Positions 1-64,000 of a DNA stretch of 64,000 nt are shown here, one piece after another. The position numbers were made by a program, and so were the translations under genes. Source of the stretch: an uncultured Gammaproteobacteria bacterium (GTDB taxonomy: Bacteria > Patescibacteriota > Patescibacteriia > Magasanikbacterales > UBA922); NCBI GenBank assembly GCA_964566225.1, contig CAZMHV010000001.1, positions 21,963 through 85,962 of the forward strand. The letters are read 5' to 3'. Numbering within the stretch: the stretch's first letter is position 1; every line of letters starts with the position of its first letter. The notes beneath the pieces are model-generated. The model was given only the letters and a program-made list of their open reading frames with translations. It had not been told where the DNA came from and searched no databases.

Positions 1-1
1 G

Positions 2-304
2 TTTGAAGGCTGCGTGCGATACAAAGAATCAAAATATGCCAAGATGTATACACAAGAAGAGGCAAGTGCGATGCTTGAAAATTTTCCTCGTGTTGACGTG
101 ATGCTCGTGCATTGTCCACCGTATGGTATTAATGATGATACGACTGATATTGCGCATACTGGTTATAAAGGTTTATTAGATTATATTACTGTCCAAGAAC
201 CTCAATATTTATTTCATGGTCACACCTACCCAGATGTCCCAGTAAAAAAATGGCAAAATACAAATATTGAATATGTGTATGGAGATAAAATTATAACCAT
301 ATAG
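2..304 (+). CDS. metallophosphoesterase (calcineurin-like), C-terminal fragment; 5' end lies outside the window
   Basis: Frame is open to the window edge with no upstream stop. Motifs HCPPYG and LFHGHTY are typical of a metallophosphatase C-terminus. Confidence 0.5.
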   Translation, partial: FEGCVRYKESKYAKMYTQEEASAMLENFPRVDVMLVHCPPYGINDDTTDIAHTGYKGLLDYITVQEPQYLFHGHTYPDVPVKKWQNTNIEYVYGDKIITI

Positions 305-305
305 T

Positions 306-1532
306 ATGTTTCCGCCAAAACCAAAAAAAATAAAAACAATATATTTGGATCATGCTGCTGCGACACCTCTTCACGAACGAGTGTTGCGTGCTATGAAACC
401 ATATTTTTCAACGGATTTTGCAAATCCGTCTTCTTTGTATTCACTTGGAGTGAAGGCAAAAAAGGCGGTTGAAGCAGCACGGAGAACTGTGGCGGAAATT
501 TTGTTTACACAGCCAGATACGATTGTGTTCACGAGTGGTGGAACTGAGTCAAACAATATGGCGATTTTTGGAGTGGCACAAAAAGTAAAACGTGGACATG
601 TTATTACAACGAAAATTGAACATGACAGTGTGCTTCGCGCTGTGGAAGAACTGGAAAAACAAGGATTTGAAGTGACATACCTTGATGTGGATGAATATGG
701 TTTTGTTTCGGTTGATCAAGTGAAAAAAGCTTTGAAAAAAGAGACGGTTTTGGTTTCGGTGATGTATGCCAATAATGAAATTGGAACCATTGAACCGATT
801 GCAGATATTGGCCGCGAAATTGTGAAGTGGAGAAAAGAAAATAAAACTGCGTACCCATATTTTCATACCGATGCCTGTCAGGCAGCAGGAGCGCTGGAGC
901 TTTCGGTTGAAAAATTGCATGTGGATTTGCTTACTTTGAATGGCAGTAAAATCTATGGACCAAAAGGTGTTGGTGTTTTGTACAAACGACGCGGGGTGAA
1001 ACTTGGTTCACTCATGTTTGGTGGCAGACAAGAATTTGGAATGCGCGCAGGGACAGAAAATGTGTCTGGCATTGTTGGATTTGTGAAGGCTCTTGAACTG
1101 GTGCAAGAAAAAAAAGAAAAAGAAAATAAACGACTGGTGGAACTGCGAGATTATTTTATTACCAATATTTTAAAAATGATTCCGCAGGTTGAACTCAATG
1201 GTCCAAGTATTGTTTCAAATTCAAAAAAATACAAAAAAGAAAAAGAACAAATGATTCGTTTGCCAAACAACATAAATCTTTCTTTCAAAAATATTGAAGC
1301 CGAAGCACTCATGTTTTATCTCGATTCGTATGGAATTTTGTGTTCCACGGGTTCTGCATGTTCGACTGAATCAAATGAGCCGTCCCATGTGTTGACTGCT
1401 TGTGGATATTCCAAACAAAGAGCAGAAGCAAGTTTGCGTTTTACGCTTGGAAAAGATACGACGAAAAAAGATATTGATACTGTGTTGAAATATTTGTCAA
1501 CAATTGTGAAAGAATTTCGTTTGTTGAAATAA
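306..1532 (+). CDS. iscS: cysteine desulfurase, class V aminotransferase (IscS/NifS type)
   Basis: TSGGTESNN, LTLNGSKIYGPKGVGVLY (PLP-Lys region), C-terminal CSTGSACS active-site Cys loop. Lys-rich internal insertion. Confidence 0.8.
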   Translation: MFPPKPKKIKTIYLDHAAATPLHERVLRAMKPYFSTDFANPSSLYSLGVKAKKAVEAARRTVAEILFTQPDTIVFTSGGTESNNMAIFGVAQKVKRGHVITTKIEHDSVLRAVEELEKQGFEVTYLDVDEYGFVSVDQVKKALKKETVLVSVMYANNEIGTIEPIADIGREIVKWRKENKTAYPYFHTDACQAAGALELSVEKLHVDLLTLNGSKIYGPKGVGVLYKRRGVKLGSLMFGGRQEFGMRAGTENVSGIVGFVKALELVQEKKEKENKRLVELRDYFITNILKMIPQVELNGPSIVSNSKKYKKEKEQMIRLPNNINLSFKNIEAEALMFYLDSYGILCSTGSACSTESNEPSHVLTACGYSKQRAEASLRFTLGKDTTKKDIDTVLKYLSTIVKEFRLLK

Positions 1533-1624
1533 AAAACACCACTCAGTGGGTTCTCCACCTCGACTTTCTAAATGTTAGAAAAGCGAGGCGGGACACTGAG
1601 GGGTGTTTGTGGGGCAGCGGTGGA

Positions 1625-1849
1625 TCAGATCCACGCGCCGGGTCGGTTCGCCGCGAAGGGCTTGTCCGTCATGATGGACAGGAGGAGCGTCCCTGCACAG
1701 GCGCGATCCTCGCTGAGCTTGCTGTGGTATTTCTGGTGTTCTTCCTCGAGACCCCTGCGGGATTTCGGTTTGAAGAACAGGAACAGATCCACGGGCCATG
1801 ATGACTGAGTAAGATGGCCGCAATTGCCAGAACATTGACACAAAATCAT
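1625..1849 (-). CDS. small GC-rich hypothetical protein (74 aa), Cys/His-rich N-terminus (CQCSGNCGH)
   Basis: GGAGGT SD 6 nt upstream of ATG. Own TTGACT-17-TAAAGT promoter. Composition much GC-richer than flanks. No recognisable homology. Confidence 0.4.
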   Translation of the reverse strand: MILCQCSGNCGHLTQSSWPVDLFLFFKPKSRRGLEEEHQKYHSKLSEDRACAGTLLLSIMTDKPFAANRPGAWI

Positions 1850-1866
1850 GTGATACCTCCGGCACT

Positions 1867-1895
1867 ACTTTAGTTTCAAATTATAAAAAAGTCAA
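1867..1895 (-). promoter_or_regulatory. sigma70-like promoter (TTGACT-17nt-TAAAGT) for the 74-aa ORF; its -35 overlaps the sufB start region
   Basis: Hexamers read directly on the minus strand with exact 17-nt spacing. Confidence 0.4.
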
Positions 1896-1902
1896 GTATT
1901 GT

Positions 1903-3309
1903 ATGAAGCCCAAAAAAGCACAAATCACGCTCGATCGATCTCTCTACGACGACGCCAACACCGATCGATCCGTCTACAAAGCCAAACCAGGTGTTTCACG
2001 CGAGGTGATTTTGGAAATCAGTAAACAAAAAAATGAACCAGCGTGGATGCTCGAAAAGCGTCTCAAGGCTTTTGGGTATTACGAAGAAACTCCTGTGCCA
2101 ACATGGGGACCAGATTTATCAAAGTTAAATTTAGACGAAATTATTTATTTTATTCGTCCAAACGCGCAAGAAGAAAAAAAATGGGAAGACGTGCCAGAAG
2201 ACATTAAAAAAACTTTTGAAAAACTTGGAATTCCTGAGGCCGAAAAAAAAGCACTCGCTGGCGTGGGGGCGCAATATGATAGTGACGTGGTGTATCACAA
2301 CATCAAAGAAGATCTGAAAGCAAAAGGTGTTATTTTTGAAAACATGGATGTGGCGGTGCAAAAATATCCAGAGCTCGTGCAAAAATATTTTATGACGAGC
2401 TGCGTGCCGATCAATGATCACAAATTTGTGATGCTGCACGGCGCTGTGTGGAGTGGGGGAACATTTATTTATGTTCCAAAAAATGTGAAAGTTGGTTTGC
2501 CTTTGCAAGCATATTTTCGCATGAACGCAGAAAGTGGGGGACAGTTTGAACATACGCTTATTATTGCAGACGAAGGAAGTGAACTCGAATATATCGAAGG
2601 CTGCAGTGCTCCACGTTATACTACAAATTCTTTGCACGCGGGATGCGTAGAAATTTTTGTTCACAAAAATGCCAAAGTAAAATATTTTTCGATTGAAAAT
2701 TGGTCCAAGAATACATATAACCTCAATACGAAGCGTGCGCTCGTTGACCAAGATGCAAGTATTGAATGGGTTTCGGGAAATATGGGAAGTGGCGTCACCA
2801 TGCTTTATCCATGTTCAATTTTGCGTGGCCGAGGAGCACATTCTGATTCGCTCGGAATTGCATTCGCTGGTCCAGGTCAACACCAAGACACTGGTGCCAA
2901 AGCCATTCATGTGGCACCAAACACATCGTCAATTATTCGTTCACGTTCTATTTCGGTCGGTGGTGGTATTGCCGGATTCCGCGGACTCATTAAAGTAACA
3001 AAAAATGCAGTCCAGTCGACTGCATCCATGAGCTGCGATGCTTTGCTTCTTGATGAAGGTTCAAAAGCCGATACGTATCCTGCTTTGAAAATTGATACCA
3101 ACGATGTGTCTGTGGCACACGAAGCGCGTATTGGAAAAATTGGTGACGAACAATTATTTTATCTCATGAGTCGTGGCATGAGTGCAGAGCAGGCAATGCA
3201 GTTGATTGTGTCTGGATTTGTGGAACCGATTGTGAAGGCGTTGCCGCTTGAATATGCCATTGAGCTCTCTAAACTCATTGAACTTGAAATGGATGGGGCG
3301 GTGGGGTAA
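1903..3309 (+). CDS. sufB: Fe-S cluster assembly protein SufB
   Basis: 468 aa. Typical SufB sequence throughout (e.g. GAVWSGGTFIYVPKNVKV, C-terminal region). Confidence 0.9.
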   Translation: MKPKKAQITLDRSLYDDANTDRSVYKAKPGVSREVILEISKQKNEPAWMLEKRLKAFGYYEETPVPTWGPDLSKLNLDEIIYFIRPNAQEEKKWEDVPEDIKKTFEKLGIPEAEKKALAGVGAQYDSDVVYHNIKEDLKAKGVIFENMDVAVQKYPELVQKYFMTSCVPINDHKFVMLHGAVWSGGTFIYVPKNVKVGLPLQAYFRMNAESGGQFEHTLIIADEGSELEYIEGCSAPRYTTNSLHAGCVEIFVHKNAKVKYFSIENWSKNTYNLNTKRALVDQDASIEWVSGNMGSGVTMLYPCSILRGRGAHSDSLGIAFAGPGQHQDTGAKAIHVAPNTSSIIRSRSISVGGGIAGFRGLIKVTKNAVQSTASMSCDALLLDEGSKADTYPALKIDTNDVSVAHEARIGKIGDEQLFYLMSRGMSAEQAMQLIVSGFVEPIVKALPLEYAIELSKLIELEMDGAVG

Positions 3310-3318
3310 TTACTTTCT

Positions 3319-4515
3319 ATGAAAAACATAAAGTCACAATTTCCCATTTTTTTGAACCACGTAGATCTGGTCTATCTTGATAGTGCTGCGTCAACACAAA
3401 CACCACAAGTTGTTTTGGATGCGATGAATGAATACTACATGCAGTATCGTTCCAACATTCATCGGGGTCTGTATGACCTCAGTGCTACTGCAACCGAAAA
3501 ATATGAAGAAGCCCGAAAAAAAATTGCAAATTTTATTGGCGCAGAAAAAAATGAAATTGTTTTTACTTCTGGCACGACGCATGGACTCAATTTTTTGGCC
3601 TCCTCACTCGGTAAAAATTTAAAAAAAGGGGACAACATTGTTCTCACTCAATTAGAACACCATGCAAATTTGGTGCCATGGCAAATGGTGGCAAAAGAAA
3701 AAGGAGTGGAGCTTCGATTTATCAAAGTAGAAAATTTTGAAGTGAGTATTGAATCTGCAAAAAAATTGATTGATGAAAATACAAAAATTGTTTCGTTTGC
3801 ACTTGTGTCAAATGCACTCGGAACTCTTACTCCTGCAAAAGAAATTATTGAACTCGCAAAAAATGTTGGTGCAACAACAGTGGTTGATGCTGCTCAGGCC
3901 GTTGCACACATGCCAATTGACGTGAAAGAACTTGATTTTGATTTTTTGGTTTTTTCTGGACACAAAATGTATGGCCCAACGGGCATTGGTGTACTGCACG
4001 GAAAAAAAGAAAAACTCGCAACGCTCGAGCCATATTTTTATGGCGGTGACATGATTCGTGAAGTCACCTATGAAAATTCAACCTGGGCAGATATTCCTGA
4101 GCGTTTTGAAGGGGGAACACCAAATATTGCTGGTGCGATTGGACTTGGTGCTGCGGTAGATTTTATCAATTCAATAGGCTTTGAAAAAATAGTCGAACAT
4201 GAAAAAAATCTTACACAAAAATTTCTTTTGGAGTTACAAAAAATTGAAGGAATAAAAATTATTGGTCTAACAAAATCAGAAAAAAGAATTGGAGTTATTT
4301 CGTTTACTCTTGATGGCGTTCACCCACACGACGTAGCAGAAATTTTGAATCGTGACAACATTGCTGTGCGAGTTGGTCACCACTGCTGCATGCCACTCAT
4401 GAAACTGCTTGGACTTTCGGGTACGGTGCGAGTTTCGGTTGGGGTGTATACAACAGAACAAGAAGTTATAAAAGTTATTGAAGGAATTCAAAAAATAAAA
4501 AATATATTTTTATGA
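3319..4515 (+). CDS. sufS: cysteine desulfurase SufS (group II)
   Basis: LDSAASTQTP, FSGHKMYGPTGIGVLHG, RVGHHCCMPL active-site region. Stop overlaps next start (ATGA). Confidence 0.85.
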   Translation: MKNIKSQFPIFLNHVDLVYLDSAASTQTPQVVLDAMNEYYMQYRSNIHRGLYDLSATATEKYEEARKKIANFIGAEKNEIVFTSGTTHGLNFLASSLGKNLKKGDNIVLTQLEHHANLVPWQMVAKEKGVELRFIKVENFEVSIESAKKLIDENTKIVSFALVSNALGTLTPAKEIIELAKNVGATTVVDAAQAVAHMPIDVKELDFDFLVFSGHKMYGPTGIGVLHGKKEKLATLEPYFYGGDMIREVTYENSTWADIPERFEGGTPNIAGAIGLGAAVDFINSIGFEKIVEHEKNLTQKFLLELQKIEGIKIIGLTKSEKRIGVISFTLDGVHPHDVAEILNRDNIAVRVGHHCCMPLMKLLGLSGTVRVSVGVYTTEQEVIKVIEGIQKIKNIFL

Positions 4516-4904
4516 AACATATAATTTATACAATCATTTGGACGGTCGTAACCTCAACAATCGGATTGTTCGCGGGGCTCACCGGAGGAATGCTTCTTAC
4601 CCAATTTAGTGCATTGTCACTTCGCATTGGTGGGCTTGTGGGTTATGAAGCAAATGGATTTTTCCTTTCTCTTGTGGGATTATCCTTGGGTGGATTTTTG
4701 GGTGCGTGGAGTAGTCAAAAAATTTTAAAACAAAAAGGACAAAAATTCGTAGGAGCTCTTTTTGCTTTGCTCGGTCTTTTGTTTAACTTTTATTTTTCAG
4801 AAACTTTCGTCTATTTTCTTTTTCCAGTAGCGGTGGCAACGGCAATGAGTTTATATGGCTTTTATATGAAAAATATAACAACTGCATTTTTAAAAATGAA
4901 ATAG
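4512..4904 (+). CDS. small integral membrane protein (about 4 TM helices), function unknown
   Basis: Hydrophobic segments throughout. Translationally coupled inside the suf cluster. Confidence 0.5.
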   Translation: MKHIIYTIIWTVVTSTIGLFAGLTGGMLLTQFSALSLRIGGLVGYEANGFFLSLVGLSLGGFLGAWSSQKILKQKGQKFVGALFALLGLLFNFYFSETFVYFLFPVAVATAMSLYGFYMKNITTAFLKMK

Positions 4905-4905
4905 T

Positions 4906-5283
4906 GTGAGTGACCTTGACCCCCTGTACAAAGAAATCATCCTGGACCTCTATCGAAATCCGCTCAACAAAAAAGTGGTTCCTGAGGCAACCCACAAACA
5001 CAAAGAATTCAATCCAAGTTGTGGCGATGAAATTGAAATCATGATACAGTTTGACGAAGAGGGAAATGTGATTGATGTTGGGCACCAAGGACACGGCTGT
5101 GCCATTTCGCAGGCTGCGGTGTCACTTTTGACAGAAGAAATAAAAAATAAAAAAATACAAGATATTCAAAATTTTACCGAACAACAAAGTTTAGGACTCT
5201 TACCAATTGAGGTTTCTCCTAACCGCATAAAATGTGCTTTGCTCGGGTATAAAACACTTCTATCTATTACCTATGAAAAGTGA
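4906..5283 (+). CDS. sufU: Fe-S scaffold/sulfur acceptor SufU (IscU/NifU-like N-domain)
   Basis: NPSCGDEIEI and HGCAIS motifs carrying the three conserved Cys. Confidence 0.75.
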   Translation: MSDLDPLYKEIILDLYRNPLNKKVVPEATHKHKEFNPSCGDEIEIMIQFDEEGNVIDVGHQGHGCAISQAAVSLLTEEIKNKKIQDIQNFTEQQSLGLLPIEVSPNRIKCALLGYKTLLSITYEK

Positions 5284-6295
5284 AATTCCACCAATAAGAG
5301 AATATCAATTTACTCCTTTTCAAAAACAACTTCTTGATGTGGCAGAAAATTTTCAGCCTGGCTTAAGAGCTGAATTAGAGAATAACGTTTCATTATTGGA
5401 TCTTGAAGTTCGAGAAAAAAGACGTGCACTTATTATACTGGTAGAAAAAGTATATGAGGGAATAAACTTAGAAGATATCGCTCCAGAGATTCTTTCAAAA
5501 GCTGGAGTTGAAAAAATTTCTGAAACAGTATATCGAATCCAAATTGATTCACCCAAAGACATTCCTTTGCTCCCTACTGAGTTTGTATATGCCGGAGGCA
5601 CGGCACGGGCTTTGCTCCTGAGGTCACTTGGCATCGATGAAACTGCTTATCCTCGAGATTTTGATATTTTAACTTCGTTTCCTCTCGATCAAAATAATAA
5701 TTCTCCTCAAACCAAAGAAGTCGCTGAATTAGTGGGACATCCCGATATTGACTTTCAGCAGATGAAAAGTATTGAACATTATTTATCGACACGTGATTTT
5801 ACTATAAATGAATTATATGTGAGTGGTAATTCGTTGGTTGCCACCAAACAATGTATTCTCGATACAATTCGTGGGATTATTCGACTCACTGATTATGAAT
5901 ACAATGCATATGTAGAAGAAGGATTTTCGGATAATAAGCTTATTCTCAAAATGCTTCGATTTTATTCAGATGCACTTTCACGGGGTTTTGAAATGAATAT
6001 TGAGGAGCCAATGCAAATTGAACCCTATGGCTTATCATTATTTTGGATTGCTGTGAATATTGATAAAGCAATGGGTGTTGGGGACAAATCATTAGAGACG
6101 TTAATTATTACATTGAAAGCTGAGAAAGTTTTACCTGAGCATTTATTGACAACGGATGATATCTTACATTGGATTTATAAAGAAATGGAACCTCGAGGAT
6201 TTTATTTTCGGTATGTACCTAAGTCAGTATATAAACAGGAAGAAAATCTCATCCACCAAGATTTGCAAGATGAATATGATAAAAGATATGCTTAA
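5273..6295 (+). CDS. hypothetical protein, possible nucleotidyltransferase (Pol-beta-like GG..AR...D.D head motif); not SufD
   Basis: YAGGTARALLLRSLGIDETAYPRDFDIL resembles the CCA/poly(A) polymerase head domain. The start is ambiguous (5234 or 5273) and overlaps the sufU end. Confidence 0.4.
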   Translation: MKSEIPPIREYQFTPFQKQLLDVAENFQPGLRAELENNVSLLDLEVREKRRALIILVEKVYEGINLEDIAPEILSKAGVEKISETVYRIQIDSPKDIPLLPTEFVYAGGTARALLLRSLGIDETAYPRDFDILTSFPLDQNNNSPQTKEVAELVGHPDIDFQQMKSIEHYLSTRDFTINELYVSGNSLVATKQCILDTIRGIIRLTDYEYNAYVEEGFSDNKLILKMLRFYSDALSRGFEMNIEEPMQIEPYGLSLFWIAVNIDKAMGVGDKSLETLIITLKAEKVLPEHLLTTDDILHWIYKEMEPRGFYFRYVPKSVYKQEENLIHQDLQDEYDKRYA

Positions 6296-7016
6296 AATAA
6301 AAAACCTCCACGCCAGCGCCTCCGAAAAAGAAATCCTCCACGGGATTGATTTGACCATCAATCCTGGTGAAGTGCATGCTATTATGGGGCCAAATGGTTC
6401 AGGAAAATCCACTTTGGTGAACGTCCTCATGGGCCATCCAAATTATACCGTTCAAACCGGAGAAATTTTGTTGAATGGTGAAGATATTACCACTGCCAAG
6501 GTGACGGATCGTGCACGAAAAGGATTGTTTCTCTCCATGCAATATTTGCCAGAAATTGCTGGCGTTACGGTATCAAATTTTTTACGTACTGCAGTGACGG
6601 CACTCACGGGTGAAAAACAACATCCCGTGCAATTTCACAAAAGGTTGCTTGCCATTTTGGACGAGCTTGGGTTTGATGCGTCTTTTGCAGCGCGATATTT
6701 GAATGTTGGATTTTCTGGCGGTGAAAAAAAACGCCTTGAAACATTGCAGCTCAAAGTGTTGAAGCCTCAGTATGCACTCCTTGATGAAACAGATTCCGGA
6801 CTTGATGTGGATGCACTCAAAGTAGTAGGAAAGGGAATCAATGATTTTCGCTCACCCGAAAAAGGAATTTTGATCATCACTCACTACAATCGGCTCCTCG
6901 AATACGTGGTTCCAGATTTTGTGCACATCATGTATAATGGAAAAATCGTGAAAAGTGGGGGCAAAGAGTTGGCGCTCGAGATTGAAAAAAACGGATATGA
7001 AAAATATACCAAATAA
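6288..7016 (+). CDS. sufC: Fe-S assembly ATPase SufC
   Basis: MLKIKNLHASA...GEVHAIMGPNGSGKSTL Walker A, ABC signature SGGEKKR, Walker B LLDETDSGLD. The ORF-track N-extension overlaps the upstream gene, so the ATG at 6288 is chosen. Confidence 0.85.
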   Translation: MLKIKNLHASASEKEILHGIDLTINPGEVHAIMGPNGSGKSTLVNVLMGHPNYTVQTGEILLNGEDITTAKVTDRARKGLFLSMQYLPEIAGVTVSNFLRTAVTALTGEKQHPVQFHKRLLAILDELGFDASFAARYLNVGFSGGEKKRLETLQLKVLKPQYALLDETDSGLDVDALKVVGKGINDFRSPEKGILIITHYNRLLEYVVPDFVHIMYNGKIVKSGGKELALEIEKNGYEKYTK

Positions 7017-7017
7017 T

Positions 7018-7305
7018 ATGATTACCAAAGAAAGAGTCATCGAAGAACTCGAAACAATTTATGATCCGGAAATTAGTTTGGACCTGTGGACACTGGGACT
7101 CATTTACAATATTGAAATTGAAAGTGAAACCCATGTCAAAATTACCATGACGTACACGACGCCGCTGTGTCCATTTGGGCCGGCGATTAAAAACGAAGTA
7201 GAGGACGCTATGCATGATATTGGTTTCAAAACTGCAGAAATTGATGTGACGTTTGACCCACCTTGGAAACCACCAGAAAATCTCCGTACCATGCTTGGTT
7301 TGTAA
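7018..7305 (+). CDS. sufT: DUF59/MIP18-family Fe-S assembly protein (SufT-like)
   Basis: ETIYDPEISLDLWTLGLIYNIEI...TPLCPFGP is the conserved DUF59 core. Starts 2 nt after the sufC stop. Confidence 0.7.
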   Translation: MITKERVIEELETIYDPEISLDLWTLGLIYNIEIESETHVKITMTYTTPLCPFGPAIKNEVEDAMHDIGFKTAEIDVTFDPPWKPPENLRTMLGL

Positions 7306-7378
7306 AAAGAAAAAACAGCCGGTGAAGACTGTTTATTCTTATAAAAAAGATTCCAAATTTTTAGAACATTTTTGATAC

Positions 7379-7400
7379 GGGGCGGCTTTTACACCGCCCC
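7379..7400. terminator. strong GC hairpin (GGGGCGG-8nt-CCGCCCC) downstream of the 51-aa ORF; no adjacent U-tract
   Basis: 7-bp all-GC stem read directly. Lies 10 nt past the ORF stop on the minus strand. Confidence 0.4.
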
Positions 7401-7410
7401 AGAGTGAGGC

Positions 7411-7566
7411 TCAGGGCCCGCCGAAGAGGCGGAGCAGAGTCGTCAACCAGCCACCGTTGCACCCGATGGCGAACTCGCTGGCCTGGGCCGCGGTCGCCGT
7501 CAAGATGACGGTAGCGCCGGCGAGGACGTCGGCGTTCTCCTTGATCAGATTCATCAAATTTTTCAT
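7411..7566 (-). CDS. GC-rich small ORF, 51 aa (MKNLMNLIKENADVLAGATVILTATAAQASEFAIGCNGGWLTTLLRLFGGP), unknown function
   Basis: AGGAAA SD 5 nt before ATG. Very high GC3. Below the ORF-track length cutoff. Canonical promoter 120 nt upstream. Confidence 0.4.
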   Translation of the reverse strand: MKNLMNLIKENADVLAGATVILTATAAQASEFAIGCNGGWLTTLLRLFGGP

Positions 7567-7683
7567 GTCGTTTCCTAATCACTGTAGGATGTCGAAGAGA
7601 AAAAAACGAACTCTCCCGATGCCTCCTATTACGGAGGCCCTCGAATATACCTCATCACCGCTCCTTCTGCTGAGGTTCAACGC

Positions 7684-7712
7684 ACCATATCAAATTTATT
7701 TAATTTTGTCAA
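7684..7712 (-). promoter_or_regulatory. sigma70-like promoter (TTGACA-17nt-TATGGT) feeding a roughly 120-nt leader and then the 51-aa ORF
   Basis: Hexamers read on the minus strand. The leader holds an SD+ATG mini-ORF (MRYIRGPP), a GCCTCC/GGAGGC hairpin and a U-run. Confidence 0.35.
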
Positions 7713-7732
7713 GGAGTACTGTGGAAGAGTAT

Positions 7733-8038
7733 ATGAAACAAATTCGAGTCTGTGACAGCCGTTCGTGTACGGTTTTTGGCGCCCATTCTGTGATGGATGC
7801 AATTACCGAAGAAACTGGTTTAAAACCAGGCGAAAAAAACGAAAACTATGATGTGGATTGGTGTGGATGCCTTGGCTGGTGTTCTAATTCGCCAAATGTT
7901 GAAGTGGATGAAAAGCGAATTATTATGGAGGCTGACCCCAAAAACATTGTGCAGAGGATAGATAAAAACGAGGGTGAAGATATTACCGGAGAAATCATCG
8001 ATATTTTCAAAATGGATAATTTTTTGGGTGATTTATAA
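7733..8038 (+). CDS. thioredoxin-like [2Fe-2S] ferredoxin (NuoE/HoxF-N family)
   Basis: VCDSRSCTVFGAHSV...VDWCGCLGWCSNSP gives the four-Cys pattern. The real start is taken at 7733, not the upstream GC-rich extension. Confidence 0.6.
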   Translation: MKQIRVCDSRSCTVFGAHSVMDAITEETGLKPGEKNENYDVDWCGCLGWCSNSPNVEVDEKRIIMEADPKNIVQRIDKNEGEDITGEIIDIFKMDNFLGDL

Positions 8039-8095
8039 AGGTTGAAAAGTACTTGATGGTATGGTACTCTAGGTATCGTAAAAATAATTTTTTGT

Positions 8096-8440
8096 ATGTC
8101 TCTTGATGCTGAAAAAATAATGAAAGACAATAATGATAAGGCTGCAGCCGACGCCAGTGTGGCAGTGCCAGCAGATTTGCCAGAAAACATGTCACAGGGC
8201 ACTCGCAAAGCTGGTGGCAAAATTCGCCGTATTGTGATTGATCGTGCCATGTGTATTGGTGCCCAATCGTGTGTTGTGGTTGCCGACAAACTGTTTCAAA
8301 TGGACGATCAAAATCTCGCTTACATTGTTGACCCAGATGCGCACAACGAAGATGAAGTGTTGCTGGCTGCGCAAGCATGTCCAGTGCTCGCCATTTTACT
8401 CTACGATGAAAATGGAAAGAAAATTTTTCCTGAAAGTTAA
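8096..8440 (+). CDS. small ferredoxin (single [Fe-S] cluster, divergent type)
   Basis: IDRAMCIGAQSCVVVA...AAQACPVLAI. The 3' end carries a 28-bp sequence repeated at 9884. Confidence 0.55.
   Translation: MSLDAEKIMKDNNDKAAADASVAVPADLPENMSQGTRKAGGKIRRIVIDRAMCIGAQSCVVVADKLFQMDDQNLAYIVDPDAHNEDEVLLAAQACPVLAILLYDENGKKIFPES
8408..8435. repeat. 28-bp direct repeat copy 1 (GAAAATGGAAAGAAAATTTTTCCTGAAA)
   Basis: 27/28 identical to 9884..9911. The two copies are read in different frames at the 3' ends of two unrelated genes. Confidence 0.6.
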
Positions 8441-8526
8441 AATTCTTTTGGACAATACATTTTTCAAATTTCTAGATAATTTTTGGTTTTTGTGGTATTC
8501 TCTGATGAGAAAAATCTCATAAAAGT

Positions 8527-9909
8527 ATGCCTTTTTTTACAAAAAAATTATTATTTTTATATTTTTGTTTCGTTTTGTTGCTTTTTGCTACACCTGTTCA
8601 TGCTGATTATACAGACGATTCGCAGGCTGAGTTTGATGCTGGTACCCATACCAATACACAGTGGGATAGTAGTAATAACTGGCTTGAAATGAGTGCAACG
8701 GGACAGACCAATACCTTTGCTACCTATACATCCAGAATTATTGATTCAAATTCTGCAACGACGAATTGGAATACCTTTTCTTGGGTTCCTCAGTATCCCT
8801 ACTTGAAAGAACTTCCAAATTCAGGTGCAACAGAAACATCGTATACTTCTGGAAACATGAACATGAATCAAAATGTTTTGTTGTTACACCTCAACGATAC
8901 TTCTGGAGTTATCACTGATAGTTCTGGTAATTCCAATAATTTGACTAATTCAGGGGCCACTTACTCAGCTGCTGGGCAGTTCAATACAGCAATGAGTTTT
9001 AATGGAAGTTCGTCATATATGTATGTGGCTGATACGAGTAGTTTAAATGCTACCAGTTCGCTTACTGTCTCTGCCTGGTTTAAGATTTCAGCAGATCAAT
9101 CAAACTATTCAACTTTAGTAAGTAAGTTTGCAAGTGGTTCGAGTAATGGTTGGAACTTAGCGGTAGATAATGGAGCCGGCAGTGCTCGTTTTTGGGTAAA
9201 GGTTGGGGCTACAAATAAAGTAGTTACTTTTTCCAATAATCTTATTTCATTAAATGTTTGGCATAACCTTACTGGTGTGTATGATGGTTCTGCTGTAAAA
9301 ATATATTTGGATGGAGTTGAAAAAAGTACCGTAGCTGCAGCGGGGACGATTACGAACTCATCAGATAGTCTTTTGGTTGGAAGGTTATACCCGGCAACGA
9401 GTGATTTCTATTTTTCTGGGTCTATTGATGAAGTGGCTGTTTGGACAAGAGGTTTGAGTCCTACTGAGGTGTTAAATTTATATAAACGTGGGGCCTTGCG
9501 ACTTCGTCTTCAGGTTCGCAGTTGTAATGATGCTCTTTGTTCAGGAGAAAGTTTTGTTGGACAAAGTAGTTCTACTGATGCTCAATTCGAAGAACAAGAT
9601 ACAAACACAACTTCGTTACCTTCATTTAGTTTGGCAAGTGCTGTCAGTGCAAATGAATTTTTTCAATATAGGGTTGTCTATGAAACGTCAAGTTCTACTC
9701 TTACCTCAGAGTTAAAGTCAGTAACCGTAGCAACTACTGATTCAGGGGGTGGCGGAGGTGGAGACACTGCTGTTCCAGAGTTTAGTGATTTTGTATTTTT
9801 TTCGTCAGTTCTTTTTTCATTGTTCTTTTTTGTAAAAAGAATACTTCCCAAATATGCTGCGTATAGTCTTATTTTTTTGCGACGAAAATGGAAACAAAAT
9901 TTTTCCTGA
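8527..9909 (+). CDS. secreted LamG/concanavalin-like domain protein, paralog A, with VPEF + hydrophobic + basic C-terminal sorting-signal-like tail
   Basis: Signal peptide. LamG_3-like core (VSAWFK..WHNLTGVYDG..IYLDGV..SGSIDEVAVW). C-terminus GGDTAVPEFSD + TM + VKR. Confidence 0.7.
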   Translation: MPFFTKKLLFLYFCFVLLLFATPVHADYTDDSQAEFDAGTHTNTQWDSSNNWLEMSATGQTNTFATYTSRIIDSNSATTNWNTFSWVPQYPYLKELPNSGATETSYTSGNMNMNQNVLLLHLNDTSGVITDSSGNSNNLTNSGATYSAAGQFNTAMSFNGSSSYMYVADTSSLNATSSLTVSAWFKISADQSNYSTLVSKFASGSSNGWNLAVDNGAGSARFWVKVGATNKVVTFSNNLISLNVWHNLTGVYDGSAVKIYLDGVEKSTVAAAGTITNSSDSLLVGRLYPATSDFYFSGSIDEVAVWTRGLSPTEVLNLYKRGALRLRLQVRSCNDALCSGESFVGQSSSTDAQFEEQDTNTTSLPSFSLASAVSANEFFQYRVVYETSSSTLTSELKSVTVATTDSGGGGGGDTAVPEFSDFVFFSSVLFSLFFFVKRILPKYAAYSLIFLRRKWKQNFS

Positions 9910-9911
9910 AA
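9884..9911. repeat. 28-bp direct repeat copy 2
   Basis: See 8408..8435. Confidence 0.6.
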
Positions 9912-9953
9912 TAGAATGATTTCCCCGCCTGGTGGTAAATTCTCTGCTTCATA

Positions 9954-9985
9954 AAAAAAACGACTCACAAGTCGTTTTTTTATAT
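9954..9985 (+). terminator. rho-independent terminator (CGACT-CACA-AGTCG hairpin + T-run)
   Basis: Flanking A-run and T-run read directly. Confidence 0.45.
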
Positions 9986-10065
9986 TTTTGAGGCAAATTT
10001 TTTTTAGTATACGTCTATATTTTTTTCAAAAAATGTTGTATACTTATATACATAAAGTAGTAAGT

Positions 10066-11445
10066 ATGGGTGAATTAAAAAAAATTATTCTTTTTTTATA
10101 CTCAATCTTCATTGGTGTATTTTTCTTTTTTGATACTACGCAGGCTAGTTATATAGATGATACCCAATCAGAATTTGATTTGGGTACGTATGCTGACATC
10201 CAGTGGGATCAGGTAAATTCATGGTTAGAGTTGGATGCAACGGGTTTATCTACAAAAGTTGGAACCTATACCTCCAAAATTTTTGACTCTACGTATAGTT
10301 CTACGGTATGGAACACGTTGTCCTGGAGTCCACATTTTCCTTATAATAAACCACTTCCAAATTCAAACGCTACAGAGACAGCCTACTCATCTGGAAATTT
10401 TGCAATGACGAGTAATGTACTTTTATTGCATATGGATGAGTCCAGTGGAAATTTGGTTGATAGCTCTGCTTCAGGGGGAAGTTGTACTGCTTCTAATCTA
10501 GCATATGGTACCAGTGGGCGATTGTCATCAAGTATTGACTTAGAACGAACCAATTCAGCAAAGGCGAGCTGTGGCGATAGTACTGACTATTCTTTTACCA
10601 ATGGAAGTGGTACAGATTTACCGATGAGCATATGTACCTGGTTTAATTTGGAGTCAACCCAAGCTGCTGATGGTCAAGAAATTATTTCAAAGATAAGTAC
10701 TGGTGCTTACGAATGGCAGATGTTAATAGCGCCAAGTAATAGAATCAACTTTTGGGCATATGGAGGGGGTTCTAGTGCAAATTATATAGGAGGAAGATCT
10801 GATGTAAATGCGTTTACGAGTACTGGAGTATGGTATCATCTTTGTGTTACCTACAGTGGAAATGAGGCATCAAGTGGTTTTAAAATGTATTTAAATGGAA
10901 GTCAAATCAACTTTACAGGGTCTTCTGGTGGTACCTATACTGGTATGTCAAATACTGCTGCACCAGCGGTTGTCGGAGCCTTAAATATTGGAGCTGATCC
11001 CGAATACTTTGATGGAAAACTCGATGAATTAGTTGTGTTCAAAGACAGAGTACTTACTGACTCTGAGATTCTCAACATGTATAGGAGAGGAACACTCAAT
11101 CTCAAATTTCAAGTACGCAGTTGTGACGATGCTTCGTGTGTTGGTGAAAATTTTGTAGGACAGGATGGTCTTACGAGTAATTATTATGAAGAATCTGACG
11201 TCACAAGTTTGGGGCTCCCTTCATTTGATATTTCTACGGCTGTTTCTACCAATCGATATTTTCAATATAGAGTTCAATATGTGACGACCGATTCATCGTA
11301 TTCTCCTGAAATATTATCAATTACCATTGATAATACAAATGGTGGAGATACGGCTGTGCCAGAGATGAGCGATGTTTTGATATCTCTGAGTGTTGTTTTT
11401 TCTCTGTTATTTTTGAGCAGAAAAAAGTTTCTTGAGGCACAATAA
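10066..11445 (+). CDS. secreted LamG/concanavalin-like domain protein, paralog B, VPEM + TM + RKK C-terminus
   Basis: Shares long motifs with paralog A (DDTQSEFD.GT...QWD..NWLE.DATG; WNT.SW.P..PY; RSC.DA.C; YFQYRV; GGDTAVPE). Start chosen at the signal-peptide ATG. Confidence 0.7.
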   Translation: MGELKKIILFLYSIFIGVFFFFDTTQASYIDDTQSEFDLGTYADIQWDQVNSWLELDATGLSTKVGTYTSKIFDSTYSSTVWNTLSWSPHFPYNKPLPNSNATETAYSSGNFAMTSNVLLLHMDESSGNLVDSSASGGSCTASNLAYGTSGRLSSSIDLERTNSAKASCGDSTDYSFTNGSGTDLPMSICTWFNLESTQAADGQEIISKISTGAYEWQMLIAPSNRINFWAYGGGSSANYIGGRSDVNAFTSTGVWYHLCVTYSGNEASSGFKMYLNGSQINFTGSSGGTYTGMSNTAAPAVVGALNIGADPEYFDGKLDELVVFKDRVLTDSEILNMYRRGTLNLKFQVRSCDDASCVGENFVGQDGLTSNYYEESDVTSLGLPSFDISTAVSTNRYFQYRVQYVTTDSSYSPEILSITIDNTNGGDTAVPEMSDVLISLSVVFSLLFLSRKKFLEAQ

Positions 11446-11460
11446 ATATACTGTATAAAT

Positions 11461-11492
11461 AAAAAAACTCGGACAAATAGTCCGAGTTTTTT
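11461..11492. terminator. bidirectional intrinsic terminator (CTCGGAC-AAATA-GTCCGAG, A-run/T-run flanks) between the LamG gene and clpB
   Basis: Perfect 7-bp stem read directly. Confidence 0.6.
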
Positions 11493-11502
11493 AAAAGTTT
11501 CT

Positions 11503-14184
11503 TTACTTCACACTCATTACGGCCTCCCGCTTCACTTCACTCTTTTTCTTTACAATCTCTAGCACATCTTTATCAACATCAACTTTCACCGTATCACCCT
11601 CGTGAATTTTTCCTTCAATAATTTGCATGGCCAGTGGATCAAGCACTTCAGATTGCAACACACGCTTCAAAGGTCGTGCACCGAGGTCTGCATCAAAGCC
11701 TTTTTTGCCGAGCCAGTCCTTGGCGCGAGCGGTCACTTCCACCGTAATACGTTTTTCTTGCAAACGTGTCATCACGTGTTGCAATTGCAAATCCACAATT
11801 AAGCGAATTTGTTCTTGGTCGAGTGGGTGGAACATAATAATGTCGTCGATGCGGTTCAAAAATTCTGGTTTGAACTGTTCTTTCAAAGATTCCATTACTT
11901 TGCCTTTGATTTCTTTTTCATTGGCGTGTACACCTTCAACACGAGATTCACCAAATCCAAATGATCCACGTTTACTCATAGCCACAATGGCTTCTGATCC
12001 AATGTTACTGGTCATAATAATCACCGTGTTTTTGAAATTGACTTTGCGTCCTTTGCTATCAGTCAAATGTCCGTCTTCAAGAATCTGTAACATGATGTTA
12101 AACACTTCTGGGTTTGCCTTTTCAATTTCATCAAACAAAATAACAGAGTAGGGTCGTCGACGAACTTTTTCTGTGAGCTGTCCACCTTCTTCGTATCCAA
12201 CATAGCCAGGAGGGGATCCAATCAATTTTGAAACAGAATGTTTTTCCATCAGTTCACTCATGTCCACACGAATCAGCGCATCATCATCGTTGAACAAAAA
12301 TCCTGCGAGCGCGCGAGCCATTTCTGTTTTACCCACACCGGTTGGTCCCATAAAAATAAATGAACCAATCGGACGTTTTTCTTCAGATACTCCGGCACGA
12401 GATCGACGAATAGCATTACTCACCGCTTTAATCGCTTCTTCTTGCCCCACCACACGGTGTTGCAATTCTTCTTCCATCCGTGCCAATTTTTTCATGTCGT
12501 CTTCGAGCATTTTAATAACTGGAATTCCAGTCCAACGTGCTACCACCGCAGCAATATCTTGTTCTGTCACTTCTTCTTTCAAAATAGCACGGCCTTTTTG
12601 CACGTCGCCAAGTTTTTTCTCTGCATTTTTAATTTCCAATTCTTTTTGAGGAATAGCACCATAGCGAATCTCGGCAACTTTTTGAAGTTCACCACGACGT
12701 TCAGCAATTTCGGCCTCTTGTTTCAATCGGTCAATTTGCTTTTTTTGATCACGAATATTGGTAATAATTTCTTTTTCATTTTTCCAGTGCACTTCAAGTG
12801 CATTACTTTTTTCACGCAAATTTTCCAATTCTTCTTTGAGTTTTTTCAAGCGTTGTTTCGAATCTGGATCAGATTCTTTTTTGAGTGCTTGTTGTTCAAT
12901 TTCCAGTTTCATCATTTTGCGTTTCATTTTGTCGAGCTCATCTGGCATAGAGTCAATTTCCATACGCAGAGCAGACGTTGCTTCGTCGATCAAATCAATG
13001 GCTTTGTCTGGTAAAAAGCGATCAGTAATATAACGAGAAGACAATTCTACCGCGGCCACAATCGCAGGGTCAGTAATACGCACACCATGATGCACTTCAT
13101 ATTTTTCTTTGATACCACGGAGGATGGCAATGGCATCGTCCTTTGAAGGTTCAGTCACAAACACTGGCTGAAAACGTCGTTCAAACGCAGCATCTTTTTC
13201 AATATATTTTTGGTATTCTTTGAGTGTGGTTGCACCAATGGTGTGGAGTTCACCACGAGCGAGCGCAGGCTTGAGCATGTTCGATGCATCGATCGCACCC
13301 TCCGAAGAACCTGCGCCTACAATAGTATGCAACTCATCAATAAACAAAACAATTTTTCCCGCAGACTCGGTTACTTCTTTTAAAACAGCCTTGAAACGTT
13401 CTTCAAATTCACCACGGAATTTTGTTCCGGCCACGAGTGCCCCTACGTCAAGTCCAATAATTTCTTTTTCGCGTAAAGACTCGGGCACATCGCCTTTGAC
13501 AATTCGTTGTGCCAATCCTTCCACAATTGCAGTTTTACCCACGCCTGGTTCACCAATCAAAACAGGATTATTTTTGGTTCGGCGAGAGAGCACCTGCATC
13601 ACACGGCGTACTTCGTCATCGCGTCCAATCACTGGGTCAAGTTTTTCTTGACGAGCTTTTTCTGTAAAATTTTGTCCGTATTTTTCAAGCGCCTGATATT
13701 TACTTTCGGGTTCTGGTGAGTCAACGCGTTGGTTGCCACGCACTTGCACGAGCACTTTCAAAACATTGTCATAATCCACTCCCATTTTGGCAAGTAAGTC
13801 ACTAATTGGATTGTGTCCACGCAAAAAGGCGAGCAATAAATGTTCGACACTAATAAAGTCATCACCCATTTTTTTGGATTCTTCTTGGGCGTATTGCAAA
13901 ATATACATCATGGGCTGTCCCATGAGAATTTGACCAAAGCCACTGCCTGGCATGCCACCAAACTGTTTGGGCAGGGCATTAACCATGGCTTGAATGTGAT
14001 CTTCGAGCAGGGCAATATTCACATTCATTTTTTTCAAAACCGAAATCACCACGCCTTCGTCTTGTTCAAGGAGTGACAAAAACAAATGCGGTGGTTCCAC
14101 CTGCGGCTGACCATTTTCATTACTTATATGCCCAGCGCGTTGCAGGGCTTCTTGGGATTTGTGGGTAAATTGTTGTGGATTCAT
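11503..14184 (-). CDS. clpB: ATP-dependent chaperone ClpB
   Basis: Two AAA+ modules (GEPGVGKT; GPTGVGKT), long coiled-coil M-domain, Clp N-domain. Start taken at ATG (MNPQQF) rather than the upstream GTG. Confidence 0.9.
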
Positions 14185-14192
14185 AGGGAATA

Positions 14193-14219
14193 TTATCACT
14201 CAATATGATAGAGTGCTAA
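14193..14219. promoter_or_regulatory. CIRCE element (HrcA operator) TTATCACTC-N9-GAGTGCTAA, immediately downstream of the clpB promoter -10
   Basis: Matches CIRCE consensus TTAGCACTC-N9-GAGTGCTAA with one mismatch. Confidence 0.7.
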
Positions 14220-14222
14220 TTT

Positions 14223-14251
14223 ACTGTACCATGCTTGAAAAAGACTGTCAA
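14223..14251 (-). promoter_or_regulatory. clpB promoter (TTGACA-17nt-TACAGT); overlaps the divergent wecG promoter TTGAAA-18-TAGTAT on the + strand
   Basis: Hexamers read on both strands. Confidence 0.5.
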
Positions 14252-14286
14252 GGTATGGTAGTATTGTAACATAATTTGGCTTATTT

Positions 14287-15060
14287 ATGGATATTTTAGG
14301 AGTTCGAGTTGACAACCTAGCCAAAAATGATGCCCTGAGCAAAGCCAGGGAGTTTTTGCAATCCACCACGCAGCACATGATTTTTACCCCCAACCCCGAA
14401 ATGATCGTCGCTGCCCAAACAGATACATACTTTCAAGAAGTTTTGCAAAAAGGGGATTTAAACCTGTGTGATGGCAAAGGTATTCAATTTGTGGCAGAGC
14501 AAAAAATTGAACGGATACCAGGAGTGGACTTCATGATTTCACTCTGTTCATTGGCAGAAAAAGAAAATACGTCTGTTTATTTACTCGGATCAGGTTTCTC
14601 CGAAGTTCTCGAAAAATGCAGACAAAATCTGCAACAACAATTTCCCAATCTTCACATAGCAGGAGTTCATCCAGGTATTCCACTCACCAACTTGTCAAAT
14701 GGGCAACTGGCCTATGATTCAGATCAAAATGATGAAATGCTCAGCAACATTATTTTGAGTTCCCCAGATATTCTTTTTGTGGCTTTTGGTCACACCAAGC
14801 AAGAAAAATGGATCTACGAAAATTTGCCTCAGCTCCCCAGTGTCAAAATTGCCATGGGAGTGGGGGGAGCGTTTGATTATATTTCAGGAAACATCTCGCG
14901 TGCCCCACAGTGGATGCAAAAGCTTGGTTTGGAGTGGCTGTATCGTCTTTTGGTGCAACCACAGCGAATAAAAAGAATGTGGAATGCCACGGCTGTATTT
15001 TTGATGATTTTTTTGAAGTCCAAGTTCAAAAGCAAATCTGGACTTGAAAAAAGTTCATAA
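14287..15060 (+). CDS. WecB/TagA/CpsF-family glycosyltransferase (UDP-N-acetyl-D-mannosaminuronic acid transferase-like)
   Basis: Family-typical length and motifs (LCDGKGIQFV...FVAFGHTKQEKWI...MGVGGAFD). Confidence 0.7.
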   Translation: MDILGVRVDNLAKNDALSKAREFLQSTTQHMIFTPNPEMIVAAQTDTYFQEVLQKGDLNLCDGKGIQFVAEQKIERIPGVDFMISLCSLAEKENTSVYLLGSGFSEVLEKCRQNLQQQFPNLHIAGVHPGIPLTNLSNGQLAYDSDQNDEMLSNIILSSPDILFVAFGHTKQEKWIYENLPQLPSVKIAMGVGGAFDYISGNISRAPQWMQKLGLEWLYRLLVQPQRIKRMWNATAVFLMIFLKSKFKSKSGLEKSS

Positions 15061-15088
15061 CCCTGATATATTGTTTTTTTAGAGAATA

Positions 15089-16576
15089 ATGCCTTCTTTT
15101 ATGGTAAAGACACGTTTTGCCCCAAGTCCTACTGGATACTTGCACGTGGGTGGTCTGCGTACCGCTCTTTTTTCATACCTCCTCGCCAAAAGTCAGGGGG
15201 GCAAGTTTTTGCTCCGCGTAGAAGATACGGACCAAGGCAGATTTGTGGAAGGCTCTATTGAAAACATGCTCGAATCTTTGGCCTGGGCAGGAATCAGTCC
15301 AGACGAAGGTGTGGTACTCGATAGTGAGGGCAAAGTAGATCAAAAAGGTGAAAATGGCTCTTACATCCAATCACAACGTCTTGATATCTACCATAAGTAT
15401 GCCAATCAACTGCTTGAAGAAGGCCACGCATACTATTGTTTTTGTACCAAAGAGCGTCTTGATGAATTGCGCAAAATGCAAGAGCTCAACAAAAAGGGAA
15501 CCGGGTATGATGGATTTTGCCGCGGTGTGTCTCTCGAAGAAGCTCGTACTCGTATTGCTGCTGGTGAAATTGCCGTGGTGCGCATGAAAATGCCTCGTGA
15601 AGGCGTGACCGAATGTCATGATTTGATTCGTGGAACCGTAGAATTTCAAAATGCATTGGTAGATGATCAGGTCCTTCTCAAGTCTGATGGATTTCCAACG
15701 TATCACTTGGCACTCGTGATTGATGATCACCACATGGAAATTACGCATGTGATTCGTGGTGAAGAATGGCTTTCATCAACTCCGAAACACATTCATTTGT
15801 ATAAATTGTTTGGTTGGGAAGCTCCACAATTTGCTCACTTGCCACTTTTGGTCAATAAAGAAAAACAAAAATTGAGTAAGCGTCATGGCGATGTAGCAGT
15901 GAAAGATTTTCAAGAAAAAGGATATCTGCCCGAAGCCATGGTGAATTTTGTGGCATTTTTGGGTTGGAACCCAGGCGACGAACGTGAAATTTTTAATTTA
16001 CAACAATTAGCACAAACTTTTTCTCTCGATCGTGCGAGTAAATCTGCGGCCGTATTTAATGAAGAGAAACTTGTGTGGTATAATAAAGAGTATATAAAAA
16101 CTTTAGATGCGGTTGATCTCGCAAAACGTGCGTTGCCATATTTAGTCAAAGCCGGACTGGTGGATCAAAGCATGGACCTTTCAAAACTTGCTGAAATTGT
16201 AGCTCTCGAAAAAGAACGCATGAACATACTTTCAGAATTACCCGAAACACTGGCCTTTGTGTTTGCGAGTGAGTTGGTCTACGAACCCGAAATGCTGATT
16301 TGGAAAAAAGATACCCAAGAAGGCAGTAAGCAAAAACTCGCGCTGGTGCAAGAAAAATTACAACAAATTGATGCTGCAAATTGGAACAAAGCATCTATCG
16401 AAGCCTTGCTCATGCCTTGGATTCAAGAAAAAGAACTCGGAACCGGAAATGTACTCTGGCCACTGCGTGTGGCACTCTCGGGTCAAAAAAATTCTCCTGG
16501 ACCATTTGAAATTGCTGGAGTGCTGGGCAAAGAAATAACGCTCAGTCGAATCAACAAAGCCATTCAAAGTCTCTAA
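15089..16576 (+). CDS. gltX: glutamyl-tRNA synthetase
   Basis: HIGH motif (PSPTGYLHVGG), KLSKR (KMSKS). Class I catalytic core and anticodon-binding domain. Confidence 0.9.
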   Translation: MPSFMVKTRFAPSPTGYLHVGGLRTALFSYLLAKSQGGKFLLRVEDTDQGRFVEGSIENMLESLAWAGISPDEGVVLDSEGKVDQKGENGSYIQSQRLDIYHKYANQLLEEGHAYYCFCTKERLDELRKMQELNKKGTGYDGFCRGVSLEEARTRIAAGEIAVVRMKMPREGVTECHDLIRGTVEFQNALVDDQVLLKSDGFPTYHLALVIDDHHMEITHVIRGEEWLSSTPKHIHLYKLFGWEAPQFAHLPLLVNKEKQKLSKRHGDVAVKDFQEKGYLPEAMVNFVAFLGWNPGDEREIFNLQQLAQTFSLDRASKSAAVFNEEKLVWYNKEYIKTLDAVDLAKRALPYLVKAGLVDQSMDLSKLAEIVALEKERMNILSELPETLAFVFASELVYEPEMLIWKKDTQEGSKQKLALVQEKLQQIDAANWNKASIEALLMPWIQEKELGTGNVLWPLRVALSGQKNSPGPFEIAGVLGKEITLSRINKAIQSL

Positions 16577-16597
16577 ACATTTTTGTTGCTTGTCACA

Positions 16598-17821
16598 ATG
16601 AAACGCCTGCCTGTCAAAATTTTACTCGCTGCAAGCCTGTGTGTTGGCCTGCTTTTTTATATTCCAACCTTTGCGGCCAACCAAGAAATTGATACTTTGC
16701 AACAAAAGATCAAAGAAAAACAAGAACGCGTTGCAGAACTTGAAAAATCTATTGCTGAATATAATAGTAAAATTAAACAAACACAGCTTCAGGCAAATAG
16801 TTTGCATAACCAACTGTCAATTTTGGATAACCGTATTAGTGAAGTACAATTGGATATTGAGGCAACCGTAAATACATTGGCAGCCATAGAATATGAGATT
16901 CAACGAGATAATCTGCTGATTGGTCAAAAAGAAGCTAGTTTAAAAAAACAAAAAAGGATGTTGGGTGAGATGCTGAGAACCATACATTATAATGATAACA
17001 AAAATTATTTAGAAATTGCTTCTAATTTTGAAAATTTTTCAGACTTTTATAATCAGGTTCAATACTTAAAAACGGTTGAAAGAGATATTTATACATCGGT
17101 GAATGCTATTCGACTCGCCAAAGAAGATTTGGAACGACAAAAAAAAGAAATGAACGATCGTAAACTTTCATACGAAAATGTAAAGTTATCACTTGATGAA
17201 AAAAAGACTGACTTCAAAGAACAGGTTGTCCTGAAGGAAGATCTTTTGGAACAAACACATCAATCTGAACTTACCTACAAAACACTTTTGGGAAGTTTAA
17301 AGTCTCAACACCAACAAATTGAAGGTGAGATCATGGGTATTGAAAAAGAAGTTCGTAAAAAGTTGGCAGAAAAAGACAAACTCAAAAATATTGACGCAGA
17401 CAATGCGGCGTTGTTTTCTTGGCCTGTACCAAGTAAAAAGGTAACTGCTTTGTTTCATGATCCAGACTATCCATATCGAAACGTTTTTGAACACAGTGGT
17501 ATTGATATTCGTGCCAGTCAGGGAACGCCTGTTCGAGCGGCTGGTTCTGGATATATTGCACAGGCCAAACGGTGTTCTGCTGCATCTTGTTATTCTTACG
17601 TCATGATTGTGCACTCAAATGGTATTTCGACACTCTATGGTCACTTAAGTGGCATTGGTGTAAAAACCGACCAATTTGTCACTCGTGGTGATGTGATTGG
17701 TTATTCGGGGGGTACTCCAGGTACGGTTGGAGCAGGTCCATTTGTAACAGGGGCACATCTTCACTTTGAAGTTCGTAAAAATGGTATTCCAACTAACCCA
17801 GCACCATTTTTGGGACAATAA
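16598..17821 (+). CDS. M23 family metallopeptidase with N-terminal signal/TM and coiled-coil (EnvC-like)
   Basis: C-terminal LytM/M23 motifs (HSGIDI..., GHLHFEVR), long coiled-coil N-half. Confidence 0.8.
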   Translation: MKRLPVKILLAASLCVGLLFYIPTFAANQEIDTLQQKIKEKQERVAELEKSIAEYNSKIKQTQLQANSLHNQLSILDNRISEVQLDIEATVNTLAAIEYEIQRDNLLIGQKEASLKKQKRMLGEMLRTIHYNDNKNYLEIASNFENFSDFYNQVQYLKTVERDIYTSVNAIRLAKEDLERQKKEMNDRKLSYENVKLSLDEKKTDFKEQVVLKEDLLEQTHQSELTYKTLLGSLKSQHQQIEGEIMGIEKEVRKKLAEKDKLKNIDADNAALFSWPVPSKKVTALFHDPDYPYRNVFEHSGIDIRASQGTPVRAAGSGYIAQAKRCSAASCYSYVMIVHSNGISTLYGHLSGIGVKTDQFVTRGDVIGYSGGTPGTVGAGPFVTGAHLHFEVRKNGIPTNPAPFLGQ

Positions 17822-17827
17822 CATTAT

Positions 17828-18964
17828 ATGGTCAAATCATCTTTTGCCGCTTCACTCAAAACGCTCCAGGGAGTGGCGTTTATTGGAGGGATTGGGGCCG
17901 GTATTTTGGGACTTCCTTTTGCTGTTGCGAAAGTAGGGCTTCCTTTGGGTATTCCCTATATCATTGGTATTGGGTTTCTCATGATGGGGATCAATTTTAT
18001 TATTGGTGAAATTGTTATTCGTTCCAAAAAGAAGTTACAGCTTGCTGGTATTGCCAAAATGTATGTGGGTTCATTTGGTGAGAGTCTCATGGTACTCCTC
18101 ACGTATAGCATGCTTTTTGGCTCGTTACTTATTTATATTGTGGGAGTGGGTCAGACACTCCAGACCCTTTTGGGAGGCAACTCTCTCAACTGGAGCATGG
18201 GATTTTTTGTAGTAGCATCTACGTGTGTGCTCATGGGCATGCAATTTATCAAAAAAATAGATATCTTTTTACTTTTTTTGCTCACACTGTGTATTAGTCT
18301 TATCATTGGAAATGGTTTTTTGCATTTACAAACAGATGCGGTGAGTTATACCAATTGGGGTAATATTTTTCTTCCGTACGGGATTCTTATTTTTGCGTAT
18401 CACACTTCTACCTCTATTCCTGAGGCTTTTGACGTGGTAGAAAAAGATCCTCGTATTTTTCGTCGTTCTATTTTTTTGGGGACACTGTTTAATATAATTA
18501 TTTACACGTTGTTTGCAATAGCCACGGTTGGAGTCATGGGACAAAGCACTACTTCCATCGCTACCATAGGACTTGGCCAAAAAATTGGTACGCATGTTTT
18601 GGTATTTGGAAATGTTTTTGCCATTATTGCTATGAGCATGTCATACCTCAATATTGCTTCATCACTTCGTGATTCACTTCGTTGGGATTTTGGCTTTGGT
18701 CATACCCCTGCTGGGGTAGTAGCCTGTATGTTGCCATTTCTTATTTTTATGGCAGGTATCCGTCAATTTATAGAGCTTATTGACCTTGTGGGGGGTGTTG
18801 TAATGAGTGTTGAGCTTTTATTACTCTTATATATTTATTGGAAGATGGAACATGCCAAGAAAAAACATACGGATTCAATTATCCACCACTCTGCTTGGCT
18901 TTTTATTGTTTTACTTCTTGCATTTTCTTTTGGCACAGTGTATAGTTTGATAAAGTTGTTTTAG
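17828..18964 (+). CDS. polytopic membrane transporter (amino-acid permease-like, about 11 TM)
   Basis: Hydrophobicity pattern and length only; family assignment is tentative. Confidence 0.45.
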   Translation: MVKSSFAASLKTLQGVAFIGGIGAGILGLPFAVAKVGLPLGIPYIIGIGFLMMGINFIIGEIVIRSKKKLQLAGIAKMYVGSFGESLMVLLTYSMLFGSLLIYIVGVGQTLQTLLGGNSLNWSMGFFVVASTCVLMGMQFIKKIDIFLLFLLTLCISLIIGNGFLHLQTDAVSYTNWGNIFLPYGILIFAYHTSTSIPEAFDVVEKDPRIFRRSIFLGTLFNIIIYTLFAIATVGVMGQSTTSIATIGLGQKIGTHVLVFGNVFAIIAMSMSYLNIASSLRDSLRWDFGFGHTPAGVVACMLPFLIFMAGIRQFIELIDLVGGVVMSVELLLLLYIYWKMEHAKKKHTDSIIHHSAWLFIVLLLAFSFGTVYSLIKLF

Positions 18965-19116
18965 AGATTATGGTGTTCGTTGTAGGTTGGTTTTAAAAGG
19001 GGAGGTCGATCGTCTTTTTACTGCTCTACAATGCCCGTTTTTTGGAAATTACCAAAAACTTCTATATTTTTTAAAACAACGGATTTTACTCAGTTGTTTT
19101 TTTGTATAAAAAAATT

Positions 19117-20265
19117 ATGTCCAAATATATTTTTACATCCGAATCAGTAACCGAAGGTCATCCAGATAAAATTTGTGATCAAATCTCTGATGCTGTCCTC
19201 GATGCCATTTTTACTCAGGATCCAAATTCTAAAGTTGCCGTTGAATCTTTCACCACCACCGGTCTCGTGATTGTTGGGGGTGAAGTAACTACCAAAGCAA
19301 CTGTCGACGTGCAAAAAATTACTCGTGAAGTGATTCAAGATATTGGGTACACTGATCCAGACTATGGTATTGATTCAGAACATGCTGGTATCCTCATTTC
19401 TATTCACGAACAATCACCAGATATTGCCCAGGGTGTCACACAAGAAAAAGTAGAAGAACAAGGAGCCGGGGACCAAGGTCTCATGTTTGGCTATGCGTGT
19501 ACTGAAACAGAAGAACTCATGCCACTGCCGATTTCACTCGCACACAAATTAGCACGACGCTTGGCAGAAGTTCGCAAAAATGGAACTTTGAAATACTTGC
19601 GTCCAGATGGAAAAACACAAGTTGCTGTTGAATACGTTGATGGCAAACCAACTCGTTTACAAAATGTGGTTGTGGCTGCGCAGCATCATGACACGGTTAC
19701 TACCGAGCAACTCCGCGAAGATATTTTGCGTGAAGTTATTAAACCAGTCTGTGAAAAATACATTGATGCAAGTACAGAATTTTTTATCAACATGACAGGA
19801 CGTTTTGTCGTGGGTGGTCCACACGGTGACACTGGTCTCACTGGTCGCAAGATTATCGTTGACACCTACGGCGGCATGGGTCGTCATGGTGGTGGATGTT
19901 TTTCTGGAAAAGATCCAAGTAAAGTTGATCGCTCTGGTGCCTACATGGCTCGTCATGTTGCCAAAAATATTGTGGGTGCAGGCTTGGCAGAAAAGTGTGA
20001 AGTACAAGTTTCATACGTTATTGGCCGCGCACTTCCAACCAGTGTTCATGTGAATACTTTTGGTACAGGTACAGTAAGTGATGAAAAACTCGAAGCCGCT
20101 ATTACTGAAATTTTTGACTTCCGTCCAGGAAAGATTATTGAATACCTCAACCTCCGTCGTCCTATTTATCGCGCCACAGCTGCGTATGGACATTTTGGAC
20201 GAAATGAATTCCCTTGGGAACAACTTACTAAAGTTGAAGAACTCAAAACAAAGGTGCAAGCATAA
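19117..20265 (+). CDS. metK: S-adenosylmethionine synthetase
   Basis: [40 protein letters not shown]. An alternative start at 19102 is possible. Confidence 0.9.
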
Positions 20266-20285
20266 TACAGAGTGAAGTTACATCG

Positions 20286-20360
20286 TTTCAGGTGTGACAC
20301 ATACTTTTTGCGCAGCCCGCGAAGGCGATAGCAAGCAAAAGGTATGTGTCACACCTGAAA
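20286..20360. repeat. long inverted repeat: 19-bp perfect arms (TTTCAGGTGTGACACATAC / GTATGTGTCACACCTGAAA) around a 37-nt GC-rich loop, in the metK 3' region
   Basis: Arms 20286-20304 and 20342-20360 are exact reverse complements. Confidence 0.7.
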
Positions 20361-20393
20361 CACATCGCAGCAAACGCAAAAAGCAATAAAAAA

Positions 20394-20429
20394 ACCCGAC
20401 CGCAGAAAAACGGTCGGGTTTTGTTGTTT
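20394..20429. terminator. bidirectional intrinsic terminator (CCCGACCG-CAGAAAAA-CGGTCGGG, T-run on both strands) shared by metK and the convergent REC gene
   Basis: 8-bp GC stem with flanking poly-A/T. Confidence 0.7.
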
Positions 20430-20453
20430 GAACGTCCGGGTGGCTGCCTGGGT

Positions 20454-20822
20454 TCAGTTGAGAAGTTTCTCGAGGATCCGTGGAAGGTCATCTTGCACGT
20501 AATCCTTGCGGCACACTCCTTGTGCCACATTTCTGCTCGTGAGCGCTGCGACCTCACGGTCGATGTCGGTTCCGAGCGTGCTGACCATGATGACGATGGG
20601 AATTTCGAGTCTCCTGTTTCGAAATTCCCAAATCAGGTTGAGGCCCTCTCTGTCAGGCATGATGCTATCGACCAGGATGAGGTCGAACATCACCGTGCTT
20701 TGCAGCTGTAGGGCTTGGTAGGAGTTCCGGGCGGTGTCCACCTCATGTCCTGCCGAAGCAAGGAACGAGGTGATCCATCGCGTTGGGAGTGGATCGTCGT
20801 CGATGACAAGAATTCTTGCCAT
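20454..20822 (-). CDS. stand-alone response-regulator receiver (REC/CheY-like) domain protein, GC-rich
   Basis: ILVIDDD (acid pocket), DLILVDSIMPDREG (phospho-Asp), typical REC length. SD GAAAGGA; alternative upstream ATG at 20846. No kinase nearby. Confidence 0.6.
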   Translation of the reverse strand: MARILVIDDDPLPTRWITSFLASAGHEVDTARNSYQALQLQSTVMFDLILVDSIMPDREGLNLIWEFRNRRLEIPIVIMVSTLGTDIDREVAALTSRNVAQGVCRKDYVQDDLPRILEKLLN

Positions 20823-20857
20823 GGGTAAGTCCTTTCCGGCAGCCATCCGGATGTTTG

Positions 20858-20886
20858 TTTATACCAAAAATATATTTTTTTGTCAA
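20858..20886 (-). promoter_or_regulatory. sigma70-like promoter (TTGACA-17nt-TATAAA) for the REC gene, back-to-back with the uppP promoter
   Basis: Hexamers read on the minus strand. Confidence 0.45.
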
Positions 20887-20924
20887 TCTTGTCTTTTTCT
20901 ATTTTTCTGCTATACTAAGCCCAT

Positions 20925-21749
20925 ATGTCAATTTTTCATGCCATTACCCTTGGGCTTATCCAAGGAATTACTGAGTTTCTCCCTATTTCGTCATCGGGCC
21001 ATCTTATTTTTTTGCCTCGTCTTTTTGGCTGGGCAGACCAGGGGATTGAGTTTGATGCGGTTTTGAATCTGGGTACACTCATTGCTGTGGTCTTTTATTT
21101 TCGCAAGGAATTGTGGCGCATTGCACAGAGTTTTTTGGTTCTTCCTCAAAAACAAAACGAGCAGCAAAAACAAAATTTTGCTCTTGGAATATTGCTCATG
21201 GTTGCCACCATTCCTGCAGCACTCGTGGGAGTTTTGTGGGGAGATTACTTGCAAGAAATTTTTCGTTCACCACTTTCTATTGCCATTACCATGAGTTTTT
21301 GGGGCATTGTTTTGTACGCGGCGCAAAAATATTTTGAAACAATGCAAGCGCAAAAAAAATTGCGTAGTATTGAAAAACTCACTATCAAAGATGCTCTGTT
21401 TGTGGGTACGGCTCAAGCACTGTCGCTTATCCCGGGCACATCACGTTCTGGTATTACCATGACAGCATCGCTCTTTGCCAAACTCAACAAATCTGATGCT
21501 GCCAAATTTGCATTTTACATGAGTGTGCCAATTACTGCATTGGCTGTTGCACACAAAATGCTTGACCTCGTGCATACTGGAATTGCTGCAAACTTGTATA
21601 CACCACTCATCATTGGGTTTATTACTTCACTCATTACTGCCTTGCTTACGATTCGATTTTTGCTCACCATGATCAAAAAATATAGCTTCACACCATTTGT
21701 GTGGTATCGAATTATCATGAGTATTGTTATTCTCATGTATTTTGTATAG
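20925..21749 (+). CDS. uppP: undecaprenyl-diphosphatase
   Basis: ITLGLIQGITEFLPISSSGHL plus the BacA-family TM pattern. An extended -10 (TGCTATACT) lies only 8 nt upstream of the ATG, so the mRNA is near-leaderless. Confidence 0.85.
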   Translation: MSIFHAITLGLIQGITEFLPISSSGHLIFLPRLFGWADQGIEFDAVLNLGTLIAVVFYFRKELWRIAQSFLVLPQKQNEQQKQNFALGILLMVATIPAALVGVLWGDYLQEIFRSPLSIAITMSFWGIVLYAAQKYFETMQAQKKLRSIEKLTIKDALFVGTAQALSLIPGTSRSGITMTASLFAKLNKSDAAKFAFYMSVPITALAVAHKMLDLVHTGIAANLYTPLIIGFITSLITALLTIRFLLTMIKKYSFTPFVWYRIIMSIVILMYFV

Positions 21750-21752
21750 CCT

Positions 21753-22742
21753 ATGAAAAAACAATCTGTTGCTGTGCTTGGCGCAGGAAATATGGGAACC
21801 GCACTTGCGTTTGTGCTTGCTCAAAATGGACATGCGGTAGATATTTGGAATTGGGAAGGCGAACAACAACCCCTCACCGATATTTTGGAAACTCATGAAA
21901 ATAAAAAATATTTGCCAGGCGTGACGCTCACCAAAAAAATTCGACCTGTTTTTGATCTTGCCCAGGCTGTGGCACAAAAGAAAATTATTTTTTTGTGTGT
22001 GAGTACAGTGGCCATGAAATCAGTGGTGAAAAATTGCGCCAAATATGTATCTGCAGGAACCATTTTGGTCGATGTATCCAAAGGTCTTGATCCACAAACT
22101 GGTAAAACTATTCCACAAATTATTCAGGGACTCACCAAAAAAAACAAAACACATATTGTTGGAATTTCTGGTCCTGCCGTAGCATCACAAATGGTTGCGG
22201 GTGAATACACGGCTTTGGTTTTGGGTGGAGAGAACAAAAAAGCCTGTGTGGCCGTGCAACAAGTTTTACAAAATGCCTTTTTAAAATTAGAAATTGCTGA
22301 CGATGTGCAGGGAGTTGAATATGTTCAAACACTCAAAAATGTGTATGCGCTCGGACTCGGTATTGTAGAAGGTCTTGGGTTTGGCAAAAATACACAAGCC
22401 ATATTTTTTGCAGAAGCAGTGAAAGAAATGATGCAAATTTTGGAGTGGAAAAAATGCAACCCTGACACAGTACTTGGACTCTGTGGAATTGGAGATTTGT
22501 TTACCACCTCTCAAAGTACCGAGGGACGAAATAGACAGTGTGGTGTACTCGTAGGAAAAGGGGATACGGTGCATAAAGCCATGCGTGAAGTGTGTCAAAC
22601 CGTAGAAGGCTACACAGCACTCGTAACCTTTTACAAAATGCTTGGTACCAAAGCAAATAAACTTCGTTTTTTTTCTTTTATCTATAGTGTGGTAGAAAAA
22701 AAGGTTTCTTCGGAAAAAGCACTTAAAAAGTTTTTTGCGTAA
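21753..22742 (+). CDS. gpsA: NAD(P)H-dependent glycerol-3-phosphate dehydrogenase
   Basis: VAVLGAGNMGTALAFVLAQNGH Rossmann motif; family-typical remainder. Confidence 0.85.
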   Translation: MKKQSVAVLGAGNMGTALAFVLAQNGHAVDIWNWEGEQQPLTDILETHENKKYLPGVTLTKKIRPVFDLAQAVAQKKIIFLCVSTVAMKSVVKNCAKYVSAGTILVDVSKGLDPQTGKTIPQIIQGLTKKNKTHIVGISGPAVASQMVAGEYTALVLGGENKKACVAVQQVLQNAFLKLEIADDVQGVEYVQTLKNVYALGLGIVEGLGFGKNTQAIFFAEAVKEMMQILEWKKCNPDTVLGLCGIGDLFTTSQSTEGRNRQCGVLVGKGDTVHKAMREVCQTVEGYTALVTFYKMLGTKANKLRFFSFIYSVVEKKVSSEKALKKFFA

Positions 22743-22776
22743 GGGAAGAGTTATACTTTTAAGTATAAAATATTGT

Positions 22777-24255
22777 ATGGATGAAAAAGAAATTTTTAAA
22801 CTCATAAGCGATGTCTCGCAAAAAATAAAAACACCAGCATATGTTGTTGGTGGGTATGTTCGTGATCAACTACTACAAAAAGAACACAAAAAAGATTTTG
22901 ATTTTGTGGTACTTGGGAGTGGTGTAGACTTTGCACAGGCCTTTGCACAGCATGTCAATGAAATCGCTGGTGTACCACATGATGTCTCTACTGAAGTTGG
23001 GACACTGATTGAATTTCCAGAATTTCACACAGCACGTTTTGTATTTACACAAACACACGAAGACGGGAGCAAAACAAAAATATGTGAAGTAGAGTTTGCT
23101 GGGGCTCGTAATGAAAGTTATCGCAGTGACTCACGTAAACCGGTAGTACAACTTGCAACGCTCGAAGAAGATTTGTCTCGTCGTGATTTTACGGTCAATG
23201 CCATGGCACGAGAAGTTATGGACAATGGGGAACTGGGGGGTATTGTGGATCCATTTGATGGACTTACAGATTATAAAAATAAAATTTTGCGCACTCCACT
23301 TGATGCAGACGAGACATTTTCTGATGATCCACTTCGTATGCTGCGTGCGGCTCGTTTTGCCGCGCAGCTTGAATTTACGATTGATCCAGATACATACCAA
23401 GCGATAGAACGAAATGCCGATAGACTCAAAATTATTTCAGCAGAACGTATCAGTGAAGAGCTTATGAAGCTGCTCAAAGCGCCGATTCCTTCCCTTGGAT
23501 TGTGGATTTTGTATAACACCAAACTTTTTGAAAAATTTTTACCAGAGGTCAATGAACTCGCGGGGGTAGAAGAAGTCTTTGGGTATTCACACAAAGATAA
23601 TTTGTCACACACGTTTGCTGTGGTAGATAACATTGCCGAGCAGAGTGACAAGCCACTCTTGCGCCTCGCTGGCCTCATGCATGATATTGCCAAACCTCAA
23701 ACCAAAAAATTTGAACCTGGTCGTGGTTGGACATTTGACTTGCACGAACATTTGGGTAAAAAAATGACACGTGATATTTTTCGCCGACTTCGAATTGGTA
23801 AAAAGGAAGCAGAGTATGTTGCCAAGCTAGTGCGATGGCATTTGCAACCCATTGGTCTCATGGACGAAGGTATTACCGACAGTGCCGTGCGACGTCTCAT
23901 TGTAAACGCGGGTGAAGAACTCAGTGATCTATTGATTTTGTGTCGCAGTGACATCACTACTGGCAATCAAAAGAAAAAAGCACAACGACTCAAAAATTAT
24001 GATATTTTGGAACAACGTATTGCTGAGGTGATTGAAAAAGATAAAATGAGAGCATTTCAGTCACCAGTTCGTGGTGAAGAAATTATGCTGTTGTGTGGAC
24101 TTAAACCAGGGCCTACTATTGGAAAGATAAAAATCGCTATAGAAGAAGCTATTTTGGAAGGAGAAATTCCCAACGAATACGAAGCCGCCAAAAAATATTT
24201 TGAAGCGATCAAAGAAGAATATTTGGCACAGGCCAAGGAGTGGGAAAAACAATAG
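22777..24255 (+). CDS. cca: CCA-adding enzyme / tRNA nucleotidyltransferase with HD domain
   Basis: YVVGGYVRDQLL...DFDFVV head motif, HD motif (LMHDIAKP). Confidence 0.75.
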   Translation: MDEKEIFKLISDVSQKIKTPAYVVGGYVRDQLLQKEHKKDFDFVVLGSGVDFAQAFAQHVNEIAGVPHDVSTEVGTLIEFPEFHTARFVFTQTHEDGSKTKICEVEFAGARNESYRSDSRKPVVQLATLEEDLSRRDFTVNAMAREVMDNGELGGIVDPFDGLTDYKNKILRTPLDADETFSDDPLRMLRAARFAAQLEFTIDPDTYQAIERNADRLKIISAERISEELMKLLKAPIPSLGLWILYNTKLFEKFLPEVNELAGVEEVFGYSHKDNLSHTFAVVDNIAEQSDKPLLRLAGLMHDIAKPQTKKFEPGRGWTFDLHEHLGKKMTRDIFRRLRIGKKEAEYVAKLVRWHLQPIGLMDEGITDSAVRRLIVNAGEELSDLLILCRSDITTGNQKKKAQRLKNYDILEQRIAEVIEKDKMRAFQSPVRGEEIMLLCGLKPGPTIGKIKIAIEEAILEGEIPNEYEAAKKYFEAIKEEYLAQAKEWEKQ

Positions 24256-24288
24256 GCAATTTTTTTGTTTTTGTGTTATAATTTATTC

Positions 24289-24699
24289 ATGAAACACAAA
24301 GATCAACAATCCGTTATACGGCGTTTTTTTCAATCTCGCCTTTTTTTGGTAATTACGTCGCTGATTTTGCTTTTGATTGGCTTTAATTATGGCCGAGCGT
24401 ACTACGAAGAGTACCAAGTACAGCAAAAAATTAGAGAATTAGAACAGCAGGTACAGTCACTCCAGGGCAAAAAATTGGAATCTCTTGAGTTATTGCAGTA
24501 TGTGAAGAGTGACAATTTTATTGAAGAAAAAGCCAGAACAGAGCTGAATTTGAAAAAACCAGGCGAAAATGTTGTTTTTGTTGAGGGGGTTCCGACCGTG
24601 AGTACTACACCGTCACTTCCATCACAACCTGTGGATGAATACCCCTTGAGTAATCCACAAAAATGGTGGTATTATTTTACTCGAACCCAAGAAAAATAA
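24289..24699 (+). CDS. cell-division protein FtsB/DivIC family (TM + coiled coil)
   Basis: TM helix, leucine-zipper-like coil, SDNFIEEKARTELNLKKPGE signature. Extended -10 TGTGTTATAAT sits 7 nt upstream of the ATG (leaderless). Confidence 0.6.
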   Translation: MKHKDQQSVIRRFFQSRLFLVITSLILLLIGFNYGRAYYEEYQVQQKIRELEQQVQSLQGKKLESLELLQYVKSDNFIEEKARTELNLKKPGENVVFVEGVPTVSTTPSLPSQPVDEYPLSNPQKWWYYFTRTQEK

Positions 24700-24759
24700 A
24701 GAGCCGAGAGAAGTTGAAACAAAGTTTGTTTTTATTTCTTTATACTTATTTGTATTTCT

Positions 24760-25887
24760 ATGGAAGAAGAAAAGAAAGAAATGTCATCATCCGAAGTACC
24801 GGCTGAAGGCACAGGAGCAAAAGAAGAACATGCTGGTGTACAGATGTCTGAATCAAAAAAATTTAATCTTTCTGTCCTGTTTTTTGGATTGGTGGGCGCT
24901 TTGGTCGTAGTGCTTTTCCTGTTTTATGTTGGTTTATCTGCACAGGTAAGAAAACTTTCAAATAATCCAATGGTTATTCGTGCGGCGACGGTTCTTCATT
25001 TGCCTGCAGTGAAAGTAAATGGAGAAACTCTTACATACGTAGATTATTTAAATGATGTAAGTTCTCTCAAAAAATTATCAAGTAATCCTTCTTTTTCATT
25101 TGGTACAACCTCTGATCAAGATATTTCAGATTTGGTAGTAGCCAATTTTTTTACTACAGCCAAAGTACATGAAATTGCCAAAAAATATAATGTAACCGTA
25201 ACTCCCGAAGAAGTTGAAAACAAAAGAAAAGAATTGGTCGCACAGTTTGGTGAAGAAGACGTGAAAAAAAGTATCCAAGAAAACTATGGGTGGGATGTTG
25301 AAACATTTCTTAAGAAAATTATCGAACCAAGTTTGTTGAATACCAAAGTAAAAGAAGCTTTTGAGAATGATACTCAGGGTACTGAAGGCGCAGAGTTCTC
25401 ACGTGAAGAAGCCAATGTGAGTCACATTCTTTTGAAAGTAGATGATCCAAATAATGCAAAAGTAAAAGCAGAACAAAAGAAAAAAGCTCTTATGGTACTT
25501 GCTCGTTTGAAAAAAGGTGAAGACTTTGCCACTTTGGCCAAACAATTTTCTGACGATGGCAGTAAAGACAATGGTGGAAGTCTTGGATGGGTACCTCGTG
25601 GTGCTACCGTAGAATCATTTGACAAAGTTGCCTTTGCTTTGGAAGCAGGTAAAATAAGTGACATTGTAGAGTCAACTTACGGTTTTCACATTATCAAAGG
25701 TGGAGAAAAAAGAACTGTCCATGATTTTGAGAAATATATTGAAAGTGAAGTGAAAAAAATGCAACCAAAATTTTATATCCCTATTCACAATCCTTTGGAT
25801 ACTTTTGCAGCTCAGGCAGCTCCACAAGCAGATCCAAATCAAGACATGGCTGCACCAGCAGACGTGGCTCCGGCTCCAACCAAGTAA
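24760..25887 (+). CDS. membrane-anchored parvulin-type peptidyl-prolyl isomerase (PrsA/SurA-like)
   Basis: Rotamase motifs SHILL...GEDFATLAKQFSDDGSKDNGGSLGW...YGFHIIK. N-terminal TM. Confidence 0.7.
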   Translation: MEEEKKEMSSSEVPAEGTGAKEEHAGVQMSESKKFNLSVLFFGLVGALVVVLFLFYVGLSAQVRKLSNNPMVIRAATVLHLPAVKVNGETLTYVDYLNDVSSLKKLSSNPSFSFGTTSDQDISDLVVANFFTTAKVHEIAKKYNVTVTPEEVENKRKELVAQFGEEDVKKSIQENYGWDVETFLKKIIEPSLLNTKVKEAFENDTQGTEGAEFSREEANVSHILLKVDDPNNAKVKAEQKKKALMVLARLKKGEDFATLAKQFSDDGSKDNGGSLGWVPRGATVESFDKVAFALEAGKISDIVESTYGFHIIKGGEKRTVHDFEKYIESEVKKMQPKFYIPIHNPLDTFAAQAAPQADPNQDMAAPADVAPAPTK

Positions 25888-25999
25888 ATAAATTTCTATC
25901 GACCTCCTCACCAGGAGGTCGATGTACGCGGGTGTACTTCGTGCATCCTCTGCGTTCGGAGAAAATACAAAAATATATTTTTGTATTTTCTCCTCTCTT

Positions 26000-26070
26000 G
26001 CGGGTGTAGTATAATGGTAGTATGCGACCTTCCCAAGGTTGAGGCACGGGTTCGATTCCCGTCATCCGCT
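26000..26070 (+). tRNA. tRNA-Gly (anticodon CCC)
   Basis: Cloverleaf folded by hand: acceptor GCGGGTG/CATCCGC, anticodon loop TTCCCAA, T-loop TTCGATT; no encoded CCA. Confidence 0.8.
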
Positions 26071-26199
26071 CAGGTTAAAACATCGCTTCATTGAGCGGTG
26101 TTTTTTTGTATCCATTGGTGAGGATCGAACTCATAGACAAAAATTTTGTGAATTGTTACAATTAGTGAGTAATTTATTTACATTTAAGTTAAGGCTCAT

Positions 26200-27198
26200 A
26201 TGTCTGAAGGAATACATGAACAGAATAAAGAAGCGATTTTGTCAATTGCAGAGAAATATCTCTCTGATCTTTTAAAAACATTGAGGTTTGAAAGTAGTAT
26301 GGCGGATGTAAATTTATCTTCCCTAGACCCTAGTTTGTCTGCTGATAAAACTCAAGAAATAATAAATAAAGTTCGACTTACTTTAGGAAAAAAATTTCTT
26401 TATATTTCTCGTAAAGATATCCTGGATAATGCGGCATCCTATGTTTTTCCAAAACAAGTTGCACGATTAAAAATAGAAGATGGGAAAACTGTTGAACTCT
26501 TTATTGATGAAGAGAAGTTTCTCTCGGATACATTCAAAATTCTTGAATCTTCAATCTTTTTCCGAATTCTCAAGGAGCAATTTAATATCGCTGACCCTGC
26601 AGCAGGAGAACAAGAAGCATTATCTCATGAAATAAATTTGGGCAATGCTCAGATTCAAGAAAAGGAAAGAAGAATTCGAGAAATGGAAGAGCTCTCTTTA
26701 TCTAATAGAACTGTGAGAGAAACACTTAACGTCCCAGACAGTACTCAAGTAAAAGTTGTAAAACAAGGAGAAATAGGTTTTATCGATGAATCTGATAGCC
26801 GTAAATATCTTGAAACTATAGGAGCGGATTCTTGTATTGTGGTAGTAGCTTTTAACCCTGAAAAACAGATTTTAGGACTTACACACATGGATGCATTGAC
26901 TGATTCTCTTTTAACCATCCAGAAACTTTTACAAAAAGTTGGTGTTCGAGAAGTCTCTATTTTAGGAGGGGATAGTACCACTTTAGATATACTCCTCGAA
27001 ATAAAAAATTTTCTTGAGGCACAAGATATTTCTGTTAAAGAATGGGATGTTTTAAATACAGTAAAAAGTGTAATCGTTGATAAGCAAACAGGAAAAATTT
27101 ACGATGTCTTAATCCCTACCCAAGGTGGAACTAACATTACGATTGCTGATATATTTTCGAAAGTAGGTCGAAGACAAGTTGCTAAAGAAGTTAAATAA
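26200..27198 (+). CDS. hypothetical protein (332 aa)
   Basis: Native low-GC codon usage. No recognisable motifs. Confidence 0.45.
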   Translation: MSEGIHEQNKEAILSIAEKYLSDLLKTLRFESSMADVNLSSLDPSLSADKTQEIINKVRLTLGKKFLYISRKDILDNAASYVFPKQVARLKIEDGKTVELFIDEEKFLSDTFKILESSIFFRILKEQFNIADPAAGEQEALSHEINLGNAQIQEKERRIREMEELSLSNRTVRETLNVPDSTQVKVVKQGEIGFIDESDSRKYLETIGADSCIVVVAFNPEKQILGLTHMDALTDSLLTIQKLLQKVGVREVSILGGDSTTLDILLEIKNFLEAQDISVKEWDVLNTVKSVIVDKQTGKIYDVLIPTQGGTNITIADIFSKVGRRQVAKEVK

Positions 27199-27310
27199 AT
27201 AGCTTTTAGTTCTAGGATGCCTATACCGCCGCGTGGAGTTCTGGTATACTATAAACCAACTGCCGATTCACCATCACCTCAGTTCGAACATCATCTACCA
27301 ACCCGCTCAA

Positions 27311-27342
27311 GAAAATATCCCTAAAATAAGGGATATTTTTTC
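27311..27342. terminator. AT-rich bidirectional hairpin (ATATCCCT-AAAATA-AGGGATAT + T-run)
   Basis: 8-bp stem read directly. Confidence 0.4.
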
Positions 27343-27409
27343 ATTTGACCCGCAGCTATGGTGGTGTTATGATATAAATCAATACTGAATTGAGTCACGA
27401 GAGAGGCTA

Positions 27410-27426
27410 TGGTACAAATTGTACCA
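27410..27426. promoter_or_regulatory. 17-bp perfect palindrome TGGTACAA-A-TTGTACCA between a -10-like TATGATATAAAT and the KilA-N gene start; candidate operator
   Basis: Arms are exact reverse complements. Confidence 0.4.
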
Positions 27427-27450
27427 CTCCTTTTATGAATTTATATCTCT

Positions 27451-28266
27451 ATGAAGAAAATTATCACCCATGGTTTGCAGATATCAGTTATAAAGGATAA
27501 CCAAGAAGAATATATTTCTTTGACGGATATGGCAAAATTCAAAGATCGTGAAGCTACTGGAATCGTAATTGCAAATTGGTTATCAACGAAATATACTATT
27601 CAATTCATGGGAGCTTGGGAACAAGTACATAATCCTGGTTTTAATGTTATGGAATTCCATAACATTAAAAATGAGGCTGGTTCCAATGGATTCATACTGT
27701 CTTCTTCAAAATGGATTCAAAAAACAAATGCAATCGGTATAAGATCCTCCGCCGGTAGATATGGAGGAACTTTTGCGCATCGAGATATTGCCTTTGAATT
27801 TGCAACTTGGCTATCACCAGAGTTTAAACTCTATTTGATCAAAGAATTTCAAAGGTTGAAACTCGAAGAAAATAAAAAATTAGAACTTGGTTGGGATACC
27901 AAAAGAATGCTTACTAAAATAAATTATCGCATTCATACAGATGCTATTCAAAAAAATCTCATACCAAAAGAAATTACTAAGGCACAGGCAAACGTTATTT
28001 TTGCGAGTGAGGCCGATGTACTCAATAAGGCACTTTTTGGTATGACTGCAAAAGAATGGCGTGACAAAAATTCAAAATTAAAAGGTAATATCCGCGATTA
28101 TTCGGATGTAACACAACTTATTTGTCTTGCAAATTTAGAGTCTTTTAATGCGGAATTTATACGGCAAGGTCTTTCTCAAGCTGAACGTTTATTAAAACTC
28201 AATGAGATTGCCATTATTCAAATGAAGTCTTTGCTGGGAAATAATTCCTTGAAAAAATTGAGTTAA
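27451..28266 (+). CDS. KilA-N domain protein (phage/MGE-associated DNA-binding domain) with C-terminal extension
   Basis: The N-terminal approximately 110 aa match the KilA-N pattern (ISLTDMAKF...WLS...GTFAHRDIAFEFATWLSPEF). Confidence 0.65.
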   Translation: MKKIITHGLQISVIKDNQEEYISLTDMAKFKDREATGIVIANWLSTKYTIQFMGAWEQVHNPGFNVMEFHNIKNEAGSNGFILSSSKWIQKTNAIGIRSSAGRYGGTFAHRDIAFEFATWLSPEFKLYLIKEFQRLKLEENKKLELGWDTKRMLTKINYRIHTDAIQKNLIPKEITKAQANVIFASEADVLNKALFGMTAKEWRDKNSKLKGNIRDYSDVTQLICLANLESFNAEFIRQGLSQAERLLKLNEIAIIQMKSLLGNNSLKKLS

Positions 28267-28282
28267 TTACTGATAAAATTTT

Positions 28283-28861
28283 ATGGAAATTCAACGACCT
28301 CCTTCAAAACAATCCCTCCCATCAAATGCGAAACTAGTATTTAAGGGAACAATTTTTGATGTATACCAGTGGAAACAAGAAGGATATGATGGGAAAATAA
28401 AAATTTTTGAAAAAATAAAAAGACCTGACACTGTGGTGATTCTTCCAATCTTAGAAGATGGTAAAATACTCTTAGCTCGGCAAGAACAACCAGGCAAGGA
28501 ACCTTTCTTGGGTACAGTAGGCGGAAGAGTCGACGAAGGCGAGACCCCACTTGAAGCAGCAAAAAGGGAACTTTTGGAGGAAAGTGGATATGAAGCAGAA
28601 GAATGGTCTCTCTTTCATTCTGTCCAACCTGTCAGTAAAATGGAATGGGCTGTTTACATATTTATTGCCAAACAATGTAAAAAAGTTGCAGATCAGAATC
28701 TTGATGGTGCTGAGAAAATAGATCTGATGCCTGTTGACTTTAATACATTCACAAATTTGGTGTTGGATAAAGATTTTGTAGATTTGGAATTAAAAGTAAA
28801 ATTTTGGGAGGCTAAATTGGATCCCAATCTTATGGAAGAGTATAAAAAAATGTTGTCTTAA
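28283..28861 (+). CDS. NUDIX hydrolase
   Basis: Nudix box GGRVDEGETPLEAAKRELLEESGY. Confidence 0.8.
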   Translation: MEIQRPPSKQSLPSNAKLVFKGTIFDVYQWKQEGYDGKIKIFEKIKRPDTVVILPILEDGKILLARQEQPGKEPFLGTVGGRVDEGETPLEAAKRELLEESGYEAEEWSLFHSVQPVSKMEWAVYIFIAKQCKKVADQNLDGAEKIDLMPVDFNTFTNLVLDKDFVDLELKVKFWEAKLDPNLMEEYKKMLS

Positions 28862-29047
28862 TATAAATATTTTTGTATGAGCGAAATGCCCCACGTTTAG
28901 AAAAATCATTTATAAGAGAAGTGCTGGACGGACCATTGAATTTAAATCAGAAATCAATTTTTTATTTCATGATGCATTTAAAAAAGGGGAAGTTGCTACT
29001 TTGGATACAAGTTCAACTGCTTCAGAAAAAGCAGCATAATAAACACT

Positions 29048-29380
29048 ATGCTTATTGAATCCAATTTTTTCAAAATTCAAGTAATTGTACCTCTGACTCA
29101 TGCAGATGTTGTTCGCAGTGCACTTGGAAGTGCTGGCGCTGGAAGACAAGGAAACTATGATTATTGCACAGGTTCTGTTCGCCAAACAGGGCGTTTTCGT
29201 CCACTGGCGGGGGCAGAGCCATCTATTGGTGAAGTAGGAAAGTTCGAAGAAATTGAAGAAGAAATCATTTCAACATTGTGTCATAAAGATTTGGTAGAAG
29301 TGGTCGTTGCAGAGGTAAAAAAAGTACATCCATACGAAGAACCACCAATTGACATTCTTCCTCGTTTTGAGATACAATAG
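29048..29380 (+). CDS. small CutA/PII-fold-like protein (putative divalent-cation tolerance protein family)
   Basis: C-terminal EVKKVHPYEEPPIDILP resembles the CutA HPYEVPEI motif. Assignment is tentative. Confidence 0.4.
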   Translation: MLIESNFFKIQVIVPLTHADVVRSALGSAGAGRQGNYDYCTGSVRQTGRFRPLAGAEPSIGEVGKFEEIEEEIISTLCHKDLVEVVVAEVKKVHPYEEPPIDILPRFEIQ

Positions 29381-29405
29381 CGCCACTTTGCTGGTCAAAG
29401 TGCGC

Positions 29406-29476
29406 GCCTCTTTGGTTCAGTGGTAGAACGGCGGTATCGTAAACCGCATGCGCCAGTTCGATTCTGGCAAGAGGCT
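29406..29476 (+). tRNA. tRNA-Thr (anticodon CGU)
   Basis: Acceptor GCCTCTT/AAGAGGC, D-arm GTTC-AGTGGTA-GAAC, anticodon loop ATCGTAA, T-arm GCCAG-TTCGATT-CTGGC. Confidence 0.8.
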
Positions 29477-29492
29477 CTGAATATATTTTTTT

Positions 29493-29990
29493 ATGGCAGA
29501 ATCTAAAAATAAAACATCATGGGAAGGTCTTGTTGAAGATCATAAAATTCGCAACTCAGCAGAAGCTATTCTTCCTGATTATGAAGAAGAAACGCCTCTT
29601 GCTGCTTTGGCTTACGAGAGACAGGAACAAAATTCATTTGGTCTCAATGATGATAGTGTCGCATCAGAGTTTGATGTTTTTAAGACTCTTATCACTCAAA
29701 AGAAAGGATTTCCGGAAATAGACATTGAAGGAAATATTTTTCATATTTTGAAACAATCACTTGAAATGGATGAAGGTGGAGAAAGTGGGGTTTTGGTTCT
29801 TGTGTTGGATGCGCAAATAAATGATAGAGAAGAAGTTTATTGGATTTATGAGATAGGAATTCAAAAATATCAAAAAATCTTTCAAAAGAGAAGTATGAGC
29901 CCGGTATTTGAAAATATAGAGCAAGGTCCTGTGGAAAAATCTGGTGAGTATAAGTTTTTATTCAAATTTTCAACTATAAAATTAAATTGA
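29493..29990 (+). CDS. hypothetical acidic protein (165 aa)
   Basis: ORF with native composition only. Confidence 0.4.
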   Translation: MAESKNKTSWEGLVEDHKIRNSAEAILPDYEEETPLAALAYERQEQNSFGLNDDSVASEFDVFKTLITQKKGFPEIDIEGNIFHILKQSLEMDEGGESGVLVLVLDAQINDREEVYWIYEIGIQKYQKIFQKRSMSPVFENIEQGPVEKSGEYKFLFKFSTIKLN

Positions 29991-29998
29991 ACACCTTT

Positions 29999-30035
29999 CG
30001 TCCGACCCCCACAAACAGGGTCGGATTTTTTATTT
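29999..30035 (+). terminator. intrinsic terminator (CCGACCC-CCACAAACA-GGGTCGG + T-run)
   Basis: 7-bp GC stem followed by TTTTTTATTTTTT. Confidence 0.6.
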
Positions 30036-30071
30036 TTTAGCAAAATATGGTATACTATTTCCATTGCATAT

Positions 30072-30752
30072 ATGATCAAACTTTCTGGCGTTACCAAACA
30101 ATACACACGAGACTCCACAGGACTCAAAGATGTCCATCTTTTTATTGATGCAGGTGAGTTTGTGTCTGTGGTAGGTCAGAGTGGCACTGGCAAAACTACA
30201 CTGGTAAAGTTGCTTATTGCTGAGGAACGTCCCACCAAAGGCAAAATTGAAATTGGTGGTTGGGATATTACCAAAATTGGGCAACGAGATATTCCACTTT
30301 TGCGCAGACAAATTGGTGTTATTTTTCAAGACTTCAAATTATTGCCCAAAAAAACCGTAGCTGAAAATGTGGAGTTTGCCATGCAGGTGGCAGGGGAGTC
30401 ACCCTGGCGTATGCGTACCGTAGTCCCTCGTGTACTCGATATCGTGGGCTTAGATCACAAAAAACATCGATACCCCTATCAACTTTCTGGTGGAGAACAG
30501 CAGCGTGTAGCCATTGCTCGTTCTTTGGTACACAGGCCCAAAATTCTTGTTGGAGATGAACCTACTGGAAATTTAGATGCCGTGAATACTCAAGAAATTA
30601 TTGAAATGCTCAAAAAAATTAATGAATTTGGTACTACTATTGTACTCGTTACGCACAACAAAGACGTGGTCAACCAACTTCGTAAACGTGTTATTACGTT
30701 GCACAATGGAGAGATTGTCTCCGACGAAGTTGAGGGAAAATATCGACTATAA
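30072..30752 (+). CDS. ftsE: cell-division ABC ATPase FtsE
   Basis: Walker [13 protein letters not shown] signature [13 protein letters not shown], Walker [13 protein letters not shown]. Immediately upstream of ftsX. Confidence 0.9.
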
Positions 30753-30761
30753 AATACAACT

Positions 30762-31670
30762 ATGTTTTCTTTTTTCCGTGTTGTAAAATTTGCATTTCAA
30801 GATTTTTTTCGAAACTTTAGTTTGTCATTCATGACTATTGTCATGCTTATACTCATGCTTTTGTCGGTGAATGTGTTTATTGTCGTACGAGTACTTACTG
30901 ACAAAGCAGTGGCTGCTGTCAAAGATCAAATTGATGTCAGTATTTATTTTCGTCCAGACATTTCAGATCAACAAATTGGTGAGGTTCGCAATCATCTCAA
31001 AACCTTTCCAGAAGTGACTACTACTACGTTTCTTTCACAAAAAGAAGTACTTGAAAAATTTAAAGAAACTCACAAGGGCAACAAAGAAATTCTCTCTTCT
31101 CTCGATGAAATTGGTGAAAATCCACTTGGTGCCACACTGATTGTAAAAACTCGTGACCCGAGTGATTACAAAAAAATTATTACTGCTATCAATGTTCCAG
31201 AGTACGAAAAAATTATTGAAGACAAAACTTTTGCCACAACTCAAAACACTATTGAAAACATTCATGTTATTACTACCAATGTACAAAAGTTTGTTCTCTT
31301 TATTGGTATTTTATTTACTTTTATTTCTCTCCTCGTTATTTTCAATACTATTCGTGTGGGCATTTATACCCACAGAATGGAGATTGCCGTCAAAAAGCTC
31401 GTAGGGGCCACCAACTGGTTTATCCAGGGTCCATATTTTGTCCAAAGTTTTATTTTTAGTCTGGTATCGGTCACCCTTACACTGCTTCTTATTTTTGTAT
31501 CCACTCGTTTTATTGACCCATATATTTCTGTAGTTTTCCACCAAAATCAATTCTTGACAAATTACTTTTTTTCGCATATACTAGTGCTGTTTGGAGCGCA
31601 GCTGGGGATAGTATTCTTTCTTACCCTGTGTACCTCTGGACTGGCTATGCGCAAGTATTTGCGTATATAA
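30762..31670 (+). CDS. ftsX: cell-division permease FtsX
   Basis: N-terminal TM, periplasmic domain, three C-terminal TM helices. Paired with ftsE. Confidence 0.8.
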   Translation: MFSFFRVVKFAFQDFFRNFSLSFMTIVMLILMLLSVNVFIVVRVLTDKAVAAVKDQIDVSIYFRPDISDQQIGEVRNHLKTFPEVTTTTFLSQKEVLEKFKETHKGNKEILSSLDEIGENPLGATLIVKTRDPSDYKKIITAINVPEYEKIIEDKTFATTQNTIENIHVITTNVQKFVLFIGILFTFISLLVIFNTIRVGIYTHRMEIAVKKLVGATNWFIQGPYFVQSFIFSLVSVTLTLLLIFVSTRFIDPYISVVFHQNQFLTNYFFSHILVLFGAQLGIVFFLTLCTSGLAMRKYLRI

Positions 31671-31744
31671 AAGGCAATTTTCACGTCATTAGAGAAGGCG
31701 CGAAAGCGCTTTTTTCAAATCTATTGCACCAAGTGTGCATACAT

Positions 31745-31815
31745 TCGGGGATCGTCTAATGGTAGGACAGTAGCCTTTGAAGCTATTTATCTTGGTTCGA
31801 ATCCAAGTCCCCGAG
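31745..31815 (+). tRNA. tRNA-Gln (anticodon UUG)
   Basis: Acceptor TCGGGGA/TCCCCGA, anticodon loop CTTTGAA, T-arm CTTGG-TTCGAAT-CCAAG. Confidence 0.7.
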
Positions 31816-31863
31816 CAACGTATATGAGTAAAAATTTTTTTGTAAGGGTTTGTACTCATAAAA

Positions 31864-31895
31864 AACCAAGCACTAAAAATGCTTGGTTTTTCATT
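31864..31895. terminator. bidirectional intrinsic terminator (ACCAAGCA-CTAAAAA-TGCTTGGT, A/T flanks)
   Basis: 8-bp stem read directly. Confidence 0.55.
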
Positions 31896-31997
31896 GTAAA
31901 CATTTTTGTGAATACTCGGAGTTTACATTACTTCACTCTTGATAATTTCTTTTATTCACTCTAAAATAGTCTCATAAGCATTTTTAAATATATTATT

Positions 31998-33032
31998 ATG
32001 ACGGATCGAAGATTTCACGAATATACCGACAAAATGGCTGATATAGATGATCAATTCGAATCATACGAAGGTAAGCAGATTCCTTTTTTTCAAGAATTTG
32101 AGAAAAATTTGGGTCGACCTCTTGATATACGAGCTTTAAGATGTAATGAAGAATATGTTAGATCCGTACAAAGACGTATTGCGCGCGAGCGTGCACTCGG
32201 ATGGGAAAGTCCACACGAAATAAAAAAAACGCCTGAGATGAAACAGATTTTAGAAAAAGCAATTGAGTGGGTAGTTGAAGAAATGAAGAGTATTGGCTAT
32301 CCTTTACAAATTGAATTATCTGAAGGACGCGTCCATTTTTTGAGACCCAAAGAGTATAATGAACTTGCCGGTCAAGAAAGTTGTGGATATGCTCAAGTTG
32401 CTTCAAATGAAGTATTTATTTCTTTTGATGATATGCATAAATCGAGTGTATATCTTTTTCAAAATGATCTTTTGGATGAAAGAGCAGAAGAGTCTTCTGT
32501 TGAAGAATACATGAAAAAATATATAGATATTTTAGCAACGACCATACATGAGTTTACGCATCTTGGGGGATATCAGAGATTTTATGCCCTAGCTTACGGA
32601 TATTATATGCGTACAGGATATACAACTCCAGGTCAAAATGGAGTAGAAGAAAAATTTTTAAGTTTAAATGAAGCTTTTGTTGAAAAATGGGCAAGAGAAA
32701 TATTGAAAAAAAATATTTCAAAGTTAGGAATAAGTAAATTTACTTCAGAATATATAGAAAGTTTTGATTTTGGATCTTATAATGGGGATGTCATGATATT
32801 AGAACATATTATTCGTGGTATAGCACAAAAACGTGGTGAAAGTGAAGAAAGTATATGGAAAACTTTTAAAGAAGGATATTGTGGTGGTGGCACCAAACAC
32901 TTGGTAGATATAGAAAAACATTTTGGAAAGGGAACATTAAAAAAATATGCGGACCTGAAACCAAGTGATGTCAAAGACAGAACAGATTTTTATTATGATT
33001 TTATAGACAAAATATTTACAGATAAATGGTAG
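31998..33032 (+). CDS. hypothetical protein with HEXXH motif (TIHEFTHLGG), possible zinc metallopeptidase
   Basis: Single HEFTH motif only. No wider family match recognised. Confidence 0.45.
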   Translation: MTDRRFHEYTDKMADIDDQFESYEGKQIPFFQEFEKNLGRPLDIRALRCNEEYVRSVQRRIARERALGWESPHEIKKTPEMKQILEKAIEWVVEEMKSIGYPLQIELSEGRVHFLRPKEYNELAGQESCGYAQVASNEVFISFDDMHKSSVYLFQNDLLDERAEESSVEEYMKKYIDILATTIHEFTHLGGYQRFYALAYGYYMRTGYTTPGQNGVEEKFLSLNEAFVEKWAREILKKNISKLGISKFTSEYIESFDFGSYNGDVMILEHIIRGIAQKRGESEESIWKTFKEGYCGGGTKHLVDIEKHFGKGTLKKYADLKPSDVKDRTDFYYDFIDKIFTDKW

Positions 33033-33236
33033 ATAAAATCAATGTTTGTCTCTCCTTCGTATAGGAAAAGGATTTTGGGCCTATCGTTCACTCCACAAAC
33101 AAACCATGCCTGTGTCGTATGTGCTTTCTTCTATCCAAATTTGAGTGATATTCAAGTTGGATCAAATAATCTTGTCTACGCAAATAAAAATAATCCTCGA
33201 ATTGTGGGGGTTATTTTTATTTGCGTAAAGGGGTCG

Positions 33237-33265
33237 TTGACTTTTGTCCAAAATTCATGTACATT
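33237..33265 (+). promoter_or_regulatory. sigma70-like promoter TTGACT-17nt-TACATT for the HAD gene
   Basis: Read directly. Followed by GGGGGAGG SD 7 nt before ATG. Confidence 0.45.
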
Positions 33266-33303
33266 TTTTTCACCCCACATTCCACAACCGGGGGAGGAGC
33301 ACC

Positions 33304-34017
33304 ATGCCGTTCGAACTCATGAGACAACGAGTTGCAGTCAGTCGGGCTGCGGGCAGAGACCCCGTGGTGGTCCTCGACCTGGACCACACCCTCTTCGACA
33401 ACGGTCCTCGGACCTGTGAGATTCTGCTCGAGTATGCCAACCAGCACAATCGCCCCGATCTGGGTGATGCGGTCATCGGTCTCGGCAACCTGCGCAATCT
33501 GCCGTATCTGTTCAAGGACATCGTGAACTTTGCCTTCAAGGGGCAGATTCCGAGTGATCTGGATCTCGGTGAGATCGGCAAGTTCTGGAAGGAGCGATTC
33601 TTCCAGGACGACTATATCAAGCATGACGTTCCCATCGAGGGGGCAGCCGAGTTCGCTCGGGGTATTCGCCTGGAGGGTGCACATCTGGTGTACCTGACTG
33701 GTCGTGATCGCCCCAACATGATGAAAGGCACTGTCAATAGCTTGTGGCATCACAGTTTTCCGGTGCCGGCGGACGGGGGGGTGACTCTCATCCTCAAGCC
33801 CTCGTTCGACCAGCCCGACGAGGACTTCAAGCGTGATGCCGTGTCCCAAATTCAGGGCATGGGTGAGGTGGTCGGGTTCGTCGACAACGAACCGGCCATG
33901 TGCCAGATCTTCAGGGACGCATTCCCCAAGGCCGTCATCATCTGCTACGGCGACATCTGCTTCAAGCCCATGGAGCTGCCGCCGAGCGTGTACCGGGTGA
34001 AGTCCTTCCCGGTCTGA
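33304..34017 (+). CDS. HAD-superfamily phosphatase/hydrolase, GC-rich
   Basis: Motif I VVLDLDHTLFDN (DxDxT), motif II LTGR, motif IV GFVDNE. High GC3. Confidence 0.6.
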   Translation: MPFELMRQRVAVSRAAGRDPVVVLDLDHTLFDNGPRTCEILLEYANQHNRPDLGDAVIGLGNLRNLPYLFKDIVNFAFKGQIPSDLDLGEIGKFWKERFFQDDYIKHDVPIEGAAEFARGIRLEGAHLVYLTGRDRPNMMKGTVNSLWHHSFPVPADGGVTLILKPSFDQPDEDFKRDAVSQIQGMGEVVGFVDNEPAMCQIFRDAFPKAVIICYGDICFKPMELPPSVYRVKSFPV

Positions 34018-34151
34018 CCGTCACCGCGACGGATTCAACCCCACTGAGGGGACATGGACGGCACAAAAAACCGTTCGCGCAGCTTGCTGTGTTACTTTAA
34101 AAAAAGTGGCAGAGCAGGAGGCAAGCGAACGGTTTTTTTGTTTGAAATTTG

Positions 34152-34180
34152 TTGACTTTTAACATAAATAAAGGTAGTAT
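34152..34180 (+). promoter_or_regulatory. sigma70-like promoter TTGACT-17nt-TAGTAT for the 71-aa ORF
   Basis: Read directly. Confidence 0.4.
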
Positions 34181-34251
34181 TTTTTCAGAAAGGAGTCTCT
34201 AGTACGACTTTTACTCGAGAGTGTCTCACCCAAGAAAAAGGAAGATATCCC

Positions 34252-34467
34252 ATGGGGATTAGTCCGGAAGAACTCAGAAGGTTGAGAGAAGAAATCGGCC
34301 AGGTCGGCAGGGGCGAGCCGGTCGACGGGGTCTATGTGCTCATGCACAACGGTGTGGTGCACAGAGATCACAACGGTCAGTCCGTCGCTCCCGATGATCC
34401 ATTCTGGAACAGCGACGAAGCCGTCCTCGAGCGCCGGCGTGTCGAGCGCGAAAAGGCAGGATCCTGA
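34252..34467 (+). CDS. GC-rich small hypothetical protein (71 aa)
   Basis: AAAGGAAG SD and canonical promoter. No homology recognised. The antisense ORF 34159..34479 is rejected. Confidence 0.35.
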   Translation: MGISPEELRRLREEIGQVGRGEPVDGVYVLMHNGVVHRDHNGQSVAPDDPFWNSDEAVLERRRVEREKAGS

Positions 34468-34638
34468 ATCCACACGCACCGTCCTCTTCAGCCCCGCGAG
34501 TGGCTGGCGTCAAGAGGAATTTTTTCAACTCGCCTAGGGGGCGCCCGGATCATGAAGACGCACATTGATCCGGCACTGACTATTTATTTTATTTGTTAGA
34601 ATAAATTGAGGTGACTTCTTTAAGAGTACATTGAGGTA

Positions 34639-35447
34639 TGTCTGCCACGTTTAACATCGCCATAGTTCAATTCTCAATCGTCCATCTTCAGCCCAAAAAA
34701 AATATTTTTTGAATTGAAGATTTTATCCAAAAGGCAAAAAAACAAGATGTACAAATCATTATTTTTCCAGAAGACTGCATGACCAGTTCTATTTTTGGTG
34801 ATCTTTCTCACTTAGAATGTGAAGATAAATTTTTACACTGGTTTCAAGATCTCGCTCGTAAATACAAGATAGATATTGTCACTGGGTCATGGATGAAAAA
34901 AACTCCAACAGGTGCGGTGAATAGTTCAAGTTATATCAATTCGTCTGGTGAAGTACTTGGAACATATCACAAAAATTATTTATATTTGTCAGAAATAAAA
35001 TTTTTGAATGCAGGGACAGAAGTTTGTGTGTTCGATACTGCTTACGGAAAGGCGGGTATTATTATTTGTTGGGATATTTTGTTTCCAGAAATTTTTGAAC
35101 GGATGAAAAATTTGGGCGTACAAATTGTGTATTGTCCAAGTTATTGGTTTAAAGAAATTGCAGGTGAAGGATTAAAATTTAATCCAAAGTGTGAAGAACA
35201 ACACCTTGATGCACTGTGTGTTGCTCGAGCTGTGGAAAATAATATTGTGTTTGTCTATGCGAATGCGGCCGGAGTTATGACTTTTCCCAATGGAAGTACA
35301 GACACGCTGGTAGGTCACTCTCAAATTGCCTTACCATTCGCTGGAACTGTTGTAAAGTTAAATCATAATCAAGAAGAATTGATAATTCAAAAAGTTGATA
35401 TATCATTCCTTGAAATGGCTGAGAGAGAATATAAATTAACCCTGTGA
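34639..35447 (+). pseudogene. carbon-nitrogen hydrolase (nitrilase superfamily), frameshifted in an A8 homopolymer near 34700
   Basis: Frame 1 from 34639 gives MSATFNIAIVQFSIVHLQPKKNIF* (the typical KIALVQ start). After the A-run the +1 frame continues IEDFIQKAKKQDVQIIIFPEDCMTSS... (catalytic Glu). It joins ORF 34779..35447, which carries GIIICWDILFPE (catalytic Cys). Confidence 0.6.
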
Positions 35448-35568
35448 CCACTTAACTTAAAGCAAAAGAACTTCCTCTCAAAAATAAGAGATGGAAAGTT
35501 GTTTGACAAAATTCAATACTTGCTATATACTTGACAACTCAAGCACTTATCAATGATATATACAGAAT

Positions 35569-35997
35569 ATGCAGCCCATCAGTCCTCACCTCAAGTTTTT
35601 TTTGAACCTGGCCAAAATTCAGGCTGTGCTTACGCGTCGTTTTGATTCTGGTCTTGGAGGACTTGGGTTTACTGACTTTATGATTTTGTTTCATCTCAGT
35701 CATGCCGAAGGTGAAAAGTTGCGCCGTGTGGACTTGGCCGAAAAAATTGGTCTCACTGCTTCGGGGGTAACAAGACTCTTGGCACCCATGGAAAAAGTGG
35801 GACTGGTCAAAAGAGAAGCCCACGAAGGCGATGCGCGTGTGAGTTATGTATTACTTGCATCTGGTGGCAAACGTCGTTTCCAAGAAACACTCGAACGCGC
35901 AGAATTTTTATCCGAAGAATTATTGCCAGCGGTTAAAAATAAAAAAATGAAAGAAGTGTGCGAAGTATTCCACGAACTTGGTGCCACTATTAAATAA
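35569..35997 (+). CDS. MarR-family transcriptional regulator
   Basis: Winged-helix region LAEKIGLTASGVTRLLAPMEKVGLVKRE..DARVSYVLLASGG. Sits 5' of the ABC exporter pair. Confidence 0.7.
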   Translation: MQPISPHLKFFLNLAKIQAVLTRRFDSGLGGLGFTDFMILFHLSHAEGEKLRRVDLAEKIGLTASGVTRLLAPMEKVGLVKREAHEGDARVSYVLLASGGKRRFQETLERAEFLSEELLPAVKNKKMKEVCEVFHELGATIK

Positions 35998-36002
35998 ATA
36001 CT

Positions 36003-37766
36003 ATGAGTACAAATTCTCCTGTTGAAGAAAAAGAAAAAAAATCCAAACGCCCGCAAGGCCCCAATATTTTTGGCATTTTAAAACCCTATCGCAAATGGGT
36101 GTTTTTGCTTATTGGTCTTGCCCTCGCCAGTAATATTACCAACTTGTTTATCCCCAAAACTATTGGAAAGGGAATCGACGCATTTGTACACGGCACGCTC
36201 GACAAAGATGCGCTCATGCTCAAATTTATTTTCATGGCTGTGGCTATTTTGATTTTCACCGCACTGCAAAACATTGTACAAACCTATACTTCCGAACGCG
36301 TGGCTCGTGATTTGCGGGGTCAACTGGCCGCAAAAATTTCTCGCCAAAGTTATTCGAGTATTCAGGAGCTCACTCCAGCGCGCCTCTTGACCAACCTCAC
36401 TTCAGACATGGACGCCATCAAAATGTTTGTGTCCATGGCCATTGTGTCGATTGTTTCATCACTCTGTCTTATTATTGGTGCGAGTATTTTGCTCATTTCT
36501 ATTGATTGGAAACTCGCTCTTGCGGTGCTCACCATCATACCACTCATTGGTGTCAGTTTTTTCTATATTTTTTCCAAAATTGGATCATTGTTCAAAGTTT
36601 CTCAGGGAGTGATTGATAAACTCAACAAAGTCATTAACGAAAGTATTTTGGGTTCTTCACTTATTCGTGTGCTCAACTCACAAACTGACGAATACAATAA
36701 ATTTATTGTCGTCAATGGTGAAGCCAAAGATGTGGGGCTCAAAATTTTGCGTTTGTTTTCGTCCCTCATTCCTGTGGTAATTTTTATTTCCAACATGGCC
36801 CTCCTTATTATTTTGGCGCTTGGTGGAAAGTTTGTGATTAATGGTGACATGACACTCGGCAGCATGAGTGCATTTTTGAGTTATGTAGGACTTTTGATTT
36901 TCCCTATTATTATGCTTGGTTTCATGAGTAATCTCATTGCTCGTTCTTCGGCATCGTATGCACGTATTGCCGAAGTCCTCAGTCGTCCGGAACTCCCACC
37001 GACTGGCACTCTCACCAATACATTGCGTGGTGATGTAGTGGTTGAAAATCTCTCACTTGAACTCAATAAAAAACCGGTGCTCAAAGAAGTTTTTTTTGCT
37101 GTCCCTGCGGGCACCAAAACGGCTATTATTGGTCCCACGGCTGCTGGCAAAACACAACTGCTCTATGTGCTCACTGGACTTTTGCCAGCAAACTCTGGAA
37201 AAATTTTGTTTGATGGACAATCTCTTGAAACCTATAATCCAGAATCATTGCACGAGCAAATTGGATTTGTGTTTCAGGATAGTATTATTTTCAATTTGAG
37301 TGTGCGCGAAAACATTGCGTTTAGTGACACTGTGCAAGATGCAGATTTGCAAAAGGCGATTGAAACTGCAGAACTTCAAGACCTCATTGAATCACTTCCC
37401 GAAAAACTGAACACGGTTATTTCTGAACGTGGTACGACTTTGTCCGGTGGCCAAAAACAACGTATTATGCTCGCTCGTGCACTCGCACTGAACCCAAAAA
37501 TATTATTGCTCGATGATTTTACCGCGCGTGTGGATAGTCTCACCGAAAAGAAAATTCTCGAAAACATTGAAAAAAATTATCCTGGCCTCACACTCATTTC
37601 TGTGACGCAAAAAATTTCTTCCATTGAACACTACAACCAAATTGTGCTGCTTATGGAAGGAGAAGTTTTGGCCAAAGGAACGCATGATGAATTGACTCAT
37701 TCTTCAACAGAATACATGCAAATTTATCAGTCACAAAGAAGTACGAGTCACTACGAAGAAGTATGA
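36003..37766 (+). CDS. ABC exporter, fused permease/ATPase (ABCB type), subunit 1
   Basis: 6-TM N-half. NBD with Walker A GPTAAGKT, LSGGQKQR, Walker B LLLDDFTARVD. Confidence 0.85.
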   Translation: MSTNSPVEEKEKKSKRPQGPNIFGILKPYRKWVFLLIGLALASNITNLFIPKTIGKGIDAFVHGTLDKDALMLKFIFMAVAILIFTALQNIVQTYTSERVARDLRGQLAAKISRQSYSSIQELTPARLLTNLTSDMDAIKMFVSMAIVSIVSSLCLIIGASILLISIDWKLALAVLTIIPLIGVSFFYIFSKIGSLFKVSQGVIDKLNKVINESILGSSLIRVLNSQTDEYNKFIVVNGEAKDVGLKILRLFSSLIPVVIFISNMALLIILALGGKFVINGDMTLGSMSAFLSYVGLLIFPIIMLGFMSNLIARSSASYARIAEVLSRPELPPTGTLTNTLRGDVVVENLSLELNKKPVLKEVFFAVPAGTKTAIIGPTAAGKTQLLYVLTGLLPANSGKILFDGQSLETYNPESLHEQIGFVFQDSIIFNLSVRENIAFSDTVQDADLQKAIETAELQDLIESLPEKLNTVISERGTTLSGGQKQRIMLARALALNPKILLLDDFTARVDSLTEKKILENIEKNYPGLTLISVTQKISSIEHYNQIVLLMEGEVLAKGTHDELTHSSTEYMQIYQSQRSTSHYEEV

Positions 37767-39523
37767 AAAACTATACCTTAAATACAACTCAAAACAAAAA
37801 AAGTAGCATGTGGGGAGCCCTGCGCAAAATGTATGCGTACATGAGTGATGAAAAGGGAACACTGCTTGTGGCGCTTGTAGCTACCATTATCAACTCCAGT
37901 TCTAATTTGTTGGGGCCATATATTTTTGGTCTTACGATTGATAAATTTATTATCAAAAAAGATTATGATGGAGTTTTGTATTACTCCCTTATTTTGTTTG
38001 GCATTTACGTTATTTCTTTTCTTGCACACAACGTACAAATGCGTCTCACTGGTGGAGTTGGACAGCGAGTGCTCTTTAAACTGCGCAATACTATTTTCAA
38101 TAAATTGCAATCTTTGCCAGTATCATTTTTTAACTCCAACAAAATTGGGGACTTGATTTCCCGCATCAACAATGACACAGATAAACTCAATCAATTTTTT
38201 TCTGAAACCCTCACCAGATTTATTGGAAGTATCTTTATTATTGGTGGTGCCGGTGCTTTTGTTGTGATTATTCATCCTCGACTTGGGCTTGCAGCACTTG
38301 TGCCTGCGCTTCTTATTTTAATTTTCACTCGTGTCATGTCACCACTTGTCAAAAGAAAAAATACCAAAGCATTGCAATCGACCGGCGTCATGAGTGCAGA
38401 GATTCAAGAAAGTTTGAATAACTTCAAAGTGATTGTGGCCTTTCACCGTCAGGATTATTTTCAAAAGAAATTTAGTGAAGTGAACCAAAAGAATTTTGAT
38501 GCGTCGATTGGTTCAGGTATTGCCAACACGATTTTTACCCCAATTTATGACTTTGCGGCCAACGCCGCACAGCTGATTGTGTTTGGCTATGGTGTGTACC
38601 TAATCATGCAAGGAGATTTGACTGTGGGACTCATGATTAGTTTTATTTCATACATGAATCGTTTTTACGATCCACTCAAACAAATGGCCATGCTGTGGGC
38701 GTCATTTCAAACAGCACTCGCAGGATGGGATCGTGTGGCTGAAATTTTGGCACTCGAATCTGACCTTACGGTGAGTGGCCAAGAGAACAATGTGTTGCCA
38801 GGGGCCAAATTACTCGAATTTCGTGATGTATCATTTCGGTATATTCCCGAAAAAGACGTGTTGAAACATTTTAATTTTCATTTGGAAAAAGGAAAAACCT
38901 ATGCACTTGTGGGACCAACCGGTGGTGGCAAAACAACCACGGCTTCACTCATGGCACGTTTGTTTGATCCAAGCGAAGGACAAATTCTTTTGAATGGCAA
39001 AGACTTGCGTGATTACACCGAAGAAGAACGCACCCAAAAAATTGGTTTTATTTTGCAAGAACCATTTTTGTTCACTGGCACGGTGGCGGAAAATATTGTC
39101 TATGGAAACAAAAAGTACGAGGGACTTGCCGGAGACGAATTATTGAAAGTTTTGCAAGACCATAACTTTGAAACATTGCTCGCACGTTTTGACGAAGGAC
39201 TCGAAACCAAAATTACAACCAGTTCAGATACCATGAGTCTTGGTCAAAGACAGCTCATTGCTTTCATGCGCGCAGTACTTCGTCACCCAGAAATTTTGAT
39301 TCTTGACGAAGCCACCGCCAACATTGATACAGTCACCGAACAACAACTCGAAGATATTTTGAGCAAGCTTCCAGCCGAGACCACCAAGGTTATTATTGCA
39401 CACCGTCTCAACACCATTGAAAATGCTGACGATATATTTTTTATCAACGACGGTCAGCTCACCGAAGCTGGATCACTTGACCATGCCGTGAGTATGCTGC
39501 TCGAGGGCAAGCGGGTGAGTTAA
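37763..39523 (+). CDS. ABC exporter, fused permease/ATPase (ABCB type), subunit 2
   Basis: Walker A GPTGGGKTT, LSLGQRQL, Walker B LILDEATANID. Overlaps subunit 1 by 4 nt, suggesting a heterodimer. Confidence 0.85.
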   Translation: MKNYTLNTTQNKKSSMWGALRKMYAYMSDEKGTLLVALVATIINSSSNLLGPYIFGLTIDKFIIKKDYDGVLYYSLILFGIYVISFLAHNVQMRLTGGVGQRVLFKLRNTIFNKLQSLPVSFFNSNKIGDLISRINNDTDKLNQFFSETLTRFIGSIFIIGGAGAFVVIIHPRLGLAALVPALLILIFTRVMSPLVKRKNTKALQSTGVMSAEIQESLNNFKVIVAFHRQDYFQKKFSEVNQKNFDASIGSGIANTIFTPIYDFAANAAQLIVFGYGVYLIMQGDLTVGLMISFISYMNRFYDPLKQMAMLWASFQTALAGWDRVAEILALESDLTVSGQENNVLPGAKLLEFRDVSFRYIPEKDVLKHFNFHLEKGKTYALVGPTGGGKTTTASLMARLFDPSEGQILLNGKDLRDYTEEERTQKIGFILQEPFLFTGTVAENIVYGNKKYEGLAGDELLKVLQDHNFETLLARFDEGLETKITTSSDTMSLGQRQLIAFMRAVLRHPEILILDEATANIDTVTEQQLEDILSKLPAETTKVIIAHRLNTIENADDIFFINDGQLTEAGSLDHAVSMLLEGKRVS

Positions 39524-39570
39524 CAAGAGAAACAAAAACCAAAAACTGCTCCACAAGGGCAGTTTTTGTA

Positions 39571-39599
39571 TTGACATTTTTGTGTTTTGGGTGTACTGT
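39571..39599 (+). promoter_or_regulatory. sigma70-like promoter TTGACA-17nt-TACTGT for the GC-rich ORF; preceded by a weak terminator hairpin (39545-39563)
   Basis: Read directly. Confidence 0.45.
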
Positions 39600-39636
39600 C
39601 CGAGCATCACCAACCATCGCCCGAAAGGGGCAAACC

Positions 39637-40062
39637 ATGGCACGCGAAGATTGGAATGAGATTCAGCTCGGCCTCGTCGAGCGGATGAAGCGGGCTTTTG
39701 AGCACTGGCTCACCAAGAACAGCTGGAACGAGGAAGGTCCGTACAAGAAGGACATTCCGGAGCTTCGTCGCATTGTGGAGCGGAGCTTCAACTTGCTCCG
39801 CCTCTACAAGACGGAGGATCACCCGGGAGTCAAGTTCCTGATCATCCTGGGGGACCAGTACCTCGCGCGCTACGGGCAGTTGGCCCTGCCCACGGACGAG
39901 GACTGCTCGGCCCACAACTCCTCCTACCAGATGGAGAACCGGCTCATCCGCATGTTCATCCACGCGGGTTTCGAGCTGTGGGGCTTCTGCGTCATCCCGC
40001 AGATCAATAACCCCAAAACCAGCGCCGAGCCGTACTACATCGTGGTGGTGAAGATGCCCTGA
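39637..40062 (+). CDS. GC-rich hypothetical protein (141 aa)
   Basis: GGGG SD. Very high GC3 in this frame only. No homology recognised. Confidence 0.5.
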   Translation: MAREDWNEIQLGLVERMKRAFEHWLTKNSWNEEGPYKKDIPELRRIVERSFNLLRLYKTEDHPGVKFLIILGDQYLARYGQLALPTDEDCSAHNSSYQMENRLIRMFIHAGFELWGFCVIPQINNPKTSAEPYYIVVVKMP

Positions 40063-40182
40063 GCATCGACGTCCAAGGGGGGAGGAGGGGACGCATAAAG
40101 ATCATCAATTTTGGTGGTCTTTTTTGTTTGTGGGGATAACTCCCCTTGACTCTCACGTTACGTCATGGTTTAAAGTAGGTAT

Positions 40183-40938
40183 ATGAAAGAGTATTCTATT
40201 CAACAACTGGCCACCCTCGCAGGAGTCAGTGTGCGCACACTGCACTACTACCATGAAATTGGCCTGCTCACTCCTGCCCATGTCAAAAGCAATGGGTATC
40301 GTTACTATGGTGAAAAGCAATTGCTCTTGCTGCAACAAATTCTTTTTTTCAAAGAGCTCGAATTTCCACTTGATGAAATAAAAAGAATTGTGAAGTCGCC
40401 GTATTTTGATATGGAAACTGCTTTGCAGGAGCAAAAAAAAATGCTCTTGCTCAAAAGGAAACGAGTAGAAAAACTTATTCAAACCATTCATAAAACTTTA
40501 CAAAGTATGAAACAAGATGAAAAACTCCAAGACGAAGAATTGTATGATGCCTTCAAAGACGATGATGTCAAACAGTACCAAGACGAAGTCAAACAGCGTT
40601 GGGGCAACACCGATGCGTACAAACAAAGCATGGCGCGCGTGGGCAAAATGACCAAAGCGCAAATGGATAAATTTAAAGAAGATGGAAAAAAATTTACACA
40701 AAAACTTGCTGACGCAATGGATAAAGATATACAGAGTAAAGAAGTACAAGACCTGATTGTCGAGCACTACAAAGGCATTCAATTTTTTTATGACTGTCCA
40801 CTCGATATGTATCGTAACCTCGGAAAAATGTATGTCGATGATGCACGATTCACTGCGTACTATGATACGTTTCGGCCAGGGCTTGCCGTGTTTGTGCGTG
40901 ATGCGATTGAATATTTTTGTGAGGTAAATAAAAAGTAA
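40183..40938 (+). CDS. MerR-family transcriptional activator with C-terminal TipAS-like drug-binding domain (TipA/Mta type)
   Basis: N-terminal HTH YSIQQLATLAGVSVRTLHYYHEIGLL, followed by a coiled coil and C-terminal domain. Confidence 0.75.
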   Translation: MKEYSIQQLATLAGVSVRTLHYYHEIGLLTPAHVKSNGYRYYGEKQLLLLQQILFFKELEFPLDEIKRIVKSPYFDMETALQEQKKMLLLKRKRVEKLIQTIHKTLQSMKQDEKLQDEELYDAFKDDDVKQYQDEVKQRWGNTDAYKQSMARVGKMTKAQMDKFKEDGKKFTQKLADAMDKDIQSKEVQDLIVEHYKGIQFFYDCPLDMYRNLGKMYVDDARFTAYYDTFRPGLAVFVRDAIEYFCEVNKK

Positions 40939-40944
40939 AGAGAA

Positions 40945-40985
40945 AATAAAAAACTCCACTGATATATTTCAGTGGAGTTTTTAAA
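40945..40985. terminator. bidirectional intrinsic terminator (ACTCCACTGA-TATATT-TCAGTGGAGT, A/T flanks)
   Basis: 10-bp perfect stem read directly. Confidence 0.7.
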
Positions 40986-41178
40986 TTTTGGAATTTCGTC
41001 CTGGCTCCGTATTGGCTGTGGACTCATCAGATTCTGCATCACAGAATGATTCCCCCAGATGCTTGCCGAGTCAAGCTTCTGGGTCATGCTTCTTTCTCCT
41101 TAGTGAGAAGCATCCTTGTTGTGGGTGATCAATGAAGATCATTGTTGCCAAGAGGTCTCGGTGTCTCTTGGCAGGTGC

Positions 41179-41520
41179 TCACGTGCCGGTGGCTTGCCGC
41201 AGGTCCTCGTGGAACTGCGCGCCGTCGAACAGGCGCTCACTCTGCGCGGGCTGGGCGTGGTGGCCCACGAGGGAGTCGAACATCCCCTCGCGGTCGTCAT
41301 CGACCAGTTCCACCTCCCCGGGCCAGCCGTCTTCGTGTCCGTCGACCCGGTCCGTGGTCACGCTCACCTCGGTGTCCACGTCCATCACGTGCGGGGCGGC
41401 GTTGGCCGGCTGGGTGTGGACCACCTGCACGACCACGGTTTCGGCCGGGGGCGTGGCGAGGTAGGCGGGCGTTCCGCGCATGGCGGGGCGGGGGGCGTCG
41501 TCGCTCATCCAAGGAAACAT
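41179..41520 (-). CDS. GC-rich acidic hypothetical protein (113 aa: MFPWMSDDAPRPAMRG...)
   Basis: GGAGAG SD 5 nt before ATG. GC3 about 90% in this frame. Overlapping ORFs in the other five frames are treated as GC shadows. Confidence 0.45.
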   Translation of the reverse strand: MFPWMSDDAPRPAMRGTPAYLATPPAETVVVQVVHTQPANAAPHVMDVDTEVSVTTDRVDGHEDGWPGEVELVDDDREGMFDSLVGHHAQPAQSERLFDGAQFHEDLRQATGT

Positions 41521-41581
41521 GGTTCTCTCCGTCTCGTGAAGGCAAGCTCTCGCTCGCCGTTGGGTTCGCCCGTCGATCGCG

Positions 41582-41628
41582 GGCACCAAAAAATTTTTGT
41601 CTCCGAGACTTAAAAATTTTTTGGTGCC
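41582..41628. repeat. 47-nt near-perfect palindrome: 17-bp perfect arms GGCACCAAAAAATTTTT / AAAAATTTTTTGGTGCC around an inner GTCTC-CGA-GAC mini-hairpin
   Basis: Arms are exact reverse complements. Lies between two co-directional GC-rich ORFs. Confidence 0.75.
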
Positions 41629-41716
41629 TACGATTTTTTTTGAGAAATTGAAATGGCGGGCGGTGCAGTTCTCCTTTCTATTGATGCACCGTGTTTGCCA
41701 CCCCGAAATGGGAAGA

Positions 41717-42085
41717 TCAGTGGACGTCGGCGTCGCCCTTGGGGAGGTACGAGCCCTCCTCCAGGGTGAACTCGTCGTCGATCACGGAGGTGATCTGGTA
41801 GCGGATTTCGCCCGTCACCATATCCCGTTTCACGATCATGCGCGTCTCCACTGGGCGACATGTCTCGAAGTCGTCGTACTGGTGGTTCTTCACCGCCTGC
41901 TTGACGATGTCTTCGCCAGCGTCGTGCTCGTCGCACTTGGGCGACACATCCACGGTCGGCGCGGGCCGACGGATGAACGTGATGGCCTCGTCCTTTTGGG
42001 GCTGCAGCGGGTTCATCACCTGCCACAGGCCGAAGAAGAACATGGCCATCAGCGCCGCAATCTGGGCAAAGAGCTTCCAGCTCAT
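41717..42085 (-). CDS. GC-rich membrane-anchored hypothetical protein (122 aa; N-terminal TM MSWKLFAQIAALMAMFFFGLWQVM)
   Basis: GGAGAGGG SD. High GC3. One TM helix then a soluble domain. Confidence 0.45.
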   Translation of the reverse strand: MSWKLFAQIAALMAMFFFGLWQVMNPLQPQKDEAITFIRRPAPTVDVSPKCDEHDAGEDIVKQAVKNHQYDDFETCRPVETRMIVKRDMVTGEIRYQITSVIDDEFTLEEGSYLPKGDADVH

Positions 42086-42306
42086 GTAAATCCCTCTCCA
42101 GTCAACATGGTTGTCAAACAAACGGTGACATCGCACCGCCATTTCAACTTCTCAATATAAATGCCAAAATACAGCAATTTCGCTGTACCGTTTGAGTTGT
42201 AAGAAACTGAGATGGGTGCGGCGCGACAGACAGAAGATCCTCCTGGATTCTTCTGCTGTATCGCTTACCCCCACCACCTGCTCGAGTCGCCGTTCGTCCG
42301 TGAGGA

Positions 42307-42480
42307 CTACTGGCGGCGGCTGGGCAGGTCGCCCGCCGGACGCGTCCGGGGCGGGCTGTTGAACCAGGCCTCTTCGACGGGGTCGAACCCGTCCTTCTCA
42401 CCCGGGTTGTTCGGACCCTCCGGACCGGGGATCTCGATGCAGGGGGTGGCGTCGGTGGTGATGTTCCTCTCGGGGGCCAT
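42307..42480 (-). CDS. GC-rich Pro/Gly-rich small ORF (57 aa)
   Basis: GGAGA SD, high GC3, downstream hairpin. The antisense ORF 42212..42628 is a competing call. Confidence 0.3.
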   Translation of the reverse strand: MAPERNITTDATPCIEIPGPEGPNNPGEKDGFDPVEEAWFNSPPRTRPAGDLPSRRQ

Positions 42481-42587
42481 TGGGGGTCTCCGTATTCTAG
42501 TTCCCGTTACCACGGGAGGGGCGGGGGTAAGTGCGATTGGTATCGCGCCGCCATCTCAATTTCCTTCAATTGTAAACGGGAAAGGAT

Positions 42588-42616
42588 ATCACAAAACAAA
42601 GTTTTTGTCAAGTCCT
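42588..42616 (-). promoter_or_regulatory. sigma70-like promoter TTGACA-17nt-TATCCT on the minus strand, heading a roughly 110-nt leader into the GC-rich cluster
   Basis: Read on the minus strand. Coordinates are approximate (within a few nt). Confidence 0.35.
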
Positions 42617-42743
42617 GGGAGTGGATAAAATAAAATTATTTACCTAAAATAAGCAAAAAAGTGAAATATTGAAAGAAATTTTGGTACCCTCCTGTAGTAT
42701 ACATAGAACCGGCTAGCCAACAACTTATCTTTAATTATTTCGT

Positions 42744-43199
42744 ATGAAGACACCATTCAATAAAAAGTATATAGCTATTCCAGCCATTGCAGCCCTCGGC
42801 ATATTTGCCGGCGGCACAGCCTTGGCTCATGGTGGACCAAGTTTTCTATGGAAGACCGACCCTGCAACTGCGGCCACTCAGTGGGAACAAAAACTCACGC
42901 AAGAAGCAGATATTTTGGGCATTAGTGTCGATGAAATGAAAACCAATTGGGCAGCGGGCAAAGGTGTGCGTGAAATTGCCAAAGAAAAAGGCATCAGTGA
43001 TGCTGATCTGCAAAAAAAATTTCAAGTAGCACGTGAACAACACCAAAAAGATATGCTTCAGAGTTTGGTGAGCCAAGGAAAAATTACACAGGCGCAGGCA
43101 GATGCCAGGCTCAAATTTATGAAAGATAATCAAGGAAAAAAACAAAATAAATCTGTTCATGGGCGAATGATGCATTCACCAGGCTCCATGATGCAATAA
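42744..43199 (+). CDS. secreted hypothetical protein with His/Met-rich C-terminus (HGRMMHSPGSMMQ)
   Basis: Signal peptide MKTPFNKKYIAIPAIAALGIFAGGTALA. Helical repeats. Confidence 0.5.
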   Translation: MKTPFNKKYIAIPAIAALGIFAGGTALAHGGPSFLWKTDPATAATQWEQKLTQEADILGISVDEMKTNWAAGKGVREIAKEKGISDADLQKKFQVAREQHQKDMLQSLVSQGKITQAQADARLKFMKDNQGKKQNKSVHGRMMHSPGSMMQ

Positions 43200-43328
43200 A
43201 TATATAGCCCTGCCAGGACTGAACATCTTGACAGGGCAAAAGAGCCTACTCAGAATGATTCACTAAATTTCTGTGTAGGCTCTTGTCTTTGTATGTAAAC
43301 ATCACGTATACTAAAGAGTATGATGTGA

Positions 43329-43892
43329 TTGAATTCCGTAGACAATTTTATGCCTCCTGCAGAGTTTTCTGATGAGCAGATAGTGGTTCTGGTAAGAGAA
43401 AAAAATAAAGAACTGTATAGTGAAATTATTTCGCGTTACCACATTAAGCTTACCCATTATTTGCGAAAATTTATTCATGATAGAGATGAACTTGAAGACG
43501 TGCTTCAGGCGGTTTTTATTAAGGCCTATGAAAACTTGTATGGGTTTGACGAAAAAAGAAAATTTTCTTCGTGGATTTATCGTATTGCACACAATGAAGC
43601 TATCAATCATATTAAAAAGTACGCCAAAATTTCTGTATCAGTTGACGAGGTTGAACATTTGATGGTTGATGAAAAAGTTGATTTGTCTCGTGGTGTAGAT
43701 CAAGGAATTCTCAAAGAAAAAGTTGAAAATGCTTTGTACCAAATGAAAGATAATTATCGTGAAGCGCTTATTTTGTACTTTTTTGAAGAAAAATCCTATG
43801 AAGAAATGAGTGATATTTTGCGAGTTCCCATAAATACCGTGGGAACACTCATTGCCAGGGGCAAAAAGAACTTGAAAAAATTTTTAGAGTAG
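43329..43892 (+). CDS. ECF-type RNA polymerase sigma factor (sigma-70 regions 2 and 4)
   Basis: Region 2 (VFIKAYENLYGFDEKRKFSSWIYRIAHNEAINHIKK) and region 4 HTH (YREALILYFFEEKSYEEMSDILRVPINTVGTLIARGKKNL). Confidence 0.8.
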   Translation: MNSVDNFMPPAEFSDEQIVVLVREKNKELYSEIISRYHIKLTHYLRKFIHDRDELEDVLQAVFIKAYENLYGFDEKRKFSSWIYRIAHNEAINHIKKYAKISVSVDEVEHLMVDEKVDLSRGVDQGILKEKVENALYQMKDNYREALILYFFEEKSYEEMSDILRVPINTVGTLIARGKKNLKKFLE

Positions 43893-43893
43893 T

Positions 43894-44649
43894 ATGGAAA
43901 AACACAAAATCACAATTGAAGAAAAAATAATGAAAGAAATACAGACCGGTAAAGTAAAGGTTCGTTCTCGGTATGTATTTCTTGCCGAAAAGCTTGGACT
44001 GGGGAGTGTTATTGTGCTCAGTATTTTGCTTGGTGCACTTTTTTTTCACCTTTTATTCTACTATTTAGACCAAACAGATAATTTAGTTTTTTTGAGTTTT
44101 GGCAGATCTGGATGGTATGCTTTTTTGGAATCATTTCCGTATTTGTTAGTAGTATCTTTTATTTTACTCGTCTTTGTTGCTGGATACTTACTCAAAAAAA
44201 CAGATTTTTCATACCAAAAGCCATTTGCGTATTCTTCTGTTACATTATTGGTAGTGGTTATGGTGGGGGGAGCTGTGCTTACTTTTACGGGTGTTGCACA
44301 GTCTCTTGAAATGCGTGGATTTTTGCATGGGAGGGGTGCTGGTATTATTCGTCCATTTTTGCACAACTGTTTTTCGCATAAAAAATATGGTATTTCTGGT
44401 CAGATTTTGGAAGTACGAGGGCAGTCGCTTATTTTGCTCACTCCGGATGGAGTACAACAAATTAACTTTTTTAATGCGCCACCGCTTGATCCTCAGGCTG
44501 TTGGCAAATATATTATTGTCGTCGGAGAAAGAAAAGGGGAGACTTTTCAGGGGGTCCATGTGCAGGTAGTGCCTCAAGAGAGAATTCCTGCTATTCATCG
44601 GGGAGTACGCATGCGTTTTCCTCTTCCACCAGGTATTTTGGTACAGTAA
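43894..44649 (+). CDS. membrane protein, putative anti-sigma factor
   Basis: Starts 2 nt after the sigma gene. Short cytoplasmic N-terminus then TM helices. Confidence 0.45.
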   Translation: MEKHKITIEEKIMKEIQTGKVKVRSRYVFLAEKLGLGSVIVLSILLGALFFHLLFYYLDQTDNLVFLSFGRSGWYAFLESFPYLLVVSFILLVFVAGYLLKKTDFSYQKPFAYSSVTLLVVVMVGGAVLTFTGVAQSLEMRGFLHGRGAGIIRPFLHNCFSHKKYGISGQILEVRGQSLILLTPDGVQQINFFNAPPLDPQAVGKYIIVVGERKGETFQGVHVQVVPQERIPAIHRGVRMRFPLPPGILVQ

Positions 44650-44699
44650 AAGCATGATTTTGAAAAAATGAAATATTTTGCTCGGCAGGTTGTAGTATA

Positions 44700-44870
44700 A
44701 ATAGATGACACTACTGTCATTCTCGGACTGCATGGGGTGTATATATCCTGCATATGTTCACCTCTTTTTGACTCGGCTGGGCGAGGTCCGTACCTATATG
44801 CTTCGCATGGGGAGCATCGCACGGATTCTATCGCCAGCCTGGTCGTCAGTTGTTTTTTGTAATTGAAGTT
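44700..44870 (+). ncRNA. candidate structured RNA / leader (moderately GC-rich, multiple long-range complementarities), class unknown
   Basis: No convincing ORF. GGCTGGGCGA...TCGCCAGCC long-range stem, ATGC-TTC-GCAT hairpin. A U-run at 44860s and a terminator at 44888-44915 follow. Confidence 0.2.
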
Positions 44871-44938
44871 TTGAAAAAATGATCCGAGGCCCGGGTCATT
44901 TTTTCATTTCATAAAAATTTTTATCCACAGGCGTTGTC

Positions 44939-44967
44939 TTGACTAATGCAACTTAGTTGCATATACT
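44939..44967 (+). promoter_or_regulatory. znuA-like gene promoter TTGACT-18-TATACT with embedded palindromic operator AATGCAAC-TTA-GTTGCATA (44945-44963)
   Basis: Read directly. The same module recurs at 46117-46146. Confidence 0.6.
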
Positions 44968-45009
44968 AAATACATACTTTGATATTTGTCTGTCAAAGTT
45001 ATACATAGG

Positions 45010-45037
45010 GAGAAAAAGAGCTTTGGCTCTTTTTCTC
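45010..45037 (+). promoter_or_regulatory. perfect 12-bp hairpin (GAGAAAAAGAGC-TTTG-GCTCTTTTTCTC) in the znuA-like 5' leader; possible attenuator
   Basis: Read directly. Lies between the promoter and the start codon. Confidence 0.4.
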
Positions 45038-45063
45038 TCTACAAAAAATTTAATATCCAAACT

Positions 45064-46047
45064 ATGAAAAAATATATACTGGGTGTCGTAATTATTCTTG
45101 TCGTGGGTTTTGGCATGGTTCTTGCCTTTCAAAAAAAATCATCGACTCCTGCCCAAAAACAAAATGAACAAAAAATAGATGTGGTGGTTACTTTTTATCC
45201 ACTCGAGTACATTGCAACACAGGTTGGTGGAGACTTGGTGAATGTGTCAATGCTTACTCCAGCTGGGGGAGAGCCGCATGATTATGATCCAACCGCACAA
45301 GACATTATCAAAATCCGTACGAGTGATCTTTTTGTCATGAATGGTGCAGACTTTGAACCTTGGGCCGAAAAACTCTTGCCAGAATTAGAAAAAGAAAAGG
45401 TACACTTTATTGAAATGTCAGAACATGTTGAGTTGCTCAAAGCAACCGAACATGGAGATGAACACACTGAAGAAGGTGAAGCCACCGAAGAAGTTGGACA
45501 CCATCATGAAATGGGGGAGTTTGATCCACATTTTTGGCTCAGTCCTACTCGATTGCAACAAGAGGTAAAAATACTTGCAACAACACTTTCAGAAATTGAC
45601 CCACAAAACGCAAGTACGTATCAAAAAAATGCAGAAGTGTTATTGAATAAAATTGTGAGTATTGAAAATGAATATAAAAAAGGACTTGCAAATTGTACAA
45701 AAAAAGAAGTTGTGACTTCTCATAATGCTTTTTCATATCTTGCAAGTGATTATAACTTTGAGGTTCACGGGATTGCAGGACTTTCTGTATCTGAAGAACC
45801 ATCAGCACAGCACCTTGCAGAGTTGACTCAACTGGTGAAAGATGAAGGTATTGAATATATTTTTACTGAGACTTTGGTAAGTCCAAAGTTTGCAAATACT
45901 CTGGCAAAGGAAACAGGAGTAATGGTAGCTATATTAAATCCACTTGAAGGTTTGAACGAGCAAGAAAAAAAAGAAGGAAAAAATTTGGAAACAATTCTTT
46001 TTGAAAATTTAAAAAATCTTCAAAAGGGATTAGATTGTCGTGGATAA
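45064..46047 (+). CDS. znuA: periplasmic metal-binding protein of ABC transporter (TroA/ZnuA family, likely zinc) with His/acidic-rich loop
   Basis: Lipoprotein-like signal. Cluster-9 SBP fold motifs. Loop HGDEHTEEGEATEEVGHHHEMGEFDPHFW is typical of ZnuA/AdcA. No adjacent znuBC. Confidence 0.7.
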   Translation: MKKYILGVVIILVVGFGMVLAFQKKSSTPAQKQNEQKIDVVVTFYPLEYIATQVGGDLVNVSMLTPAGGEPHDYDPTAQDIIKIRTSDLFVMNGADFEPWAEKLLPELEKEKVHFIEMSEHVELLKATEHGDEHTEEGEATEEVGHHHEMGEFDPHFWLSPTRLQQEVKILATTLSEIDPQNASTYQKNAEVLLNKIVSIENEYKKGLANCTKKEVVTSHNAFSYLASDYNFEVHGIAGLSVSEEPSAQHLAELTQLVKDEGIEYIFTETLVSPKFANTLAKETGVMVAILNPLEGLNEQEKKEGKNLETILFENLKNLQKGLDCRG

Positions 46048-46116
46048 ACAAAATAAATATAAAAATAGCAAAAAAGACTTTCCGTTGGGAGGTCTTTTTT
46101 TGTCCACAGGGGAGTA

Positions 46117-46146
46117 TTGACAAATGCAACTGAGTTGCATTAGTAT
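46117..46146 (+). promoter_or_regulatory. second copy of promoter/operator module: TTGACA-18-TAGTAT with palindrome AATGCAAC-TGA-GTTGCATT (46123-46141)
   Basis: Nearly identical to 44939-44967, including the upstream TCCACAGG. Confidence 0.6.
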
Positions 46147-46197
46147 GTAATTGAGAATAATCCGTCAATTATCCACGACCAACAGGGAGTAGTCCAC

Positions 46198-46818
46198 ATG
46201 CACTGGTTTTTTATTGCCATTATTGTCGTTTGTCTGTTTCCGATGAGCGTCTTGGCTCAGGTTCAGGCATATATCGTCGGTCGTACTCAGGCCGAGATTC
46301 TTTTGGAACTGCCGTGGAACTATGAAACCAGCGGTGGTTGGGAATTCAATCACTATGTTCTCACTGAGTCGGAGAATGTCACTGAAGGATTCCTGGGGCT
46401 TGGGACGGGAATCGGGATCGTTGGAGACGATATGGAATTGGAGGTGGGGCCACTGTGGCATGCAGATGAAGGTGAACTCGCTGTTTCGGCAGCTCTGTTC
46501 ATTTTGATGCATGACAAGGTCCGACTCGATTTTCATGGGCATGCGTCTTTGGAGGAATCGCATGGTGTGGCTGCTTTGGGGTATGTCTTTACCGATTGGT
46601 TTTTTGCGGGTTTGGTTGCCGAAGTGAGCCGAAATCCAGAGGCGATTCTTTCTCTTGGTGGTGCTTATCTGGCAGGGGTGTATCACCACCATTCTCGTGT
46701 GAAATTCTCAATGCTTTTTGGTACGTTTGCCTCTGGTTATGAAATCCCCGAGGATAAGCGTTTTCGGATCGCGTATATCGTTCCGACCTTGACGCTGGAA
46801 TTTCACTTTCATTTGTAG
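46198..46818 (+). CDS. GC-richer secreted beta-rich protein (206 aa), His-containing; possible small beta-barrel/OMP-like fold
   Basis: Signal peptide MHWFFIAIIVVCLFPMSVLAQVQA. Alternating hydrophobic pattern. C-terminal TLTLEFHFHL. Terminator hairpin at 46822-46845. Confidence 0.5.
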   Translation: MHWFFIAIIVVCLFPMSVLAQVQAYIVGRTQAEILLELPWNYETSGGWEFNHYVLTESENVTEGFLGLGTGIGIVGDDMELEVGPLWHADEGELAVSAALFILMHDKVRLDFHGHASLEESHGVAALGYVFTDWFFAGLVAEVSRNPEAILSLGGAYLAGVYHHHSRVKFSMLFGTFASGYEIPEDKRFRIAYIVPTLTLEFHFHL

Positions 46819-46871
46819 CATGCCGGGGCAGAACCTCGGCATGCCAGTGACTTGCTTTTTTCACTTTTTTT

Positions 46872-48665
46872 TTGTACCATAAAAAGATGAAAGACGTAAA
46901 ACTCTCTACTGGTCCTATTGTAATGTACTCAACCAAACAACTATTGGTTGATTTGTTTTTTTATCTTCATCCGTTTCGTGTTAAATTTTTTTGTGCTGTT
47001 ATATTTCGTCTGGTAAGTGATATTGTTTGGTTGTATCCATTTTATGCACTCTCACAAATTGTAAATTTTTTCTCTCACTATCAATCAGGTGATTCACTTG
47101 CAAATTTTTGGAAAATTTTTTCAATGTGGATTATTGCTGCTCTTTTATATTATAGTGGGCATTATTTTTCTAAATTTTTGGGATTTCGCATGGCCGAGCA
47201 AACCAATAGTCGGGCTCGTATTTTGGTGCTCAAACATCTTTTTTCTCTCGACTTGCATTGGCATGAAAAAGAAAATGCGGGGAATAAAATAAAGCGTATT
47301 GAAAAAGGTGCAGAAGGTCTCAACAGAATTTTACGCATGGTCATTGCCAATGTTATTGAGATAAGTGTGAATTTTGTGGGTATGACTTGGATTGTGGGAA
47401 GTATTGATAGGGTAGTGGGTCTTTGTTTAGTGGTATTTTTATCAACGTATTCTTGTATTTCTATATATTTACTCAAAAAGGCTCACCAGGCATCACAGCT
47501 GGTAGACATGAAAGACGAAGAAATTCATGGGCTTGCTTTTGAAGGAATGAATAATATTCGCAGTGTAAAAGTTTTGGGCATGGCAGATTCACTCTTTGAA
47601 ATTATTGAAAAAAATATCAAAGAATACGTACGGAGAATCTATAAACGGATTTTTTTCTTTCAAACTCGTGGAATCGTACAGGGTATTTGGTCCCAGAGTT
47701 GGTTACTTATTTCTTTGGTAGTAATTGTGTTTGGTATTATGAGTGGAAAGTACGAGGTTGGTTTTTTGGTGCTTTTCATGGGATATTTTCGTCGTATTAT
47801 TGAGTCACTCAATGAGTTATCCGAAGTTTCTCAAGATTTTGTTGTAGCCAAATATGGTGTTGGTCGAATGCAGTCAATAATGAATGAAAAAATTAATATT
47901 GATAATGATGAAGGAAAAGTTAATTTTCCGACTTCGTGGAAAAAAATCTCTCTTCGAGATGTATCATTTGCGTATGATCAAGATAAGGTACTCAGTCATA
48001 TATCGCTTGATATTCACAGAGGAGAAAAAGTAGGAATTGTAGGACTTTCTGGTGCCGGTAAATCGACTTTATTTAAATTGCTTCTCAAAGAAATAGAAAA
48101 TTATTCTGGAGAAATTCTTATTGATAACATACCTCTCAAAAACATAAAACGATCAGATTATTTTCACTACTCTGCTGTAGTGCTCCAAGAGACTGAAGTT
48201 TTTAACTTTACATTAGAACAAAACATTACTCTGGCCAATAAAAAGAAAGAAAAAAATTCTCAGTTGGTAGATCGTGCTCTTGCCATAGCTCATGTCTCTG
48301 ATTTTTTACAAAAATTTCCTTTGGGTAAGAAAACAGTGATTGGAGAAAAGGGGATAAAACTTTCGGGTGGAGAAAAACAGCGACTTGGCATTGCTCGTGC
48401 TGTGTTCAAACAACCTCAGTTGCTTTTTTTGGACGAAGCAACTTCGCATCTAGATATTGAATCCGAAGAAAAAATTCAAGATTCCTTGCATCAGTTTTTT
48501 CAAAATGTTACGGCGGTAGTCATTGCTCACAGACTTACGACCCTGCGTGAAATGGATAGAATTTTGGTGCTTGAGCATGGTAAAATTATTGAAGAAGGCT
48601 CATTTGAAGAACTCTCTGCCCAAAAAGGAAGATTCTTTGATTTATGGGAGAAACAAAAACTGTGA
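46872..48665 (+). CDS. ABC exporter, fused permease/ATPase
   Basis: Walker A GLSGAGKST, LSGGEKQRLGIAR, Walker B LFLDEATSHLD. 6-TM N-half. Confidence 0.8.
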   Translation: MYHKKMKDVKLSTGPIVMYSTKQLLVDLFFYLHPFRVKFFCAVIFRLVSDIVWLYPFYALSQIVNFFSHYQSGDSLANFWKIFSMWIIAALLYYSGHYFSKFLGFRMAEQTNSRARILVLKHLFSLDLHWHEKENAGNKIKRIEKGAEGLNRILRMVIANVIEISVNFVGMTWIVGSIDRVVGLCLVVFLSTYSCISIYLLKKAHQASQLVDMKDEEIHGLAFEGMNNIRSVKVLGMADSLFEIIEKNIKEYVRRIYKRIFFFQTRGIVQGIWSQSWLLISLVVIVFGIMSGKYEVGFLVLFMGYFRRIIESLNELSEVSQDFVVAKYGVGRMQSIMNEKINIDNDEGKVNFPTSWKKISLRDVSFAYDQDKVLSHISLDIHRGEKVGIVGLSGAGKSTLFKLLLKEIENYSGEILIDNIPLKNIKRSDYFHYSAVVLQETEVFNFTLEQNITLANKKKEKNSQLVDRALAIAHVSDFLQKFPLGKKTVIGEKGIKLSGGEKQRLGIARAVFKQPQLLFLDEATSHLDIESEEKIQDSLHQFFQNVTAVVIAHRLTTLREMDRILVLEHGKIIEEGSFEELSAQKGRFFDLWEKQKL

Positions 48666-48729
48666 TTGAATTTTTTTTTGGTCTGTGGTAGAGTGATTCC
48701 ACGACAATTTTATTTAAGAACCTTTTTGT

Positions 48730-48810
48730 ATGTATAAAAAGAAAAAAATTGCACTGCGCAAGCACCGCAAAAATAAAGGTAAAAATTTGGTAAGTCTGGC
48801 AAATCGTTAA
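48730..48810 (+). CDS. very small basic ORF (26 aa: MYKKKKIALRKHRKNKGKNLVSLANR) followed by its own terminator
   Basis: ORF plus hairpin terminator (48818-48850, TCCCC...GGGGGA + T-run). Weak SD. Speculative. Confidence 0.25.
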   Translation: MYKKKKIALRKHRKNKGKNLVSLANR

Positions 48811-49000
48811 ATCTTTCAAAAATCCCCTCTGTATGGGGGATTTTTGTTTTCTGTGGATAAGCAGGGAAGTGAGTAGCTTTTTACCCTGTGTACCGATTAT
48901 TTTTCTTGTTAAATTGTTTGTATACAGCCAATTTTTGGGTTGACCACGGTACTTTAGAAAAATTTCATATAAAGTATGGTAAAATACTTCTTATCTCTGT

Positions 49001-50851
49001 ATGTCTACTACACTTAGCCTTCTCAAAACTTACTTTGGTTATCAAGAATTTCGACCTCTCCAAGAGGATATCATTCATGCGGTTACGTCCAAGAATGACA
49101 CGGTTGTGCTCATGCCAACTGGTGGTGGAAAGTCACTGTGCTATCAGCTCCCGGCGCTTATGTTGCCTGGGGTTACTTTGGTTATTTCCCCACTTATTGC
49201 GCTTATGAAAGACCAGGTAGATGCACTTTTGGCCAATGGAATTTCAGCAGCTTTTTTGAATAGTAGTTTGAACGCGGTTGAAATGAATGCCGTGATACAA
49301 AAGGTGCAGTCTGGAAATATTAAAATTTTGTATGTGGCGCCAGAACGTTTGGCGGTGAGTTCATTTCGACAACTTTTGCAAAATTTGCCCATGAGTCTTT
49401 TTGCTATTGATGAAGCACATTGTATTTCAGAGTGGGGGCATGATTTTCGTCCGGATTATAGGAATCTCAAAACACTTCGTGATCAGTTCCCTGCAGTGCC
49501 ATTTGTCGCATTGACGGCGACTGCGACAGAGCGAGTGAAACAAGATATTATTCGCGAGCTCCATTTGCGTGAACCGCAAGTATTTTTTTCTACTTTCAAC
49601 CGCAATAATTTGCATTATAGTGTGGTTCCCAAAAAAGAATCTTTTGAAAGATTGGTGGCTTTGCTGCAGCGACACAAAGGCGAGTCTTCTATTATTTATT
49701 GTTTTTCACGCAAAGATACCGAGGAGCTGGCTGCGGACTTGCGCAAGTATGGCATGAAAGCGCTTGCGTATAATGCAGGACTCGAACCAGAACTGCGCAA
49801 AAGCACACAAGAAAAATTTATACGGGACGAAATACATATTATTGTGGCTACCATTGCCTTTGGCATGGGCATTGATAAACCCAATGTGCGTTTGGTGGTG
49901 CACTATGATTTGCCTAAGTCGATTGAAGGATATTATCAAGAAACCGGACGTGCTGGCCGTGATGGGCTGAGGAGTGACTGTGTATTATTTTATTCATCTG
50001 CAGATTTGCGCAAGCATAAATTTTTTTTGGACCAAATGTCTGATGGCGAAGAAAAACAAAACACGGCCAAAAAATTGTATCAAATGGTTGATTTTTGTGA
50101 ACAAATTGAGTGTCGACGTAAAACACTCATTGAATATTTTGGTGAAAATTGGAATACAGAAAATTGTAGTGGTTGTGACAATTGTTTACTCCAAAAAGAA
50201 ACCTTTGACGGTACCACGGTGGCGCAAAAAGTTTTGTCTGCGGTGTATAAACTGGGGGAGCACTATGGTGCAGGGTATGTGATTAAAGTTTTGACGGGGA
50301 AAAAAGACAAAAAAGTGCGAGAAAAATATCATGATGAGCTTTCGGTGTTTGGTATCGTCAATGACTTTTCTACCACGCAGCTACAAAGTATTGTCAATCA
50401 ATTGCTGCAAAAAAATTTATTGATTAAAAATACAGAACATTCTACTCTTGAGTTATCAAATGAGGGAAAAATTTTTTTGAAAGAACGTCAGAGGGTTGAG
50501 CTTATTCGAGTGAAGAAAACCGAAGACCTGCGTGAATTTGCATCTGCTGAATATGATGAAATTTTGTTTGAGAGACTTCGCAAATTGCGTTTGCGTTTGG
50601 CAGGGGAGCTTGGGGTCCCACCATTTGTGGTGTTTGGAGATGTGAGTTTGCGCCAAATGGCACAGTACTATCCACAAAGTGAAGCCAGCTTTTTGAATAT
50701 TTCTGGAGTTGGTGATGAAAAATTGCGACGATTTGGAGCTGACTTTTTGGGCGTGATTAGAGAATATGCAAATGAAAAGGGCATTGAAGAAAAACAAAAT
50801 GTGCAACGCAAAAGACAAAGACGATCAAGCTATGTTGGAAATGCTCTGTAA
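49001..50851 (+). CDS. recQ: ATP-dependent DNA helicase RecQ
   Basis: Walker A MPTGGGKS, DEAH (AIDEAHCISEWGHDFR), Zn-finger Cys (CRR...CSGCDNC), RQC and C-terminal HRDC region. Confidence 0.9.
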   Translation: MSTTLSLLKTYFGYQEFRPLQEDIIHAVTSKNDTVVLMPTGGGKSLCYQLPALMLPGVTLVISPLIALMKDQVDALLANGISAAFLNSSLNAVEMNAVIQKVQSGNIKILYVAPERLAVSSFRQLLQNLPMSLFAIDEAHCISEWGHDFRPDYRNLKTLRDQFPAVPFVALTATATERVKQDIIRELHLREPQVFFSTFNRNNLHYSVVPKKESFERLVALLQRHKGESSIIYCFSRKDTEELAADLRKYGMKALAYNAGLEPELRKSTQEKFIRDEIHIIVATIAFGMGIDKPNVRLVVHYDLPKSIEGYYQETGRAGRDGLRSDCVLFYSSADLRKHKFFLDQMSDGEEKQNTAKKLYQMVDFCEQIECRRKTLIEYFGENWNTENCSGCDNCLLQKETFDGTTVAQKVLSAVYKLGEHYGAGYVIKVLTGKKDKKVREKYHDELSVFGIVNDFSTTQLQSIVNQLLQKNLLIKNTEHSTLELSNEGKIFLKERQRVELIRVKKTEDLREFASAEYDEILFERLRKLRLRLAGELGVPPFVVFGDVSLRQMAQYYPQSEASFLNISGVGDEKLRRFGADFLGVIREYANEKGIEEKQNVQRKRQRRSSYVGNAL

Positions 50852-50889
50852 ACGTGATATAATTTTAGTTTCTTTGATGATTATTTTTT

Positions 50890-51759
50890 ATGCCAGATAA
50901 ATTTACCGCCGTGTGGGTGTCACACACATCCATCAGTGATTTTCTCAAGTGTCCTCGTGGATACTATTTGAAAAATGTGTACAAGGATCCACAAACGAAA
51001 CATAAAATGAAAGTGATGAGTGCGCCACTCGCACTTGGTCAGTCTGTGCATGAAGTTTTGGAGTCGCTGTCTGTGTTGCCTCGTGGGGAACGATTTGCTG
51101 AGCCGCTCACAGTGAAATTTGATCGTGCCTGGGCCAAAGTGAGTGGCAAAAAGGGTGGATTTTTGGACGAAGCCACTGAGTATAAATACAAAAAGCGTGG
51201 GCTGGATATGCTGGGTCGTGTGTGGAATCACCCAGGGCCAATTGCATTGCCAGCTGTCAAAATTCAAACTGACCTTCCGTATTATTGGCTCTCCGAAGAA
51301 GACAATATTATTTTGTGTGGTAAGGTCGATTGGCTTGAGTACTTGCCCGATGAAGATGCCGTACATATTATCGATTTCAAAACTGGTAAAAATGAAGAAG
51401 ATGGTGAATCGTTGCAGCTCCCTATTTATTGTTTGCTCGTCATGAATTGTCAAAAACGCAAAGTATCTAAGGCAAGTTATTGGTATTTGGATTCCAGTGA
51501 CACGCTGACCGAAAAAACATTGCCAAATGTAGAAGAAGCACGCGTAAAAGTTTTGGATATTGCACGTCAAATGAAATTGGCGCGTCAAATTAATCGGTTT
51601 AAGTGTCACAAAGGTGACGAAGGCTGCATGTGCTGCAAACCTTTTGAAGCCGTGCTGCGTGGTGAAGCAGAATTTGTGGGCGAAGACGATTACCATGCAG
51701 ACGTATATATTTTGCCTCAAGTAGCCAAAGAAGATGAAATGGTGAGTGTTATTTTATAA
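50890..51759 (+). CDS. PD-(D/E)XK nuclease, Cas4/AddB-like with 4-Cys Fe-S cluster signature
   Basis: N-terminal Cys (CPRGYY), motif D (GKVDWL), (I/V)IDFKTGK, QLPIY, C-terminal CHKGDEGCMCC. Confidence 0.65.
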   Translation: MPDKFTAVWVSHTSISDFLKCPRGYYLKNVYKDPQTKHKMKVMSAPLALGQSVHEVLESLSVLPRGERFAEPLTVKFDRAWAKVSGKKGGFLDEATEYKYKKRGLDMLGRVWNHPGPIALPAVKIQTDLPYYWLSEEDNIILCGKVDWLEYLPDEDAVHIIDFKTGKNEEDGESLQLPIYCLLVMNCQKRKVSKASYWYLDSSDTLTEKTLPNVEEARVKVLDIARQMKLARQINRFKCHKGDEGCMCCKPFEAVLRGEAEFVGEDDYHADVYILPQVAKEDEMVSVIL

Positions 51760-51765
51760 TTTTTT

Positions 51766-53745
51766 ATGCTCAAAAGAAATCCTTATACACCGCAAGATTT
51801 TGCCTGGACCCACTGGTCAGCGCAGGATATTGAAACCGTGGCGAACAATTTTTTGGCATATAAAAAACAGGAATATGCAAAAATAAAATCAATTCCTGCG
51901 GGTGAACGGACATTTGAAAACACTCTGTATGCCATTGAACGCACCTGTGCCAAAGCCGAAGATATTTACAAAATACCTTTTCTCATGAATGTGTCACCAA
52001 GTGAAGAACTTCGCAACAAGGCACAAGAGATGATGGACAGTATTGAAAAGGCACTCATTGAGGTGGAGTATGACGAGGGGATGTACCAAGCCGTGAAGGA
52101 ATTTGAAGCGCGGGGTTTGGTGCTTGAAGGTGAAGAAAAAAGATTGTTTGAGGTGATGCTGCGAGACTACCGTCGCATGGGTTTTGATTTGAAATCAGAA
52201 GATCGTGCCACTTTGCAAAAAAATTTACAAGAGCTGAGCGAGCTTGCCAATTTGTATAGTAAAAATATTAATGAATACAAAGATTGTATTTTGGTAACCG
52301 AACAAGAAATGCAGGGACTGCCCGAAGCATACAAGGCAGGGCGCAAAAAAGAAGGAGACAAATTTGTGGTTACCCTCGACTATCCAGATTATTTTCCATT
52401 TATGGAAAATGCGGTGAGTGGTGCCAAGCGTCAAGAACTCATGGATAAGTATTTACAAAAGGGTGGAGTGGAGAACGTAAAATTGTTACAAAATATTTTA
52501 AAACTTCGAGATGAAAATGCACGACTTCTTGGATACAAAAACCATGCCGAGTTTCAACTGGAAGTAAAAATGGCCAAAAAAAGTTCACACGTTTTTTCTT
52601 TTATCCACGATTTGGCAGGTAAACTTGAAGATGGTTTGCGTCGTGAAATGCAGTCACTTGAGCAGTTTAAGCAGACCCTTACCGGGAGTGGTGAAATGGT
52701 TCACTACTATGATGTTGCTTACCTCATCAATCAAAATCGCAAAGATGTGTTTTCGGTTGATACAGAAAAAGTACGTGAATATTTTCCACTCACATTTGTA
52801 CTCGCACAAATGTTTGAAATATATGGAACACTTTTTTCACTGCAGTTTCAAAAGGTAGAAGGCTATCAAACGTGGGAAAAGCAAGTTGATGTGTATACCA
52901 TCAAAGAAAAAAGTTCTGGTGAATTACTCGCGTATTTTTTTCTTGATTTGCATCCACGACCAGGCAAGTATGGCCATGCCGCCGTATTTAATATTACTTC
53001 ACCTTGTGAAGAATCGTACCAGAGTGAACAGGGGAGAACTCCGGTGGCAGCCCTGGTATGTAACTTTCCTGAGGGAACACCCGAACGTCCATCGCTGTTG
53101 AATCATAATGAAGTAGACACACTGTTTCATGAATTTGGACATGTGCTCCATGAAGTGTTGAGCAATGTGCGATTTGCTTCACACAGTGGTTTTAACGTAG
53201 CCCGAGATTTTGTAGAAGCTCCTTCACAAATGCTTGAGAACTGGGTGTGGAACAAAGAAATTTTGCAAAAAATTTCACGTCATTTTGAAACCGGTGAGAC
53301 ACTCCCTACCGAGATGATTGACAACATGATCAAAGCCAAGTATCACATGATTAATTATTCTACATTGCGTCAAGTTGTGTTTGGAATTTTTGATATGACA
53401 CTTCATACGCAGGAACTGCACACAAGTATTGATGAATTTTATAATGGACTCATGGCACAATATCTGCATATTCATTTGCCAGAAACCAGTTTGTTTTCGG
53501 CCGGCTTTGGACACCTTATGGGGTATGACGCTGGGTACTATGGATATTTGTGGTCCAAGGTGTATGCAGCAGATATGTTTACACGATTTGAACAAGAAGG
53601 AATTTTGAGTGAAACAGTTGGCTCTGCCTACCGAACGTGGATTTTGGAAAAGGGAAGCACACTTGATGAAACAGAATTAGTTCGTGGATTTTTGGGCCGT
53701 GAACCAAACTCAAAAGCATTTTTGCATGAACTTGGTGTGGAATAA
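51766..53745 (+). CDS. M3-family oligoendopeptidase (thimet/oligopeptidase A-like)
   Basis: HEFGHVLHEVL zinc motif plus downstream EAPSQ. Size and overall pattern typical of M3. Confidence 0.85.
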   Translation: MLKRNPYTPQDFAWTHWSAQDIETVANNFLAYKKQEYAKIKSIPAGERTFENTLYAIERTCAKAEDIYKIPFLMNVSPSEELRNKAQEMMDSIEKALIEVEYDEGMYQAVKEFEARGLVLEGEEKRLFEVMLRDYRRMGFDLKSEDRATLQKNLQELSELANLYSKNINEYKDCILVTEQEMQGLPEAYKAGRKKEGDKFVVTLDYPDYFPFMENAVSGAKRQELMDKYLQKGGVENVKLLQNILKLRDENARLLGYKNHAEFQLEVKMAKKSSHVFSFIHDLAGKLEDGLRREMQSLEQFKQTLTGSGEMVHYYDVAYLINQNRKDVFSVDTEKVREYFPLTFVLAQMFEIYGTLFSLQFQKVEGYQTWEKQVDVYTIKEKSSGELLAYFFLDLHPRPGKYGHAAVFNITSPCEESYQSEQGRTPVAALVCNFPEGTPERPSLLNHNEVDTLFHEFGHVLHEVLSNVRFASHSGFNVARDFVEAPSQMLENWVWNKEILQKISRHFETGETLPTEMIDNMIKAKYHMINYSTLRQVVFGIFDMTLHTQELHTSIDEFYNGLMAQYLHIHLPETSLFSAGFGHLMGYDAGYYGYLWSKVYAADMFTRFEQEGILSETVGSAYRTWILEKGSTLDETELVRGFLGREPNSKAFLHELGVE

Positions 53746-53788
53746 AATATATGATATACTTTGAATATATATTTCTTGAATAAAGTAT

Positions 53789-55138
53789 ATGAAATTGTTT
53801 CAAAAGGTCAGCACATTTACTTTTTTTGTGTCGGCCTTTTTTTTATTTCATGCTTCAATAGCACAGGCGAGTATTTTTACTGATACAAACTGTGCTTCAG
53901 AATTTGATAACGGTACACATAACAACACAGTTTGTGCTGGAGGCAATATGAAGCTCGATGCTACCGGACTTTCAAATGGTTCAGGTGTATTTACTTCTCG
54001 TGTTTTCAATACCCAGGCTGTTTTAAATACATTTTCATTTTTGAGTTGGGCATCACAGTATCCATATGGCAAAGAGTTGGTTGATTATGCACAGAATGAA
54101 AGTGGATATACCACTGGAAATATTTCAATGGAAAGCAATGTCTTGCTGCTTCACTTGAATTCGAACAGTACTTGGGGCGAAGGACTTGAAAGACAAAGTT
54201 TTGTCAATACTGCTACCTACTCAACATCATTCGCTGAGTGCTGGACAACTGATACTTGTCCTGTATCTGCAGACGGTAAATTAAGTTATGGATATAACTT
54301 TGATGGTGTCAATGATTTATTGGTCGTATCATCAACTTCTGAACTGCAACTTACGAATGCTTTTACCGTATCAGCATGGGTCAAACAGGATACTGCTGGC
54401 GACTCCAATAGTGATATGGTCGTAGTTGGAAAGGAAAGTGGCTCCAAAGGGTATTTGCTACGCACTGGTGGAAGAAAAGTAGAAGTGAGTGTTGGGGATG
54501 GAAGTAGTTGGCATACACTTACTGCGAGTAGTACATTTTCACTTGGAACTTGGCACCATATTGCGGCTACCCTGGAAAACAATGTTTTGAAAGTATATCT
54601 CGATGGATATCTCGACGGAATGGCTGACCAAGGTTCATCTACGGTGATTGCAACTTCTACAAGTCTCATCGCGATTGGGAACTCTCCTGCAGATAGTTCT
54701 CGTGCCTTTGATGGTACACTTGACGAAGTTGCGGTATTTAATAGTGCATTGACTGCTGATGATATTTTGAATATGTATATTCGTGGAGCACTCAATGTGA
54801 GATATCAGATCAAAATTTGTGATACTTCAAACTGCTCTGGTGGATATATTTTTACTGGTCCAAATAATACTGGTGAAACATATTATAGTGAACTGTTGAC
54901 CTTGTCAGAGAGTGCGCCAATGAAAAGTATTGGACAGAGTTATAACTATCCATATATTCAGTATAAAATGTATCTCGATACCGCCAGTACTACTTTATCT
55001 CCACAAATTGAAAGTGTTTCAATTTACTATAACATCTTTAGCACTGTTCCCGAAGGTATGACTTGGGCCTTTATTGGTGGTGCCATGTACATTATTTTTG
55101 TTATGAAGAAAAAATACCTCCAGGGCAAGGAGGTATAA
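53789..55138 (+). CDS. secreted LamG/concanavalin-like domain protein, paralog C, VPEG + TM + KKK C-terminus
   Basis: Shares SEFDNGT..., LSWASQYPYGKEL, VLLLHLN, LDEVAVFNSAL, IRGALNVRYQIKICDTSNCSG, YIQYKMY with paralogs A and B. Confidence 0.65.
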   Translation: MKLFQKVSTFTFFVSAFFLFHASIAQASIFTDTNCASEFDNGTHNNTVCAGGNMKLDATGLSNGSGVFTSRVFNTQAVLNTFSFLSWASQYPYGKELVDYAQNESGYTTGNISMESNVLLLHLNSNSTWGEGLERQSFVNTATYSTSFAECWTTDTCPVSADGKLSYGYNFDGVNDLLVVSSTSELQLTNAFTVSAWVKQDTAGDSNSDMVVVGKESGSKGYLLRTGGRKVEVSVGDGSSWHTLTASSTFSLGTWHHIAATLENNVLKVYLDGYLDGMADQGSSTVIATSTSLIAIGNSPADSSRAFDGTLDEVAVFNSALTADDILNMYIRGALNVRYQIKICDTSNCSGGYIFTGPNNTGETYYSELLTLSESAPMKSIGQSYNYPYIQYKMYLDTASTTLSPQIESVSIYYNIFSTVPEGMTWAFIGGAMYIIFVMKKKYLQGKEV

Positions 55139-55153
55139 AATCTGTAAGAGTAA

Positions 55154-55867
55154 TCAGAGGCTAAACCGCAAATAAAAAATCTTTTTTTCTTGGCGCACAA
55201 ATTTTTTTTCAAAGTTGGTGTGAATTCTGGTGAGTGCTTCTGGTGCTGCAGAATTTGTGAGTGCGGCAGAGAGGACAAAAAGGGGTGACTCAATCACTTC
55301 TTTTTTGTTTTCTGGAGTTATATCTGCGTAGACGTTTTCAATGGACTGTAGAATTTTGGCACCATATGTTTCTACTGTTTCTTTGGAATAAAAATAGAGT
55401 AGCTCGTTGTCTGTTTTCAAATTGATAACTCCACCAGGTTTCAATATTTTTTTGTACATATCCAAAAATTTTGGTGAGGTCAAACGCTTGCGTGCACTTT
55501 TTTTGCGTGGAAATGGGTCTGGGAAAGGAATCCAAATTTCATCAACTGAGTGTTCGGGTACATAGTCAAGCATAAATCGAATTGGTGCACGAAAAAAACG
55601 AATATTGTCGTTGTTATGTTCCTCAGCATATTTGGCTCCATGCCAAATGCGTTCGCCTTGAATATCTACGCCGAGGCAGTGAGCATCGGGGAAGAGCTGT
55701 GAAAGTCCAACCGTGTATTCACCACGGCCACATCCAAGTTCAAGCAGAACTTTTTGTGGAGTATCAAAAAATTTCTCAATGTATTGTTTTGCATCAGGGT
55801 CATCATGCTGAATCACGTTTGGCATGGTGAGGGTTTCTTGAATTCTGGGGAGTTTTTTGCGGGGCAT
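55154..55867 (-). CDS. trmB: tRNA (guanine-N7)-methyltransferase
   Basis: SAM-binding VLLELGCGRGEYTVGLS, GVDIQGERI. An alternative start at 55822 (MPNVIQ) is possible. Confidence 0.8.
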   Translation of the reverse strand: MPRKKLPRIQETLTMPNVIQHDDPDAKQYIEKFFDTPQKVLLELGCGRGEYTVGLSQLFPDAHCLGVDIQGERIWHGAKYAEEHNNDNIRFFRAPIRFMLDYVPEHSVDEIWIPFPDPFPRKKSARKRLTSPKFLDMYKKILKPGGVINLKTDNELLYFYSKETVETYGAKILQSIENVYADITPENKKEVIESPLFVLSAALTNSAAPEALTRIHTNFEKKFVRQEKKIFYLRFSL

Positions 55868-55872
55868 AGAAA

Positions 55873-56961
55873 TTATATTTTTTGAATCACACCACTGTTG
55901 GCATCGAGCAGTATCACGTCACCATTTTGTAATTTTTCAGTTGCATCTTTGGTACCCACTATACAGGGTTTGCCAAGTTCACGCGCCACAATTGCGGCAT
56001 GACTCAAAATTCCTCCACGGTTGGTGATAAATCCAGCCGCTTGTTTCATGAGGGGCAAATAACTTGGGTCAGTGACATCACACACCAAAATATCCGAAGA
56101 GGTGAGTGAAGTCTGTGCAATATCTTGGGGTGCAACAATTCGTACTGTTCCTTGAACTATGCCAGTATTTCCAATTTGACCTTGCAGGGCAAAAGATTCT
56201 TTATTTTGTGCGAGTGGAACGAGCAGTTGATAGTCCTTTCCCAAAATTCGATTATAGTCAATAAACCACACACCACGCTCCGGGTCATACGAAGTTTCAA
56301 AATATCCGCACAGATAGTTGTGAGCAAAGGTTGCATTCAGTTTTTCAGTGAGTTCTTGTTGTGTTTCTTTTTTTTCTATCACTAAATACTCTGTTATTTC
56401 CCGCGCATGATTTTGCAAAGCTTCATTGCCACCAACAAAATTCCAGTTCGTAAAGTCAAATGAAAAATACAATTTGTCTTCGTTTCCTGAATTTCCTTGT
56501 GTGAGGATACTGTGGGGCCCTTGCACCAACTCACCAAAAATTTCATGCGCATTCACCACAAAAATAGAAGCATAAAATGAATCAGCATGGGGCACAAATT
56601 CCACTTTGTATTTTTCTTTTTCAATGGTTTGTTCATTGAACCAATCCACTGAATCGCGAATACTTTTGCCGCGAATACGAAGTTTGGGGAGCGTTGGATC
56701 AAGTGGCACCAGTCGAATGGCGCAGAGTTCATCACCATGCTTCTGCAGAAAATTTTGAAATTCAGGTTTATCGAGGTCAACCTCCATTGCAGCAAAGTTA
56801 TACGGTTTATCAAAAGGAAGCCCAATGACTTGATTCAAAATGAAGAGCCGATCACGTTTGGTATTGTCTTCTTGTCGAAGCCTGGCCACATCGTAATGTT
56901 CAAGTTGTTCAAACCATTCTGTGAGGGAGTAGTTTTTTTCAAAAAAGTGTTGATTGTTCAT
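55873..56961 (-). CDS. PEP-utilising enzyme mobile-domain protein (pyruvate phosphate dikinase/PEP synthase C-terminal-like)
   Basis: C-terminal GFITNRGGILSHAAIVARELGKPCIVG motif. N-terminal region uncharacterised. Confidence 0.6.
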   Translation of the reverse strand: MNNQHFFEKNYSLTEWFEQLEHYDVARLRQEDNTKRDRLFILNQVIGLPFDKPYNFAAMEVDLDKPEFQNFLQKHGDELCAIRLVPLDPTLPKLRIRGKSIRDSVDWFNEQTIEKEKYKVEFVPHADSFYASIFVVNAHEIFGELVQGPHSILTQGNSGNEDKLYFSFDFTNWNFVGGNEALQNHAREITEYLVIEKKETQQELTEKLNATFAHNYLCGYFETSYDPERGVWFIDYNRILGKDYQLLVPLAQNKESFALQGQIGNTGIVQGTVRIVAPQDIAQTSLTSSDILVCDVTDPSYLPLMKQAAGFITNRGGILSHAAIVARELGKPCIVGTKDATEKLQNGDVILLDANSGVIQKI

Positions 56962-57061
56962 AGAAAAATTTTCTCTATGCTATCAGAAATTTAATACAAA
57001 ATCAAGCATTCACAGGATTTTGGATTTGTGTTAAAATACCTTCACAAGTTTATATATTTTT

Positions 57062-60000
57062 ATGGGATATAATGACAAACAACCAATACGAGGAAGAGGG
57101 TATGATGATTTTGGCGATGAACGTGATGTGAGTAGTGGGCGTAAAATCGCCGAACTCGCGGCGTATTTGGAAACTCAGGACTTCCCCATGAAGGCTGCCA
57201 ACGATGATGTCGTCGATGCACTTTTTGAATCTGCTGAGAGTGGAAGTAATGTCTTTTTTTTAGAAGCCTTAGCAGGAAGTGGCAAAACTGGGTATGGTCC
57301 ATCCGCACTTATTGAAATGCTCAAGCGTCGAGGTATAGAACATCCTCGAGTAATTGGTGCTGAACCACGTCGTGATGCCACGGTCGCAGCTGCCAATTTG
57401 AATGCCGCTGTTCGCAAAGCACAAGTGGGGCGAGATGTGGGATATTCCACTGGTGAAGGCAGAAGGATTCAGCCCACGGCTGATTTATTTTTTGTGACTC
57501 CAAGAATTTTATTGCGTTATTTTTTTGAAGGGAAAATTAATAAAAATATCAATGGATTGTTTGTTGATGAAGCGCATGATCGTTCAGTAGATTATGATAT
57601 GATTTGTGGAGCTTTGGAGTTACTTCGTCGAAAAGGGCAGGCTCCATTTACTGTGTTCACGAGTGCACGAGTAAACCCAGGACTCAAACAATTTTTTGAT
57701 CTCAAAGAAACCGATACCATGCAGGTAGAAGGGCGTCGGTTCCCTATTGAAACGAGATACTATCCACCAGAATTTGGGGTAGAAGAAGAACCACAAGGGT
57801 TTGACTATTTGAACAAGATCATGTTTAAAATGGAACAGATTTGTGACAGTGGGAAGCCTGGGGATATTCTTGTTTTTTTGCCAGGTGAGCCGGAGATAAA
57901 AAAAATAATGAATGAATATCAAGGCACTGACAGACTTCATGCCGAACTACTGCCTTTGTATGGAAAGCTTAAACAAGAAGAAAGACAAAAAGTTATTTTT
58001 GATAAACAAAGAACTCCTGGCAGAAGACGTGTTATTTTGTCTACCAACTATGCTGAGTCTTCGTATACTTTGCCACAAGTACGTTTTGTCATTGATTCTT
58101 GTCGGAAAAAAGTATCATATTATGACCCAGAAACTCACACGGATCATTTGGTAACCGAGTTTGTCTCTCAAGATGAAGCCGATCAACGGGCGGCTCGTTC
58201 GGGCAGAGTGGCCAACGGAGAAGTGCATCGTGCCGTTACCGAAGAAACTTATAAAAAGTTCAAAAAACATCCTCAGTCAGAAATACATCGCGTGAATCTT
58301 TCTCTTTATATTTTGCGTCTCAAAAGTTTGGGTATTAACTTTGAAGATTTTCCTCTGCCAGAAATGCCAGTGCAGAGTGCTATTGATGCTGGGCGCAAGG
58401 AATTGCAGGCACTGGGTGCCATGGATGAGCATGGTGAACTCACTGACCTGGGGAGAGAAATAGCCGAGACTACCTTTGAACCACGCGTCGCACGTATGGT
58501 GATTGAAGGCAAAAGGCGTGGTAAATTATTGCCTGCTTTGGTGATGGCTGCTTTTTCGAGAGAAAGTACTGTATTCCACAAAAAGGGAAATCAATCAGGT
58601 TTTGGACATGCCTGGGGTGACTCAGGTTGGATTTCCAAAGACGTTCAATCTGATTGGTATCGTAACATTCAAGTAATGAAGGGGGCTATACGGCATGGTG
58701 TTTTTGAACTCGTGAAAGAGTCCCATGAAGGTGCACTGGGGTATCGAGCTATCGATTTTCGTCGTTGGTGTGAAGAAGAGAACTTAAATCCAAATGCATT
58801 AAAACACATTGCGACTCGTCTCAAAGATTTTGCAGAGTTAGTAGGAGTTAATTTGGAGTCAGAAGATTTATTTGATACTTTGCAGCAAACGAAAGAAAGT
58901 GATATTACACCACTCCTGTTAACCGCATATGCAGATTGTTTGCTCGCCAAAGGGTTAGAAGATATAAAATATCACCGTTTACGTGAACAAGGGGCAAGTA
59001 ATATTTTGGTGGGTGAAAGTTCAGCCGCTTATGATAAAAATCCACAACTGTGTGTTGCTACTGAAATTACTGTGCCCAAAGGGAGTTTTGCTTCCTATGC
59101 CAATGGGGTGCATCCGGTAAGTTTGGCCGAGGTGCGCGAGATTTTGAAACAGTTTATCACTATTGGTGCTCCTCATCACTATGAATATAATAAAACAACA
59201 GGTACAGTGGTAGCTTTTTTCCCTTGTGAGTATAAAGTGCCAGGTATGGACAGGGGTGTTTTTTTGGCTGATGAAAAAGGCGAAGTACATGATGAAAAAG
59301 CAGCTCGGCTTTTTATTCAAAATCAAATTTTGGAACCTCGGATGCAGAACTCTGGACAAAGAACTCGGGGACTCAGTAATCGACTTTACGCAGATGCGCG
59401 GTGGGAACAAGAAATGTATGGAGGAGGGGATGATTTTGATCCAGAATCTTATGGTGAAAAAGATTTTGTCGGAGGTTTTGGTGGGATTTCAAAGATTGAT
59501 AGCACTCGGGAATACCTAGAGAAAATACATGCAGACAATTTAGGGGCGCTCGATGAATTGCGGAAGTTATTTACCAGAAGTGGGGGAGCTTTTCATTTAC
59601 CATCGGAAGTGTATGTTGATTGGTACTTGTCAAAACTGAAAAAAACAGATGGGACCTATGTGAGTTCTGTTGGAGAAGCCAAATCAATTTTGGAACAATT
59701 AAAATTTAAACCAGAGGTATATTGTTCGGCTGAACAACACGAAAAAATTGATAGAGAATTTCCAGCATTTGTACAAATACAAGGAGAACAGTATAGGGTT
59801 GGTTATGGATTATCAAATGAACAGCATAGTATTTCAATAAATTATCCAATTGAAAAACTTTTGAAACTCTCGCAAAGTGATATCCCAACTTTTGGACCTC
59901 CAGAACAAACGGTTCCTTGTACCGTACAAGTGAGGTCTGGTTTTGGAAAGGTTTTTTCTGGTATTGACGTTGAGGAGCTCAAAAAACAGGCGGAGCCAAC

Positions 60001-62866
60001 TATTTTGGAAGAGGTTGTATTTCCAGAATGGAAAAAAACTCAACAACAAAGGACTCAATTTATACAAGAGCCCTTTCGAACATTGCCAGAAATTGAGGCA
60101 GTTCAGTTTGCAACAAATTTGTCTGGTCAACCTGTTTATGCGTATCGTGGTTTAAGGTTTGAAAGAAGTTGGGGGGGTCGTGCATATCAACATTTTTTTT
60201 ATCGTCGTCATGATGCCGAGGCGGCCATGAAAGAAGTAAAAGATTATCAAAAACAAATTGAAGAAGGTGAAATACAAAACTTTACAGAAATACAAAAACT
60301 AAGAGACTTAGCAGGGAGAGTTGAAACTCGAATACAATCACTCTCTTTGGAATCAGAAAAATATGGACTTCCAGATGATGCCTGGATACAATTGTTGAAT
60401 GGAAAATTAGAATATGTAAAAGGACAGTTGGTCACAAAATCTCCAGATGAAAAATTTGACTATCGTCTTCTTTCTTCTCATCGAAGCCGTCTCGATGAAA
60501 TTTTGAGAATTATTGAAGCACGCCCTGCAGCGGTGGAGAGAAGACGGGTATTATTGCCAGAAATTGAAAGGGCAAGGGATATGGCACAGAGGGTTGTTAA
60601 GATTATAGAAGCCATTGTCCCAAATGATGCTCAGTGGAATATTGGTGCTACACAAATAAAATTGTGGAGTGCTGGCGTTGAACTTGCGTTGAAACAAGCA
60701 GAGTCAGACCCAGCAGATGCTTTGTTCCGTATTAATCGAGTTGAAAAAGAAATTGAACAAAGAAAAAAACAGTATGAAGAGCTTGAAAGTTTGTGGCAGA
60801 TGGTGCGAAACATGGCGAATATTATATTTATTGATCAAGCTGAAAAATATAAAGCATCTCATGAAGTAAAAAGTCATGCAAAACTAATTTTTGACACGGC
60901 TACTCGCTCTTTACATGGGACTTTGGTTTCGTTGGAGACTGCACAGACAAATTTACAGCAAGTATTTTATTTGCTTGATGATTTTTTGAATCCTGAAGTA
61001 GCCAAGCTTCGAAGGGAAGCTCTGGCTCTTGTGGAAAAAAGTCCCACGAGTGCACTTGGACCAGCAGGCAAAATTATTCACATTGAGCATGGAAAATTGG
61101 TTCGTGGTCTAGAATTCCCTGATGATGGAAGGGGTGGTGCTGTTGTGTATCAGAGAAACAATGGAGAAAAACTTCTTTTCACCAATAATAGAAGGTTGTC
61201 TTATATCAACCGAAATGGGGATATCTTGTATTCATATAATTTGCCAGATGGAATTTATGTGGTAGATAAAACGGCAAGTAATGTGATTGAACTTGAAATG
61301 GAATTGGCCGGTGCGGTGCGCCCTTTTCAAAAGTTAGAGAAGGAATTTACAGAAAGAGGAAATGCTGAAGCAATTGTTCTTTTGCATGCACAGAAAAAAT
61401 ATGGAGAGGTTGAAAGTTTACTTGCTGGCTTGAACGGGAAAGGTGATATATATCTTGGGACATTTGAAAGAAATTTGTCCAAACTAGAACCATGTATTTA
61501 TGACATTACACAGGCAGAAGAAGCTCTCAAAGGTTTGAAAAAATTAGAGGATTCTATAAATGAAGCTATAGCAGAGCAGGAAAAGAAAATTCAAAAACAA
61601 GAAAAACAATTTGACGAAGTAAAAAAACTCTATCAGCATATTCTTCAGACGGCAAGTCGGTTCCTCGATGAGTATACTTTTCGTGAAGAGTATGAATACA
61701 GTGGGAGATCTGTGTTCCGAGGAGTACGCAAAGACGAATTTGAACGGGCACTCCGAAATTGGCAGCAATTGAAGCCTATTTGTACACAAACACAGTTACC
61801 AAACACAACTTCAATTGAATCTGTACAAAATCAAATCCGCACTGTATTTGAAGTACTTTCCAAACTTGAAATATGGGATCGCAGCTATACTGACCGTGAA
61901 AATGAAAGGCAAATCCGTTTGCTCGAGGACATGAATAAAAATCTTCGACAAGGACAAATTTTGTTTATGAGTGCAGATAAGCGAGTGGAGCGTGCCACAA
62001 CGATCAATAATTTGGCAGGTGGAAATGCGAATCCAAAAATTATTTATTTGGGATCAAGTGGTGAACAGCTCAAATGTGATTTTGAAGGTGGTATGGTTGC
62101 CTTGCTGAGAGATAGACGTATTTTATTTACCTATAACTTAGCATATGGGGAATGTTTTGTTGTGTCATATGATGGTTATCAAATGATGGAAGTAAGGCCA
62201 GTACCTATGGGTCTATTTGAATTTGTTCGTGTTGTTGACGCCGAGCAATATATGCCGGGTAATTTACAGGTGAGAGATGAACGACGTGAGGCTCTTCCCC
62301 CAAGGCGAGAACCTTCTCCACCTCCACGTCGTGAACCACCACCTTTTGGCAGAGGGTCTGAAGGATTTATGTCTGTTGGACGGTTTGGGGACAGATCACG
62401 TACTTTTGAAGCTCCTCCACGACAGGTATTTGGTTCCCCCGATTCTGTTGGATCAAGTGCTTTGGCAGATGTACTGATGAAGTTCAAGGCAGAGAATCCT
62501 GTCTCACCGTCATCTGATCACCTCACTCCAACTTCCGCACCAGCAGAAGAAGTAAAAAAACAAATGGACGATAAGGGGGAAAAAATCATGACAGAAGAGC
62601 TGAGGGCTGCACTCATTGGTGATCTTGAACTTATTGAAATTATTTTACTTGAAATTGCAAGTGTTCGGCATGGAAATGATAAGGCGAAAATAAAGTTGAT
62701 GAGCGACGGTGAAAAAATTACAGAACGTTTGGGGGATATCACTGCCATGGTAAAAAGTTCAAATGATGTCGAAAGAGCCAGAAGTTCGGTTGCTGGAACT
62801 TTGGGAGAGGTAAAACGTATTGCTAAAAAGTTAAACTTAGAAGATAAATTAAAGGGGTACTTATAA
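57062..62866 (+). CDS. giant protein (1934 aa): N-terminal DEAH/RHA helicase (HrpA-like) + about 1200-aa uncharacterised coiled-coil/Pro-rich C-terminal region
   Basis: Walker A AGSGKTG, DEAH (VDEAHDRS), TNYAESSYT, QRAARSGR. The C-terminal part holds tandem PPRREPSPPPRREPPP and long predicted coils. Confidence 0.75.
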   Translation: MGYNDKQPIRGRGYDDFGDERDVSSGRKIAELAAYLETQDFPMKAANDDVVDALFESAESGSNVFFLEALAGSGKTGYGPSALIEMLKRRGIEHPRVIGAEPRRDATVAAANLNAAVRKAQVGRDVGYSTGEGRRIQPTADLFFVTPRILLRYFFEGKINKNINGLFVDEAHDRSVDYDMICGALELLRRKGQAPFTVFTSARVNPGLKQFFDLKETDTMQVEGRRFPIETRYYPPEFGVEEEPQGFDYLNKIMFKMEQICDSGKPGDILVFLPGEPEIKKIMNEYQGTDRLHAELLPLYGKLKQEERQKVIFDKQRTPGRRRVILSTNYAESSYTLPQVRFVIDSCRKKVSYYDPETHTDHLVTEFVSQDEADQRAARSGRVANGEVHRAVTEETYKKFKKHPQSEIHRVNLSLYILRLKSLGINFEDFPLPEMPVQSAIDAGRKELQALGAMDEHGELTDLGREIAETTFEPRVARMVIEGKRRGKLLPALVMAAFSRESTVFHKKGNQSGFGHAWGDSGWISKDVQSDWYRNIQVMKGAIRHGVFELVKESHEGALGYRAIDFRRWCEEENLNPNALKHIATRLKDFAELVGVNLESEDLFDTLQQTKESDITPLLLTAYADCLLAKGLEDIKYHRLREQGASNILVGESSAAYDKNPQLCVATEITVPKGSFASYANGVHPVSLAEVREILKQFITIGAPHHYEYNKTTGTVVAFFPCEYKVPGMDRGVFLADEKGEVHDEKAARLFIQNQILEPRMQNSGQRTRGLSNRLYADARWEQEMYGGGDDFDPESYGEKDFVGGFGGISKIDSTREYLEKIHADNLGALDELRKLFTRSGGAFHLPSEVYVDWYLSKLKKTDGTYVSSVGEAKSILEQLKFKPEVYCSAEQHEKIDREFPAFVQIQGEQYRVGYGLSNEQHSISINYPIEKLLKLSQSDIPTFGPPEQTVPCTVQVRSGFGKVFSGIDVEELKKQAEPTILEEVVFPEWKKTQQQRTQFIQEPFRTLPEIEAVQFATNLSGQPVYAYRGLRFERSWGGRAYQHFFYRRHDAEAAMKEVKDYQKQIEEGEIQNFTEIQKLRDLAGRVETRIQSLSLESEKYGLPDDAWIQLLNGKLEYVKGQLVTKSPDEKFDYRLLSSHRSRLDEILRIIEARPAAVERRRVLLPEIERARDMAQRVVKIIEAIVPNDAQWNIGATQIKLWSAGVELALKQAESDPADALFRINRVEKEIEQRKKQYEELESLWQMVRNMANIIFIDQAEKYKASHEVKSHAKLIFDTATRSLHGTLVSLETAQTNLQQVFYLLDDFLNPEVAKLRREALALVEKSPTSALGPAGKIIHIEHGKLVRGLEFPDDGRGGAVVYQRNNGEKLLFTNNRRLSYINRNGDILYSYNLPDGIYVVDKTASNVIELEMELAGAVRPFQKLEKEFTERGNAEAIVLLHAQKKYGEVESLLAGLNGKGDIYLGTFERNLSKLEPCIYDITQAEEALKGLKKLEDSINEAIAEQEKKIQKQEKQFDEVKKLYQHILQTASRFLDEYTFREEYEYSGRSVFRGVRKDEFERALRNWQQLKPICTQTQLPNTTSIESVQNQIRTVFEVLSKLEIWDRSYTDRENERQIRLLEDMNKNLRQGQILFMSADKRVERATTINNLAGGNANPKIIYLGSSGEQLKCDFEGGMVALLRDRRILFTYNLAYGECFVVSYDGYQMMEVRPVPMGLFEFVRVVDAEQYMPGNLQVRDERREALPPRREPSPPPRREPPPFGRGSEGFMSVGRFGDRSRTFEAPPRQVFGSPDSVGSSALADVLMKFKAENPVSPSSDHLTPTSAPAEEVKKQMDDKGEKIMTEELRAALIGDLELIEIILLEIASVRHGNDKAKIKLMSDGEKITERLGDITAMVKSSNDVERARSSVAGTLGEVKRIAKKLNLEDKLKGYL

Positions 62867-62880
62867 ATTGCGCATAAGTA

Positions 62881-62912
62881 AAAACAGACTTTTGAGGGGT
62901 CTGTTTTTATTT
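62881..62912 (+). terminator. intrinsic terminator (CAGAC-N9-GTCTG + T-run) after the giant gene
   Basis: Read directly. Confidence 0.5.
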
Positions 62913-62973
62913 GGTTTTAAACAGTTGAAACCCCCCACAAAATAGGGTACTATATGCTAGCTAAAGAACTTCT

Positions 62974-64000
62974 ATGGATTTTGTCCACCTCCACGTCCAC
63001 TCCCACTATTCGCTCCTCGACGGCCTCACCAAGGTGAAAACTTTGGTAAAAAAGGCTAAGGAAAGGGGATTTAGTGCTATTGCCCTCACTGATTATGGCT
63101 CCATGTATGGTGCCATTGAGTTTTATTCGGCTTGTAAAGATAATGGCATTAAGCCAATTATGGGGTTTGAGGCGTTTATTGCGCCCCGGGGGATGGAAGA
63201 TAAAGACCCTGCTCTTGATAAAGATGTGTACAATTTGATTTTGCTGGCCAAAGATTATAATGGATATCGCAATTTGATGAAGCTTTCGAGTGAAGGCCAT
63301 TTGCGTGGATTTTTCAATGGCAAACCTCGTCTTGATAAAGAAACACTCAAAAAATATAGCAGTGATATTATTGCACTTTCTGGACCAATTACTGGTGAAG
63401 TTCCAACACTTTTGAAACAAGGAAAAATTGAAGAGGCCAAAAAAGCTGCGTTGCAATATAAAGAAATTTTTGGTGACAAAGATTTTTTTCTCGAACTCGA
63501 GGATCATCCAGGAATTGAAGGTCAAATTGATGTAAATGCAAAACTCATCGAACTCTCCAAAGAAACAGATATACCGCTGGTGGTGACACGCGATGTGCAC
63601 TACCTCAATCCAGATGACGCCGAAGCGCAAGATATTTTGTGTTGTATCCGTGAAGGGTGGAAAGTGGGACAGAGTAATCGCGAAGATTTTCGCAGTGTTG
63701 ATCGATCACTCAATAGTGGAGACGATATTCTCTCACGTTTTCGCCATGTCAAAGAAGCGGTTGAAAATACGGTGAAAATCGCAGACCGAATTAACCTTGA
63801 AATTGAACTCAATAAATGGCACTTTGCACCAGTGGCACAGGAACCAGGGAAAACCTATGATGAAATGCTTCGCGAACAAGCCTTTGCGCGTGCACCGCAA
63901 TATTATTCTCCAGTGACAGATGAAATTACGCAGCGCCTCGAATACGAACTCGATATCATCAAAACCAAAGGCTACTCACCATACTTTTTGTGTGTAGCGG
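62974..64000 (+). CDS. dnaE: DNA polymerase III alpha subunit, N-terminal PHP domain (3' end outside window)
   Basis: MDFVHLHVHSHYSLLDGLTKV...IALTDYGSMYGAIEFY PHP motifs. Frame is open to the window end. Confidence 0.85.
   Translation, partial: MDFVHLHVHSHYSLLDGLTKVKTLVKKAKERGFSAIALTDYGSMYGAIEFYSACKDNGIKPIMGFEAFIAPRGMEDKDPALDKDVYNLILLAKDYNGYRNLMKLSSEGHLRGFFNGKPRLDKETLKKYSSDIIALSGPITGEVPTLLKQGKIEEAKKAALQYKEIFGDKDFFLELEDHPGIEGQIDVNAKLIELSKETDIPLVVTRDVHYLNPDDAEAQDILCCIREGWKVGQSNREDFRSVDRSLNSGDDILSRFRHVKEAVENTVKIADRINLEIELNKWHFAPVAQEPGKTYDEMLREQAFARAPQYYSPVTDEITQRLEYELDIIKTKGYSPYFLCVA

Follow-up and report, generated by a model that had tools for sequence, protein, structure and literature searches.

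The locus analysed here raises two questions: which regulator, responding to which signal, recognises a palindrome that occurs in two neighbouring promoters, and what is the function of the secreted 206-aa protein encoded behind the second of them? An earlier note on this DNA had described a duplicated promoter-operator module and read it as part of a Zur or other Fur-family regulon. We revisited this reading for the whole 64-kb stretch (the window; the znuA-like gene, the 206-aa gene and their promoter elements and hairpins lie on the + strand, while the palindromes carry no strand) by comparison with related loci and with genomes from many phyla. With good confidence, resting on sequence comparison, we propose that both promoters are repressed by zinc-loaded Zur of the ZUR_D class, and that the 206-aa protein is likely an envelope zinc barrel.

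Two promoters built around one palindrome

There are exactly two occurrences of AATGCAACTnAGTTGCAT(T/A) in the window. A motif search with its 17-bp core, ATGCAACNNNGTTGCAT, finds the core with 0 mismatches at 44946-44962 and 46124-46140, and no third copy in the 64 kb even at up to 2 mismatches (0.42 expected), while an extended 9-1-9 form, AAYGCAACTNAGTTGCRTT, returns the same two sites and no others at up to 3 mismatches (0.16 expected). The duplicated module is thereby confirmed and its palindrome is real, but it is longer than had been given: the full form is AATGCAACT-n-AGTTGCAT(T/A), at 44945-44963 (predicted Zur box 1, AATGCAACTTAGTTGCATA, with one mismatch at an arm end) and at 46123-46141 (predicted Zur box 2, AATGCAACTGAGTTGCATT, a perfect 9-1-9 palindrome).

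According to a consensus promoter scan, the best two sigma-70-like promoters of the region 44600-46900 are the ones that contain these boxes. The first, TTGACT-17-TATACT (44939-44967, 10/12), has its -35 at 44939-44944, kept in L003, L004 and L005, and its -10 at 44962-44967; the second, TTGACA-18-TAGTAT (46117-46146, 10/12), has its hexamers at 46117-46122 and 46141-46146. Both predicted promoters have the operator between hexamers 17 or 18 nt apart, within the 16-18 nt of a sigma-70 promoter. The box fills this spacer, as the placement between -35 and -10 had suggested; it abuts the -35 and extends 1-2 nt into the -10 (2 nt in the first promoter). This architecture is kept in all 10 promoters compared.

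The two modules are alike over ~110 bp. What they share extends from T(A/G)TCCACAGG upstream of the -35 to a Shine-Dalgarno-like AGGGAG. Read from the sequence, the upstream element is TTATCCACAGG in copy 1 (44921-44931, 7 nt before the -35) and TTGTCCACAGG in copy 2 (46100-46110), and in nine of the ten promoters of the lineage a TATCC(A/C)CA string lies 5-8 nt upstream of the -35. At the other end of the module, AGGGAG corresponds in copy 1 to the 5' arm of a leader hairpin, AGGGAGAAAAAGAGC-TTTG-GCTCTTTTTCTCTCT (45006-45041, inverted repeat I5), which is kept in L003 and L004, and in copy 2 it stands at 46186-46191, 6 nt 5' of the ATG. Copy 1 leads into the ZnuA-family gene (45064-46047), which is followed by a terminator-like hairpin, AAAAAAGACTTTCC-GTT-GGGAGGTCTTTTTT (46070-46100, inverted repeat I16), and copy 2 into the gene of the 206-aa protein (46198-46818). 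An assembly artefact can be dismissed, since L001 and L002, which are independent assemblies, show the same arrangement. Rfam returned only three tRNAs and chance-level matches, at the gathering threshold for the whole window and at E<=1 for 44600-45100, and module and leader thus contain no known RNA element.

The box is conserved upstream of both gene families in relatives. It precedes znuA in L003, L004 and L005 and the homologues of the 206-aa gene in L007, L008, L009, L129 and L130/L131, and it is carried by six of the six distinct family members for which upstream DNA is known. Across these relatives both arms change symmetrically, from ATGCAAC..GTTGCAT to ACGCAAC..GTTGCGT, which fits a site for a dimeric protein and not a relic. 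A search with the lineage-specific promoter pattern led to one fragmentary contig, L132.

Identity of the box and its spread across genomes

The palindrome had been described as unlike the Zur boxes known from Firmicutes, Actinobacteria or Proteobacteria. This does not hold, because its 17-bp core is letter-for-letter the ZUR_D consensus ATGCAACNNNGTTGCAT, predicted by Rodionov et al. (2004, Genome Biol 5:R90, PMC545781) upstream of znuABC-zur in two Desulfovibrio genomes, and the core of copy 2 is identical to the predicted site of D. desulfuricans, ATGCAACtgaGTTGCAT (PMC545781). Given this identity, the operator cannot count as new: its site type had already been predicted in Desulfovibrio. 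The 2004 prediction is also all that a search of the literature on this motif and on Zur in Patescibacteria brought up; no experimental paper on the box class was found.

A scan of species-representative genomes gave at least 119 exact sites, spread over many phyla, compared with a chance expectation of ~35 (our own estimate, from uniform base frequencies), and at least 48 of these sites have a Fur-family ORF within 8 kb. The carriers include Patescibacteria, Bacteroidota, Bdellovibrionota-labelled MAGs, Campylobacterota and others. In 22 of the 28 loci tested, from several phyla, a PF01475 gene starts 10-14 nt past the box of a TTGACA-box-TAnnnT promoter, which indicates autoregulation; the box would thus typically control the zur gene itself, with a start codon too near the promoter for any leader. 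Among the matches listed, the other genes flanking boxes encode ABC ATPases (17), ZnuA (8), cobW/COG0523 proteins (8), TonB Plug proteins (7) and DUF1826 proteins (2), and complete zur-znuA-znuC-znuB operons occur at box loci, for instance in L089. COG0523/cobW, DUF1826 and ZnuABC-type operons are hallmarks of Zur regulons. The motif is thus linked to Fur-family genes and to zinc genes across phyla, and together with the published consensus these neighbours lend strong comparative support to the proposed Zur regulon.

Neither the 64-kb window nor ~90 kb of related loci contains a Fur-family gene, and the cognate regulator of this genome is therefore not seen there. With no regulator gene adjacent, one could consider a non-Fur operator (ArsR/SmtB, MarR/AdcR, TetR or MerR), the more so as a MarR gene (35569-35997) and a MerR/TipAS gene (40183-40938) lie a few kb upstream and an ECF sigma/anti-sigma-like pair directly upstream of znuA in the window, L003 and L005; one could also consider a non-regulatory hairpin or repeat left by local duplication. 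The evidence makes either very improbable. Against them stand the Fur-family starts 10-14 nt after the exact motif and the symmetric change of both arms described above, and the MarR gene is grouped, here and in L008, with ABC exporters of its own. The motif is further distinct from TTAACNNGTTAA, the AdcR site, and from the 12-2-12 sites of SmtB, and the spacers of 17-18 bp, which are not over-long, are wrong for MerR-type activation, where spacers measure 19-20 bp.

The znuA-like gene and the family of the 206-aa protein

The first gene encodes a 327-aa protein that matches PF01297 over the full domain (E 2.4e-79), has a signal sequence without a lipobox Cys and contains a His/acidic loop, EHGDEHTEEGEATEEVGHHHEMGE, in agreement with the description of a TroA/ZnuA-family protein with a His-rich loop. 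The absence of adjacent partner genes was likewise borne out: tblastn with the ZnuB of L089 found no homologue in the window, and the ZnuC of L089 hit only generic ABC ATPases (FtsE, SufC, exporters), without a dedicated ZnuC among them. The ABC ATPase at 6156-7016 was rejected as a ZnuC because it is located in a Suf cluster. Genes for znuB and znuC are also missing from the related loci L003-L009.

The box-adjacent Fur-family proteins stay below every NCBIfam equivalog cut-off, so that metal specificity has to be read from regulon content alone. Could the repressor then sense manganese or iron (Mur/Fur) or peroxide (PerR), with the ZnuA-like protein and the 206-aa protein serving Mn or Fe uptake? 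Proteins of cluster A-I also bind Mn or Fe, and the Fur and PerR models fit the box-adjacent proteins slightly better than does E. coli Zur, all below cut-off. For the ZnuA-like protein itself, NCBIfam ranks the zinc proteins AdcA and AztC first, although neither reaches its cut-off; the ZnuA cut-off is also unreached, and MntC is a near-equal match. We nevertheless regard this reading as improbable, given the zinc hallmark genes and operons that flank the box elsewhere, the published assignment as ZUR, and the long His/acidic loop, which is typical of zinc-specific members. Poly-His proteins in the same operons point the same way: in L007 the box is followed by a homologue of the 206-aa gene, then by a gene whose 523-aa secreted product contains a His/Asp/Glu tract of ~270 aa, and then by znuA, and the family protein P0126 ends in DDNDDHHHHDH. 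Zinc thus appears the most plausible effector.

The 206-aa ORF begins with a signal-peptide-like stretch, and its GC content is 0.486 (GC3 0.50), compared with 0.370 (GC3 0.25) for znuA, so that its description as a secreted, GC-richer protein stands. It belongs to no described porin or outer-membrane protein family by sequence, with no match in NCBIfam, in Pfam even at E 5, or among PDB sequences. A search with the single sequence retrieves only itself, a 3-sequence profile adds one member, and the 3-sequence alignment found no related loci in metagenomes. Compared with its homologue in L008, the protein gives a BLASTP E of 0.19, which alone is not significant, but homology is established via P0126 (E 3e-10) together with a profile search. 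Among 1.84 billion representatives, the new small family comprises six credible members, none with an annotation.

Most genes of the family sit beside znuA. The homologues in L007, L008, L009, L129 and L130 have the same box and promoter and lie next to or near znuA, and in the first three the gene comes first in a box-controlled operon with znuA. These observations lend support to the suggestion that the secreted protein may be an uptake factor induced by zinc starvation. They also bear on a different history, in which copy 2 and the 206-aa gene are a recent horizontal insertion with a captured copy of the native znuA promoter, as would suit the GC difference to znuA, the similarity of the two modules, and the loci L003, L004 and L005, where the gene is missing between znuA and the next gene. 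This history is improbable. In L129, whose protein is a distant relative with 27% identity, the layout is the same (znuA end, hairpin, TTATCCACA, box promoter, family gene, recQ), and all genes of the family are GC-richer than their genomes, which makes the higher GC a property of the family. Together with the operons of L007, L008 and L009, this indicates that the association of gene and box is old, and the picture of an atypical ORF fused to a native promoter can be set aside.

As regards its structure, a first AF2 model from 4 sequences was poor (pLDDT 44). With a 7-sequence alignment, the predicted model is a closed antiparallel barrel of 11-12 strands (pLDDT 83), similar to known outer-membrane channels, KdgM and PcoB among them. 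Residues E33, S58, E91, H113, H122, H203 and H205 are the conserved His/Glu positions of the family. The last strand alternates as L-x-F-x-F-x-L and the protein ends in EFHFHL, with a terminal Leu rather than the usual aromatic residue; in homologues the C-terminus reads HFHLFE, HFHLLE or GHVL, or is a poly-His tail.

The predicted fold raises a question about the envelope, as the host lineage looks Patescibacteria-like, a group regarded as single-membraned, and none of the window ORFs scanned over the 64 kb is an outer-membrane biogenesis or BAM gene. It is possible, but not what we favour, that the protein is a soluble or wall-associated extracellular zinc binder that hands zinc to ZnuA, as do ZinT, AztD and the polyhistidine-triad proteins. 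A more speculative proposal, which we consider unlikely, takes the family for genuine zinc channels, lined with His and spanning a membrane, in a supposedly single-membrane lineage; if this is true, either these cells have an outer lipid layer that has gone unrecognised, or the barrel is exported and enters the membrane of a host cell, from which it would draw zinc. Two further Zur-box proteins of ~200 aa, in L063 (Magasanikiibacteriota) and L037, are look-alikes beside znuA for which homology tests found no relation to the barrel family. They raise the possibility that small barrels under Zur control recur as a so far undescribed zinc-uptake module.

Proposed mechanism and comparison with known systems

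In the mechanism that we propose, a Zur dimer would bind the 9-1-9 palindrome AAYGCAACT-n-AGTTGCRTT, and since the palindrome occupies the whole spacer between -35 and -10, bound Zur would exclude RNA polymerase. When zinc is scarce, Zur would shed its regulatory zinc and leave the DNA, and derepression would yield two separate transcripts, for znuA and for the exported 206-aa protein. ZnuA would act as the high-affinity zinc binder of an ABC importer, with the membrane and ATPase components presumably encoded elsewhere. The 206-aa protein would most likely form a small beta-barrel (~12 strands) with the conserved His/Glu on one face of the strands, and may sit in an outer layer of the envelope as a zinc-permeable channel, or as a zinc-capturing pore that feeds ZnuA. 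The regulation itself is of an ordinary kind; what is new is the small predicted barrel family without annotation. Its only consistent features are the Zur box and a neighbouring znuA, so that a role in acquiring zinc can be tested for it. Should its hosts indeed have a single membrane, the family would also pose a question about their envelope. The occurrence of the Desulfovibrio-type box across phyla also makes it a usable handle for zinc regulons in uncultured bacteria.

The closest known system is ZUR_D of Desulfovibrio, with which the locus shares the identical 17-bp core, a ZnuA-family gene downstream and the link to Fur-family genes across genomes. It differs in that znuA stands apart from znuBC and from zur, in that the second copy drives a gene family outside the Desulfovibrio regulon, and in its host, an uncultured, low-GC and probably Patescibacteria-like lineage; the site is also more fully defined here, as a 9-1-9 palindrome that exactly fills the promoter spacer. 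In classical Zur regulation, a Fur-family dimer on a palindrome over -35 and -10 blocks RNA polymerase at sufficient zinc (PMC8000910). The locus resembles the systems of E. coli, B. subtilis and Actinobacteria in this position and, across the genomes that carry the box, in a regulon with ZnuA, COG0523 and TonB receptors, whereas its operator, with the half-site AAYGCAACT, has no relation to their AT-rich 7-1-7 or TGTTAT-type boxes.

For the 206-aa protein, the comparison leads in two directions. Like ZinT, AztD and the Pht/AdcAII partners, it is exported, contains His and appears co-regulated with a protein of the ZnuA/AztC/AdcA kind, often from an adjacent gene. Those partners are soluble or lipid-anchored and have lipocalin-like, beta-propeller or His-triad folds, whereas the model obtained here shows a transmembrane-type closed barrel. 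In this respect it recalls small metal-related outer-membrane barrels such as PcoB/CopB, for copper, and the Mur-regulated Mn2+ channel MnoP of Bradyrhizobium. It differs from these in having no sequence similarity to them, in its smaller size (~185 mature residues), in its HxH end, in a host whose outer membrane is uncertain, and in its metal, which here is presumably zinc.

A predicted operator shared by two promoters

Searching the window for the 17-mer ATGCAACNNNGTTGCAT, we found two copies, at 44946-44962 and 46124-46140, and no third site with up to two mismatches (0.42 expected). The full sites are 9-1-9 palindromes, AATGCAACT-T-AGTTGCATA at 44945-44963 (copy 1) and AATGCAACT-G-AGTTGCATT at 46123-46141 (copy 2), and this form, allowing up to three mismatches, gave no further match in the window. 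Both lie in promoters with a consensus score of 10/12, TTGACT-17-TATACT (44939-44967) and TTGACA-18-TAGTAT (46117-46146), the top two of a consensus scan over 44600-46900. Given the hexamer positions, the palindrome fills the spacer, abutting the -35 hexamer and overlapping the first part of the -10 hexamer, and the two modules can be aligned from T(A/G)TCCACAGG, 5' of the -35, to AGGGAG. Two independent assemblies have the same arrangement, and the twin promoters described in an earlier note are confirmed. The genes behind them are also as described there: copy 1 is followed by the gene for a ZnuA-family protein that has a His/acidic loop (PF01297, E 2e-79), copy 2 by a 206-aa ORF of secreted type with a signal-peptide-like N-terminus. 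We call the latter the barrel gene, after its predicted fold.

Contigs that carry the nearest homologues of ZnuA (50-60% identical) have this promoter as well. The region upstream of znuA reads TTGACTAATGCAACT(G/C)AGTTGCATTATAAT in L003 and L004, and its counterpart in L005 is TTGACAAACGCAACTAAGTTGCATTATACT. In L007, L008 and L009 a TTGACAAACGCAACTCAGTTGCGTTAATAT module lies 5' of a 215-221-aa ORF just upstream of znuA. The genes for two further homologues of the barrel protein, P0126 (contig L129) and P0125 (L130/L131), carry the box within a TTGACA...TAAT promoter, and with these it is present in all six different members of the family whose upstream DNA could be read. Among the relatives the box arms vary in concert, AT giving way to CG at the arm's second position, which is what recognition by a symmetric dimer predicts.

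Gene order varies around the box. L003 and L004 have znuA alone, and in L005 it is followed by an ABC exporter; barrel gene and znuA share a single box in L008 and L009. L007 has the order barrel, poly-His protein, znuA under a common Zur box, the middle gene (5216-6787) encoding a secreted 523-aa protein, some 270 residues of which form a tract that is almost wholly His/Asp/Glu/Asn (HEHEDDHTHEDHHDEDENHNHEHD...), with no Pfam match and no homologue in the window. In the window and in L129, znuA and the barrel gene each have their own box, and the two layouts are exactly the same: znuA end, hairpin, TTATCCACA, box promoter, barrel gene, recQ.

Several further elements accompany these promoters. 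The string TTATCCACAG(G), which matches the DnaA-box consensus TTATCCACA exactly, is present 5-8 nt 5' of the -35 in 9/10 Zur-box promoters of the window lineage. It is found in the window at 44921-44931, 46100-46110 and 48852-48860 (minus strand), and in relatives at L003 3781-3792, L004 2353-2363, L063 4505-4514 and L037 1590-1599. It also precedes recQ, there without a Zur box, and in L063, L037 and L028 stands immediately 3' of the box, at the usual position of the -10 hexamer. With at most one mismatch, 34 such strings occur in the window against 20.7 expected, six of them within 44921-46177. Between an anti-sigma-like membrane gene and the znuA promoter lies a conserved non-coding stretch (window ~44690-44912; L003 2270-2568; L004 885-1160; L005 1262-1445) with its own promoter-like TGTAGTATAAAT, a terminator hairpin (44872-44906) and a conserved long-range helix, GACTGGG...CCTGGTC, supported by two compensatory pairs in four sequences; it has no Rfam match and is a candidate small RNA. 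The znuA leader contains a conserved hairpin (45006-45041) whose 5' arm is AGGGAG, the Shine-Dalgarno of copy 2, and the znuA start codon, 22 nt further 3', is without an obvious Shine-Dalgarno. It may be left over from an older operon that had the barrel gene first, or may serve to control translation.

The protein family beside znuA

The 215-221-aa ORFs of L007-L009 belong to the same family as the window protein, a profile search recovering all of them. The pairwise match between the window protein and the L008 ORF is weak (E 0.19), and P0126, which carries a DDNDDHHHHDH tail, bridges the groups (E 3e-10 to the window protein, 1e-8 to L008). Against 1.84 billion representatives the family profile gave seven matches, of which one, a repeat protein, is dubious, and the 206-aa protein has no relative by sequence in Pfam, NCBIfam or PDB. 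The conserved residues are mostly His/Glu (E33, S58, E91, H113, H122, H203, H205). The supposition that a native promoter had recently been fused to a compositionally atypical ORF does not hold: barrel genes are GC-richer than their own genomes in every case (0.44-0.53 vs 0.38-0.40), so the composition is a family trait and no sign of recent fusion. GC-rich islands also occur in the window at 41100-42600, 33000-34000 and 39000-40000 (up to 60% GC vs ~40% for the window), the first holding two small minus-strand ORFs (41179-41589, 41717-42142) with no Pfam/NCBIfam match; the barrel gene (46198-46818) shows a milder contrast of the same sort.

An AlphaFold model of the 206-aa protein, based on a 7-sequence alignment (pLDDT 83.1, pTM 0.73), consists of a signal helix followed by 11 long antiparallel strands. 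Its fold-comparison scores were 12.1 for the KdgM-family porin VhGalP (161 residues aligned), 11.4 for the copper channel PcoB, 11.1 for KdgM, about 11 for autotransporter and intimin beta-domains and 10.9 for OpcA; Foldseek returned porins and VDAC/Tom40, agreeing in kind, with low TM-scores. E201, H203 and H205 share one face of the last strand, where they alternate with L200, F202 and F204. The best reading of the model is a small outer-envelope barrel that would be zinc-permeable or zinc-capturing and supply ZnuA. The host is the difficulty for this reading. The nearest named relatives, both for ZnuA and for the promoter type, the LamG proteins with C-terminal anchors, and the ribosomal operon of L007, where the S5-L15 gap is too short for L30, suggest a Patescibacteria-like host. 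Patescibacteria are regarded as single-membraned, and no outer-membrane genes were seen in the window; that the barrel forms a true membrane channel in such a lineage we consider improbable. The main rival, a soluble or wall-bound zinc-binding partner, seems possible if somewhat doubtful.

The window encodes three paralogous Laminin_G_3 (LamG) surface proteins (8527-9909, 9988-11445, 53789-55138), in at least the first of which a PEF-like motif, then a hydrophobic helix, then basic residues (VPEFSDFVFF...VKR) make up the end of the chain, resembling a C-terminal sorting signal. Signal-peptide proteins of about 200 aa are divergent from znuA at L063 4623-5231 (Magasanikiibacteriota) and L037 1672-2292, with Zur boxes in between. 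Both are Gly/aromatic-rich and strand-like, the latter starting DEPDHHDHDGEDHDHDHDEG and ending ...GLGVHF, and no homology could be detected between the two or with the window family. Possibly they are small barrels of an analogous kind, likewise under Zur control.

The box across genomes and its known class

Scanning one genome per species (596 Gb) for exact AAYGCAACTNAGTTGCRTT gave at least 119 loci, against a chance estimate of ~35 at uniform base frequencies. The matches listed fall mainly within Patescibacteria (Falkow-, Uhr-, Moran-, Magasanik-, Peregrini-, Peri-, Pacei- and Saccharibacteria), Bacteroidota, Bdellovibrionales-labelled MAGs, Campylobacterota and some Proteobacteria. At many listed loci a 125-147-aa ORF begins 10-14 nt past the box, which sits in a TTGACA-box-TAnnnT promoter. 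Fur-family proteins (PF01475), with HHHH..C..C and C..C motifs, made up 22 of the 28 box-proximal ORFs tested, the other six being MerC-like ORFs of Flavobacteriia-type loci. Among the 119 loci listed, 48 have a Fur-family ORF and 22 a ZnuA homologue; flanking ORFs include ABC ATPases (17), ZnuA (8), cobW/COG0523 (8), TonB Plug (7) and DUF1826 (2), and complete zur-znuA-znuC-znuB operons occur (e.g. L089). This context is the picture of a predicted autoregulated zinc uptake regulator.

In eight listed cases the box lies between zur, starting right after the promoter, and a divergent RelA/SpoT-HD-TGS gene of ~500-520 aa (L042, L056, L058, L070, L108, L127 and others, from Moranbacteria and Bdellovibrionales-labelled MAGs), which hints that (p)ppGpp metabolism and the zinc regulon are connected. 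The Bacteroidota regulon differs in make-up from that of Patescibacteria: there the box lies between a MerC-like 126-136-aa membrane protein (PF03203) and a 208-aa ABC-ATPase-like gene (L031, L073, L075, L090, L120 and other Flavobacteriia loci), PF03203 giving 18 matches across two scanned sets of ORFs flanking the listed loci.

No Fur-family gene was found in the 64-kb window or in the related loci searched, and the box-adjacent Fur proteins missed all NCBIfam equivalog cut-offs, their likeness to Fur/PerR models being as great as that to E. coli Zur. The predicted assignment to zinc therefore rests on what the regulon contains, on ZnuA's His-rich loop, on poly-His proteins of the operons (the 523-aa protein of L007 and P0126 with its tail) and on a published assignment. 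The window has neither a znuB nor a dedicated znuC; znuA is uncoupled from zur and znuCB in this lineage, these genes being contiguous in other Patescibacteria. The Zur interpretation of the earlier note, as predicted regulation, was right in substance, the box being linked elsewhere to Fur-family and zinc genes.

The value of these observations lies in the breadth of the box class over phyla and in an unannotated Zur-box-linked barrel family beside znuA; Zur control of znuA is itself routine. Our literature search found no experiment on this class and no publication with the motif besides Rodionov et al. 2004 (PMC545781). The palindrome had been thought unlike any known Zur box, which is incorrect, since the D. 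desulfuricans ZUR site reported there, ATGCAACtgaGTTGCAT, equals copy 2 letter for letter. The operator class is thus already described, the window box being identical in type to the computationally predicted Zur boxes of Desulfovibrio.
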